Of a DNA stretch of 64,000 bases, positions 1 through 64,000 are shown piece by piece. The stretch is from the NCBI GenBank assembly GCA_050084515.1, contig CM114271.1:19282001-19346000 (forward strand), read 5' to 3'. The position numbers were made by a program, and so were the translations under genes. The notes under the pieces were generated by a model. That model had not been told where the DNA came from, did not search any database, and saw nothing but the letters and a program-made list of their open reading frames with translations. The first letter of the stretch is position 1. Every line of letters begins with the position of its first letter. Source of the stretch: Blasia pusilla (Eukaryota).

Positions 1-834
1 GGGCACTAGAGCAAGTAGCCGGTCCAGATGGGCCTAGAGGTCATGCATCAAGTGGTCCCGTTGGGGAACGAGGAGCTAGAGTTTCCCGATAGGGTGGTGG
101 AGTTGCCCATGGAGGAGGTTGAGTCCTACCACCTGGACGCGTCGAGGGAGACATCGGGCGTGAGACTGGGATGGCTGCTCAGATATAGCAGCTACAAGAG
201 CAAATTGCCGCTATGGCATTGAGGTTACCCGATGCCGGATCCATGGCATCGATATCATATGGAGCAGCTAGAGATATGGAGGATCCTGGTTGGATGTGCG
301 GGGTTGCCCAAATGGAGGCCGCCGCAATTGTGACGTGTGGAGCAGCCGCAGAGTTGGATCCACATCGAGGGGAAGCCAAGAAAGAAACTAGGCTTCCTTA
401 GTCTTTCACGTTGTCCGAGGCGATGAGGACCCCATGGAAGGATCGTGATCAGAGTTCCCGGAGAGTTGGTGATGTTATTGGTGTGCAAGCATGGAGGGCA
501 ATGGGAGAAATGAGTGCAACGACTCCTATTTTTGATGCTCAGGAGGAGCATGTGTTGAGTACGATGTTGGGGGCAACCAGGTTGATATATCATGCTTCGC
601 TATTTTCTACTTCCGATGTTATGACATTGGGAGGTACGCCCACCGAGGTGTTCCGGCTGGCCGCTACGCTATGTGAGCGTGGAGTTGGAGTTCCTACATC
701 ACATTCAGAGGTGATTGTAGAGGAGGTGATGGACCTGCCCTTGGAGCTGATGCTCGGGCCGTCCACATCAGATTCATGGCAGGCTGCGGTTGCTAGGATG
801 GCGGAGATGCCTCTAGACCCGCGATAGAGCATGC

Positions 835-1290
835 CATGGCTTCTCTTGTTGTTGTGTTGCTAGATAACCATGGAGAGGTCTTCTAGTTGGTGAGTCATGG
901 AGATAGAGCCTTTAGTCCGCACCACGTCTTGTTGGATTCAGGAGCGCAACCCTTGATGTTGGGGAAAATGTCATTTAGAGGATTGGGGTTGATGAGAGCC
1001 GATGTGGAGCATTTTCTATTCTAGATACAGACATCCTTGGATGGAGAGAGTACCACATAATATATCACCCGACAGGAGGTCGTGGTGAGGATTTGTCCGG
1101 GACATCCTACAAATGAGTATGTGGTGCGAGCCAAGGCGATAGTGACTAATGTAAAGTCTTGCGATGTCTTGGTTGATGGAGTAGTGTTATACTCGATGGG
1201 GTTTTCCCTGGATTACTGGGAGGAGTCAACGTCCTATAGACTAGGATGGCAGTCAGGTGATGTGCGTCTTAGCTCATTACCCGTTTGATT
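835..1290 (+). pseudogene. Retropepsin-type aspartic protease domain of copy 1
   Basis: HHVLLDSGAQPLMLG (catalytic D-S-G at 935-943), then ...SCDVLVDGVVLYSMGFSLDYW. Several in-frame stops. Confidence 0.8.
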
Positions 1291-1648
1291 CATAGGTGTA
1301 GTGATCGAGCGACGGCCAGGAGAGCTCGCGACCTTAGCAACATATAGCAGTGCCATCACTTGGCCTAGTGATTTGATTGAGGGACATGTCCATGCACAGG
1401 ATACTCCCGTTCCTAACATTTCTATGGAGAGGAGTGTAATGGTAGCCGCATGAGTCCATGGAGGAGAGGTGCCGCTTTGGGGCTCGATTGAGAAGCTTCG
1501 ACGCTTAGCCATTGAGCATGTGTAGACCGCGTGGAGAAAAACGTTTGCACCAGAGTGTGACACGTCAGAGGAACCCCAAGTAGCTAGGAGTGTTGCTATG
1601 ACCCCTTTGTACACCACCCCGATTGTGTGGTGCATCCCATAGGAGGAT

Positions 1649-1963
1649 ATACGGGTGTTGGATCTCTTTGGAGGAATCAGCACTAGGTTAGCTGTTGTTT
1701 TGTAGGCAGGAGTACGTGTGCAGCAATATTTGTATGTGGAGATTGATGATGTTGCGAAGCGCGCTTCACTTCACCATGTGGCAAAGTTACGCCTCCATTT
1801 TCCCGACTTGTTGTCTACGTCCGCTGTCCAGGAATACCAGAGTTCCCTACCGAGGGATATTTCATTGTTGGGGGCGTAGGACTTGGAGCGGGTACGGGCC
1901 ATAGATTTGGCCATTTTTAGTTGGCCGTGTCAGGGCCAATCGAGTGTTGGACGAGGTAGCGGG
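1649..1963 (+). pseudogene. Cytosine-5 DNA methyltransferase, motifs I-IV (copy 1, truncated)
   Basis: IRVLDLFGGIS (motif I), YLYVEIDD (II), RDISLLG (III), IFSWPCQGQSSVGRG (IV, catalytic Pro-Cys intact, TGT at 1928-1930). Two TAG stops; truncated after motif IV. Confidence 0.9.
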
Positions 1964-1971
1964 TTTTGCGG

Positions 1972-2101
1972 ATGGTGAAGAGAGGACTACGCAAGTATGG
2001 CTTGCAGAGAGGTCACCTAGGAGATTAGGACCTCTAGTTGCCGTGGTTGGCAATGGGATACAGATTGAGCAGGCAGACCTCCTTAGCGTCTTTCTCACCA
2101 T
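1972..2101 (+). pseudogene. Gypsy integrase core C-terminal part (left of insertion)
   Basis: MVKRGLRKYGLQRGHLGD*DL*LPWLAMGYRLSRQTSLASFSP fits the integrase W..LP....YR......SPY pattern. Confidence 0.75.
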
Positions 2102-2717
2102 TGTCGTATAGTAAAATCAGCCAGTGTGTAAACTCCTTTCTTGTTAAGTGTTCGATAGAGTTTTATTAGTATTAAGTAAATTAGCTTAGGAAAAGGAAAT
2201 TCCCATGTTTAAACCTCTTTATGGTGCCTCTTTTATGCGGGCCCAACTGTGAGAAAAGAGAAAGTGATGAAATGACTGAAATCTTTAGAAAACTTAGAGA
2301 TATAAAGTGGCCTATTCCGTCCATGCGCTCATAGAAGAGCTTCGCTCGAACCTGAATATGGAGATAACTCGACATACAAGAATGCGCTACCGCTGCCCAT
2401 TCTAGGAAAAAAGGGTCAAGATTTTCAGTAGACGTGAGGGATTTCTTGATTTCGATTCAATGTGTCTAAAGGCACAACAAAAATAAATCTGAGTAAAATA
2501 GCAAGAAGCCTCGATGTTTTTGGCACATACCGAAGGATGTGCAGGTTTGGAGGGGATGAATGTCGTATAGTAAAATCAACTAGTGTGTAAACTTTTTCCT
2601 CGTTAGGTGTTAGATACAGTTTTATTAGTATTAAGTAAACTAGTTTAGGAAAAGGAAATCCCCATGTTTAAACCTCTTTATGGTGCCTCTTTTATACGGG
2701 CCCAACTTTAGGAAAAG
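2102..2717 (+). repeat. ~155-bp direct repeat of the LTR 5' end (2102-2257 and 2561-2717)
   Basis: Both copies read tgtcgtatagtaaaatca...gggcccaact. Confidence 0.85.
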
Positions 2718-3832
2718 AGGTAATAAATAAAAGATGACTTTATAAAAGTAAAGTTGTGAGGTTGGTGCTTTAATAAAAAGCGAAAGTAGGCTTGGTTGGT
2801 GGCTAGGTTAGTTGGGGTGATTTGGAAAATATCAAGTGGGTAAAAGAGGATATTTTGGAAGAGATAAGAGGAAATCTACTTGTGTCAAAATATGATTGGC
2901 TAAGCCTTGAGAGGAAGTCATGTGGCACAAGATAAGATGAGTTCTATTTTGTACTCTTGTAGATCACTTGTGAGTATATAAAGAGGAGGGACCTTCAAGG
3001 GTTCATCACCTTCTATTCCACATCTTGAGTCTCTCGTGTCACTCTTGAGTGTATGGTTTTGGGATTGCTTGCTCTTCCAATGAGAGTGGATCATCCCTCT
3101 TGGGAGAGTAACTTGATCATGATCTATTCTTCGAGAGGTTTCTAGAGTGTGGTGTGTGTGTGGAGATGAGAGGTTTATCACCTTAGAGGAGTTTAGTCAT
3201 ACTAAAATAGTGAATGTTTTGGCTTGTTACTTTCCCAATGAGAGTGGATTACCCCTCTTGGGAGAATAACTCCGCCACAACCCATTCTTGAGGAAAGTAG
3301 AGAATGTGTGTCAAGCATGGATAGGAGTGGAGCAAGAGTTGTGCCCGACTTTCCTTTCTTCAATCCATACCATGTTAAGGTACTCTTTGTAGATAGGCAC
3401 TGGTTCACTCGCTATTTAGTTTATCACTTTGGGGAGGCGTTCATGAACCAAGTCATTCAATTTCCAATTCCGATGATCCTTCCTATCGTCACATATGGAA
3501 GGACATGGGATTGTACTTTGTATGTCTTTATATAGCGATCCATGGACGTCAATAGGCCTGCTCAAGTAGGTTTTAACATTAGTTGTGCTATCTTCCTCGT
3601 GTACAAGCGTAAAGTAGTTTATAGGGATTTTATAGTTAGAAATTTCGGAAGTTATGAAGAAGTGATCGCCTCGGCACTTCCATTTGTCATACCTATTGTG
3701 AGAGAATGGAGAATGTACATAATAATTTTGTATTGAAAAAATAGAACTTCTTAGAGAGTTCATCTTGCATCGACCACGTCTTCTGCAGTTAGAAGGTCTG
3801 CCCTTACTCAAAGAAAGCCTCTCCACACGACG
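2102..3832. mobile_element. Solo-LTR-like insertion (1.73 kb) splitting the integrase
   Basis: Termini TGTCGT...ACGACG (5/6 inverted), flanked by CCAT/CCGT (apparent 4-bp TSD). The integrase reads SP|PYLLL across it. Confidence 0.7.
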
Positions 3833-4446
3833 CCGTACTTGCTTTTGTATAGCCAAGAGCCACATTTACTTGCGGCCATTCGTCGAGATGTTGATGAGGT
3901 GTTGAACCTTGATGACCCTCATGTATGGATATGAGCATGTTCTTAGAGGGCTAAATTATTTCGGAGAGTGATGCCCATGGCGTTTGAGAACTTGGCGATT
4001 GCGCAACATCGGGATACATTGAGGTATGCGACTATACGGGGAGGTGGCTATCGACCTACTATCATGAGGCTTCATCGAGGAGACTATATGTGTACTTGTA
4101 GCAGACGGTACCCACAACGTTGGATGTGACTGTAGGGCGCACCATCTTGAAAGTGTGTGAGGTTCTCCCATCAAGAGTTCTCTTATTGGAGGGAAGCGAT
4201 GGTATGGTTTGGAAGGACCATGTGCATAATTGTGCACCGTATCACCTTCCGAACATTGACGGTACAGTTGATCCGAGCTTAGCAAGAGTTCCTAAAAGCT
4301 TGCGATGTATGTTGTATGGTTCTGCCCGCGGTGCAACCACTATGCTAATTTGTGATGGATGTTCGAGAGGATGGCATATGGCATGTTTGATGCCACCTCT
4401 CACTAGGGTTCCTCAGGGATGATGGATGTGTCCCAAATGTACATAA
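3833..4446 (+). pseudogene. Integrase C-terminal region plus PHD finger
   Basis: PYLLLYSQEP...MAFENLAIAQHRDTLRYATIRGGGYRP...WKDHVHNCAP...LRCMLYGSARGATTMLICDGCSRGWHMACLMPPLTRVPQG*WMCPKCT*. C4HC3 PHD with the second Cys as Tyr (TAT). Confidence 0.88.
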
Positions 4447-4485
4447 CATATGTAGTTCTACGTTCCAACTTACACTCAAAATTCA

Positions 4486-4813
4486 ACCATACACTCAAAA
4501 TGGTACTTATCTAAAATAGTAAGTTCTTCAATATGGCTCCAAATGAGCCGAAACGAAGGGGAAACCTACTCTCTCAGGTTTCTCGGGGCCTTAGTAGGTC
4601 ATCCTCGACCTCATGAGCCTGTCCTCCATTACTCGCGAAGGCGGTCTACTAGATCTCATTGATCTATCCTAAAAGATGTGATAGTTGTCGTGCGTATGCA
4701 AATTGCTACACAACATACATGGTTGTCACCGAATACACACACAAACATGCATGATCCCATGCTAACTCATGGCATCCAAACAACGAGACAAGAAGTACCA
4801 AAATATCTCCAAT
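4486..4813 (-). repeat. LTR-like repeat family X: two head-to-tail partial copies (4486-4683, 4686-4813)
   Basis: 4486-4683 is the reverse complement of 58182-58380. 4686-4813 matches 11273 and 63533. Confidence 0.8.
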
Positions 4814-5597
4814 TGCCCCCTTAGCTGGTGGTTAGGATCCTCTAACTCTAGATAGCCATCTATCCCTACCTACCATGACATACATCTCTTGGACGCATTG
4901 AGCAAGAAGGCCGGGTGCTCATGTGGCCCCATCGTTAGTCGTCTTCTTGTCATCCATTTACCTATGGGGTTTGCAAGATGTAGTGGTGGTCAACCCCATG
5001 ACGATACAATGACCACGTTGGCAACATTGACAGGTAATAGCTATTAGCTAGCCATGACAGTTGTTGGAGGTAAACAAAAATATGGAGGACATCCAGATAG
5101 TCGATAGACCCACGGAGAGACATGCCATGGTAGGTGTCTCTTCCCACATTGGTGAGACCTCTTCACTATTGTTAGGTACAAGCATTGGATTGCAGAGGAG
5201 TGTAGACGAGCTTGTGAGGCAAGCGTGTTGCTATGCATGTGTCATGGAGAAGACAGAGTCAGGTAGCGGTCATGCTCTTGGAGTGGAGACTTGATATCTT
5301 TGGATATCACACCTATTGTGTCGCAACGTCTAGAGGAGGGTGTCACAGGGTGTGAGAGTGTTAGATCTCTTCAAAGGGATCATGAAGGAGGTTAGCTACA
5401 GTGTTGCATGATGACGTATGGGTACATCGATATCTCTAGGTGGAGATAAATGAGATGGATCCACGGGCGAGCATGTGTTGGGAGATGTTGTGGGGATGAA
5501 GGCACCAACGGTGGTAGGTGTTTATAGGGTAGTAGGTCATGTCAAATAGATGTGATGTATGGTATTTGGAATTAGGGAGACCCAATTGCCAACTAGG

Positions 5598-5893
5598 TAT
5601 GGTTGCACAAAAATTCGTTAAGTCCGCCCTTAGGACAAACATGGACATACAAGTTTGGATATGCCGGACGGACATGGATTGCAAAAGGTGGAAGGTAGGG
5701 CAAGGGCGGAAGGGAAAACAAAGAGGAAACAAAGTGGAGGTGAGAGGAGGAAGAAATGAGAAAGTGAGTATCATGAAGGCAAGTGGGGAGGATAAGAAAG
5801 AAGGGGGAGATGGGGCCCATATGGACAAGACCTTCTATAGGATGGACGTAAGTCAACGGATATGGAGATGGACTTTTTCCATATCCAACCTTG
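5598..5893. mobile_element. hAT-type MITE (CAAGGTTGCA TIR family)
   Basis: Degenerate TIRs tatggttgcac / ccaaccttg, GGAC/GTCC subterminal motifs, 8-bp flanks caactagg/tagctagg. Confidence 0.7.
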
Positions 5894-7782
5894 TAGCTAG
5901 GGGAGCGATTGTGTGATCTTGATATACATGCATGAGTTCATTTTTTTATGTGTATGGATCTATTTTTTGGTTGGGAAGATTGTTGTTGTGTTGTGTGGAC
6001 GTGACCAACAATGTATGCGTATAACACCCCCCTCACTTCTTGTCACTTCTCCTCCTCTCCCTGCAGTTCTTGTCACTCCGCATGGACATATCCGTCCCTA
6101 GGACGAATATGTCTATGCGGGCCCAGGTTCCCGCGGCTTGCACCCGATCTTACTCCACACGCAACATAGACCCAAGCTGGACTAGCACCATCCACCCCAG
6201 CCACCCATCGACTGTTCTTACCATTCGTTCTATAGCCCACACCGAACTTATAGAGGCTTGAAGTCAATCTGAAAAGTCAATCCGAAAATTTGTGTAGTCG
6301 TCGGGCCTACTACAATTTCGGATTGACTTGAATGTGGACCACTGAAGGTTCCCTTTTCGTCACAGAATGTCCACTCAACTATCACTCTAGCACCAAAGTC
6401 AATCCGAAATTGTAGTAGTCAAGAGACAGAAGGTGGGATTAGGGGTAGTCCTAGACCGGGAAATCAAGCTCTCCGGGCATATAGACATTGTTCAGGTTGT
6501 AGTACCCGTCAATAAGGGTTCCATATAGGTGGATCCATGTCCCTACAATCGACTACTCATACATCAAGTGGTTTCTACACCTAAAGTCTCTTTATTATTG
6601 GGTCGCATGCATGCATGTGGTGACATTCATCTTTTGCATGGTCACTTACCCTTATATTCCTGTTCTTACATGATATGTTGCCAATATAGACGGATGTGAA
6701 TAACAGGTAATCTTTGCATTAAGGCTACAATATTCGGTACATGTCTAGGGTTTTTATAAACTCACATGAAGAAACTATCTACTTTTGCTATTACTTTAGA
6801 TTAGAAGTTCAACTGTGAGTAGTACGCGATGTTGCTTTAATTTTGATTTACTTTCCCATTACTCATATGATAGCACAATGCTAATAAAGTGGAATTGACT
6901 CAGCTTCTAATGAACCAATTCAAATAGAAAATGAAAAAAAATGCTGGTAAAAATGATAAAACGTAAGGCTAAGATCACCTATTTAAAAAAAATAATACTA
7001 AATAAAACCATAGTGGCCAAGAAAGCCCTGGATATTCTATGGAAAGTAAAAAACGTCAAAGTAAGCTGTGGCTTATAGAAGGTATTTACTGTCTGAGCCC
7101 TTTCAGGCACTCCCGGAATGGCTTTGGTGGTCTTCATGCCCCAAGACAGGGCTCTAACTATTGGTGAACAATCATGATTTTCGTATCTCTAGTAGATACA
7201 CTATGTAGTTTCTTTGCAGAACTTGTCTCGATCCTCACTTCATTCTTATGCACCAATCTTCTCAACTGATATTTTGGAGACCTTTGAGTTTCTTGATTGA
7301 CTTCCTTGGAAATTCCTAGGAACTCAATAGGCACAAGGAAGTATCCTCTATTCAATCCCTCTAAGAGTTTTCAAGAAGGGAGAGAGTCCCTTTGCAAATC
7401 CCTAAATTCTCGACCCTTTGAAAGGATTAACCTAGTATCCCAACTTTTCATCGTTTTCAACTTTCTATTTCCTTCGCACATTGAAAGTTGACCGTGTGTT
7501 GTAGGTGGTACTAATTTATCCAACTAAAAGTTTAGTTGGATAAAATCATCTAGAGAAAGTGGAGACCATTTTGAGCTCTGCAAGGGCGATGGATTTGCAC
7601 TCTTAATGCTATAGCATTTCTTGGATGGACCCACATTGACGTTGATAGTATTCCCTTTACCCTATGTGGATTTTATCGTTGTCCTTGTTGTTGCCATATT
7701 TGTTTTGACTAGATTGATTTTTTTCGGCTATAGATGAGAGGCACTACGTTTGTTAGAGTTGCATAGCTAAGAGCAAAGCTAG

Positions 7783-9400
7783 CACTAGAAGAATTGTGTG
7801 GTTTTTATGACTAGGCTTTAAATGACTTGCTGGAAGAACGACTCAAAGTATGACTACAATGGTTTAGTCCTAAATTTAAGGTTGCACAACTCACCTAGCC
7901 ATGTACTTATTACTAAAGTAGTTATCAATACCCTTTAGTAAAGACTAGTCATACTTCTTTCACTTGCCTAGTAATACAGAGTCATAAATAACGACTAGTG
8001 TGTTTTGTGATCTCATGCTCCAATGGTAACGTGTTTTTTAATGTTTTTGGGTATATAAATATATACATGTCCTACGTTCCTAGGATTGGGTTGCCCCTCG
8101 GGAACAAAATTGAACATTCTTACACCCTTGATTCAAGCGGAAACGTACTAAAAGAGGGCTCACGTATGAAGAGAAGGTTCCACCTCTCTCTGCTATTTTC
8201 ATGTCATCATGGAGTTAAAAAATTTGTCGCATCTTTGGATGGCAGTGAAAGTTAACACAAGCCAAGGCCTTAAATCCCTCCACACCTTGAATGGTTCAGA
8301 TCTGCCAGTTAGCTCTCCGTGCCCAAACCAAAAAGGAAAGACCACTTTACGCTTCACGATTTTTAATTCCATGTGTGAGTGGTCATTTGAAGTTTTTTCT
8401 TTTTCCTTATGTTTTTGGGTTAGGTTTTCCATCCATGAGAAAGTTTATGATTTTTTGCCCCATGTGGAGGGTGGAGGGTACAAAAAGCGATGCCAAGAAG
8501 AGGAGGAAGAGGGCATTGAGTAGGATTGTTTTGAGTCATGATGGCATTTTCATTGTATCATGAAGTTAAATTTTTCTCCCACCATTAGATGGTGATGAAA
8601 CCTGGCACAGACCAAGGCCTTTAATCCCTCCACACCTTGAATGGTTCAGATCTGCCAGTTAGCTCTCCGTGCTCAAACCAATAATGAAAGATTGGATTTA
8701 GGGTTTACAATTCTTAATTCCATGTGTGAGTGGTCATTTGAAGTTTTTTCTTTTTCCCTCTGTTCTTGGGTTAGGGTTACCATCCAAGAGAAAGTTTCAT
8801 GATTTTTGGGCCCCATGTGGAGGGTGGAGGGTACAAAAAGTGACGCCAAGAAGGAGGAAGAGGGCGTTGAGTAGGATTGTTTCGAGTTATGATGGCATTT
8901 TCATTGTATCATGAAGTTAACTTTCTCTCCTACCATTGGATGGTGATGAAACCTAGCACACACTAAGGCCTTAAATCCCTCCACATCTTGAACGGTTCAG
9001 AGCTACCAATTAGCTCTTTGTGCTCAAACCAAAAATGAAAGATTAGTTTTAGGGTTTACAATTTTTAATCCATGTGTGAGGGGTCATTTGTAATTTTTTC
9101 TTTTGATCTGTATTCCTGGAGTTGGGTTGCTCCCATGGGAACAGTTTCAAGATCTTAAGAACTCATAGTTAAGGAGGAGGGGAGGAAATGATGGATCAAG
9201 AAGGAGGACGAGGACTTTGAGTGGTCTCGTTCCAAGGCGTTGCATTATTTTCATGGTAACATAGTGTTTTCTTTTCTTTCCACCATTGGATGGGGATGAA
9301 TATTTTTCTTAGCCTTGCTATTAGATTTCCCGAGAACTTTGACGGTTCAGATCTTCCATTGAAGCTCCCATACTAATAGCAAAAATACGTGTAGATAAGT
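7783..9400. mobile_element. Non-coding CACTA derivative (left end) with ~350-bp tandem array
   Basis: CACTAGAAGAA at 7783 (same as 45413), followed by TGACT/AGTCA subterminal repeats. Right end not established. Confidence 0.6.
8203..9380 (+). repeat. Tandem array, ~3.4 units of ~350 bp
   Basis: GGTTCAG anchor at about 8293, 8643, 8994 and 9344. Confidence 0.85.
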
Positions 9401-10117
9401 AGAAAGACGCGGCTCCCTATGGTTCCATCCTTCATGCCCATCCATCCACTTCCTTATGGACCCATTGGTTGCTCTCCTTCCCTCTCTTGTCTTGACGATC
9501 TCTTATATGAATGACAATAGATAACATTCCATTTTTACAACCCCTACTTGCCTTTCTAATCCGTACTTTTTTGTGTCTTTCTCCTCCCACCTCCACTCCC
9601 TCCCCCCTTATTGTCACCCACACCCTTGCCTTCCCTTCCACCATGGACTATAAGTATGGATTCCACCTTTTGCAGTCCATATCTGTCCTAGAGACGGACT
9701 TGTCCATTTTAATGTAATCATGCTTAAACCAACAAGTGCTACTAGAGATTTGAAATACCCCTATGATACAAATGACCTAGTTAAAATAAATGTAGAGTAA
9801 ATTTATGTGTAATGACTATGACAACATATTTTAGAGGAAGCAATATAGCTCAACAACCACAACCTTATGATAAGACTGTGATTGATGAGCACATGAGACA
9901 CTTCTAAGAAAAGATAATTCATAAAAAAAATTTAATTTTCACTTTTTTCTTCCATAAATAGGTGCAAAAATTAGTTTCCTATCTCAAATCAAGGTTGAAG
10001 AAAATTTTTTGGGTACTTTTGTCAACTAAGTGATGGTAGGGTTTCATGGGAAAATATTAGACTCAAGTGCATTCCCAACTAGAAAAAATTCCACATGGTA
10101 GACTTAATGGTGTCTCT

Positions 10118-10351
10118 TGGATCTAAGAGTACAAGTAGTTTAACATCCCCAAGCTTTGTAGATTTTATCCCACTTAGGCTTATGAGGCTCAAGAAGTATG
10201 TTTGTATCAATTGAGAGGGTGTTTTATTTTCAGAGGTGGATCTAAGAGTACATATAGTTTGACATTCCCAAGCTTTGTAGTTTTTATCCCACTTAGGCTT
10301 ATGAGGCTCAAGAAGTGTGTTTGTACCAATTGAGAGGGTGTTTTATTTTCA
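10118..10351 (+). repeat. 119-bp tandem duplication
   Basis: tggatctaagagtaca...gttttattttca at 10118 and 10237. Confidence 0.85.
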
Positions 10352-11272
10352 AATGCCGCACTTTATTACTCACACATTTGGTTCCTTACAAGAGAACGAT
10401 ATGTTATGTTTATAGAGAGAGTATATATGTATTTCAATTCCACTCACCTACGTACAAGCTACCATTGAATTTCTAGAGGATATGCTAATGTATTGAAAAT
10501 TCTAGAGAATATGCCTACCAACACATCATAGGACTCTTCTAGTGTCCTAATCGCACGAGTGTGCACCATCACACTATCTGATGCATGCTCTAGCTGGAGT
10601 CTAAGAGCTAGCTCTTGTCGAGTCATGTCCTACGTGGGTGACATGCCCTCAATAGAGGTTTGTATCTTAAAGCTAGGGAAAAGGCTCAATGTTGCCTTTC
10701 CGTAACCCCAATGCCAAATACGATGCCTTCCCTAACATCAAGGTTTGCGCTCCTTGATCAAGTAAGATGCGCTACAAATGGTACATTGTACCCATGGGAC
10801 TAACCAAGCAAAGCAAAAGGAATATGTTGAAGACCCTTACAAAATCCACACGAGTTGAAATTTAAAGTTCAATACACTAGTAAGCATATTACCGCTATAA
10901 AATCATTTAAATTATTATGGGAGAGTGCCTTCTTGATTTACAAACACCTCTACGCTTGACACATGGCAATTGCGCAGTAAGAAAATGTTTCACATGCAAG
11001 GAAAAAAAGTTGAATTTATGTGCAACATCATGAATCTCTTTCCTTCATATGCTATACACTAGCTCTTCGAACATTTTTTATTTCTCGGATATCGCACTGG
11101 CACGTTACTAGTCTTATTTAAGTTGGACCACATAGCAAATAAGAATTAAGCTTTGTAGAAGAGAGAGAAAAATGATGATGCATATTAATAAAGTGAGTTA
11201 AATTCTATGGAGAAGGCAAGAGAAATGCACTAAACATTTCTTCCGTCAAATATTGTGCCCTACTTTCTCCTT

Positions 11273-11693
11273 TGTCATGCGTATACATATCGCTACACAA
11301 CATATATTGTTGTCACCGAACACACACACAAACACACACGATCCCATGCTAACTCATGGCATCCAAACAACGAGACAAGAAGTACCAGAATATCTCCAAT
11401 CCAATCTCTCTCAACACCATAGCTCTCAAATGTGTGCCTTCTCACATGTCTCTCTCAATGTCAAACCAAACCCACTCTCCTAATGAGAGACTTGGGTTAC
11501 ACACACAAGGCAAGCAAAGACCATAGTTTCACTGCCTCATGCCAAGAGGTTCAACAAAGAGAGAATGAGCTCTCAAGCTCTCTCCCCTTGAGGTGTACCT
11601 CTCCCCTCTCCCAAGCTCTATACATGGTAACCTATGCTCCCAAGTCACCTCCTTGGCTCTTGACCTGATGTAGGAGGTCAAGGGCCACTTACC
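11273..11693 (-). repeat. LTR-like repeat family X, partial copy
   Basis: Starts tgtcatgc; closely similar to 63533-63960 and to the reverse complement of 58395-58680. Confidence 0.85.
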
Positions 11694-11694
11694 T

Positions 11695-12600
11695 TTGAAG
11701 TATATACTCCCATGACATACTCTTTGATGTAGTGATATGTCACACTAGTATGCATAGTCTATGAATAATACTCTTGATTCTTGGCTAAGTGAAGTGTATC
11801 TTCCTGCTAAACCTTGGTGAATATACATGTGGTAAGAACAACCTAAATCAATGAAGTACACAAGAATCTTAAAATAATCATTACTATTTGTCATGGTGAG
11901 AAGATTCCCCACATCTCTAAGACTCCAAGTGAAAGATCACACTTGCTTGATTGGACGTTTGTTCTTTGGCAACTTCTTCTTTCTTGAGAAGAAAAAAAGA
12001 AGTTGCCACCACTCCTTTTTTAAACTCCCAATATTCCCCAAATCAAATTGCTCCACCTTAGCTTTGTTGAAATCTCTCTTTATGTTCTTTCTTTTAAGAC
12101 TACCTCGACAAGAAATGCGTTGGAATGCCTCTCTTCTATTTCCCATCTCATTTGGCAAGAGAGTAGTTATGACTTCTTCTAATTGTTTTGTTTCTTCACC
12201 ATACATTAAAATTGTGATAAGATGGCCAAATGATACAAAGAGATGAGGAAGATCAATACTTTATCTTCCTCCGACACTTCAACATCAATACAATTTAGCT
12301 CACAAAAAATCATGTTAAATGTATTGAGATGATCAATGGTAAGAATTTATTTTTCTTTCTATACACAGCCAAATTGAATTCATATTTAAGAACTTGATCA
12401 TCTACAACTCAAAGTTCTCAAGCTCAGACCAAAGCTATGATGATGATGATGGCTCGTTAATTGTCATGTAAATACATCTCAAGAAACACTCAATTTGATT
12501 ATACTCATCATTTTTCCAATTATCTCCTTCCACTCCTCATATATAAGTCTTATCAAGATTTCAGGTGTCAAGGTAGTTTTGACATTTTCTCCTCTCAAGA
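11695..12600 (-). pseudogene. Internally deleted Ty1/Copia gag-pol remnant
   Basis: Minus-strand EEWKEIIGKMMSIIKLSVS and MYGEETKQLEEVITTLLPNEM (Copia gag-like), a DSGASSHMT-like protease remnant near 11900, and TMHTSVTYHYIKEYV (cf. RNase H TKHIDVRYHFIRE) near 11710-11755. Confidence 0.6.
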
Positions 12601-12810
12601 TATGGAGGAGCAGTGTTTTTTCTACTTTTTCCCCTTCTTCTTCTTCATTCCACCATGGACAATGAGGCACATCAAAGTGTGAGTGAGACATATCAAAGTG
12701 GGATTGGGATGAATTTTGCAATTGGTTGGGTATCAGGGTGGGCACATACAAAGCATGGTTTTAAGGATCATCTCAACATTAGAGGCTTAGAGCATTCCTA
12801 CCAAATGTCC

Positions 12811-13400
12811 TGTTGGATTCTCAACATCCACTCCTCTGAGCACCATTAATCTGATCGGCCCCCTTGTATGAGGAGAAGCCTAGATTGATGGTTCCGACTT
12901 AGACGTTGGAGGAGTCATAGTAATATGACGTAGGTGGTTTTAGGAATAGCGTTACTAGGTTTATCTAACCCTATATTGCATCAGGGTGTGGGGCACCCTG
13001 ATGCAATATAGGGTTAGATAATTTTTCTATTAATAGAAACAAAGAAAAATAAGTAAAAACCCTAGTTTTCCCTAGTAGTCAAATAGTCGGGAGCCGCAGT
13101 GATAGCGCATTCTCGTATGTCGAGTTATCTCCATGTTCAGGTTCCATCAAAGCTCTTCTGTGAGCGCACGGACGGACTAGGCCACTTTGTATCTCTAAGT
13201 TTTGTAATGATTTATGTGATTTCGTCACTTTCTGTTTTCTCACATGTCCATATGGTAGGAAGACATATAAGCAAAAGTGTTTATTGATTGGTTTCTGAAA
13301 ATGTGATTTCCAATGTGATCCCCAATTGGAAATCACATTGGGGATCAACAATGTGATTTCCAAGTCGGTACATTGTTGATCCCTAGAACTTACTTCATCT
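12811..13400 (-). repeat. LTR-like family Y (probable 5' LTR of the Copia remnant)
   Basis: Ends ...gaatccaaca on the minus strand. Reverse complement matches 36373-36659; a module is shared with 2250-2400. Confidence 0.65.
12961..13021. repeat. Perfect 28-bp inverted repeat, 5-nt loop
   Basis: ttatctaaccctatattgcatcagggtg-tgggg-caccctgatgcaatatagggttagataa. Confidence 0.95.
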
Positions 13401-14141
13401 CATGTTTGCATGCCATTTTAGTTTTGTGAATTAACACTAAATTAGTCTGGATGCGATAGCAGCAAATGCCATTCTAGGCCAAGGAAATGATGGCAAAGCA
13501 AAATATTAAGGTGGAGGGGTAAAGACCGATGCTCACTTGACAGATTGTTCATCCATTGGACTCGAATAGTAGCCCTATGGCTCCTTCTGCTTGATAGCAA
13601 GAAGGAAAATGATACTATGGATATTTCAAATGAGATTCATGAGGCACATGCTTAAGTAGGGTCTCTTGAGAGATCCTTGTGAAGACTCTCAACCTAATGT
13701 AGGCACGCGTTTGGTCAAAAATTGACATTGACATTGATATTTGGGTTCATAACTTCATGTAGATGGTGTATATTAGTCACATTCAATCTAGACCTAAGCG
13801 TGGCACACTTGGTGCCTTCCAACTACATAGGATTGGTTGACATTTGATCATCCATATCAAAAAATTTATACGATCAAAGCCACTTTTTTTGTGAGTACAA
13901 ATGAATTAAGTTGGAATTACTTTGAGAGTTCTCCAAAAACTGCTTTGTGAGCTTAATGTGAGTCTACTATGACTTAATTGCAAGTATTTTTTGGATCCCC
14001 ATGGTCTCACACATCTATTGTTCTCTTCGAAGATTTGGGAAGACTCTTTGTTTCCGCCTAAAAACCCCTCATGTCTTTTCTCTCAACAAGACCCCTTCAA
14101 TTTCAACTCGTTTCTTCCTCCCCAAGAAACTTGTTTATGTA

Positions 14142-15070
14142 TCTATATTATTAAAAGAGCACAGGGTTTGAAAAACCGTCCTCAGGTAATGACACGTAGG
14201 CGTTTTTAGGTCTTAGCCTTACGACACGTGGAGGTCCGACACGTGAGGGGGAGGGGTATTCAAGTAGCGAGGCTTTAGGGTAGGGAGGGGGCATTCAAGT
14301 AATGAACTTGTTTGAATTTTATTATTTAAACCACGCTAGATGGGTAGAAATGTTCCAAGTAGAAAAAATCATAAGGATTTGAATAAAATATATAATTAAA
14401 TTTTATTACTATTAATAATTTATTTAATATTATAATGGGGGATTATAAATATAAATAAACTGGCATTATTTGGATTCAAAAAATTGAGAATTTGTGTCTT
14501 AATTCACATGTGATGGAAACGGAAAAATTTAATGGATAAGGCGTAGATCAAATTTTATGGAAGGTTAAAATTATTTAGAGGATTGGGGTGTCATTTAAAT
14601 TTGAATGGAGTACTGTAATTACTTAAAAGAGTGAAATTTTATTATTCTTCTAAGATTTTAGAAAATAAGCATTCTATTTAAAATTTTAAATTAATGATGT
14701 AATTATTTTTGAATTAATCTTATTAATTCACATGTAATATTTTGGGAAAGGAAAATAAATTTGAATGGAAAAGAAAAATCATTTAATTAAATAAAACTAA
14801 TTAAGAATTTTTTTAGTTAGTGTGATTTTGGTAGGAAGAGTGGAAGGGGAAGAATAATTTTTGTTGGAAATTTTAGGGAGGAATGTAATTATTTAGGGGA
14901 GATGGATATTATCTAAAGGTGATTTTCTTACTCTTTTGAGATTTATAAGAGTAGAAATTACACTTAATTTTTTAAATTAAATATAATTTTTTTAAATATC
15001 ATGGACACATGTTTATAAGTCATTTGTTGAGGAAACTATGCTAGGCGTGCATGGCACGGGCAACATCTAC
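14142..15070 (+). mobile_element. Probable non-autonomous Helitron (AT-rich, ~930 bp)
   Basis: 5' A|TCTATATTATTAAAA; 3' hairpin cgtgc-atg-gcacg, then ...catCTAC (variant of CTAG). Confidence 0.5.
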
Positions 15071-15080
15071 ATTCTTATGG

Positions 15081-15143
15081 GAGAGTGTCTTCTTGATTTG
15101 CAAACACCTCACCTTTCCGTTTGCAAATCAAGAAGACACTCTC
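15081..15143. repeat. Perfect 25-bp inverted repeat, 13-nt loop
   Basis: gagagtgtcttcttgatttgcaaac ... gtttgcaaatcaagaagacactctc. Confidence 0.95.
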
Positions 15144-17329
15144 TTCTTGATTTGCAACAAGAAATTGTGTCTCTTTATATAAGAATGAAAAAAAAAAATT
15201 GAATTTGTGTGTTCCCTTCATAAATTATACACTAACAAAAAATTTCAAACACTTTTTCTCTCTTTAAAGAACTTAGATAGGGACATTTGTCCCTTTCATA
15301 GAAACTCCCCGAGTCTTCTCTCCCAACAAGATACCTTCATTCATTGCTCTTAAGTTTCTTCCTCCCAAAGAAACTTGTTGCTGCCCCTACAAGCATTTGA
15401 AAAAAAATTCACCTAAGTCGTTTCCTCCCAAGAAACTAGCTCTTGCCTCATTTCTTTCACAAGAACATATGGTGTCCGACTAAATATGGATCCTTTTTAT
15501 ACTAGTACTTCCTCATTGACAAGTCTTCTATTTCCATAGGACATCTTTAAGGGCTCCTCTTAAGTCTCTTCCTTCCAAGAAACCAGATTTTGCCTTATAT
15601 CTTTCTAAGGAATTTGAATAATCATGTCACGAAGTGACCATTTCATGTTCACTTGAGGTTTAAGTAGTATCTCATAAGATCGAGGAGAAAGACAAGGGAT
15701 GAATGATTTCCATTCAAGTGAGAAGTGACAAAAAAGTAAGGGGCTAGAAGCGCATATAGGGTTTAATAGAGTTAGCTCTCTAGTGTGTCAATGTACTTGT
15801 TCGTCCATGGACTAACAAGTACATTGGAGAATTTGAAAAATGAAAATACATTCTCCCATGATAATATAGGGCTATCACTCTTGGAAATGTAGCTTTCGTG
15901 GTTGCATAGTTTCTCCACGAATTGAACACGATGAAGAGGGTATTCCGAGTACTAGTGCTGATTTTCACATATGATTCCTTTGTATACTAAGTCTTATATA
16001 AGTCTTTTCTCTCGACAAGGCTGCTCCTAAACCTCTTCGTCCCAAGAAATCCCCTTATGCCATCCGACCAGTTCATTTTATCTCCGACTCACCATTCCAT
16101 CCGAGTGTTCCATTTCTTTAATCTACATGAGAAAGTGAGATGGTTTAGGCAGAAATCCTAAATCTAGGCAGTTCGAAGTTCTAGTTCGACTACACACAAA
16201 CACACACACGGACGGACGGATGGAACTGATAAGCTACAAGGAGTGCACATCACTGCTATCCAGAATCCTTTGTCCAGGCACCCTTTTCTAACAATTCCAT
16301 AGACGAGAAAAAGGAGCCTGAGACTTCGCAGTTGCATTCTCTAATCACTCTGCAATCTCAGCAGCTTAAGTCACTTCACACACGCACGGAAAAGACACAT
16401 TCTTCAGTAAACATGGCCGCCCGGGACCGCGAGCAGTTATTAGTGGCAGATCGACACATATGCAAGAATATTCGTGAGTCTGTAAACTAGCGATCAAAGT
16501 GAAAGCCTCGATCCCGGATCCGAAACGTGAAGGTAGCGAGATGGGATGGAGGTCGAGCTTCAGGAGAACCACCCACAACAGAACAAATCGGAGCTGACAA
16601 CGTTTGGATTGCGAGGAAGAAACCAGATTCAAACGATTTGCAGCCAGAATCCGGTGGACCTTCGCAGTTTAGGGACATGGAACTTGGTCGATTGGAGCTT
16701 AGAGTCCTGACATCTGGAAGAATCGGTACTGTAATTAGTCAACTCATGGCGATGGAACCTGTCTGCTGCAGGCATTTAGGATCGATGGATGGCGCGATTC
16801 TTTCTCATAAAACGGGAATCTTATCAGAGCCTCGCGCTGAAGGTCAATGCACCGCGAGAGATATCAATACTATAGAGCACTATTGCATATCGAAACCCGC
16901 TATAGTTCCATGTGCACGGCATCGATCAAAAAAACCATCAAGCCGCCTGACTAATCTTGACTCGGAGTACTGCTTTTGCACGTCCCACGGTCACGATGCC
17001 AAGAATCGGAGCAAACAAAACCTCCTAATTTGGAACTAGTTGACTATCATAGCTATCACCGGATCGGAATCACTGTTTTGTGTCGAGTTTCACCTCATCC
17101 GGATCCTGTAGGTTCTTAGTAACTCATAGAACGTGAGCCCAAGAGTCTGAACGAATCATCCGTGAAAGTACAAGGAAATATCGTACAGTATGTTCGTGGG
17201 AAGGCATGTACGGAATTACGGAATCAGGTAGATTTTCAAGTTTCCGACATGATTGGTTTTCTGAAGCACATCGCGATCGGTTTCTGTGTTTGTTTTATCA
17301 TCATTTTGACGCATTGGCCAACAACTCAA

Positions 17330-20300
17330 CACGGAGTGCGGCTCTTGGAAAGGTGAGGGATGGAAGCAGTAGTCGTGAGTGGACAAAAGCTGAATCTGTA
17401 GGAGAAATGGCAGTTCAGACATCGCAATCGGTGGAATATGATTCATCTCTCAATGTCGTCTTCGAATTCGTACTAGAGCGAGGAGATCCTCCATCGTTTC
17501 CACCTTTAATTCATCATGTTTGTGATGGCAAAGTGTCCAGAAGTCTCAAACTTTTTTTCCCTCAAGTGAACAAACATGAAATTCACATAATCGAACGGCC
17601 CTACTCAGAAATAATTTGGTTTGAGAGGAGAGAGGCGCTCTCAGATTACGAGTGGTTGCCATACAGAGTGTTGGAACTGGTTCGGAGCTTCCAGGTATCC
17701 ACCAACAAACTCTTCACTAGTCTATCCGGCTTGCCTATGCCTAATTGGAATCTCCTAAAGACGTTACTCATCAGCTGATCCCGGGACATGAATCTAGGCT
17801 GCTGGATGATGCGATGAGCAGCTCTGATGGTACCAGGTCAGCAATTTCGATGCAGGTTGTTGCTCTTTGTCCTGCAATTTCTGCACAATCTACCAGTGGT
17901 GATTGACTGGGCTGTCCTCCCATCCTCACACCAAGTACATGATGATGATGGTCCCATTGGTATATTCGTGACAAACTTGTAGACCGATAAGTGTTTAGGG
18001 AGATGACTGAATGAGATATCATTCAGAGAGAGATGTCTGAATGACCTGGACCTGATCTCTCATTGGGAAGGAAGACTGATCTCTGATGGAGAGAGGTAAC
18101 CAGGACTGCTCAGTGTATAGACCTCAGAAGCGTTTGGTGGTAGAGACCTTTCTCTCCTCTTGGGGCTTCATTCTAGTCTCGAAATTAGTAGCTTCTTATT
18201 TCGGAGGTCTCATAGTGTGTGCATCTGATTTGTAGTATTCTCAAATAAAAATCCAAAGTGGATTGGTGGACGCAGCAATTTCGATTCAGAAGGAAGTGAA
18301 CCACGGTATATTGGTGTCCTTGTGTTCCTTGTGTTCCTTGTTTGTCTCTCATACTTGGGATCAGGAAACAGAAAGATTTCTCTACACCCATCCTGCTAAT
18401 TTTATGATTAAGAGGGTTAGTTGGAAAGATAGATTTTGAGGAATACATTTTAATTATGAGGTGTGTAGTGCTTTGGACATTAAATTGTTCATTTTGACCA
18501 GGAGAATTGGAAATTTTAGGCCTTAGAGGGTTAACTTTCTAACTTTGCCTGTTTTGGAAACACAAGGCTTTTACTAGAGAAGTTATTTTAAAGGTTTGAG
18601 GATCCAGACTTGAAGTTCTCAAATTCTTCCATAACTTGCAGAGTTCGATATCGATGTGCCTATCACATTTTGAACATCCATGGAAACTGTGAATCTTTTA
18701 TATATAAAAGAGTCTCGCACTTGAATCTGCTCATGAGGTTTAGAAGAAAGTTGGAAACAAAGGGTTTAGGGTTTAGAAAGCTTCAGAATATAACAGCTCG
18801 GCGGCTGTTCATTCAATTTGCTGTCAGCTTTCTTATTTAGAACACTCTCCTGATGACAGTTCATGCGTTTATCAAATCATAAGCTTTCAGAATTGAAGCG
18901 TGGTCCAGCATATCAGTGGAGTCAATTTCTACAGCAAACTTTTCGAGGCAGTTTTCGAAGAGGACAAGACGTCTTCGCTCCGACTTTTGCCTCTCAGATC
19001 CGGTCAGATAATGTATTCCTAGGACTGCACACATCCCAATCTCCAGCATCGTAAAACGGTGCAAGGTGTTCATCATCTGCTATGGTACCCTCCTCACATC
19101 TTTCTGTCTCTAAAACCGTCCAGCAACGCTACGACAGGCACTACTCAATGGCTGCAGTCTTTCCCCTTATTGGCAGCACATGGTGATCATGATGTTGCAA
19201 AGAGAAAAACGGACACCCATTTAGTAGAATAGCGCTCAAGAGCTCGATCTGCTACCCAATTGCACAAGCTTCGTCGTTTCGAAACATTCACATCAAGAAT
19301 CCACATGCACAACGGAGTCTTGCATACATATTTCGGAACATTCGAATGCTTTCCATTTTCAACGGGCAATTTCCACCAGCGACAGTTCCACATGAGAACA
19401 ATTTGTCCAAACCCACGAAAAGCCGACTTCGAATTCGTTTCCACATGTTGAAATTCTGCGAACCGTCCTCACGAAGTTGTCAACTTCCTCCGAATTGGTG
19501 AAGTAGCACAGGATCGGAATCTGGAAAGTAATATCCGATGTCATGTGCAAACGGTTCTTGCAGACGTCTCTTCAAACATCGGCACTACAGCTATGATTAC
19601 GACCAATATGTGATCCCGGAGAAACAAAAATCGAGATATCGTTTGCATTCGCGAGTAGAGCCGGCAATGATTAAGCAGGAGAGGACCCATAGTTATTTAG
19701 ACCAGTGTCAAGAGCTAGCAGTCCTCTCCTGCCATTTTGTGAGTTCGAACGAGGATTTCCAGTTAGGATTCTCAAGCATCGACCTCAGAAAAGCAACCAA
19801 CACTCTTCTTGGATGAATCCGATTCCAATCTGAGTCACTGAATCTTACACCACTTTCGGAACCAAGACAGCGAGAGTTGAAGGAATCAGACCCGTTTCCA
19901 AGCTAATCCTTGTGTAGAAATTCTGGAACATATCCTCCTTGGACTGCTGGGCAATCTCATATTCCATGCACATGGGGAAAGTAAACTTGCAATGCCGTCC
20001 TTGGTCGTATGGGAAAATGCACATGCAATAGACGTTTGCACTACTTGTGCATTGTGAAACTGAGCTTCCAATTTCCCATTGGTCTCCTCAGCAACTGCAT
20101 CTTACACGGGGTTTGTGAACCTAAACTTCAAACTTCCTCCTTGCTCTCCCAACCGCACATTACATGTGGACTGCTCAAATCTAACTTCACAGCAGGGAGA
20201 TAAAAAGGAGTCTGGTGCGAAGATTTAAAGTGCTGGAAAAAGTGGAACATAATAATCTGGAATCGAAAACCGAACTTGCTCCGACCGACGAGTTTCCCAT

Positions 20301-20850
20301 GGGCAAGTTTGGAAAATTGGAACACTGACAGACATTCCACATCCTTACCTGCTATCTGGAATACCTTCTTCAAAGAGTGCAGTTTAAACTTCGCTGCAAA
20401 CATCTTCAAAGATTTCTGTAAGAACTTTTAACCCCAAAGACTTGTAACCTTCCTCGGCAAAGTTGTATAGCAAAGTTTGTATAGATCAAATTTGTAAAAC
20501 TTCTCGAATATTAATTCCGAATTTTTTATTGTGCCTCCTATTACTAACACAGCAATTTTTATTGCTCTACACTTTCCATCATTTCTTCTGATGGGAAATC
20601 AACAGTCTGCACTCGTTTCAAATCTTGCATCATAAAGTGGTGCAATAATTCCATGGGTGAGGATATTTAGCCACTCAACGATTTCAAACACCCACCAGCT
20701 TACTGCTCGGAAAACTGATCCGAAAACCTCGAATACCCCTTCGTGCAACAGCCTCTCACTGACATATTCGCCCTTCACACAGAGTCTATGTACATACCAG
20801 TTCCATGAGCCTTCGTAGCGATCACAAACGTGATCACACATGAGGACTGA
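17330..20850 (-). pseudogene. Heavily degraded gene-like region; tentatively COR/TORNADO1-like (18600-20850) and kinase-like (17330-18050) remnants
   Basis: Weak minus-strand echoes across frameshifts: RLLHEG..WWVFEIVEWL, ITFQIPILCYF, HHVLPIRG; LLTWYHQ, RDQLMSNVF, FLLQIQLLSTHD. No intact ORF. Confidence 0.25.
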
Positions 20851-21524
20851 GTGTACAGCATGATTATCATTACCACAACGTTCGAGAAAACTCGAGAAAC
20901 TCCAGAAGTGTGCGAACTTCTCTCATAATTGATCTACTGGCCTAGCAGATCCTTTTATTTCAGAGACCGATTGGCCTTTACGACCACTTCTGGTCCTGTT
21001 TGTACACCGTCCAGGTAGCAGCTCATGCGCACCAGATTCACAGCAGGAGGGAGGCCTGTATACGGGCGTGCCATTCCTGCGAATCTAGTTCGATTACACG
21101 CAGGCATTAGCGAGAACTAAAATCTGGAGCTGCCAGCTTTCTAACCAATATCTTATTGGGCGCGGAAAACCTCTGCACACATGCTTGCGGTGCGGGTTAC
21201 TCTCAGCACCATCTACAGAGTCTTGAGAAAACGAAGGAAAGAAAAAAAAAAAAAACCTCTACCTAAGTGATTCCGTCCTCGAAGTGGAGTCCGAATTATC
21301 CGAACTACATTATCCATACTACTTAGTCCGCACGTCGAAATCGTGCCATTCCTTCCATGCATGCAAGGGGAAGGCCGGAGTGAAATTCTATTCGCTGAGC
21401 AGGGGGAGAAAACCTTGTGAGTCACTGAGGCAGACGCTCACGCCTCTCCTGCGTTCTTCGCTATCCAGGGTTCATCGTACAATGGAGAGATGGTGTATGT
21501 ACATGTGTAGGGAGTAGTCCCGGC

Positions 21525-23184
21525 CTAGAAATTGTAGCTGGCCTGGACTGTCTGCCCGAACCTCCATGTCTCGGGAGCGACGTTCCAGAATGTGACAGTT
21601 CTACCGTTGCCCAGAGTGACTCGGAAGCTGAGATTCTGTCCGACCAGCTTCTGGTAGGATTCCCAGTTCTGCCCCCAGTTCTGCCTCATGGGCACGAAGC
21701 CGGTCATAGAGCCTTTGATTTCCATCTTGTTGACGTTTCCAGCGCCTGCGACGTTGCTGACCAGCACCAAGTTCCAGTAGGTGTTGCCATTCAGTGTGAA
21801 CTTGATACCTCCTGGTTTGTGGCAGCGCACTCTGGAGTTCACATGCGTAGGATCCAGACGACGGGGTTAGTCGCGTGCAGCCGAGATCGCACGAGCTAGC
21901 CGTCTACCTAGCTAGACTTCGATCTCTTCGACTGCGATCGCTTTGGACGATCAACTTCTGCAGATCAATGCGTAGATTCTACTTCTCCCGCACGACCGAC
22001 GGCTACTCAAACCGGTGACTGGAAATTCTCCGGCACTTGAAGACCTGTTCACGACGAATCTCTCTGAAGTGATGAGTCGAAGGACTGAAAAGGCCATTTT
22101 TTCCTACGAATGGGAATTCGGGTGCCCGAATATTATCCACGCCACCATCTGTGAGCTAGCTAAATTCATATCGCACGTCGAATTCGTCAAGTGCGAGGAA
22201 GTATTCGTGCACCATCGCATCTTCTCAGCGGAGGATATTAATCGTACGATATATATATGGGGTGGACTCGCTATCTATGTGGACTCACTATATGCAAGCG
22301 AGTGCTGTTGTAGAACTCCACACACGTTAGATCGTTTCATGTCGCGGGACCTCACACGGATAGCAACACAACCCTTCGCGCACGTTTCCGTTCATCTCGA
22401 CAACAATACAACTTTCGACCAATCGACTCCAAGAAAACATGTGTGTGTGTGTGAGTACATATATATTTCTATACCTGCGGTACTGAATGGGGATGACACC
22501 TGCAACCTGATTTGCGAGCCTTGTGAAGACTGCGTAAGCCATGTCGAAGTGGCGCTTCGGTGGGTCGCACCAGCCTCCATTGGACCCTGGCGGGCAGAGG
22601 TTGGTAGCCGTGACGATCACAGATCCTACCGAGGGGTAGCACCACTTCTGAGCGTATGCTGATGCGCTTCTCTTGCACTTGACTTCGAAGCAGGCTCCAC
22701 AAGTCAGACCATTGTTGAACAAAGGAGTGCTGAGCGCCACGGTTTGAGAACCATAGCCTAGACTGAATGGGTTTGTATAACCGCATGCGCCATCTGCGCA
22801 ACATAACAAAATTCGACGGGTGTGAGACGGAAGGCTGTAAGGCTAAGGTCGCAGTTCGTGACCACCGGTGAAAAAATCTCCTCTCTCTCTCTTCTAGACT
22901 TTGCTCATTGAATTATGACAATTCGAACGTTTCTGCGGTTCGAACATGTCCGAATGCTCTAAACCCCTGGCTAATTTTTTCGTGAGACGCGATCCACAAT
23001 TCGAACACTTACTCATCGTGCCAGAGGCATCGTAGCCTCCGTAATAAGTCGCCGTCGCGTCGTAAAAGGTCGGAGCTGCTACGGCAGGTGAATCGAGAGC
23101 GCTTGCAAGCTTGAAAAGAGTAAGAGACCACAGCAATGTGCTGAAAACGGCTCCAACTAGACCCAATCCGCTCATGGTCGCCAT
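21525..23184 (-). CDS. EXPA: Alpha-expansin, 3 exons (23184-23013, 22793-22475, 21831-21525), 265 aa
   Basis: Signal peptide, ATYYGGYDASGTM|NGACGY, ALSTPLFNNGLTCGACFEVKC, TATNLCPP...GGWC..P..HFDM, YRR|VRC.K.GGIKFT, LVLVSNVAGAG, M.QNWGQNW. GT-AG introns with consistent phases (172+319+307=798 nt). Confidence 0.97.
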
Positions 23185-23771
23185 CTCCCTGCAGAACAGA
23201 CGACCACCATCAACTGCTCAGCGGATGCTCCGAGAGACTTCGTGGACATGGAACTCAACATCGCACGAGTCCCCTACTCCGAGAGCGCTCGGTACCTATC
23301 TGTGCACATCTCCACACCCAGCCGCCGCTTCGACTGGCGAGAGTTGGAAGTCGAATTCGCATGCACGGACGCGCCGCTGCCGATTTTTTTCGGATGGCTC
23401 TCACTAGCTAGTCCGCCACATTCTGAATTCATCGCAACTCAGAAAGCGTGCAGCGCGCGCGGATCTCCACGTCCACGGCTCGCAAGACGGAGGGAGGGAA
23501 ACATGCTTCCCACCACCCAAATAAGAAAACTCACAAGTCCATCCCAGCGTGACTGCGAGCGTGGTTGCAAGAGTAACAGAGAAAAACAAAGATACCTGAA
23601 CAGAGCCAGCCAGCCAGCTAAGCTAGCACTCGGAAATGGAGAGCTCCTGCTGCTGATCGAGTGAGACCAACCAATCACGAGCTCCGAGAAGTCGAGCGAG
23701 CGAGCGAGCGATCGAGCGACGAGCTTGAAGTCGAGTGACTCGTTGAGATGTGGATCTATTATGGAGACCCG

Positions 23772-23781
23772 AATTTATATC
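23772..23781 (-). promoter_or_regulatory. Candidate TATA box for the expansin
   Basis: Minus-strand GATATAAATT in a CpG-rich upstream region; possible 5'UTR intron acceptor ttctgcag just upstream of the ATG. Confidence 0.35.
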
Positions 23782-25630
23782 GCTGGGCAGGAACAGCGGC
23801 CGCGGACAGTCTCATGAGTCCGGGACTCGAGCTCCGAGCGTCGAGGCCACACACGCGCGCATGACAAGCGCGAGGACTTGCTATTGCAAATTGTAAGTCG
23901 AACATGTCCGGAGCTCTGGGCCGCCTACCCCTCCGCTGTCGCCATTTCTCTTCATCGTGTTCCCTCGCCCGTTCCGTATCGGTTCGCACGGACGCGCAAG
24001 GAACCATATTATCACCGTCCATGTTGCACTCACGTCGGCGGCGAATGACGACCGCGAATCGCTTTTCCGGAGCTTCAGGACTGTCTCTTCCGATTTGTGT
24101 CGCGACTAAAGATAGGCTGCTTTCTTTCTTCATTCCTAACAAGCGATCCCCAAACGATTATCTGTAAGATAAACTGGCCCATCATCATTTAAAAATAATT
24201 TCTTGATGTAGTATTAGCAAAAGATTTTCGTGTGTAAAAAGGCGTTTGTAAATTAAGAAGATATTTTCTGATAATAATTTAAATTCATGAGAATGTGAAA
24301 TTTAATAAACGGAGAAAAAAATTTCTTCCCGTCAGAATATAAAAAAATGAATAAAAAATCAAATTAAATACTCAATTATTTTTTTAAAAAAAATCAGAAT
24401 TTCTGTTAGACATCCCATCACGATAGGAATATCGAAAACCCAAATATTTTGAGTACTTTTTTTTACGGATATTCTATCTAAAATATTGGGATGAACCTTG
24501 TTAATGAGAATGTGAAATTAATAAGAAGAGAGTGTAAGATGAATTTAGCTAGGGAAGAAAAAGAAATCCAATAAAGAATCCAATTGAGGAGAATACGGGG
24601 AAATAAGAGAAATGGTTTTCTAAGAAGGGAGGCAACAAGATGCTTAGGCTTTCAAAAGAAGAACTTACAAGATAGTTTTCTTCCCAAAACTAGGATGATG
24701 CTCTTGGAGAATCTATCGACACTATTTAAAAGAGGATAATTTCTTGAAAAGTTTTTTTTTAAATCTCCTTCACTTATGTACTAACAAATATCATTTTCGT
24801 TTATTCTAACTAATTAATTTTGAAAATAAGAATTTTTTAAAATAATGAAACCTCCCCCATTGTACTTTTATGCTAAGTGTAGGGTAAGACTTAAAAAAAG
24901 AATTAACGAGAGGATTGGAAAAGGTATATTATTTTTCCCAAATTAATACGGGAAAATATATGAGTATTCTTTCCAATGTTGGCTCTTTTCATTTCCATTC
25001 ATTTGATTTGAAGCACGACATAGGAAAAAAATTCACTAGTTTTCTTCGACATGGAGGTGAGAAAAATCTTTCAAAGGACATGCACTAATTTACAAAAATA
25101 TTCTCTTCTCACTTTGGAAACATACTAACATATGTCCGAAACCACTAACATTTATTTGAAAGAAAAATCTCACCTTTTTTCAAGCTCCTTTTATGACAAT
25201 GTCTCCCTTCTTCTCTTTGGGACTTGCCCTACCTTAATTCTTTTCACAATTATTACCATGGAGTTAAAAATTATTTTAAATTCACAAAGTTGATCCTTTT
25301 CTCCTTCAATTACTTATACTCTTTCATGGTTTTTCTCAAAAAAACTAAATTTTATCTTTATAGCATATATTCTCATAATAAGTGTGCAACCTTTTGAGAG
25401 GGATGGGGGGAGAAACTAATTAATAAACACGTGTGGAGGACACGTGGATAAAAAACTATGAGCACCTGTATAGGCCGTAATAAATTAACTTAGGAGATTA
25501 AAAGTTTTCCAAAATGATTTAAGTTATTTACTATATACTATGTTTAACTTAAATTTTGCAACCAATATATATGTTGTAAGATATTGTATTATCTATATCA
25601 AACTTGTTAGGAAAACACATCGTTTATAAT

Positions 25631-26023
25631 CAAGGTTGCACAAAAATGGACAAGTTCATCCATGGGACGGACATGCCCAATAGGTTCCCCACCTGCACCC
25701 GAGCCCATGCCTAAGCATACCGAGCCCATACTCTAGACCCGGGTTGGCCGAACCCACACCTATTTTGTCGCCCATATGAAGCCCATGCACTAACCCTAAG
25801 CTTGCCCATGCCCTATGCCAGATCAGCCATGGGCTTGCCGCAGATCACGTGTGGGCTTCATGTGGGCTACAAAATGGCTGTAGGCTCGGCCAATCCAGAT
25901 CTACATTACAGGCTTGAGGGCGAGCTCGGATGCAGGGTATGGATACCCAAGCCCACATGGACATGTTCATCCTAGGAATAGACATAAGTCCGCAGACATG
26001 GACTTTGTCCTTGTGCAACCTTG
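25631..26023. mobile_element. hAT-type MITE
   Basis: TIRs caaggttgcaca / tgtgcaaccttg; 8-bp TSD tttataat/tttataac. Confidence 0.85.
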
Positions 26024-29000
26024 TTTATAACACTCTTTAATCTAACCACAACAACTTGGTTTCAACTTCTTATGGGGTAGATGGAGAAATTTGTCAATTT
26101 GGGAGGAAAAACATATGAAGGCCAAAATATGAACAAAAATTAAGACTAGAAGTTAGAAATAAATTTAATAGGAAAAATTCAGCAACAAATGAGCATGGAT
26201 GTAGACGAGAAAATCACTAGTTGTAGTGGTGACCTGTCTTGTGAAAGGCATGGGTTGTACACTAGTTATGGTAGTGACTACATCTCTATACTAATCTAAT
26301 GATTCATGAATGTAAACGCCCTTCATATAACATGTGTCTATCATTTCAAAAAACATTTAGTCATTCATAATAAGGTTTGGTGTCACACAAACTGTTAAAT
26401 ATTCAATAGTAATTTTCAAAAAATTCATAATATTTGATAAACATTTGCTCTATTGAGCATCACATTATTGATGTAGTATCTATTTTTTGCCTATGTGGCA
26501 ACCAAAACCTTGAATGTCATTTTTTTCCCAAATTCCCAAATATTTGATCTTGAATATTCTGGTGAACTTCAATCAAATTAAGACTCACTTATGGATCCAA
26601 ATTTAGTCATGTTATTGAGTACTTCTTACAAGATTACTTATGTTATTTTTTGTAAGGAAATATCCTTTGAATTTCCAACCATTTACATATTCCTGTTTTG
26701 GCATCAAAAATTATTAAATAACTTTTTAACATTAATCTTTAAATTACCTTAAAACTCAAAAATTTTAATCATTTAAATATTCCTCTTTTTTCCTATCATT
26801 AAAAATTACATTTACCCTTATTTCTTGAGCCCCAAAACCCTTTTCAAAACCACTTTTGATTGGTATTGTTTTCAATTTCTTACATCCATGGCTCTATTTG
26901 GTTGAATTATTTCTTCCATGCATTGCTCATAATACTGAAAGTTAAAGCACTTAGATTCTTATGTTGGAAAGATTTGGTTAATGCATTTGTTCATGTCTTG
27001 CTTAACTACCATAGGAAGACATTATTTATTTAAATATTGATTGCTTTGATGGATGTTTAGTAGAATTGGAAAATTTTCAAACTCTTGGAAATGAGAGTGG
27101 GAGTCAAATATGGCTGTTATTATGGTACACCCTCTAGATCCATGTCCGGAGAAAATATGAACTATTATTATATAAAAGGGTAGGTCTTGGTTCCAAACAC
27201 TTCCTTAATTCTGTATTAATTTTCCTGGTCCCAGATAATTTCCTGGTCTTACTAACAATCTTTGCTTCTCCTTCTTAAGGGAGAGGCTAAACCCCCTTAA
27301 TAAACACAAGTTAGGACCTGTGAAGGACCGTGTTATGCAGGGTCCTATAATTTGATGTAATTATGCATATATACTATAGACGCGCCCAGGTTCCTCAGAG
27401 TGATGTATTAAAAACCTATTTTATATGATAGACATAGATGTCACGCGTCATACATTCCTATGTTAAAAAGACATGCGGTGAACTCTCAAGTTGTCGCCAT
27501 TTGAGAACGCTCCTCAAATAATAGTATAGATTCTAATCTTCACTAAAAATTATCTCCACTTCTCCACTTCTTGGGAGTACCAAAGAATTTTTTTGACCAT
27601 CCCACCTCTCCTCAAATTCAAATATGACCTCATTTTCTCCCTTGAATTTTACAAGTCTCAAAATGTCAAAGAAAGATTAAAAATAAAAATAATAAATGTG
27701 CTGATATTCTATCTTATTACCAAGAAAACAATAATAATATAGATGAACAAATGTTTAGATATCATAAGAACCCAAAAAATTTAACTTTTGAGATTCAATA
27801 AACTATATCCAAAATTTTAATGGAATGAGCATGAAAAGTGAATTTTCTTACGACACCATAAACGAGTGGTTCTCCTGTTGGAAATAATATGTACAGAATG
27901 TATTGAAAATAGGTAACAAGTTTTGTTTTGTGTATGAGGATCGCGTGATTGTCTAAATCATGCACGCCCACTCTCACACGATCTCGTATATGCCATTGCC
28001 AAACGTACTCTCATTGACATGCTTATTCCTTTGCGACGGACCTCCCAAAGGTCGCCCGATCACCGTCCGTCGCAGTGCCATAGATCCCGGTCTGGAATAA
28101 TTCTGAAATTTGGGGCGCAACCTCATCCCGAACCTAAAATGCTGGGCTGGGAACATCCCGAACAGGGCGTACTCCGTCGTGTTTCGTCACAGAAGTCTCC
28201 CGGTATCCGGCGTTTTACCAGCAGGTTTGGGGACCAGCAGCCGTGACGAAGACAATGGGAATCCGTAGGGGCCTACGGGATCGGTTGACCACCGTACAGG
28301 CATGTACCCCAGGGACACTACGCGCGGTCGTAGCCACGTCTACGTTGGCCACCGCAGCAGCCGTGAGGTAAGGCGATGGGAGCCCGTAGGATCCCCCTAC
28401 GGGATCGACTGAGCGACGTTCCGGCATGCATCGCAGGGTCGCGACTCGCGCCGGCGCCACGTTGATGGTGGTCACTGCGGCAGCCGTGACGAGCACAACC
28501 GGCGCTCATAGAAGCCTACGGCATCCGTTGAGAGCCGTTCCGGAAAGTACCAGAGGGTGACGGCGCGCGCCGGAGCCACATGGGCATGAGGGAAATAGAG
28601 CGTCTCATATAACGGACGTAAATCTCGTTACGGGTGTCTGACCATAAAATATTTATGTCGTAGGTTGTTTTGTTTGTTTTCTTAAATTTAATATTGTTCA
28701 GAGCTTGTATTTCCGCCACCTCCGGCACCGCGCTCTCAAGAGACCATAAATCCGTAAATTTTCTATGGCCACGACGTCCACGACTGGACCTAAATTATGA
28801 GACGCTCTAATAAGCCGGAGCTCCTGGTCTGAAATAAAGTCAAGAGGAGCGAGTCCTCCTAAAAATTGGTTTACCCCAGACCTGCAATTATGGGCTGCCG
28901 AAGCTGGGATTGGGAGGCCCGGAACTGGGATCAGTAGCCACAGTCGCGACTACGATCATGGGCCTGTGGGAACCGTTTGGACGGTGGCCCGGGCTCACGG

Positions 29001-29733
29001 TGGATTCGAAGCCATCCGAGCTGAAAATTAGCCGTAACAGTAACTCAGAGGTGGGGTAGGTCACATGTGCAGAGATTCAGAGAAGGTGTACTCATTCCGC
29101 TTCTGGCTCTATGTAAAGATTCGAATTTTTTGTTTTAATATTTGAGTGTTTTAGGGACACACTACTCGGATATTGGGAGAGGAGGGTGTGTTCGGTTGTT
29201 GATGAAGTCCCTATCACAAAAATAAAACTGGTGCTAGTTCATTCCAAATGCACATTTTCTTCACATGTATCTGCAGCCGATGAAATATACTTCATTTCGG
29301 AAATTCATTACTGTTGGAATGTTTTAATTTCACTGTTTTCAAAACCATTTCTAAAAGCTTCACCTATGATCATGAATGCTTATTTTACTCTTAGACGCTT
29401 TCATTTCTTAGAAGTAAAGTGGGAAAAAACTTCTCCATCTAGTCTTTACCTCTCCAATTCCTTCCACACTAGGCAAAGAGGGCATTAATTTCCTTGAAGT
29501 AAAGTGGGGAAAAGTCTTCTCCATCCAATGTCACCTCTCCCATTCCTTGATACATTATCCCAAAGCTTTTGAGTCGCTGTGTTGAGGGGTTCGTAGTGCA
29601 CTTGGGTACCATAGACCGTTGCATGGGTCCAATGGGAAACAGCAGAGGTGTTGGGCGAAAGAGGGCATCAGATGGAGGCCTTCTAATCGTGCCACAATAG
29701 GTGTTGGGGGGGTGGGGGGGATTGGGAGCAGGG

Positions 29734-29991
29734 CAAGGTTGCACACGGTCAAAGTCCGTGTCCGCAGACTTATGTCCGTCTTATGGACGGACATGTTCGT
29801 GCGGACCCGGGTACCTGAGGCTTGGCACCCAAGCCCGCAGCCCGCACCCGTTGCATGGCCCGCAACCCAACCTAGGGTGGGAGCCCGCCACCTAGACCGG
29901 GCTTCGGGCTCGGATGTGGGCCGGGCATGTCCGAGGACATGTACAGATATGTCTATCCCATGGATGAGTTTTCCAATTCCATTCAACCTTG
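29734..29991. mobile_element. hAT-type MITE
   Basis: TIRs caaggttg / caaccttg; TSD gagcaggg/gatcaggg. Confidence 0.8.
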
Positions 29992-30059
29992 GATCAGGGG
30001 GCACATGTCTACGAACTTTTATCCGTTGTAGGGATGAATATGTCCATGCATGCCCAAAC

Positions 30060-31800
30060 CAGGGTTACACACAGACAAAGGTTTGTGTGCAACCCTAGTC
30101 CGTCCTATGGACGGACATGTCTATGCGGGCCCTGATACCACCGGTCCGCACCCGCATGGTTGCAAGCCTGTTGCAGGCCACGCAACGGGTGTGGGCTCTA
30201 TCAGCCCGAGTCTATGTGGCGGGCTCAAGTGCGGGTCGGGCATGTTTGAGAACATATCCGGACTTGTCAAAGGCATAGGATGATTTAAATACCTTTGGGT
30301 AGGAATAATTTAAAAAAAAATCAAATCACTATTAATAATAGGAAGGACTATGCAACCTACAATTGATGCAAAGGGAAATTCATATATATAATCTTAATAG
30401 ATTACAAAAACATCTAAGCTAGTGGGGAATCCATTTGGATAAAGAATAGGAGGAGGCAAGATATTAAAATGTGTAAATTCTCCTTGTTTAATATAGTTGC
30501 CATTGAAAAAATTAGGTGATGCATGCATGATAAGTAAAGGTGGGAAGACACATTTTTTTTAGTCTAAAAAGCGAGAGAACAAAGGAATTTATGAAACTCG
30601 TGGTTCTACCAATGCCACACATGAGGCTCTTGTGAGGCAAAATATTAATCCTATCATTCATACTAATAATGGGAGTCCTCTAGCGATAATTTAGAAGCAA
30701 AAACTTAATATCCTATATAGTCATCCTAGACTACAGCCAAAAACTCTTTGTCAACAAAGAAATGGTGGATTCTAATTCAGCTTTGGGAAGGTGTGCATTC
30801 TCTTCCTCATGGTAGACTCAAAATCATGAGTTCATGGATCAAAAGTTTGTACTTACATCTAAAATGACGAGATGTCTTTTAACTCAACAAAGAATCCACA
30901 TTTTCAAGAGGCATTAAGGACAATAGCTAGATTGGGGTTTCCATACCCTAGATTTGATCTATACAGGATGAGATGCAAGAACTACTTTCGTGCAAGGCTC
31001 ATATTGAAGTAAATGTGAATAGGCTGATGGAGATATGGAAGAGATACAAATATACCATTTTCAATGACAAGTGGACCAATTTCCAAGGAAGTATTTTGGT
31101 ACCCTGCATAGAGGGAGAATGTTTCATTGAGGTTCACCTTGCCTATGGTGTGATCAAGAATACAAAATGGATAATATTAGCAAGAATTATAGTTTTTCAC
31201 ATCAACAACATGGACTCAGAATTTTATTCAACTTTTCATAGATAATGCAAAAACTTGAAAGTTGGTAGGTTCCTTTGTTATTGAAGCTCGTCCTCGTATT
31301 TTATGGAGAGGTTATGTTGCTCATGGTATGTACTGGATCTAGTTTGTGAAGATTGAAGGAGGATTAGATGTTTTCCAGTTATTTTCTCAATGTTGTAATA
31401 CAATGAAATTCATCAATAATCACCATGCTACCCATTGTATGTTTTTGTTCTTGTAATCCAATGGGTTCATCATGGGAGAACAATAGCAACATCAACCCAT
31501 TACAACATCTAATGGGTTTACATGGGACAACCAGATTAACCACTAATTACCTTAGTTTGGATGGGGTTTCTAAGCTTCAATTATGTTTAAAACATATGGT
31601 GATTGGTTAAGGCATTTCACAAGTGTTGCTAATGTAAACACAAGTTGGAGGTTGAGAATGTTTGGAGATCAATGTTGGATTCTAGACCAAAGTATATGAT
31701 TTCCGAGAGTTTGTTTTGGAATTTTATATCTTGATTTGATTGGTGGATGATCATACGGAAATCATTGAGAAAATCTAATATCAAACTTAGTGTGTGAAGG
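30060..31800 (+). mobile_element. Degenerate hAT element with transposase remnant
   Basis: TIR-like cagggttacac at 30060 plus GGAC subterminal motifs. Peptides MSFNSTKNPHFQEALRTIA, WKRYKYTIFNDKWTN (cf. SDGWTD), FIDNAKT*KLVG...ILWRGYVAH (cf. TDNA...FWTPC.AH), KFINNH, GTTRLTTNYL. Confidence 0.75.
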
Positions 31801-33929
31801 ATAAGGTGGAGACATCCTCAGATAAGCCTAATTATGATAATAATCTTATTACTAAGAATATTTCAAATAAAAAAGAAAAATTACCTTGACAAAAGGTGGA
31901 GGTGAAAGTTCTCATAGTGTAGATGTTTTGTAGTTTCATACCAACTCTTTGGAGACCTCCAGTTACCACTCTTTTGTGGAAATAATTTTGAGTAAATACA
32001 CTCGACTATTTCGTGCATTATGTCATATTGTGAAGCTTCGAGTGGATTATGGAAAAAAACTTAAGACCATTTAAAAAAGTGTAACTCCAAAAAGGAAAAG
32101 AAAAAAAGAAAGAAAGATAACTCTCTACATACAGTTTTCCCTCTCAATTACTTAATATTCCTACCCACGCTTATGCTCTAATAACTTTCTGCAATTTTTA
32201 TTTAAGAAGAAGAGGAAATTAATTATAATTCTTTGGGATGATTTAAATAACCTGAAAATTACGTAAATTTCTTATTGCACACTGAATAGTGATTTTTATA
32301 TATTTGAAATAAAAATTGGCTCTTTGGAGTGAAAAAAAAAGAAAAGCTATAAGCGCTTTGGATATTGAAATAGTCAGTCCTCATTTCTTTGTAATAATTT
32401 AAGTTTTATTATGCCAACCCTTACGACAACGTTAGGAAATATTTTTCCAATATATATACTAATTGGAGGATGTAATTTTTTGTAGTTGCTCTCTTGTGTG
32501 ACACCTGTCACTAGATGCTCTAAAAAACACTTTTGTCACATTCATGGGGTCATATAGAAATTGAAACATGAATTACAAGGATTTGTGAATCGTATGGTCC
32601 CTTACAGGTTCTAACAAATATTCTTTGAAAGCGGAAACAAAGAAATAAAGTATCGGGAAAGTACTTGTTGGATTCTCAAAATCCACCTTTCATCGTGCAT
32701 AATAAATCAATCGCCCACCAACCATCGCCTATACCGTGATTTGCTTTGAAACCATGTCGTAGAGGCCTTCCTCTACTTCCTCAGGGTTCACGTTGAAGCT
32801 CTCCCAACCTTGAGCTTTGCAAGTAGAAGTCTTAGTTTGAGTCCCAAAGACTCAACCGATTGCACGTTCCGTAGGTAGCCGAGAAGCCGCCAAATGCTAA
32901 TCGGATCAAATTATCCCAAGTAAAAAGTGTCTCCTCTTTTCGTAAAGTTTTTAAAACTCATAATTACACTAAGTTAAATATTAAAACACTTGTAAAAAAA
33001 ATCCTCAAAAATTGAGGAATACGAGCATCCATTTGGGACAAGTTTTAATTTTCTCATACCAACCTTACATGTAATTGTCAACCATTCTTACAAAGGAAAA
33101 AATTCACAAATTATAATGAAAGAGTATCTATTGAAAAAGCGTTAAGCTCTTTTTTTAAACATAAGGCCATTCATCCAAAGAATAGTAAAGAGAAAATGGT
33201 TTTTTTTAACACTATTAAGATTTTTCTTTAAAATCATGAAAGTAAGATAAGTGTAGAAATAATGAGTACTAATCCAATTTATGGAAATTTGTATCCAAAC
33301 ATATTGTGGAAAAAAAACTCCGAAAAATATAAGGGCATTGAAATACAAATCATACATTTAATAATAAATTAAATCAATGGTGATGACTTAATGCAATAAG
33401 CCCAATTATTTTTCTATTTCTAACCCTCACAGTAAAAGAAATTTTAATTTTTAAATAATTTTGATGAAAAAAGTAGGAAATATAACTAATACAAATTCAA
33501 GGAATTATATTTTCAAATTAGGAAAATTGAGGATGTTCTAAGCCTACCTTTACGAAAAAAAATGAATATTTCTTATTATGGAAAATTTAATTTTAATTTA
33601 AAAAAAAAACCAAGATTGTCTCTAAAAAATAATAAATAATGAATATTAAATCTATTTTTTCTCGGTAATTAAAATATTTAAAAAAATTTCTGGACGAAAA
33701 TTTTCCAAGCCCTTTACTCACTTACTCGGGAGTCTCACTTCCATGGAAGAGACCCATCATGTACGACAAAGTATAGGGTTTTCTAATTCCATTTCAGAGA
33801 AGACTTGTAAAGTTTTGTGGAAGAACTTAAGGATATTTTTAACATAGGGAAACACTTATAATAACAATAGAGCATTATTAATTATAAGTGTGTACATGGA
33901 ATATGTTCAAGGAAGTAAGGGGCAGATAA

Positions 33930-34710
33930 GAAAATATGAGACCAAATTTAGGGTTGACGATTTTTATTTTCATGCGTGGGTGGTCATTTCAAGTTTTGAT
34001 TTTTCCCTTATGTTCTTGGGCTTGGATTGCCTCTTTGCCAAAAGTTTCATGATTTTTGGAATCCTTGTTGAGGGGGAGGGAAGAAAACTAGGGGTCAAGA
34101 CGGAAGAGGATGGTTCTAAGTAGGAATGTTTCAAGGGTTTATTTCATTTTCATGTTCACATTAAGGTATGTTTTGTTCCAACCATTGGATGGTGTTGAAA
34201 CTTGGCACGTGCCTTTTAATTAAATGCGTTGCAAACTTCAACGGTTCAGATCTGCTCTCTTGGCTTCTATACTCAAACAAATAATAAGAGACCATTTTTA
34301 GGGTTTACGATTTTTATTTGCATGCATGCAAGGTCATTTCAAGTTTTTATTTTTTAATTGTGTTCTTGGGCTTAGATTGCTTCTTTGGAAAAAGTTTGAT
34401 GATTTTTGGAATTCTGGTTGAGGGGGAGGGAAGAAAAAAACTAGGGATCAAGACGGAAGAGGATGGTTCCAAGTAGGAATGTTTCAAGGGTTTGTCTCAT
34501 TTTAATGTTCATATTGAGGTATGTTTTGTTCCAACCATTGGATGGTGTTGAAACTTGGAATATGTGTTTGAATTAAATGCGTTGCAAACTTCAACGGTTT
34601 AGATCTGCCATTATCGCTTCCATAGTCAAAGAAAAAATGGAAGACTATTTTTAGGGTTCAGGATTTGAAGTCTCTCTGTTCGTATGCTTGGATTGCTTCT
34701 TTTGGAAAAG
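33930..34710 (+). repeat. ~353-bp tandem array related to 8203-9380
   Basis: accattggatggtg / aacggtt.agatctg anchors at about 34243 and 34596. Confidence 0.8.
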
Positions 34711-35426
34711 TTTTTTTACGCTAGCATTAATTTTTCTGGATAATTTTTTATCCTAACTAATTTGGGCACTTACCTTTTTGGAAGAGTGGTATATTTTATT
34801 TTTAATCAATTTCACCGCACACCCCTCCTCGCCTTACAGCCGCTTTGCTACTCCCTCGTCTACTTCGCCATTGCTAATGTCCAGCTTGCCTTCACCCTCT
34901 GCTGGTCCCTCGTCTCCCTTGCCGTTGCAAGCGTCGAGCTTGCCTTCACCCGCCCCTCTCTTGCTCTCTCTCTCTCTCGCACACGATGATTTCTACCAAA
35001 GTCTGCTGATCCCCCTCCAAACGAGAAACGAAAGAGCTCGGAGCTCAGAGGTGAGTTTCCGCCCATGTTTGCAGTTTGAGTTAAGAGTTTGAGAAATCTG
35101 CATTTGCACTATGTGGATTTGCTCACTTGAAAGCAGAAGGAGTGAGATTTATTCTCTTCATGTATTCAAACCTTGTGCGGACTTCGTTACAAGCAAGCAA
35201 GCAGGTTCCTTCTAGGCTTCGTGGTCCGTCCGTCTCTCTTTCGGGCTCCGTTTCAAGAAACAAAGCTCGTAAGCAGGCCGCGGATCCTGTCCTATGGAAG
35301 CACTCCTCTCTTTTCTTCCATTTCTTCTTCTTCCTCTTAAGGGGTGGTAGATTCTATCGATCTAAGGGTAAGGACAAATAGTAAGGATTGTGATACAAAC
35401 ATCAACCCATTGGTGTTCTCATTCAG

Positions 35427-35745
35427 GACAGGTGGTCTAATGGCTGCCATTTTCTCCATCTGCTTCGCACCATGGAGATTGATCTAGTCTAGTGAGGCCT
35501 TTATCTACACTTGGCTGATAGGATACTCTGCTCTGTTGGGTCTTATTGGAGGCATTGTTGTAATGGATTATTTCTTAGTCAGGAACCAAAATCTGGGTAT
35601 ATCGGACCTCTCCTCTTTGAATCCTAAAGATCAATATTGGTATTCCGGAGGCTTTAATTTGAAAGCTATAGTAGCTCTTGGAGTGGAGTGGAGCCAAACA
35701 TTCCAAGGTTCCTGTTCACAGCCAGGCTACTTAACAATGTGCCCA
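35427..35745 (+). pseudogene. NCS1: Single-exon fragment of a nucleobase:cation symporter-1 (purine-uracil permease)
   Basis: [72 protein letters not shown] closely resembles plant NCS1. One stop, frameshifts, AG acceptor at 35425-35426. Confidence 0.85.
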
Positions 35746-36372
35746 CGTTACGTTTTCTACAACTCCTGTTTGTGTGTACTTGTAATTTTCTATGAGGAGA
35801 GCATCGATAGAGAAATCTGGAGTAAATTTATTTATATCATGTAATGAGCTTACTTATATATTTTTTACAGGGCCCATGGACAAAATAGCCACTTGGGAAA
35901 GTGTTCTAGGTAGATGTCAAGGTCTCCACTTATGATCCTAGATTGATTTTTACTTATCCAACTGTAGAAGCTATGCCGAAGCTGAGAGAACTTTCAGGCG
36001 GACATGAAGGTGATGTTACACTTAGGGATCCAATCTGATAACAGGTAGGATGCATTGTATTATGAATCAGTGCAATTGTTCGGAGTTCTCTCCAGTCAAG
36101 CCCTTCACTGAGTGTTTACATTGAAACCTATACACGCATGGTAGTAAGAACATGAGATTTGTTAATGAGAAGTAATGACAGATACATCTTGAACCTGTTT
36201 AATTGAAAACACTCTAAACACACAGGGGAATAAAGAGTGGTAATTGGGCCAGGCAGATATACTCAAGCCTACCAGATCCAGTCAGCGTCACTTTGACCAC
36301 ACCACGGTTGTTTTCCTGTGAAGGTGGTGGGTGTACAATCACACATAGAGATGCTGCCCACTGTATCTTCCT

Positions 36373-36659
36373 ATGAGAAAACAAAAAGTGACGAAATCAC
36401 TGAAATCTTTACAAAACTTAGAGATACAAAGTGGCCTAGTCCGTCCGTGCGCTCACAGAAGAGCTTCGATGGAACCTGAACACGGACATAACTCGACATA
36501 CGAGAAATGCGCTATCGCTGCGGCTCCTAAAACCACCTACGTCATATTACTATGACTCCTCCGACGTCTAAGTCGGAACCATCAATCTAGGCTTCTCCTC
36601 ATACAAGGGGGCCGATCAGATTTATGGTGCTTAGAGAAGTGGATGTTGAGAATCCAACA
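36373..36659 (+). repeat. LTR family Y fragment
   Basis: Reverse complement of 13240-13095 joined to 12945-12811; ends ccaaca. Confidence 0.8.
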
Positions 36660-37127
36660 CTTCCACACTCATCTTTACGTCTTGTGTTATTTGTAGGGAA
36701 GTCCTGACAACCTGCAATACCACTGCCACATTTTGTTACTTGGATCACTGTTAGGACATAAGTATGCACCACACCTGGTTTACACATCCACTTTGCTCGG
36801 GTTACGTATTTTTTCTACTTATTGAGGCTTGGAGGCATCTCTTTGTGAAAGTCTCCATTCATGTAGACTTTTACTATCATCCAAAGAAGTTCATCTTTGG
36901 ATGGTATGGTTCGTTCTATTAAAACAAAGTTCGTTCTAATAGTAAGGATCGTGGTACAAATTCTCACATATTATACCACCAACCACAAAGGGGCTCTCAG
37001 TGGGTCCTTGTTGCGGCTTTGCAGCCTTAATGAAGCCGAGAAGAAAAGAAGGCGGCATGATAGTTGCCAAAGAGTAACTATCAAGTGAATCTATTTTCTA
37101 TTGCTCCTTTAGAGCATGGATCCCGCA

Positions 37128-37421
37128 GCTATTGGATGCACATATACGATTACCCCTGAGACTCCAAGGGTAAATGTATTTGAAATTGGACCTTTGTAAA
37201 CTATTCAAGATGTATAATAGCATGGATAAGATGTAAAGCCTCAAATCGAGACCACTACGTTTATGCTATTGGATGCACATATACGATTACCCCTGAGACT
37301 CCAAGGGTAAATGTATTTGAAATCCAGGCGAAATGGTTAAACACCTTTAGTAAACTATTCAAGATGTATAATAGCATGGATAAGATGTAAAGCCTCAAAT
37401 CGAGACCACTACGTTTATGCT
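37128..37421 (+). repeat. ~137-bp tandem duplication
   Basis: gctattggatgcacatatacg...cgtttatgct at 37128 and 37265; second copy has a short insert. Confidence 0.85.
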
Positions 37422-37710
37422 TGTGTTTGCATTAGCCTTACTAAAATTTATGTGTATAATTCATGATTACATGTGCTAGCATCCTCTTTGTGCAAGGTGT
37501 ATTGAAGGAGACCATAGGGAAGTGACTACCCTATTGGAAGCCATTAGATTTGACCACCATTGGGCTGCAGCTCCTTTTTCCGCATCATAGAGAGTCATCG
37601 CTGGTGATTGTTCTCTGCCGTGGGTAAGAATTGCGCACACATACATACACACACACAATGGCAAATGTTCCCTTGCTAGATCAATACTCATATGTTGAGA
37701 GCATCATCGG

Positions 37711-38355
37711 ATGGATCCCCCATGCTGCTTTTCTTGTGATCAGGGAGGTGATGTTATTATTTGTGATGGTGCTTGTCGTTGCCATTTTCACTGGATTGGA
37801 GGTGGCATGCCCACCAACCCAGATAGTGGCAAGAGTAAGACGTGCATCCTTGTTGTGCTCCCTGGAAATCAAGATTGGAGTGGACCTTGGGTATATGACC
37901 TATGTGTTGATCATAGAGCCATTTTTTTTTCTTATGGGCTGGTTGGTCATGTTGTTGGGCATATTGAGTTTGAGACACGACTCATCAAGTGTGCTCACCC
38001 GGATTTTTACTCCTTTTATCACCCAGGATGTGTGAAGACATGCTTGCTTGTCGGAGGACTATTGCAGGCTCACCTCGAGGCTGACACAGTGCAGAACCCT
38101 TATGTTGCTCCTAATGCACTCATCTGCTCCTGTCACTATTGTGATGCATGCAAGGTATATCATGCTGGCATATACGACTTAGTGCAGTGTCGTAGATGTC
38201 CCCATGCTTGGTGTTATGTTCAGACCCCACGAGGCAAGAGACACTTGCACAAAGGCTGTGATGTTAATGGCAGGTGGAATTTTGGTGAGTGGCAACTTGT
38301 GTATTGCCATCATCATATAATTCAAGAGGGCCAGTGTGTGCCTACTCGCGAGTGA
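37711..38355 (+). pseudogene. Intronless EDM2/NSD-type composite triple PHD finger ORF (decaying)
   Basis: CFSCDQGGDVIICDGACRCHFH...KCAHPD..FYHPGCV...ICSCHYCDAC...VQCRRCPHAW...LVYCHHHI...PTRE is collinear with the EDM2 PHD cluster. Several Cys are Tyr/Phe; upstream in-frame stop. Confidence 0.75.
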
Positions 38356-38860
38356 ACCTACCATGCAACTAGCCCCTTAGACTACTTTCTAAGATACTCC
38401 AATTGGGTAATAGATGCAAGTTAGGCCACTAGATTTTGGGATTTAGGATTGAATATTTAAAAGAAAATGTTTGCCCGTGGTGGCTTTAAACGGAATGTCT
38501 TAAATTAAGGAGATGACATGACTGTGTAAACAAATTTCTACTAAGTGAGATTGAATGCAAAGAAGCATTTAATTGTAGAATTGCTTTGGATCTGATCTGT
38601 GGTGTTGTATTCTCTGTTGTGGTTTGTATAACAGGTTTATGCGTGTATCCCCATAGTTTCCAATGCGTGTATCCCCATAGTATCAGATTGGTTGAAAAGA
38701 GGGGTGAAGGAGAGATATTTGTGTTTTAGGTTATTTAGATGGGCCGAGACTAGTAGACCTGCGCTTGAAATGTTCTGCAATTGTGGAATTTGATTTTGAT
38801 TTTTGGGACTTTAGGCTCCCTGATAGAACGCATCGAAATGCAGCGTAGGTCATTCTGCTG

Positions 38861-39350
38861 ATGGAATTGGATGGTATAGTAGGTGTCATTCAACAATTAC
38901 CTGTAGGCCCTTGTGGGAGGACAATGCAAGTGTCCTCCCAATCTTTTGCATCCACCTTGTCTATTACAACCGAGACTATAACAGGTTTAGCTCCAGTGTC
39001 TGAGAACCATATTGAAATTGAGGCACATCCGATAGGTTCAATTGATATCACAAACCAAGGTTTTGTCCGGGCCTTGTTTGAGTCAATGTTGATGGTAGAT
39101 CCAGCTGCAAAATGCTGGAATGATGAGTTTATGAGATTAGGGAAGTGGGTTGAGAAGAATGGATACAAGGATCACAATTGGAGGGTGAGGACATAGGACG
39201 ATGGAACAGATGTCAAAGGACATCTAGAGTGTTTGGAGTGTAGAGTAAACTATAGGAATGTAGAGAATTCCCAAAATGTGAAAGCTATTGCAAATTGCTT
39301 TAGCAATTTTAGGACAAAGCATCTAGTTAACCCGAAACATAAGGACTATT
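38861..39350 (+). pseudogene. Unknown ORF remnant with a C2H2-like zinc finger
   Basis: Reading through the TAG at 39194: GHLECLECRVNY...CFSNFRTKHLVNPKH. Confidence 0.35.
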
Positions 39351-39389
39351 CTTTATGGTAATCCTAGATCTAGGATGTGTATAGTCCAA

Positions 39390-42300
39390 TCTACAATATA
39401 CCCACCTTATGCATTATGTAATGGGTTCCTGAAAGTACATGGTAATGGGTTCAAACCATATCCAAGTCACTTTCATATCTGTTATTAGTGCGGCTCAAAA
39501 TAGCCCCGAACTCGTCTTAACGTTTATATGAGACTTGGATATATGAGAAAGATCCTTAGTGTTGATCCCCTAAAACTTCAACTTTTGTCTATTTTAGACT
39601 CAAAGATAGGGATTGAATCAAAATGTAATGGGTTCCACAAAGGATTCTTTTGTGTATCCTCCCTATTGGATTCTCCCCTTATTCAATTCAACTACAATAG
39701 TTCAGACCTTGAACTCGAATCACGATCAAAAAAATATTTGCAATCAATTTGTCAAAAAGTAAGCTCTACGCTGACTACAAGACCCTCATAGAATTACCCC
39801 AGCCATCATCTGGCTTAGTCGTTCTTCCATCAATAGTAGTAGAGAAGATACTCAAACAATCTCACGAAAAAGGCCAGGCTACACATAGTATGAGCTACGA
39901 CCACTACCATCTTGAGTTGAATATTTTGCAAGATGTAGCTTACTCACTTCCTATTCAGAGACATGCTTCAACTGATATTTTTGACAATGGTAGCTTTTAT
40001 CTACGTCAAACTGCATCCGTAAGAGAAAGTCTTCTCACAAATATTTATGGTACCTCTTTAGACTCTCGGTTCACAATAGAAACACGTTTGTTTCCTTTTT
40101 TATTCCCAACTACGAGGGTATTTCTCAAGAAGGTCCTCATTTGCTGATTATATGTGGAATCGCTCAAAGCAGTTATTTAGTATATTTTGTCTTCATAAGC
40201 CTTGCTCTCTCTTTATGCATTAATTGAGGCTTTCAATAGCCTTATGTTCAAATAGCAAGACTTTCATTCTTACTCGAGAACTAGATAAGTTAAGACTAGA
40301 AAAACCACATCTTCTAAAGGAAGATTAATATTCCCATTTATCTAAATATTCAATCAGCCTGCACCTTCCTGGAAGTCTTGCTTGGCACCATCGTCATCTT
40401 AAGGACTTAAAGGCAATGGTACACAAGTGGGACATGCCTCATTTTTCCTTGACTTTCACATTTGATGAAGTTTCACCAACTAGATGGCCTGAATTTGATG
40501 ATATTGAAGTCCTCTTAAAGCAATTCAACACTACATTTTCTTGGCGTGATGTTCCAAGTGAATGTGCGTAGTTGTTCCATTCAAGATTATATTCTTTCTG
40601 CAGAATTCATCCTTGATGGATTCCATGTTCTTGGTAAAGTTGTTAACTATTTACTAAGATATGAGTTGCAAGGCAGAGGTAGCCTACACTGTCACATGGT
40701 ACTCTGGGTAGACATATCTTTAGACAGGGTTACGTCAGAAATCTGCACCTACATTCCTTCCAATACAGATACATCTATTTTGACTACATCATCAACAAGT
40801 GCTAACTCCACCTATGACTTGTTGCTGCAATATGTACTAACAAAAAAATTACATAAGTGTAAGCAAGGTGTATGTGTTATTAGGGGAAAAAAAAATCAGA
40901 AATCTTATTGTAGGCTAGGATTCCTTGCGCCACCTAACCTTAATCCACTGCCTTATGTTGATCCTAAAAGCATGAGGTGGACTTACTTCCGTCCTTCTCT
41001 AGAATATCGTAACGTCATTCCATACCACTCACTTTTTTTACTCCTCTAGGGAGCTCACATGAACATACGTCGTGTTACTAGTACTAATTGGTCGTTCTAT
41101 TTGCTTAAGTATACATTAAAATCTGAGCCAACATCCTCACTTGATATTGATACACAAACTGCTAAGTGTCTAGGACTTCGTGGAATTGATGAGATAAAGC
41201 TTAAATTCATTTCAGTGTTGTAGTTAATAAGTATGTATCACCTACAGAAGTTGCACTAACATCCATGCAAAGACCCATTATGTACCGCTCTCAGGAAGTA
41301 CATTATGTTGACTCTAACCCTCCATGCAAGGTTGCATGTGGACAAAGTCTGTGTCCGTGGACATGTCCATTGACTTATGTCCGTCCTATGGAAGGACTTG
41401 TCCGTATGAGCCCCACCTTTACCTTCTTTCTCATTCCCCTTACTTGCCTTCGTGTTCCCTCCTCCCTCATTGCTCCTCTCATCCTTGCCTTGCCTTCATC
41501 ATGGACTAAAAGTGTGGGTCCCACCTCTTGGAACCCATGTCCGTGGACATGTCCAAACTTGTCCATCCATGTCCATGTCCCTCCTAAGGAAGGACTTGTC
41601 CGTTTTTGTGCAACCTTGCCTCCATGTCGGTGCAAGTCCCTATATAGAAATGCTTCAGTTCCTTGCATCCACCCAATTGTTATGTACTCAAACAGGCCCA
41701 CATCTATGAAAGATATTACTTTTATCTAGTGTTGGTCTTCCTATGAGTTACAAAAGTCCTACCTTAAAAGCACCAATGATGTCACCGGCTTAGACAATTT
41801 AATTACGTTGTTTGCAAGATAAATAGAGTTGTTCGTTTCACTAAGTTTCATCCTCTCCACCAGTGGAGCAAATTCTTTTATTCAATATTGTTGAATCACA
41901 TCCACTTTGGTTCTGCAGCTGAAATTCTATCTTCTTCCCATGAGAGCAAGACCTACTTACATGAATGTGTGCATAGGAAGTTAATACTCAGCATTGAAGA
42001 TGTATATGCTTTAGTTAAAAGTCACGCTATAAAAAATCTCTAGGGTCAGGTACATGTAGTTGAGATTCCCGCTAAAGTCACTGATGTGTTACAACTTGAA
42101 CTCAATGTAGACATTTCTGAAATGCTAACCCAATCCACTTCAAAACCTCTTTCTCCATCACAACCAAAATGTATCCATCCACATGAGCAAGATTTGCATA
42201 CCTTGAATGATGAAAAATTGTGGCTTTTCTCCCAACTTGAGGACTTATGCTTTGGTCTAGTTCTCCTTCAAGGTTCTCCTTGCTATGGGAAAACTTTCTT

Positions 42301-43473
42301 CATCAAGTTCATGTATAGTTATTGAAAGGCTTTTGGAATGTGTCCACTTCTTACTGCTCTGACAGGTAATTCCGCTGTTTGACTACATTTTGAAGCAACC
42401 ACTGCTTATTCTTCTTTTGCAATACCAATTAGAGGCGACTTGCCTAACATGCATGCTGATTCTGACAATTGTAGTATGCTAAAATCATCAAAAGTAGTTG
42501 TAATTGATGAATGTTCTATGCTTAACAAAAAACTTCTTCAGGTCGTAGGAATGCGGCTTAATGAAGCCTGCCCTGCAAAGTACGCAACTCCATTTGCAAA
42601 TAAGCTAGTTCTATTGGTAGGAGACTTTTGTGAAATTCCTCCAATATGTAACCACCACTCTTCTCCTTTCTGTGCTAGCTGCCACATAACTTCATCTACA
42701 CTATTCCACAATATGCCGACCCTTCAATTGACTACTTTCATGAAGCACAATGATGATCATGACTCTCTTGCATTCCTCAACTCTATAAGGCAACGAGTAC
42801 CTACTCCTGCAAAAATACATAGTTGTCTCTCAGATTGTTTTGCCTTTGAAGACAAGGCTATAGACTTTGTTCATTATAACACAACCATTATTTGCACTCA
42901 TGCTGAAGATGTGGACATCTTTAATTTAATAGCATTGAGAAGATTGTTTAGAGATGCATCTATTATATCAATAGATATCATATCAAATGCACCCAACACA
43001 CCTCACTTTGCATCTTGGCTAAACCATGCAACTTTCCACCAACTAAGATTTGCCGCAATAAATTGTACCGTTATGCTCACATGCAACATCAACTTAAAGG
43101 TTGAAGCAACAAATGGATCCTTAGCTACAATTACTGAGTTTATTTATACTTGAGACGCAATAAATGGTATTGTTCTCACTATTCTTTCCAGCGGTAAGTC
43201 TATTCAATTAAGTAGATCAAAGTTTGAATCTCTAAGGTATGAGTGTCAGACCAGACTTATGTTAAGAAGTCTTTTCCACTTATCCTAGGCTATGCTATGA
43301 CAGGGCATAAAAGCCAAGGATCTACAATTTCTGGTCGTTGTCTTCTAGTAATCAAATCTGTCTTTGCCTCAGGCCTTTTGCATGTCATGTTGTCGAGGGT
43401 AAAAAACATAATTCAGTTGAAGATATTTGGAAACTTAAAACCTAAAGACTTTCAAGTGTTTGCACATTCGTAG
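39390..43473 (+). mobile_element. Helitron Rep-helicase (HUH Rep + PIF1) pseudogene
   Basis: Rep: DLKAMV..WDMPHFSLTFT..E...RWPE, YELQGRGSLHCHMVLW, YLLKYTLK. PIF1: QGSPCYGKTF, VVIDECSML, PFANKLVLLVGDF.EIPPI, FPLILGYAMTGHKSQGSTI, LHVMLSRV. Stops, frameshifts and a MITE insertion. Confidence 0.93.
41327..41618. mobile_element. hAT-type MITE inserted in the Helitron ORF
   Basis: TIRs caaggttgca / tgcaaccttg; perfect 8-bp TSD CCTCCATG (41319-41326, 41619-41626). Confidence 0.93.
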
Positions 43474-43519
43474 TAAGCTCCATATTACTTTTTTCTGATT
43501 TTTGAGCAAGTAGGAAAGC

Positions 43520-44582
43520 ATGGCATCTCGCAACACTTCAACATGGGGACGTTCAGGGAGGTCTTCAAACAACTCCCATCTAGGTCTTAACAATTCAAAA
43601 ATTAGACACTCTCTGCTATCGAATGACAACAATTCAGCTTTGCTTGAATTCATCGTTGACATGCATTTTGCAATGGTGGCTCATGTCCCAAATGAGGTTT
43701 GATCCTTAACATATTTACTTTTCAATGACCAAATACTCACACTCAATCTTCTCCTACTCCTAACATTATATTTGCAGGTTCCTCTCAATTACATGGATTT
43801 TGCAAGCATGATCTTAAGCAACATAAATAGCTACCAAGAAGAAACCAGACCACGCTTCACATCAAATGAAGTATTTGGACAATCTAGGAGGCATGCCTAT
43901 ATTTTGGGAGCACGGTGTCACTGGTTGACAGATCCAGAGCCTCATCATGTCAAGACTGGGACTCCAAGTTTCGTCGCATTCTCAAGGACGGTCCTGCTCC
44001 AGGTAACAACACACTCACTTTCCAATTCGTCTTCATTTTAGTCAAGTGTCTTCCAACAAACCAACCACTTTTTTTATTGATTCATCATATTTTTTTTTAG
44101 GAGCAAAGAAGGAAGCCTTACACTTCACGACTGTCGAATTCAAAGAGGCATCCCTAGGAAGGAAATCTGCAACCTGCTTGTTCAACCTGATTTTTGGAGG
44201 CATTCGCCTAGATCAACTCAGGTTGCTTAGGCATGACATGCATTTTCCCTTGACCATGCTTCTGGACCTATCATCTATCAAGGCCACACATCTTATTGAA
44301 CGTATAAAGGCAGCCCGTGATGATGGTCAGTTGCCAGACGTTTCACCCTTGCCCGTAGACTTCGATAATACGGAGCAAGTTCCCTTGTTTCCGGATTTTG
44401 ATGATGCAATCATCATTTCCTATGCTCCTCCCAAGACATTTGCTGCACCAAATACATCTGGTGTCAATCAGAATAACTTACCCACTCCAGTTTCTCAACC
44501 TTCTCATGTTCTTGGCACATCATTTGACTCATATGATTCTAACCTGCTTGTTACATCACCAAACAAGCGCAAATGCGCATAG
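43520..44582 (+). pseudogene. Spliced ORF of unknown function right after the Helitron helicase (exons ~43520-43696, 43778-44002, 44101-44582)
   Basis: GT-AG introns with pyrimidine-rich acceptors. Intron 1 is in phase; exon 2 needs one frameshift. Confidence 0.45.
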
Positions 44583-45939
44583 GCTCATCAAGTTCACTCT
44601 CCCACACCCCATGCCACTTGCATTCCTGGTCTTATTCAAGGGCTAGCTTTTTAACTTCTACATTTTCTGATAGTAGTTGTTGGCGTGAATGTTGTAGATG
44701 GATAGCACATTCCACGGTTGGACTCTTTGTTGTTCTACATAATTCTCTTTCCATTATTTTTTCTGTACTTCAGCATTGTTCCAATAATATGCATGGATTT
44801 CTTAAGTTCTTACTAGGCCTACGAGAATCGTCTCATTTCTTCTACTATTTTGGCATTTCTCATGCATCCATGATGCAGATTTTGATCATAGACACTTCAT
44901 GCCAATCTTTTGAAATTCCAGTACCACAATTTTGTATTGCACAACCACATGATGAATGTTAATTGTGTGTATCTATTATGACTTCTAATCATGTATTTAT
45001 TTCTTATGGATTTTTTCAAGTCAACTTTATATATTATGCATATAATGCATATGTTCAATCATTGCTTTCGCACATTTATTGTAATCTTTCATTTCAAAAT
45101 AGTGTTGCTTCTACCCAGCTCTTCACTCAAGTCATGTGATTTTTCCTGAACTCTATTGTTTAAAGTGAATCTTTATTGCTCATCATTTTCTTTCGTACAC
45201 TCTACTGAATGACTAACAAGCTCCGTTCTTGTCTTCCTCTTCACTACAGACTTCACGCTCTTGACCTCCTTGCATTCGCGGAGCGATTTTTCCTTCAATT
45301 CCATCAAGAACTTACTCAGTAGGCCCATCACACGAGCCCGGCTTACATCATGTTCAGCTTGACACCAACCACCCTCTTCGTGTTTGCAATGAGCAAACCG
45401 TTGATGATGACGCACTAGAAGAAAACAATGGTTTTTATGACTTGACTTAGAATGACTTATGAACAAAAAAACTCAAAGTATACCTCTATTGGTTCAGTCA
45501 TTATTTATAACTTGGAAAACCAAATAATTTGTAATATAATGACTTAAATAGTATTAGAAATGACTCAGTCATGTTCTAGTCATATCCCGTGACTCGTTGA
45601 GTCATCTGAGTCATTTTCTCACACACGTGTGTTAGAAAATTTGGAGAATATTGGTTAATAAAGATATCAATATTACCACAAAACCAGCCGAAGGATGAAA
45701 AACGAAAAGATGTCATTAAAATATAAAGAAACAATTAATTAAATGATTAAAATATTCCTTGGATAATTAATGAAGGAATCCACACAATATTCTAAAAACT
45801 CTATCACTTAATAGTATATCAAGAATATGGAGTAATTTCAACACATAATATTAACAATATAAGTAGTGGTTAATCTAGTCATAAATAGGTATTAAACCTA
45901 ATATCGAAACATCCATAAATCATGAAAACTTTCTCAAAC

Positions 45940-47760
45940 ATGGGACTTGGCTGGTTGATCAAAGCCCACATCATTTTTCTCGAGGCCATGTAAAATTAAG
46001 GTTTAAGGTTTGGTGAATTTTCTGACAGTGAATGCACCTCCAAGGAGGGAGTAAAAAATGGGAGATGGTTTCGGTGATGGGTATTTTTAAATCCAAATTG
46101 GAGGTGGAAAAGGAAGATCGCAACCGTTCAAGCGGTTTAAGAGTGTGTAATACCTACCCATGCAGATTTTGAGCTCCATCCAATGATGGGAGAAGGTGTT
46201 TAGGTAGAACCAATGTAAATTTTAAGAACTCCAAGAAGAATGCTTCTTGGAAGATTGTAGTTCTTCCTCTTGAAGCAACATTTTAAAAAAAGTTCACCCC
46301 TAGTCATCCATAAATCTTTTAAAATTTCACGGTCAAGGTACTTGGTGCCAAGAGCCCAAATCATTTTTTTTCAAAGGATTTCAAGGCTTGATGACGGATT
46401 TTAAAATGCACGATGAACGAGGGAATCTGACTTTTTTTTCTATTGCTATGTGGTTAATTGGAGAGATCTGAACCGTCCATCCTCTTTAAAAGCATGATTT
46501 CCTTTAGCCATTAAAACTTGAGGGCCATCCAATGGTGGGAAGAAACAATGTATGGGATATGTTGGCAATAACGATAACTCGCTATTAGAAGAAGGGCACT
46601 TTTGGAGTTCTGGTGATTCAAAAAGCCTGAAACTTTTCTAAGGCATGTGAAATTAGGGTTTGAAGCCTCGTGATGTTTTTCAAGGTGAATGAAAAACCAA
46701 GGAGGGAGTAAAACATGGAAGATGGTTTCAGTGATGGGTATTTTTAAATCCAAATTGGAGGTTGAAAATGAAGATCGAATCCGTTCAAGCGGTTTAAGAG
46801 TGTATTATACCTATGCTTGCAGATTTTGACCTCCATCTAACGGTGGGAAAAGGTTTTTAGATACAACCAATGGAAATTTGAACAACACCAAGAAGAATGC
46901 CTCTTGGAAAACTGTAGTCCTTCCTCTTGAAGCAACATTTTGGAAAAATTTCACCCTTGGTCCTCCATAAGTCTTGAAAATTTTCACAGTCATGGAAATC
47001 GGTGCCAAGATCCTAGACCATTTTTTTGGAGGATTTCGAGGCTAGATGATGGATTTAAAAATGCACGATGAAAGAGGGAATCTGAAATTTCTCTCTTGTT
47101 GTGTGGACAACTGGAAAGATCTGAACCGTCCATCCTCTCTAGAAGCATAGTTTCCATCAGCAAGAAAGTTTGAGGTCCATCCAATGGTGAGAAGATACAA
47201 CGTAGGGGATATGTCGGCAATAACGGTAACTTGACATTAGAAGAAGGCCACTTGTGGAATCCTGGTGACTCAAAAATCCTGAAACTTTTTGAGGGCATGT
47301 GAAATCAAGATTTGAGGCTTGATGATTTTTTTCAAGGTGAATATATCTCCAAAGAGGGAGTAAAAAGTGGAAGATGGTGTCGGTGATGGGTATTTTTAAA
47401 TCCAAATTGGAGGTGGAACATGAAGATCGGAGCCGTTTAAGCGGTTTAAGAGGGTGTTATACCTATCCTTGCAGATTTTGAGCTCTATCCAACGGTAGGA
47501 AAAGGTTTTTAGGAAGAACCAATAGAAATTTTTACAATACAAAGAAGAATGCCACTTGGAAGACCGTAGTTCTTCTTCTCCAAGAAACATTTTGGAAAAT
47601 TTTCACTCATGATCATTCATAAATCTTGAAAATTTTCAAGGTCATGGAACTTGGTGCCAAGAGCCCACATTATATTTTTCCGAAGGATTTTGAGGGTCAA
47701 TAACGGATTTGAAAATGCACAATGAAAGAGGGAATATGAATTTTTCTCTCTTGCTATGTG
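45940..47760 (-). repeat. Tandem array of ~655-bp units, related (inverted) to the 350-bp arrays
   Basis: gatgg...gtgatgggtatttt at 46064, 46721, 47373; contains gatctgaaccg and ccatccaatggtg. Confidence 0.8.
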
Positions 47761-47859
47761 GCCAATTGGCAAGTTGAATGAGATAATGGAAGATTCAAAT
47801 TTCATCGACATACGGGGAAGATTCCAATCATCTTGGCCTTATATTTTATGGAGCTTCCT

Positions 47860-48355
47860 TATCTTCCCTTTTTCTTTCCCCTTCCCTTTGTCTATTAAAT
47901 CTTTCCCTCTCCCCTTCCCTTTCCTTACCTTCTCTTTGTTTCCCTTTCCCCTCCCCTTCACTTCCTTTCCCTTCCCTTTCCTTACCTTCTTTTCATGTGC
48001 GTTTCCCCTCCCCTCCCCTCCCCTTCCTTTCTCTTTTCATTTTCCTTCCCTGTATGTGCTCCTATAGATTACCTGCTTGTCCTTCCTTCTGCTTCCCTTT
48101 TCCCACCACTTTTATCATGTGAGTGCGCTGGAGTAAAGTCACTCTCATGTAGTTCGCGCCACCTACTACTGGTCGTGATGTTGCTTTGCCCTTGTTCGTG
48201 CCCTGCTTTGCCTTGTTCGTGCCCTGCTCTACCCTCATGTAGTTCGCGCCGTGCTCTACTCTCATGTAGTTCGCGCCACCTACTACTGGTCGTGATGTTG
48301 CTTTGCCCTTGTTCGTACCCTGCTTTGCCTTGTTCGTGCCGTGCTCTACCCTTGC
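47860..48355 (+). repeat. Polypyrimidine tract and ~118-bp tandem duplication
   Basis: C/T-rich 47860-48050; ctctcatgtagttcgcgccacctactactgg at about 48142 and 48260. Confidence 0.75.
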
Positions 48356-50865
48356 CTTTTTTTGTGACCTTTGCCATTTGCCTCAAATTGCTTGTCTCAT
48401 ACACTGTAGGAAAGAGACGTCGCAAGAGTGAAGGAGAGAAAGCTACTCAAAGAGATACAACTCCAAGGTGGCAGTCTCAAAGCAAACTGATCCGGCCCAA
48501 GCTTGATGTATCGTTTCCTCTCTCTCTCTCTCTCTCCAGAACTCCCTATGACAAAGATTACTTTTTTATAGGCTCCGTAGTGTGCCATTCGAGGTGAAGG
48601 TGAAGATTAGTCATTTTAGTGGGCCCATGGGCATTTTTTTATAGAATTATGGCATTTCCTGAACCTACAAGGGCAAGAAGTTTCCATCTCCTTGCATAGT
48701 ATTGGTACCCGTGGAGGGCCATTAGGATGATGGTTGGGATAGTCCAACAAGTCACTCTTCATGTCTGTCATGATGCACATGGGATTATACATCATGAGGG
48801 GCAAGACCCAAAATTGAGGAGAGTGTTACATCTGATAAAGTATGCCTCTACTGTTGGTGGCCAAGCTGTGCAAGTCCGTCTAGAATATGGGAATTTTTGG
48901 GAAGGTGTTGTTCTTGATAGGTTGGTTTGCATTCTTTCTAGCGGTAGGTGTGTGTCATGTAAAGTTTGCATTTGTTGGTTTGATGTATGTGATATCGGCA
49001 CATGGAGTCGTATTCCACCACCAGATCGATACTGGTGAAGGATTGTATGACACCCTTGAACAGGGTGTCATATGTGATGCATGCACTCAAAGATTTTGCT
49101 AATTTTTCAAATACGACTACAAATGATAGGAGGCTTATCATAATAGATATATCCAATGTTTTGTAGGGTTTTAGTCTCCTTGTTACAGAACTGGTAAGGG
49201 ATGCCCTAAAGTCACCTCAACCACAACAGTAAACCTGTACAGAATGATGGCAGCAATCAGTCCAGTTAATATATCCATTTCATGTCCTTAGTACATAATT
49301 TTCTCATATTCAATTCTTCCTTAAAACCGGTCATTTTATTTACAATGTACATATGAGTTTAGAAGTCCAGAATATTGCTAAGTTAGGTCAGTTGCTTCAA
49401 GGATCATGACTAGTTCCTCTTGGCAAAAGTGGTGACCTCAAGTGATCCCACTTAACGTCTTTGATCTATCCTTGCTTTCTTAGCTTCGAGTCCTTGATCC
49501 AGACTTGGCATGTAGAATTTTCCATCGGGATTCACTATGGAGGGATAACGTGATACCTTGGGTGCATCATGTATGGTGCAGTCATCCAATTGGAAAGCAT
49601 CTATGTTTCTGTTGGGATGATTGGAAGATGGGCATGGGTACCATGGAGACATTCTTGTTATGGTTGAGTGTGGTTGGGGTTGTGAACAAGTGCACCATGC
49701 ATATCTGTCATGATGCTCAAGGTCGGTATAGAGGTATCTCAAGCCCAAAAATGCAAACTGCTTTAGCCTAAATTCGCGATGTGATCACTCACATACATGG
49801 ATGTACAAAATTTCAACTTGAGTGTTGCCATATCAGATTGCCCAAATCACTAGCTAGATGAGCAAATATGTCTTCCTAGAGAGAGAGGAATGTTGGTGGC
49901 ACGCTCGGCATGCCCATGTGGTGGAGGCATGTGTAAAGATAGTGGAGTTTGGAACAGAAAATTGTCTTAGGCATATCAAATGGGATAGCATGGAACCTGG
50001 TCCTACATCTCCTTCCCTAAACAATATGGACACCAGTAGTAGTATGAATCATTCAGGATTGATGAGCTCCTCATGCAAACACCTGAAAGTTTTGATATTT
50101 TGAAAACTTGAATTGACACCTCGTGACTAATGTTAAAAAAGTGTGCAAAAGTAAGACTGACAGTAATTCCCAAGACGCACTTGAAACATCTTGAAATGCA
50201 CTTCTTTAAGCATTCAACACAAGGACACTTATTCAATGGATGATTTCAAATTAGGTATTTAGCTAATTTACACCATAGAAGTAGCCTAATTGTCCAACAC
50301 AATGTGAATTACAAGTATAAGACTATCTGTTTGTCTCCTTACAGTGCTGATAGACAAACACATCCAAAAACATCTGCGTGTGTTGTGGTACAAATTGTGG
50401 GATACAAGAGGGTTTTAAGTATGAATGTATATTAAGAGAGGGTTTTAGTTATTATTGTATATGAAACTCACACTTGATATTAGTACAATACTTGTACAAC
50501 TCACTCACTTGTAATGGATTTCAAGTGTTGAAGACTAGGTATAGTCAATACTCTCCAAGAGACCATTGCTTTGTTGGTCTACAAACGGGTATGGTACTAT
50601 ATTTCAAACATTGAATTCCATGTGTTTTGTGAAAGTGTAAATTCAATAGTATATTTATTTCATTACGAAGTTTGATAGGCACTTGAAGTTTGAAGTTGGA
50701 TATCCGTATATGTCTAATCTAAGAATCATGTCAGGTTTTCTTTTTCCTTTATTTTTAATTAGAATTACCATGAAACCACCGCTGACCTCCCAAGGTTGAC
50801 TCCCTTTTGGTCATCTACATAGAGTCTTAGCACATGATTTTAAATTATGGCAAAGAGAGCAAGTT

Positions 50866-52565
50866 GTGGCCCGCAGGTTGGGAATTAAGAGAGTGAGGTG
50901 CCCTTGTAATCAATGCAAAGGGGAGACTTATCTATCTCTCCATAGGATAGAGGAGCATCTGAAAATTTTTGACCAATTTCATCTTTTTCGCATCCCGAAG
51001 AGTAGACATGAGTGGGAATTTTCTAATGAGGAGTGGTCAATTCAAGACCACGAGTCCTTCAAGAACCAGTTTGAGAAAATCATACACAGAGCAAATCTTG
51101 ATGTAGAGCCTAGTCTACTAGATAACATGAAGAGGCGGTTGAATGTGGATGGTGATATTGATGTTCAAAAAATGTCAAATGATATGTTTACACAATATGA
51201 CAACCTCCATGATGATGAAGAAGACCCCGAAGGAGGATCTGAGGATAACCTAGGTGATAGTGGGGATGATCCAATGGATCCCATAGACAAATTTGACATG
51301 TGAATTGATGATAATCAATTTCCAAAACTTGCACAAGCATGCAAGCCCCTTTTCCCTGGCGCAAGGACATCCATTTTAGGATTTGTGATGCTGCCTTTCA
51401 AAGTTTCCGCTACCCATAACTTGCCAAACATTGTAGTTGATGAGTTTTTAAAGCGTCTTGGTAAATTGGTCCTTCTGAAAAGAAACAATGTTCCACATAG
51501 TTATTATAGGAAAGCTTGGATTGAGTTAGAACTCATACCATGCATGTTCCATTGGATGTGTGTTATTCCATGGAAATTTGAAAGATTTGACTTCTTGCCC
51601 ATAGTGCAAGAAGTCTCGGTTTAAGCAGGTAGGGAAGTCGTTAGTAATATGTAAGGTACTTCGACACTTCCCCATCATCCCAAGGATACGGAAAATGTTT
51701 AGATGTCCCACCTTGTTAGAATTTTTGGTGTGGGCAGCATGTAATGAGAGCCAGGATGGGATGGTTAGACATGCAGGTGATAGCAAAGCATGGGCTCATG
51801 TTGATGAAACTTACCCTGAATTTTGCGAAGAAAAAAGGAATTATAGATTTGGGTTAGCTCTTGATGGAGTGAACCCCCTTACAAATAAATCTAGTTCTTG
51901 GTCAACATGGCCAATTTTACTAGTAAATTATAACTTGCTTCCTTGGTTGCAAACCAAAAAATTCTTTGTTATGCTTGCACTCCTTATACTTGGGAAGGAG
52001 AGTGTGCATGGAGGGAATATCAATACCTATCTTGCCCCATTAGTTGAGGAATTAGAAGAATTATGGCAAGGTGTGGTGCTCCATGATGTTCGGAAACCCC
52101 ATGAGTAGTGGGAGTTACCTTTAAGTCAATGATCCTTTGGACTATCAATGACTATCCTGCATTAGGTACAATATCTAGGCAAAGACATGGTGGAAAGCTT
52201 GCATATACCGTATGTGGGCCTAGGATGGAATCAGATTTTTCCAAGGAGTGTGGCAAACCCATATGTGGAGGTCACCAACGATACTTGCCCTCCTCTCATA
52301 CATGGAGAGGTAGGAAGTATGGAATCCATTTTAATGGTAAAGAGGAAGCTAGACCACCACCAGAAAGGGTTACAACATATGAGATTTTCGCATTGGCCAA
52401 GGAGAATAAAGAATATGACAAGAGTGGGGGACGAGAAGATGGTCCTTTTGATCCATACAAAAAAATAGGAGTGAAGAGGAGGAGTCTACTCTTCGATTTA
52501 CCTTATTGGCAAGTATCCTAGCAACTAACCATAGGTTCTTACTACCAAAAACCATCATTGTCATG

Positions 52566-52626
<61 letters not shown>

Positions 52627-53470
52627 GCTTCATAACTCCGTGATGGGATTTCTTGATCATACATCAACATCTTCTTATTCGCCACACCTTGGATGTCATG
52701 CATGTGGAAAAGAATATTGCTGAAAACTTAGTAAAGACAATATTTGGAATAAAATATACAATCAAGGTTAGAAGAGATATGAAGGCAAGAAGAGTTCGAC
52801 CTCATTTGTGGTTACAGTCACACCCATGGAGAGTAGAAGGTCTTGTCAAACCTGATGCAAATTATATGTTATCTCCTCATGAGTTGATGGTAGTTCTTGG
52901 TAGAATTGAGGCACTCAAAGTGCCCACGGATTATTGCGGTGAGTTGAGGAAGCATGTGATACACAAGAAATTGGGAAACATGATGTCTCATGATTACCAT
53001 GTTTTGCTTCATCAAATCCTACCTTACTCCCTACTTGGCCTCATGAAAAAGGAAGTTCAGATGACCATCATGAGGTTAAGTAGGATTTTTAGAAGTATAT
53101 GTATGAAAGTCTATGATCCATCCCAACTTGAAAGATTACGTGAGGATACTATTATCACCTTATGTCTATTAGAGATGCACTTCCCCCCTGCCTTCTTTTT
53201 TTCCATCCCAAGTGGAGCAAGTATGTTTTGGCAAGGCAAGTGAGGGGAGTGGATGGAAAGTAGTATTGCGCAAGGAAGCTCGGGCCCGTAGAGTATTTGT
53301 AGAAGATAGTGAGATAACGCACATGGATAATGGAGATTTCATTGGTCTGCGTGCTTCGAGAAGCTCACCCAAGAGGATTCCTATTGTAAACACACTAGGA
53401 GCTATATAATTGACCAACCAAGAGATGGAAGAAGCATGTAGGGATTTCGCAAATGTAGTTCGTGTGTAGG
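50866..53470 (+). pseudogene. CACTA TnpD-type transposase (Transposase_21)
   Basis: RCPCNQC, VLRHFPIIPR, DGMVRHAGDSKAW, RFGLALDGVNP..SWSTWP, WTINDYPALG, LFDLPYWQ|intron|IRHTLDVMHVEKN, SHDYHVLL, EMHFPPAFF; then a jump to QVEQVCF..WKVVL (internal deletion). Confidence 0.93.
52567..52622. repeat. (TA)28 microsatellite in the transposase intron
   Basis: Directly visible. Confidence 0.97.
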
Positions 53471-54123
53471 TTTGCAAAAAAGGAAAGCTCTTCAAGTGAA
53501 GAATCTAAAGATGATAGTGAGTAAAGACAACATGGTAGGAAAAGATATGACTTGGTTGTTTTTTTGTTTGCAACCTTAACCATGGGCCATCGGGTTAGAT
53601 GTGAAACTTTCACATTCATATACATATAATAATACTTCAAATGAGGTTGATGAGAGAGTTCATGGTGATGATAGCCTTGCATTTGCTTCATTGGACGCAG
53701 GAGGGATTGTGGATGCACAAAAATCTCATTCCCAGGATGTAGCGTGCAATTTCTAGAGTCTATGACACTCTAGAAATTGCTTGCTGGTTTCTTTTGGAGG
53801 AAATCAGATTTGCATGATGTCTTTTGATAAGGAGGATGATTATGATAGAAAAGAGGAAGATGCACCTGATCATGATCACTTACGCGAGCCATGGGTAATC
53901 TTCAACCTCTTTTATTCACAAATGGTGTTGGGCTTATGCAAGTGGTGATTTTTTTGGATAGAGTACAGAGCCATTGCTGTGAAAGGCAGTATTCCAATTC
54001 TTGATTCTCTTTTGAGTACTGCAGAATTCAACCAAACGCACAGACGGAAGCGATGCAAGAGAAACTCCTCCCTATGTGCCTCAACAATGAAATACGGCTC
54101 GAGAGAGTAGTAAGAACACTTCC

Positions 54124-57080
54124 ATGGGAAGTCAAGGTGTTCCCCCACCACCATATCCTAGTGAGGCATGGCCATCTACCGGAATGCAACAGAATCCCAC
54201 TTTAGGTGGATGGTTTTCCCATGTACCCCCGCCTTCAGAATATGCTTCGTGGCCTTATGCACAACAACAACAAGAGAAATGGGCTGGTAGTAGTGTATCC
54301 TCATAACAACCATGGGTGCCATTTATAAGTATTTCTTATTTGATCTAGAGGATATTTGACCCGAAGAGACTTGAAATAGTCAAGTTTGATGTATTCTTTT
54401 GTTTTGGATTTGCTGCTCAAAGTTTTACAACTGTCCTAATTATACTATGCACTAAACTTAGGGTTCAGGACCTGATCAAGCAGATCTCTATCAAAGGGCT
54501 CCACACGCATTTTCTTATAGAGGAGGATCTGAACTACCTTCTCATGTCCATCATCTAGCATGACTCCAAGCCTTATTGATGGAGTCCAACCTAGTGAATG
54601 GACCAATGAAATGAATCAACATAAGAATGTGAATCTAAAACCCCGTTGCAAGTTAATGCCAAAGGGGTATTCAAAAACCAAGGTACATGGTTATGAGCCT
54701 TGGTTGAGTGATCTGAAAGTATGTGTCATGCGTAATCTTGACTTGTCATGCATCGAGATAAGTAGACAAGATCCAATAAGTATGGCCATGGTCACCAACT
54801 ATATAAATGAGTCCTATATTTATGTTGGTCCACCAGCTTTGGATTCTGAATTCTTACGAAAAAAGGTTTGCCAAACTCTTGAAAACGGAGAGGTCCACAT
54901 TAAAGGCCTATTGGCTAAAGAATGGGGGCCATCGAGAAGTCCCTTGTTATCCCGAAGTAAGGGCGGTGGAGTGGGAACGAATGGTAGACTATTGGATGTT
55001 AGAATATGGGAAATTCTAACATCCAACCAAATGACCAAGTCTAGGTCACATGTTGTGACTTTGAACTACAGCGGCTAGGCAGGTTTAGAGGGTTTTGCTG
55101 TAACCCCTGAACCTGACATGTGACTTGTACATAGCTAGCCTTGCACTGACCAGATTTCATTCAATGGGAATATTTATCAATCTAAGCATTTGTTTAAGTA
55201 CTCCTATGGAAGGGTGCATGTTTCCTATCGCAATTGAAGAAGTTCGAACTCTGCCAATGCTTTTTAACACATCATGTGGGATCTGTATTTAAGGGGGCTC
55301 CCAAAAGAGATATTTCTCTTCATGGTACTATAGCAGAGGATGTACCATTACCACAACCAAACTCCACAGATTTTAGTGGAGCTTCATGGGTAAGTAATTT
55401 TCTGTTTTAAAGATGGTGAGTTAATTTTTCTTCTTAGTAAATTGGTCCATTTGATAGGATGTCTTAGAGGTAAGTTTTTGTGCATATTTTTGTGATAACT
55501 TTTACATTTTCTTCATAGAGAGTCGAATCCGATATCACTACCCACCTGAATAAGGTGGAGTGCAAGTTTGATGAAGGTATACGTGATATGAGATCACAAA
55601 TTGAGGTCGGGCAAAGAGAGCAAGAAAATAAGTGGAGTGATCAACTTCTTGAAGAGAAGTTAAATGTTCATATGGGTATGGTGTCAAAATTGGCTGAGAA
55701 TGGGAAAGAAACCACCTCGAATGTCTCAACTGATGATGCACTTGTAGACAAACCATCAACTCTCAAAAGTAAGTCCAACTTCTTAGTTCTTCCTTGCTGT
55801 TTTTTTTACAGTTCTTTGGATTTTTTGAGTTAGTATCAAACACTCTTTATGATTGATTACTTACATGGCTTGTTTAGGAGGCAATCGAGATGAACTTGAT
55901 AGCCTCAATACCACAAAAATTGGTATAGAGGTTAAGAAATCCCCTACCAAAAAAAAAAAGACAAAGCCACACATGAATGTTGGCTTTCAAGATCATACTA
56001 TTGTTTCTCGTAAGATGCTTTTACTCCCCTCTTTGTAAAACTGGACTCATAATTTGGAGACATTTTACTAGTCTTACTGAGTGTGGAAATGTAAATCTCT
56101 ATTGGGAGTGAGTTGTTTGTTGTAAGATTTAGCTCCTTTAATGAGTGAGGCCTAAAAATTAGGGGTAGAAACTCTCATTGAAACTCATTTTATGTATGTA
56201 AGGGGAAGATTGATCATCCTCATGCAAGCATCAGTGAGAAAGCCAGCTCAATGACGGCTACCAATTCCCAAGGTGCATCTCTGTACCACTTACATATTTC
56301 ATTCCATGAAATATTCACTTCTTTTCTCTTGCTGATATATATATTGCACAGATTATGTAAACCTAGCTAGACAGAAGTAGAGATTGTGAGAATAAGTGGC
56401 ATAATTTACTCTTGTACATCCTGTTTGTTGTATAGGTGAAGCAATAATGGACATACAGGCTTCACCAAAACTAAAGAAGAAGGTTAAGGTAGCCAAGAAG
56501 TTGGTTGGGAGTGTAGGTAGTGTGTCAGAGTGTGATTTAAAAGTCTTGAGCACCAAGAAACAAAGAGTAAATATTAAAGCTTTCTCGAGTTTGCAAGTAA
56601 AGTTGATGTGTTCTTCGTGACAACACTATACATGCATGTGTGTTTCCATTCTCATTTTCTCGTACCCAACTAGGTGAGGCTTGTGGGCTTTTCAAGGAAG
56701 TTAACAATAGGTGGATAGAGCTTCACCAAGGTAATGAATGTGGTTATAATAGTTAATCCACTATTGTAATGTTATTATGTTGGCATCTAATCAAGTGTTT
56801 TAAATTGGTATGTATGTAGTTCCGCTTGGGAGATGAAGTACACCTTACGCAACCAAAGCTCAGCAGAAACATATTGGGTCACGGAGTAGTCTCAAGTTTG
56901 AGTGGCTGAGACAAGTTCCAGGGGAAGGATATCAGTCCGGGTTTGGTGAAGGTGGACCTGAAAGATACTACGCAACCTGATTACCAATTATGGGAGCCAA
57001 ACACATTGGACGAACCTGCCCAACTCACACTAGGAGATGCAATAGGGACTTGTATCATTTGGCTAGAGTTAAATCTTTAA
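54124..57080 (+). pseudogene. CACTA TnpA-like multi-exon remnant
   Basis: VEWERMVDYW...SNQMTKSRSHV (54965-55050) and GHGVVSSL...VKVDL..PDYQLWEP...TLGDAIGTCIIW (56875-57065) resemble En/Spm TnpA modules. Confidence 0.6.
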
Positions 57081-58181
57081 AAACCTGCTCATTAGAAACT
57101 CTGATTTTGATAACTTTCAGAGCTTTGGAGATGGCATCAAAACTTCTTGAAGCCATTTTTTTACCTTATGTGCACTTTTTTCATTCAATCTCTATTTTTC
57201 TATTTTCCATATTGAGGAGATTCTGACGCTTATCTGTAAGGACTCCTAAGGTTGGGGTTGTATTGTACACATGATAGCTATGAATCTACACATCCTTGAT
57301 CTGCAACATTGTGCTTGTGACTACTGCACCTTGAACATCTCACTCACTTGCTGTTGTTTGGGGGATTTTAGAGACAACAATGCACCATGAACATCTCACT
57401 CACTCTTTTTGAAATTGGGAAATTTTAGAGAATACAAAGACTAATAATATCATAGCGCACTCTGCTGCAAAAAGAAAGTTTTACTTTCTCATGAAAAAAA
57501 AATCACTCACAATAATTGTAGTGTGACCCTTGAGAATAACTAACATAGTCATTTGTATAACTAAGCCAGTCCATAATAACCAAATCAGTCATTGTATATG
57601 ACTCATACAGTCATTAATATTGCTATTGTAGTGACATCACTATTAATGTAGTCATTTAAATGACTCATGTCTCCAGTCATTTATCATGACTAAGCTAGTA
57701 GCACCCAATCATTTAAAATGACTCAAGCAGTAAGAACATGACTTATACATGACTCAACCAGTCACTTTATGACTCATATAGTCATTTTGAACGACTCGCT
57801 TAGTTGGAGTCATAGCATTCAAAGACATGTTGAGTCATAGAATATGACTCATGCAGTTAATGATTATGACAGTCATTTCCACCACGTGTCAAAATGACTA
57901 CAGAAATTCCATTTACACGTATCGTTGTATGAATGCATGAAGACAATGTCCTTTTTCATGTTGTGCCACATGGCCATTTGTGATTTGTTATTAAAATCCT
58001 ACTCAACATGCCATGTCATGTAATGACATGGCAAGTGTGGTTATGACTGAGTCATTTATGACATATGTCGTTCATTGGTGAAAATTATATCTTCCTCATG
58101 CCATGTCATACGCGGATGTGGCATAGTGATGTGGCGCTCATACGAGGTAGATTTGTCATATATCAACAACTATGAAATCAT

Positions 58182-58688
58182 TGTCACATCTTTTAGGCTA
58201 GATTGGTGAGATTTGGAAGAGCGCCTTCGTGAGTAGTGGAGGACATGCTCAATAGGTCGAGGATGACCTCTTGAGGCCCCGGGAAACCTGAGAGACTAGG
58301 TTTCGCCTTCGTTTCGGCTCATTTGGAGCCATATTGAGGAACTTACTATTTTAGGTAAGTACGATTTTGAGCACATGATCGAATTTCTATTTTTGGTAAG
58401 TGGACCTTGAGCTCCTACATTAGGTCAAGAACCAAGGAGGTGACTTGAGAGCATAGGTTACCATGGAGAGAGCTTGGGAGAGGGGACGTGTATACCTCAA
58501 GGAGAGAGAGCAATGGACCTTGAGCTCAAGGTCATCCGAGAATGAGGCGGAGGAGCTCTGGTCTTGCTTGCCTTGTGTGTGTAACCCAAGCCTCTCATTA
58601 GAATGGGTTTGGTTTGACATTGAGAGAGACATGTGAGAGTGCACACATTGAGGACTATGGTGTCGTGAGAGAGATTGCATCTTATTTT
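58182..58688 (+). repeat. LTR-like repeat family X, 5' ~500 bp
   Basis: Starts TGTCACATC; inverted relative to the copies at 4486, 11273 and 63533. Confidence 0.85.
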
Positions 58689-60310
58689 ACAAAGAGAGAA
58701 TGAGTGAGTGAGAGAGCTTCATGGGGGAGCTCGCTGGTTGCTCAATGTTTGGTGCAGGTTGGGGGACTGTGGTAGTGCTCACCGGAGCAAGAGGCGTGCG
58801 AGTTTGCTGTTTTTCTTTGCTCATTTTTTGTATGGGAGAGTGGCACGCGGAAGCGCTGCCCAATTTTTGATAGGAATTGAGTATGGGGTGGATTGCTCCA
58901 TGTCGGTACTCTCAGGAGCACCATGTAGCTTGCTGATTTGTGTTCTCAGAGGTTTTACATTTTTGTTGGAAGAAAGCAGTGCAGAAGCGATGTCAAATTT
59001 TGTGTAGGAGAAAGAGACATTGGGCTTTACGACAGTCCCTATCAGTTCTTACTGGAATATTCGATTCAAAATATTTTTTGGCGCGTTGTAGATCGTGAAG
59101 GTGGGCACGTTGTGCAATAAATGATGTGCAATTTAGAGTTACGAGAAAAAAGTTATGGTCAATCTTGGAAAATTGCCATTGCTAGGCGATTTTTAGGGTT
59201 AAATTGTTCAAACCCTAAACCAACCGCCGTGCCGACGGCGGCGGTCGCCATCATAGTCACCGTCAATGGTCCACCGGAAATAGTCCGCCGTCACCATCAA
59301 CGGTCAACCGTCATCATCAATGGTCCACCATCCACCATCCATCCTCCACCGTCGGCCGCTGCCGCCGCCTAGCGCTGCTCAGGGCCACGTTTGGCTGTTG
59401 TCCACCCTTTAGTTTCCATTGCCGCCATTACGGAGTGGAGGGTCTTCCAAAGCCACTGTTGATTCTTTGACTTGTGCCGCCACCACGTACTTTGGTTTGG
59501 CCGCCACCGTCATCGTAGTTTCGTCATCAACCAGTGATGGCAAGTGACCTCGGGTTAAGGTATTTGAGTTTTTATTTCATGCTACTATGTTGTGATTGGT
59601 AGTCGCTTGACGACGATCGAGTATTGTGCCGTGACATCCATAGCCACAATGTACCACAGATTTCCGTGTCGTGCCCCTCATGGCCCCACCGCACCGTCTC
59701 GATCGCGGAGCCGCTCCTTCACTAAGGAGCAGAGCGTGTGAATTGCTGATTGAGGAGGATATGCCGCCGAGTGCCGCATCCCATTCGCGAGTGCCATGCC
59801 GTCTGTAGCCGTTCCGTGCCGTCAGTGCCGTACCGGACCGTTGGACGTGCACCGCATATCGAGGAGGTTTGAGCAGCGTCAATACGAGAGGAGTACGGCT
59901 TGCTGATTGGAGGAGTTGTCTTCACGACCGAGTTGGGATCGAGATTTGCAATTGCTGAGGAGCAACATCGACACTATTGTCATGTTACCCATTCTGATCT
60001 CTTACCCTGTACGTGTAAGGGATTTTCGAGTATTGGGAAGTTATTTGGGATATTGGGTTTCGTGCTGATGCTGAGAGCATCGATGATGTATGGGTTTAGG
60101 GGACATAGACATATGTGAGATGTCCAGAGTTGAGGATGGTTTATCGATGAGACAATAGATCAGTTGATTTGCGGCACCACGTTGCTTGTTGCCGCACAAT
60201 ACACGTCTCAGTAAGAGACTGTAGATTGAGTGCCGCATGTTCAATTTTAGTGATTGAGGGATTTCTTGCGAGATTGAGAGTGATCGTGTGAGAGGGGAAT
60301 GAGGGCCATC

Positions 60311-61712
60311 ATGGCGTCCTTTCGGGATTTTGAGAGGCGAGGTAGTGGATCTGAGAGTAGCTTTGGAGGGTTTATCCGGAGGGGTGCGAGGTTTCGAGGG
60401 TCTCCACGTAAGAGACCACCTCGATCTCCTTTTGTGTCATCTTCAGACAAGGGGGAGCGTGTAGAGGAGTGTGTTAGTGATCCACCGTATACATTGAGTG
60501 GTCCTACCAGTTGGGCTTACAAGATGGACAACCGGGGTAGAGGACCGCGTAGATTTCCGGGTGTTGTAGACACTATAGAGCTACATGACTTCATTGCGGA
60601 GTTTAGGAGTTGGTGTGACTCATAACGGGCTAGGAACTCTAGAGAGTTCAACCCATTTACAACATAGAACGGTATTTTCCAACATTTAGAGGGGGCGTCC
60701 ATGGAAAATAACCATGAGTTCTCCCACAGATATGCCCAGGAGATTGAGGCATGGCAATTGTACTATGATCCATACTATGTGCCATGGATGGAGACATTCC
60801 CAGATGAGGAAGAGGAGTCAAGAGAGGCTACTTCCTCTTCCACTAGTGATGTTTTAGGAGGGGTCACTCACACTAGAGTAGTTGCACCATCTAGTCGGGT
60901 TTGTCTCAGGTTCAACCTCGTGGTTGAGTTCTTCGCTGAGTTGAGGGCGAGCTACCAGGGGTATGGACGGAGAAGTTGCGGAGCATCCATGACTTCCACA
61001 GGCTTACACTCGCTTGCATCGATTGATCAACGTCACTTAGGGAGTGATAGAGGCTTAGGCTATCTAGTCATGGTACGCGATGCTAGACCGGACCCTATGG
61101 ATACAAGTGCGGGAGGGGTTGCTTCTTATGAATACGTCCCCTACATTGAGAGATGTTTTTAGGACCACCGAGAACATTGATCACAACATGGTGGAAGAGA
61201 GCGTAGCCACCATGGATTCTGGGCGAGAGTTGTCAAGACGATTGTCTGCACTACCTTTGCAGTAACGTGGACTCCTAGATAGGTCGACTGTGGCACCACG
61301 AGCTCAGGGATGATATCAAGAGGCTGTGCCATAGAGACATGCGCCTTAAAATGCGTCTCAGTAGTAGCCGCCTGCGATTACTTGTTGGTCATGTGGTGGA
61401 GCCCATCATGAGCGCGATTGTCCTCGTCAGGGTCATGGATGTGTGCCTGAGCATGACGGAGGAGATGGTACTGCACCACGAGGTTATCAACGTGAAAATT
61501 GTTAGAGATATGGTCATACACCCACCAAGTGTTTCAGTTTACACCCTGAGTTATGTCCGGACCAAGTGCCTGAGAGGGCACCACAACGAGTAGCCGGTCC
61601 GGGTGGGCCTAGAGATCATGCACCTAGTGGTCTGGTTACGGGACGAGGAGCTGGAGTTTCCAGACACGGTGGTAGAACTGCCCATGGAGGACGTAGAGTT
61701 CCACCACCTAGA
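60311..61712 (+). pseudogene. Gag with two zinc knuckles
   Basis: ELHDFIAEFRSWCD..FQHLEG, FNLVVEFFAELRASYQG, CWSCGGAHHERDC (61383-61421), RENC*RYGHTPTKCFSLHPEL. Confidence 0.75.
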
Positions 61713-62301
61713 TGGAAAATCGTTGACAGTGTCTGTGACAGCGATGGCCGCCGCCGGCGTGGCGGCTGGTTTAGGGTTTGAACAATTTAACCCTAAAATT
61801 TGCCTAGCAATGAAAATTTTGCAAGATTGACCATAACTGTTTGCTCAAAACTCCAAATTGCACACTATTTGTTGCACAGCGGGCACAGCTTCACCATCTA
61901 CGACAACGTCAAGAAATATTTAGAATCGGACATTTCAGTAAAAACTGACGGGGACTCATTATCTGTTTGAATCATAGGTGTAGTGATCAAGCAACGGCCA
62001 GGAGATATGGCGACTTTAGCAGCATTTTGTTGTGCCATCACTTGGCCTAGTGCTTTGATTGAGGGACATGTCCATACATAGGATACTACCGTTTGTGACA
62101 TTTCTATGGAGAGGAGTGTCATGGTAGCTTTGGGGCTCGATTAAGGAGCTTCGACGCTTAGCCTATGAGCATGTGCAGACCGTGTGGAGCGAGACGTTTG
62201 CACTAGAGTGTGATAGGTCAGAGGAACCCCAGGTAGGCAGGAGTGTTGCTATGACCCCTTTGGAAACCACCCGGATTTTGTGATGCATCCCAGAGGAGGA
62301 T

Positions 62302-63250
62302 ATTCGGGTGTTGGATCTCTTTGGAGGGATGAGCAGTGGGTTAGCTGTTGTTTTGTACGCTGGAGTGCACATACAATAGTACGTGTATGTGGAGATTGAT
62401 GATGTTACAAGACGCGCTTCACTTCACCGTGTGGCGCAGTTATGCCTCCGTTTTCCCAACTTCTTGTCTGCGTCCGCCATTCAGGGTTACTAGAGTTCCT
62501 TACCGAGGGACATTTCATTGTTGGGGGCGCATGACTTGGAGCGGGTAGGGATTGTAGGCTTGGTCATTTCTGGTTGGCCGTATCAGGGCCAATCGAGTGT
62601 TGGACGAGGTAGCAAGTTAGCTAACACTCGGTTGAGGTTGTTCTGGGAGATGATGCGGATCTTGCAAAATTTACAAGAGCATTAGCCTCATTCTCCAGCA
62701 TACATTTTGGAGAATGTGCCGATTTTGGGCGATTCGAGGTCCTACGTGGTGACGAGTGCACATTAGGTGCGCGTATGGATCGGCCCCACAGTGTTGTTAG
62801 ATGCGGAAAGTGTAGGTTCTAGAGCACACCGCCCGTGTCTTTGGTGGACCAACTTGGTACCATATGAGGTGTTGCGGAGGGCTTACGCAAGAGTGGAGCG
62901 TCCCTTTGATTTGTTGGTGGATTCTGTATTGGATTTGGGCGGTCAATCACAGGAAATTAGGCTAGATGATCGACCACCGTTGATTGTGGTCAATAGGATT
63001 GGTAGGCCACGGGCAACCTTTCCCACATTGGTGAGTTTTCCCGCTTCCTATGCATTCAAGGAGGCCGGAACTGGCTTGGTTTGGGATGACCAAGTACAGA
63101 GGTTGGTGGATCTCAACGCAGATGAGCGAGAGCGAGCGATGGGATTCCCCACAGGAGTGACGGCAGTACCGTCACTATCAGAGGCATCACGACGTCATGT
63201 CTTGGGTTAGGCAATGGACTTAAACTGCTTGACATGGATTTTTAGCTTAG
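62302..63250 (+). pseudogene. DNMT3-like cytosine-5 DNA methyltransferase domain (motifs I-X, linear order)
   Basis: One frame with only point stops: IRVLDLFGGMSSG (I), YVEIDD (II), RDI (III), SGWPYQGQS (IV, Cys>Tyr), YILENV (VI, 62701), RAHRPCLWWTN (VIII), DERERAMGFPTGVT (IX), SRRHVLG*AMD (X). Confidence 0.93.
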
Positions 63251-63532
63251 GAGTAGCTGAGCAGCGTCGTTTGAGGATGCGACAGATCACAACTCTTACG
63301 CTAGTGAGCCCCATGCCTACGGAGATGGTTGAGGCAGTGGCTGGCGGCCAAACTCGAGGAGATCGACACACCAAAGGTGATCGGAAGAGACACCCTTGGA
63401 CTTCTTGGGATGTTTTGCAGGTACGCCAAGAGATGATAGCCACAACATTGAGCGTGGTTCCGGGTACTGCATGTGGAGATGAGAGTTCTATTGTCCGAGG
63501 CGGGGTTTCATCATAGCAACCATCGACATCCG

Positions 63533-64000
63533 TATCGTGCAAATACACATCGCTACACAACATACATCGTTGTCATCTAACACACACACAAACACACACG
63601 ATCCCATGCTAACTCATGGCATCCAAACAGCGAGACAAGAAGTACTAAAATATCTCCAATAAAGTAAGATCCAATCTCTCTCCACACTATCTCACACCAT
63701 AGCTCTCAAAGGTGTGCACTCTCTCTCATGTCAAACCAAACCCACTCTCCTAATGAGCGGCTTGGGTGACACTCACAAGGCAAGGGACCATAGCTCCGCT
63801 GCCTTATGCCAAGAGGTTCAACAAAGAGAGAATGAGCTCTCAAGCTCTCTCTTGGAGGTATATCCCCTTCCCTCTCCCAAGCCCTCTCAACCGTAACCTA
63901 TTCTCCCAAGTCACCTCCTTGGCTCTTGACCTGATGTAGGAGGTCAAGGGCCACTTACCAAAAATATAAAGTTGATCATACACTCAAAATGATACTTACC
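63533..64000 (-). repeat. LTR-like repeat family X (runs off window)
   Basis: Starts tatcgtgc; matches 11273-11693 and 4686-4813. Confidence 0.85.

Follow-up and report, generated by a model that had tools for sequence, protein, structure and literature searches.

The window analysed here, a stretch of 64,000 nt, contains close to its right end a frame interrupted by stops that reads as a cytosine methyltransferase (DNMT). The locus raises the question of whether this frame is the remnant of a host gene or part of a retrotransposon and, in the latter case, of what a transposon would do with such an enzyme.

The methyltransferase domain and its assignment

Translation of positions 62281-63300 (+) in the frame of 62302 revealed a complete and colinear C5 cytosine methyltransferase domain at 62302-63250 (+). 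The motifs of this copy, designated copy 2, occur in order at the following positions.

62311-62328 (+): motif I, LDLFGG
62386-62400 (+): YVEID
62575-62589 (+): motif IV, WPYQG, with Tyr at the position of the catalytic Cys
62581-62583 (+): codon of the catalytic position, Cys replaced by Tyr
62704-62721 (+): motif VI, ILENVP
62818-62853 (+): motif VIII, SRAHRPCLWWTN
63124-63150 (+): motif IX, ERERAMGFP
63190-63207 (+): motif X, RRHVLG

From position 62281 onwards, the frame is interrupted by six stops, of which five (TAG at 62377, 62491, 62683, 62764, and 63208) lie inside 62302-63250 and the sixth (TGA at 62281) just 5' of the domain. Each of the six can be traced to a C-to-T or G-to-A change in a Gln or Trp codon that is preserved in relatives or in the second copy present in the window (copy 1, below). 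The domain matched the Pfam profile PF00145 with an E-value of 4e-5 and 23.6 bits for a cut-off of 22, the profile covering motifs IV to VI only. Database proteins matching the domain at E<=1e-3 comprised 146 proteins of similar length and 25 longer ones (best E-value 9e-131), and the match is therefore not due to chance. Comparison of the copy 2 domain with the PDB by phmmer retrieved DNMT3A (1.5e-8) in two colinear stretches, and DRM2 only at 0.3. The preliminary description of this DNA, made from the sequence alone, had proposed a complete C5 methyltransferase domain in one frame broken by point stops, and the translation and the motif coordinates agree with this. The PF00145 search that it had suggested gave a match above the cut-off, and motifs VIII to X, which it had likened to those of DNMT3 (AHRARYFWGN, ERVFGFP, and RQRLLG), fall within the stretches colinear with DNMT3A.

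A profile built from the family ranked DNMT3A (8.7e-26), DNMT3B (3e-24), and DNMT3C (2e-23) ahead of tobacco DRM (1e-14), DRM2 (4.5e-12), M.HhaI (2.8e-7), and DNMT2 (3.8e-5) among PDB entries; DNMT1 was absent from the matches of this profile at E<=0.01. The AlphaFold model obtained for the domain of an uninterrupted relative (L003) had a pLDDT of 87.8 and a pTM of 0.89. In a fold search with this model, all 38 matches listed, down to rank 50, were DNMT3A, DNMT3B, or DNMT3C chains, with E-values from 3.9e-19 and target TM-scores of 0.75-0.83 for the entries corresponding to catalytic domains of DNMT3. Relatives matched PF00145 with 27-51 bits. Across 20 family sequences, the F-G-G of motif I, PCQ, ENV, and the arginines of motif VIII are invariant or nearly so, and uninterrupted relatives retain all catalytic motifs, namely I (FxGxG), IV (PCQ), VI (ENV), and VIII (RxR). 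Based on the ranking of PDB entries and on the modelled fold, the domain is assigned to the DNMT3 subfamily. Look-alikes in the ESM Atlas are labelled 'C5 methylase, Streptophyta'. The tree of the domain was a midpoint-rooted quick search restricted to transposon-borne domains.

The linear, DNMT3-like motif order that had been noted at the outset, as opposed to the DRM permutation, is borne out by colinearity with DNMT3A, by the profile (8.7e-26 for DNMT3A versus 1e-14 for DRM), and by the fold. Plant DRM is a distant and circularly permuted relative of DNMT3: its residues 222-351, in the C-terminal part, align with N-terminal positions 53-183 of the family profile, and its E-values are 11-14 orders of magnitude weaker than that of DNMT3A. 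Animal DNMT3A, DNMT3B, and DNMT3C are the closest in sequence and in fold and have motifs I to X in colinear order, but their identity to the family domain is only 20-23%. In contrast to these enzymes and to plant host DNMT3, the family polypeptide has no PWWP or ADD domain. The DNMT sits in a Gag-protease polyprotein, and a PHD finger, encoded at the distal end of pol, is the only reader-type domain of the family.

Two decayed copies in the window and their family

The window contains two copies of the element, together with additional fragments. Features were located by tblastn with protein models of relatives or by comparison of repeats, as indicated.

135-821 (+): copy 1, decayed gag C-terminus and the spacer leading to the protease (tblastn, Marchantia gag-PR-DNMT model P0126, aa 377-599)
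812-1261 (+): copy 1, retropepsin-type protease (PR) region (DSG 935-943, MGFSLDYW 1196-1219, GWQSGD 1244-1261)
1658-1966 (+): copy 1, N-terminal half of the DNMT, cut off at 1966 (motif I LDLFGG 1658-1675, YVEID 1733-1747, WPCQG 1922-1936, frame 2)
3830-4476 (+): copy 1, pol tail after the integrase, with PHD finger (tblastn, P0145 aa 1398-1603 against 3830-4440)
4479-4813 (+): copy 1, terminal-repeat junction, B end at 4479-4681 and A start at 4688-4813 (sequence comparison)
10465-10834 (-): separate fragment of the family, protease region (tblastn, P0126 aa 613-729, 40-47% identity)
11275-11693 (+): further terminal-repeat copy, A-type (84% identical to 63535-63959)
58184-58689 (-): inverted terminal-repeat copy (76% identity to the reverse complement of 63660-64000)
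58690-60523 (+): copy 2, high-copy non-coding stretch 5' of gag, probable leader (DNA depth ~800-1800, like gag)
60524-61553 (+): copy 2, gag, with stops and a frameshift (tblastn, P0126 aa 9-354 against 60539-61553)
60524-60544 (+): copy 2, gag start, MDNRGRG
61383-61421 (+): copy 2, gag zinc knuckle, CWSCGGAHHERDC
61723-61956 (no strand): copy 2, filler in place of the protease region (inverted duplicate of 59034-59266, 82% identical)
62128-63516 (+): copy 2, linker, DNMT3-like domain (62302-63250), and ORF1 tail (P0126 aa 821-1243 against 62128-63414, 53% identity)
63517-63525 (+): copy 2, ORF1 stop, TAG CAA CCA, in frame with the DNMT
63535-64000 (+): copy 2, terminal repeat consisting of A and, from 63968, the beginning of B, continuing past the window edge (repeat comparison)

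Copy 1 aligns over 812-1966 with residues 597-986 of P0126 (47% identity by tblastn), with nine stops in this interval. Its positions 1-134 are 81% identical to 61576-61709 of copy 2, and its DNMT half (1658-1966) shares 83% identity with 62311-62619, the differences comprising 41 transitions and 11 transversions. Motif IV reads PYQ in the stop-containing frame of copy 2, whereas copy 1 keeps PCQ and ends after motif IV. The preliminary description had placed the copy 1 protease signature at 935, the domain directly after the protease, and an intact catalytic PCQ; its coordinates proved exact (DSG at 935-943). The order RT-RH-DNMT-INT, in which the DNMT follows reverse transcriptase (RT) and RNase H (RH), was considered for the window and ruled out, since copy 1 has the protease directly 5' of the DNMT. 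Further downstream, the PHD finger of copy 1 was identified by Pfam (PF00628, E=6.2e-10, positions 4087-4476 with stops read as X). In the adjoining repeat junction, 4479-4681 matches the reverse complement of 58184-58386 at 87% identity, and 4688-4813 matches 63535-63660 at 89%; the B-to-A junction was also found in reads of both kinds, DNA and RNA, with joints of 58181/58182 to 63535/63543.

Copy 2 had been described as carrying the DNMT downstream of gag. The position was confirmed, but direct adjacency to gag is due only to the loss of the protease portion, which is replaced by the 234-nt filler at 61723-61956. At the edges of this filler, 613 reads diverge from the window after 61712 and 620 enter at 61955 with sequence encoding GWQSGDGR, indicating that most copies of the family have the protease at this place. 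Likewise, copy 2 passes from 63525 to 63535 with no reverse transcriptase, RNase H, or integrase in between; 862 reads diverge after 63478 and 2260 enter at 63535, and tblastn detected no reverse transcriptase, RNase H, or integrase of the DNMT family in the 64-kb window. The probable leader gave no protein match by tblastn, and its RNA has the same polarity as that of gag. The outer end of the inverted repeat copy borders low-copy DNA at 58183/58184, where read depth rises from ~8 to >1000. Pfam did not recognise the decayed gag and protease in the window, which were identified by tblastn to relatives; Asp_protease_2 was called in relatives P0140, P0178, and L039. Both window copies are dead: they have large deletions in their interior and carry many stops, most of which arose by a C-to-T or G-to-A change. 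They lie in a region densely packed with transposon fragments. The ratio of observed to expected CpG gave no clear signal, with values of 0.70-0.93 for the copies, 0.47-0.60 for related elements, and 0.29 for the flank, which is AT-rich.

Named proteins matching the domain (n=27) came from the liverworts Marchantia polymorpha (16), M. paleacea (1), Calypogeia (4), and Riccia (1), and from Sphagnum (5). The relatives from M. polymorpha, Calypogeia, and Sphagnum are annotated as 'hypothetical proteins'. Cluster representatives matching the domain numbered 1319 at E<=1e-3 and 170 at E<=1e-30, and the family was confirmed in 333 of 507 metagenome stretches. A single one of 20 cluster representatives is named, a pol of Scenedesmus sp., and no Klebsormidium sequence was among them. 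Marchantia models P0125 and P0126 encode gag-CCHC-PR-DNMT, P0128 encodes DNMT-RT-RNaseH, and P0178 extends over CCHC-PR-DNMT-RT-RH-INT. Among the 80 loci kept, the DNMT was directly 5' of RT-RNaseH-integrase-PHD in all ten that were mapped, the Pfam order in relatives being RVT_1, RT_RNaseH, Integrase_H2C2, and rve. The order RT-RH-DNMT-INT was found in P0145, P0151, P0165, and P0166. Decay is common elsewhere, stops being present within the DNMT match in 73 of the 80 loci.

The protein features of Ty3/Gypsy elements were thus found partly in the window (gag zinc knuckle and DSG protease) and partly in relatives (the order RT - RNase H - integrase). The window copies are very probably dead members of a Ty3/Gypsy-type family whose ORF1 encodes gag, an aspartic protease, and a DNMT3-like methyltransferase.

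Loss of the domain from intact family members, capture of an intron-containing host gene as a single event, and neutral evolution had been named in advance as outcomes that would speak against such a family; none was observed. Family members with uninterrupted frames keep the domain, as illustrated by the 1369-aa gag-PR-DNMT ORF of L039 and by L066, in which DNMT, reverse transcriptase, and RNase H form a single ORF. In the Marchantia, Calypogeia, and Sphagnum models, the DNMT is intronless and in frame with gag-PR. Between sublineages, dN/dS of the DNMT (NG86) was 0.08-0.23, with values of 0.14-0.17 for L001 versus the L003 group, 0.13 for L037/L039, and 0.08-0.10 for L060/66/67 versus L075. 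Near-identical copies gave 0.76-0.96, as expected after insertion. By this comparison of coding sequences, the DNMT domain is kept under purifying selection.

Abundance was estimated from reads labelled as host species, counted at >=80% likeness. DNA depth was ~8.2 over 55001-58000, 1565-2497 in DNMT bins, and 1562-1791 in gag bins. Family depth is thus ~190-300x that of the flank, a ratio that presumes a single-copy flank and reads from the same species. In three RNA runs, flank bins were 0 nearly throughout and at most 0.25, whereas values over the DNMT were 26-93 when the first mate mapped to the minus strand, compared with 0.35-7.5 in the opposite orientation. The DNMT of the family is thus transcribed mainly in sense; over the terminal repeats, RNA of opposite polarity dominates. 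An expansin exon was closest to those of the liverworts Marchantia paleacea (77%) and Calypogeia fissa (70%). The earlier suggestion that the family multiplied in an embryophyte fits both the liverwort-like expansin of the host and the depth of the family relative to the flank.

Termini and the stop following the methyltransferase

Three complete elements (L066, L078, and L056) have full split direct repeats of the type A1...B1-A2-B2. They have no LTRs, identical direct repeats at both ends not being found in any of the three. Among the 18 loci examined, split direct repeats were full in these three and partial in seven more. All three complete elements are flanked by 4-bp target duplications and have 5'-TG...CA-3' ends. 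The family is therefore Gypsy-like by its proteins, as judged from sequence comparison, and not a textbook LTR element. Ngaro/PAT-like DIRS elements have split direct repeats (A1 - internal - B1-A2-B2), a tyrosine recombinase, and no target duplications (Goodwin and Poulter). The window family shares the A1...B1-A2-B2 arrangement with them and differs by its integrase, TG...CA ends, and 4-bp duplications. A general structure with inverted terminal repeats, of the DIRS1 type, was considered because copy 2 is flanked by repeat copies in inverted orientation (58184-58689 and 63535-64000). It was rejected because the three complete relatives have direct split repeats and none has inverted ones; in the family of the window copies, whose terminal repeat is only partly resolved, some members may nevertheless have an inverted arrangement.

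In related loci, an in-frame stop-CAR-YYN sequence was present 196-325 nt 3' of the DNMT match in 38 of 73 cases, 26 of them at +226, versus 14 matches in the other two frames together. The strict CARYYA context was found in four of the 73 loci and in the window, the commonest context being TAG CAA CCC. In uninterrupted relatives, ORF1 and the RT-RNaseH-integrase-PHD part share one frame and are usually separated by a single stop of the type stop-CAA-CCN; one sublineage has no stop. Type I readthrough in plant viruses occurs at UAG_CAR_YYA, as described by Firth and Brierley (2012, PMC3542737). These viruses and gammaretrovirus gag-pol likewise have a single in-frame UAG followed by CAA or CAG before the polymerase. 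Unlike in type I viral readthrough, the stop of the family follows the DNMT, so that protease and DNMT are on the Gag side, and the context is mostly CCC rather than YYA. We infer that the stop is putatively leaky, in which case Gag-PR-DNMT would be the abundant product and the pol fusion would be rare.

Proposed role of the methyltransferase and known systems

The DNMT would enter the particle with Gag and be released by the protease. Following the proposal of de Mendoza et al. (2018), we tentatively suggest that it could methylate new cDNA or the DNA of the integration site, the PHD finger linked to the integrase reading chromatin; this assignment of function is possible rather than probable.

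Alternatively, the domain might act on RNA, as an m5C methyltransferase of the genomic RNA of the element or of the tRNA primer, or might be a non-catalytic DNA- or chromatin-binding module similar to DNMT3L. No DNA methylation was obtained in yeast with the Klebsormidium Gypsy DNMT, RNA methylation is raised for another class of elements in the same report (PMC5890265), and the position of the domain ahead of the stop places it with Gag, the RNA-binding part. However, the closest structures are those of the DNA enzymes DNMT3A, DNMT3B, and DNMT3C, with DNMT2 far behind (3.8e-5). In addition, the full catalytic set is held by uninterrupted members (20 sequences), which counts against a pure binding module since such a module need not keep it. 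We consider this alternative rather doubtful.

The DNMT could also mainly benefit the host or tame the element, new insertions being self-silenced and the family tolerated, rather than protecting or disguising the cDNA. Self-silencing was raised by de Mendoza et al. (2018, PMC5890265), and the mutation pattern is that of methylated DNA, with 41 transitions versus 11 transversions between the copies and C-to-T or G-to-A changes at six of six stops. Decay by transitions is however expected in any methylated transposon, whichever enzyme methylates it. The family is moreover present at ~190-300x flank depth and sense-transcribed in three RNA runs, and is therefore not effectively silenced. We consider a DNMT that mainly serves the host or tames the element quite improbable. 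Finally, a host DNMT3 pseudogene, or a one-off capture, lying beside retrotransposon debris would accord with the host DNMT3 genes of bryophytes (PMC6453930) and with the nest of transposon fragments in the window region, but is extremely improbable given that, in models from Marchantia, Calypogeia, and Sphagnum and in 10/10 mapped loci, the domain lacks introns and continues the gag-PR frame, and given ~190-300x flank depth, the same PR-DNMT junction in copy 1, and dN/dS of 0.08-0.23.

The closest described counterpart of the Ty3/Gypsy-type family proposed here is KnitGypsy-Dnmt3 of the alga Klebsormidium nitens, an intronless DNMT3-type domain with unrearranged motifs in a Gypsy-type coding region (PMC5890265). 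Ka/Ks was reported to be <0.2, the small number of copies in K. nitens was stressed, and the repeats are arranged as in a DIRS element, with Gypsy-like domains, according to the legend of Fig. 4c (PMC5890265). In yeast, no methylation was obtained with the isolated Klebsormidium Gypsy DNMT, a result called inconclusive by the authors (PMC5890265). The window family shares with KnitGypsy-Dnmt3, as described there, an intronless DNMT3-type domain in a Gypsy polyprotein under purifying selection (<0.2 versus 0.08-0.23), and its split direct repeats fit the DIRS-like arrangement as judged from the text of the legend. In contrast, its host is a land plant, liverwort-like, and its copies are in the hundreds rather than few. 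The window family is thus the land-plant counterpart of the Gypsy-DNMT3 kind known from Klebsormidium, the two being likened by description and not by sequence.

SymbioDIRS-Dnmt3 and SymbioLINE-Dnmt of Symbiodinium are also retrotransposon-borne DNMTs under purifying selection, those of the DIRS type methylating CG de novo in yeast (PMC5890265). They have tyrosine-recombinase DIRS or LINE backbones, whereas relatives of the window family encode a DDE integrase (rve, Integrase_H2C2) and are flanked by 4-bp target duplications. Chromoviruses, which are Ty3/Gypsy elements with a chromodomain after the integrase (bioRxiv 10.64898/2026.05.21.726589), also fuse a chromatin reader behind the integrase, but the reader of the window family is a PHD finger (PF00628) and not a chromodomain. 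In the open literature searched, no land plant was named as host of a DNMT-carrying retrotransposon, the only hosts being one charophyte alga and dinoflagellates.

A de novo methyltransferase carried by a transposon is a paradox because cytosine methylation is the host's main weapon against transposons. The purpose of such enzymes is unsettled eight years past the first report, and the known hosts are hard to manipulate. The window copies themselves are ordinary dead transposon debris. A DNMT-bearing element that is abundant and transcribed in a liverwort nevertheless moves the question into land plants, with relatives in Marchantia polymorpha, a transformable model with published methylomes and with a dozen gene models of this kind in its annotation. 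It also offers experimental handles, namely a DNMT encoded with Gag ahead of a probable leaky stop, a PHD finger after the integrase, and split direct repeats with target-site duplications. A broader reading, which we regard as unlikely, is that, instead of sporadic captures, a single old green-plant lineage of integrase-bearing retroelements, defined by a DNMT3, split direct repeats, and a PHD finger that follows the integrase, exists in two orders, PR-DNMT-RT in bryophytes and RT-RH-DNMT-INT in the Scenedesmus pol and other contigs, and is active in liverworts in hundreds of copies, producing the DNMT at the level of Gag via a leaky stop. If this were true, a transposon-made DNMT3 would contribute to, or manipulate, the methylome of the host.

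Copies of the element in the window

A C5 methyltransferase domain interrupted by point stops had been described at 62302-63250. Translation of 62281-63300 in the frame of 62302 bore this out, revealing a single colinear C5 cytosine methyltransferase (DNMT) domain in the copy designated copy 2. Pfam PF00145 was matched by a small margin (23.6 bits for a cut-off of 22). The top phmmer match in the PDB was DNMT3A (1.5e-8, colinear alignment), DRM2 reaching 0.3, and the alignment with DNMT3A included the DNMT3 matches listed in the preliminary description. In motif IV, Tyr replaces the catalytic Cys.

Motifs of the copy 2 DNMT domain (start position, strand, motif)
62311, +, LDLFGG
62386, +, YVEID
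62575, +, WPYQG (motif IV)
62704, +, ILENVP
62818, +, SRAHRPCLWWTN
63124, +, ERERAMGFP
63190, +, RRHVLG

Six in-frame stops are present in this region (TGA at 62281; TAG at 62377, 62491, 62683, 62764, and 63208). Relatives or copy 1 harbor Gln or Trp at all six positions. Each of the stops arose by a C-to-T or G-to-A change, as expected for decaying methylated DNA.

The family was mapped in the window by self-comparison and by tblastn, using as the ruler P0126, a gene model from Marchantia that comprises gag, zinc knuckle, protease, and DNMT.

Remnants of the family
135-1966, +, copy 1: end of gag, protease, and first half of DNMT, then breaking off (tblastn, P0126)
3830-4440, +, copy 1: pol tail, resuming after unrelated DNA (tblastn)
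4479-4813, +, repeat junction behind the copy 1 pol tail (self-comparison)
10465-10834, -, protease debris (tblastn, P0126)
11275-11693, repeat debris (self-comparison)
58184-58689, inverted repeat (self-comparison)
60524-61553, +, copy 2: gag, zinc knuckle at 61383-61421 (tblastn, P0126)
62128-63516, +, copy 2: linker, DNMT, and tail of ORF1, the gag-protease-DNMT frame (tblastn, P0126)
63517-63525, +, copy 2: stop, TAG CAA CCA (sequence)
63535 to window end, +, copy 2: terminal repeat, directly after the stop (self-comparison)

Copy 1 retains the DSG (935-943) and WPCQG (1922-1936) motifs in frame 2, as initially stated, and its pol tail encodes a PHD finger (PF00628, 6.2e-10). Behind this tail, the end of repeat unit B is followed by two bases and the start of unit A, a junction that is also common in DNA and RNA reads. 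In copy 2, the protease is replaced by 234 nt duplicated from 59034-59266 in inverted orientation. The two copies display 82-86% DNA identity; in the shared half of the DNMT, where identity is 83%, 41 transitions and 11 transversions separate them. For the window's own family, the terminal repeat was resolved in part only; its position 126/127 is a recurring breakpoint beyond which most copies diverge.

Short dispersed repeats occur at 2102-2734, within the stretch interrupting copy 1, and at 36371-36506 (2102-2260 matches 2561-2719; 2247-2382 matches 36371-36506). They probably belong to another small transposon.

Other features of the window
8195-9300 and 33933-34666, tandem repeats of ~350 nt, two arrays 25 kb apart with a unit in common
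22327-22912, -, exon of an alpha-expansin gene (DPBB_1, 3.9e-22)
40519-43153, +, Helitron remains (Helitron_like_N, 4.1e-7; PIF1-like helicase, 4.4e-15)
45977-47585, tandem repeats of ~655 nt
50800-55078, +, CACTA/En-Spm-type transposase remains (Transposase_21/tnp2, 5e-37; Transposase-associated domain and DUF4218 matches both under Pfam cut-offs)

The expansin exon, compared over 22327-22842, is closest to liverwort expansins (Marchantia paleacea, 77%; Calypogeia fissa, 70%; mosses and vascular plants, at most 63%). The host is a land plant, probably a liverwort, in agreement with the embryophyte host proposed initially.

Assignment of the DNMT domain and its relatives

A family profile built from 16 members matched DNMT3A (8.7e-26), DNMT3B (3e-24), and DNMT3C (2e-23) in the PDB, followed by DRM (1e-14 to 5e-12), M.HhaI (3e-7), and DNMT2 (4e-5), with no DNMT1 match at E<=0.01. 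DRM aligned through its C-terminal half only, as expected from its permutation. The confident AlphaFold model of one uninterrupted relative (pLDDT 87.8, pTM 0.89) retrieved DNMT3A/B/C chains in all 38 rows listed, down to rank 50. Profile and predicted fold thus uphold the proposed DNMT3-like domain with linear motif order. Across 20 sequences, little or no variation was seen in motif I, PCQ, ENV, and the arginines of motif VIII.

Selection was estimated by the NG86 method for 13 metagenome loci with at most one stop. The dN/dS ratio was 0.14-0.17 for L001 versus the L003 group (dS 1.7-2.1, near saturation), 0.13 for L037/L039 (dS 0.26), 0.08-0.10 for L060/L066/L067 versus L075 (dS 1.1-1.2), and 0.09 for L060/L066. 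Between sublineages, the ratios spanned 0.08-0.23 and were not neutral. The near-identical copies L003/L004/L005 gave 0.76-0.96, as expected for decay after insertion.

Protein searches at E<=1e-3 recovered 146 matches of about the same length and a further 25 of greater length. All 27 named matches were from liverworts or Sphagnum (Marchantia polymorpha 16, M. paleacea 1, Calypogeia fissa 4, Riccia sorocarpa 1, Sphagnum 5). An exhaustive search of cluster representatives yielded 1319 matches at E<=1e-3, 170 of them also passing E<=1e-30; polyproteins of 1000-3456 residues were numerous. Pfam revealed two domain orders: zinc knuckle, protease, DNMT, RT, RNase H, integrase (P0178, P0128, P0140), and RT, RNase H, DNMT, integrase, PHD (P0145, P0151, P0165, and P0166, the latter a 'pol' protein of the chlorophyte Scenedesmus sp.). 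A rapidly built, midpoint-rooted tree included 37 DNMT domains, all transposon-borne; in it, the two orders formed two clades (support 99 each), the elements with DNMT between RNase H and integrase being the sister group of the protease-DNMT-RT elements. The window copy fell in a clade of 14 rows (support 99) including nine liverwort sequences, one from Sphagnum, and three metagenome loci; its nearest neighbor was from Calypogeia (63% identity).

Complete elements and the stop behind the DNMT

Scanning metagenome contigs turned up 507 candidates, confirmed in 333 cases; 80 were retained, 7 of them with a stop-free DNMT match. The DNMT lay immediately upstream of RT in 10 of 10 mapped loci, one of which (L050) is broken after RNase H. 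The full arrangement, seen in loci of sufficient extent, is gag, protease, DNMT, RT, RNase H, integrase, and PHD tail. Members retaining the DNMT in uninterrupted frames were found: L039 has a gag-protease-DNMT frame of 1369 aa, and one frame of L066 spans DNMT, RT, and RNase H.

Among 18 loci surveyed for terminal repeats, three displayed the full split direct repeat pattern A1...B1-A2-B2, two had A1/A2 only (the remainder lying beyond the locus end), five had a B1/B2-like pair behind pol, and eight had no clear terminal repeats.

Complete elements with split direct repeats
L066, 5634-14948
L078, 5271-14940
L056, about 1678-10805

These elements start with TGTCATG and finish with CACGACA (TG...CA), are flanked by 4-bp target-site duplications (GGTC, CCAA, and AAGG), and join B1 to A2 via two extra bases, resembling a circle junction. 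They are Gypsy-type by proteins and integration, but not textbook LTR elements. This agrees with a published figure legend (de Mendoza et al., 2018, PMC5890265, Fig. 4c), according to which the Klebsormidium element combines DIRS-like repeats with Gypsy-like domains.

In five loci, a single stop followed by CAA or CAG separates gag-protease-DNMT from RT in one frame.

Stop positions
L001, 4509
L003, 11210
L004, 1470
L037, 2081
L039, 5083
Window, 63517-63525

Sufficient sequence downstream was available for 73 loci; 38 of these harbored an in-frame stop-CAR-YYN 196-325 nt past the DNMT match (26 at +226), versus 14 hits in the two other frames combined. The nonamers were TAGCAACCC (23), TAACAACCC (10), TAGCAGTTA (2), and TAGCAACCA, TAGCAACCT, and TAGCAATCA (one each). 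This context resembles the leaky-stop signal of plant viruses, for which the strict type I rule is given as UAG_CAR_YYA (PMC3542737, section 14); only 4 of the 73 loci follow the strict rule, as does the window copy. The L066 sublineage has no stop between DNMT and RT. We infer that the stop may be leaky, in which case protease and DNMT would be made at the abundant level of Gag.

Abundance, transcription, and proposed role in the host

Genomic and RNA reads labelled as the host species were placed at >=80% likeness. Summed DNA depth was 1565-2497 over DNMT bins and 1562-1791 over gag bins, versus 4.7-15 (mean 8.2) in the flank (55001-58000), corresponding to roughly 190-300 copy equivalents. 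The family has multiplied in an embryophyte, as proposed. Placed genomic reads were mostly less than 90% alike to the window copy, indicating that the latter is an old member. Loose read ends revealed that most copies have a protease at the position of the copy 2 filler and run on past the end of ORF1, the point at which copy 2 switches to the repeat.

In three RNA runs, flank depth was zero in nearly all bins (maximum 0.25), and DNMT depth was 26-93 for first mates on the minus strand versus 0.35-7.5 for the opposite, which means sense RNA if the library was stranded in the usual way. The RNA reads must derive mostly from copies other than the window's. At 58001-58600 and 63401-64000, RNA opposite to the 3'-end orientation of the repeat was 3-5 times commoner than same-sense RNA, suggesting that antisense transcripts originate in the repeats or that some family members have an inverted 5' end.

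Architecture, conservation, abundance, and transcription of the family are established. As to mechanism, Gag-protease-DNMT would be the main translation product; the DNMT would enter the particle together with Gag, be freed from the polyprotein by the protease, and methylate either newly synthesized cDNA or integration-site DNA, in line with what de Mendoza et al. (2018) put forward (PMC5890265, section 11). The PHD finger on the integrase may read chromatin. According to section 10 of that article, CG methylation was demonstrated only for Symbiodinium DIRS enzymes, and activity of the Klebsormidium Gypsy enzyme was not obtained. Alternatively, the domain may methylate RNA, have a non-catalytic role, or serve self-taming of the element.

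In the sections consulted of five papers (PMC5890265, PMC12344493, PMC11982613, PMC6453930, PMC5784723) and two preprints (bioRxiv 2021.02.12.428880 and 10.64898/2026.05.21.726589), hosts are given only as 'charophytes' or 'streptophytes (Gypsy-DNMT3)', always referring to K. nitens, and no land-plant host of a DNMT-carrying retrotransposon is named in this openly accessible text. The Gypsy element with a DNMT3-like domain described preliminarily in a land plant is real and was correctly read. The family is a Gypsy-DNMT3 element in a new host group, represented in the window by two dead copies.
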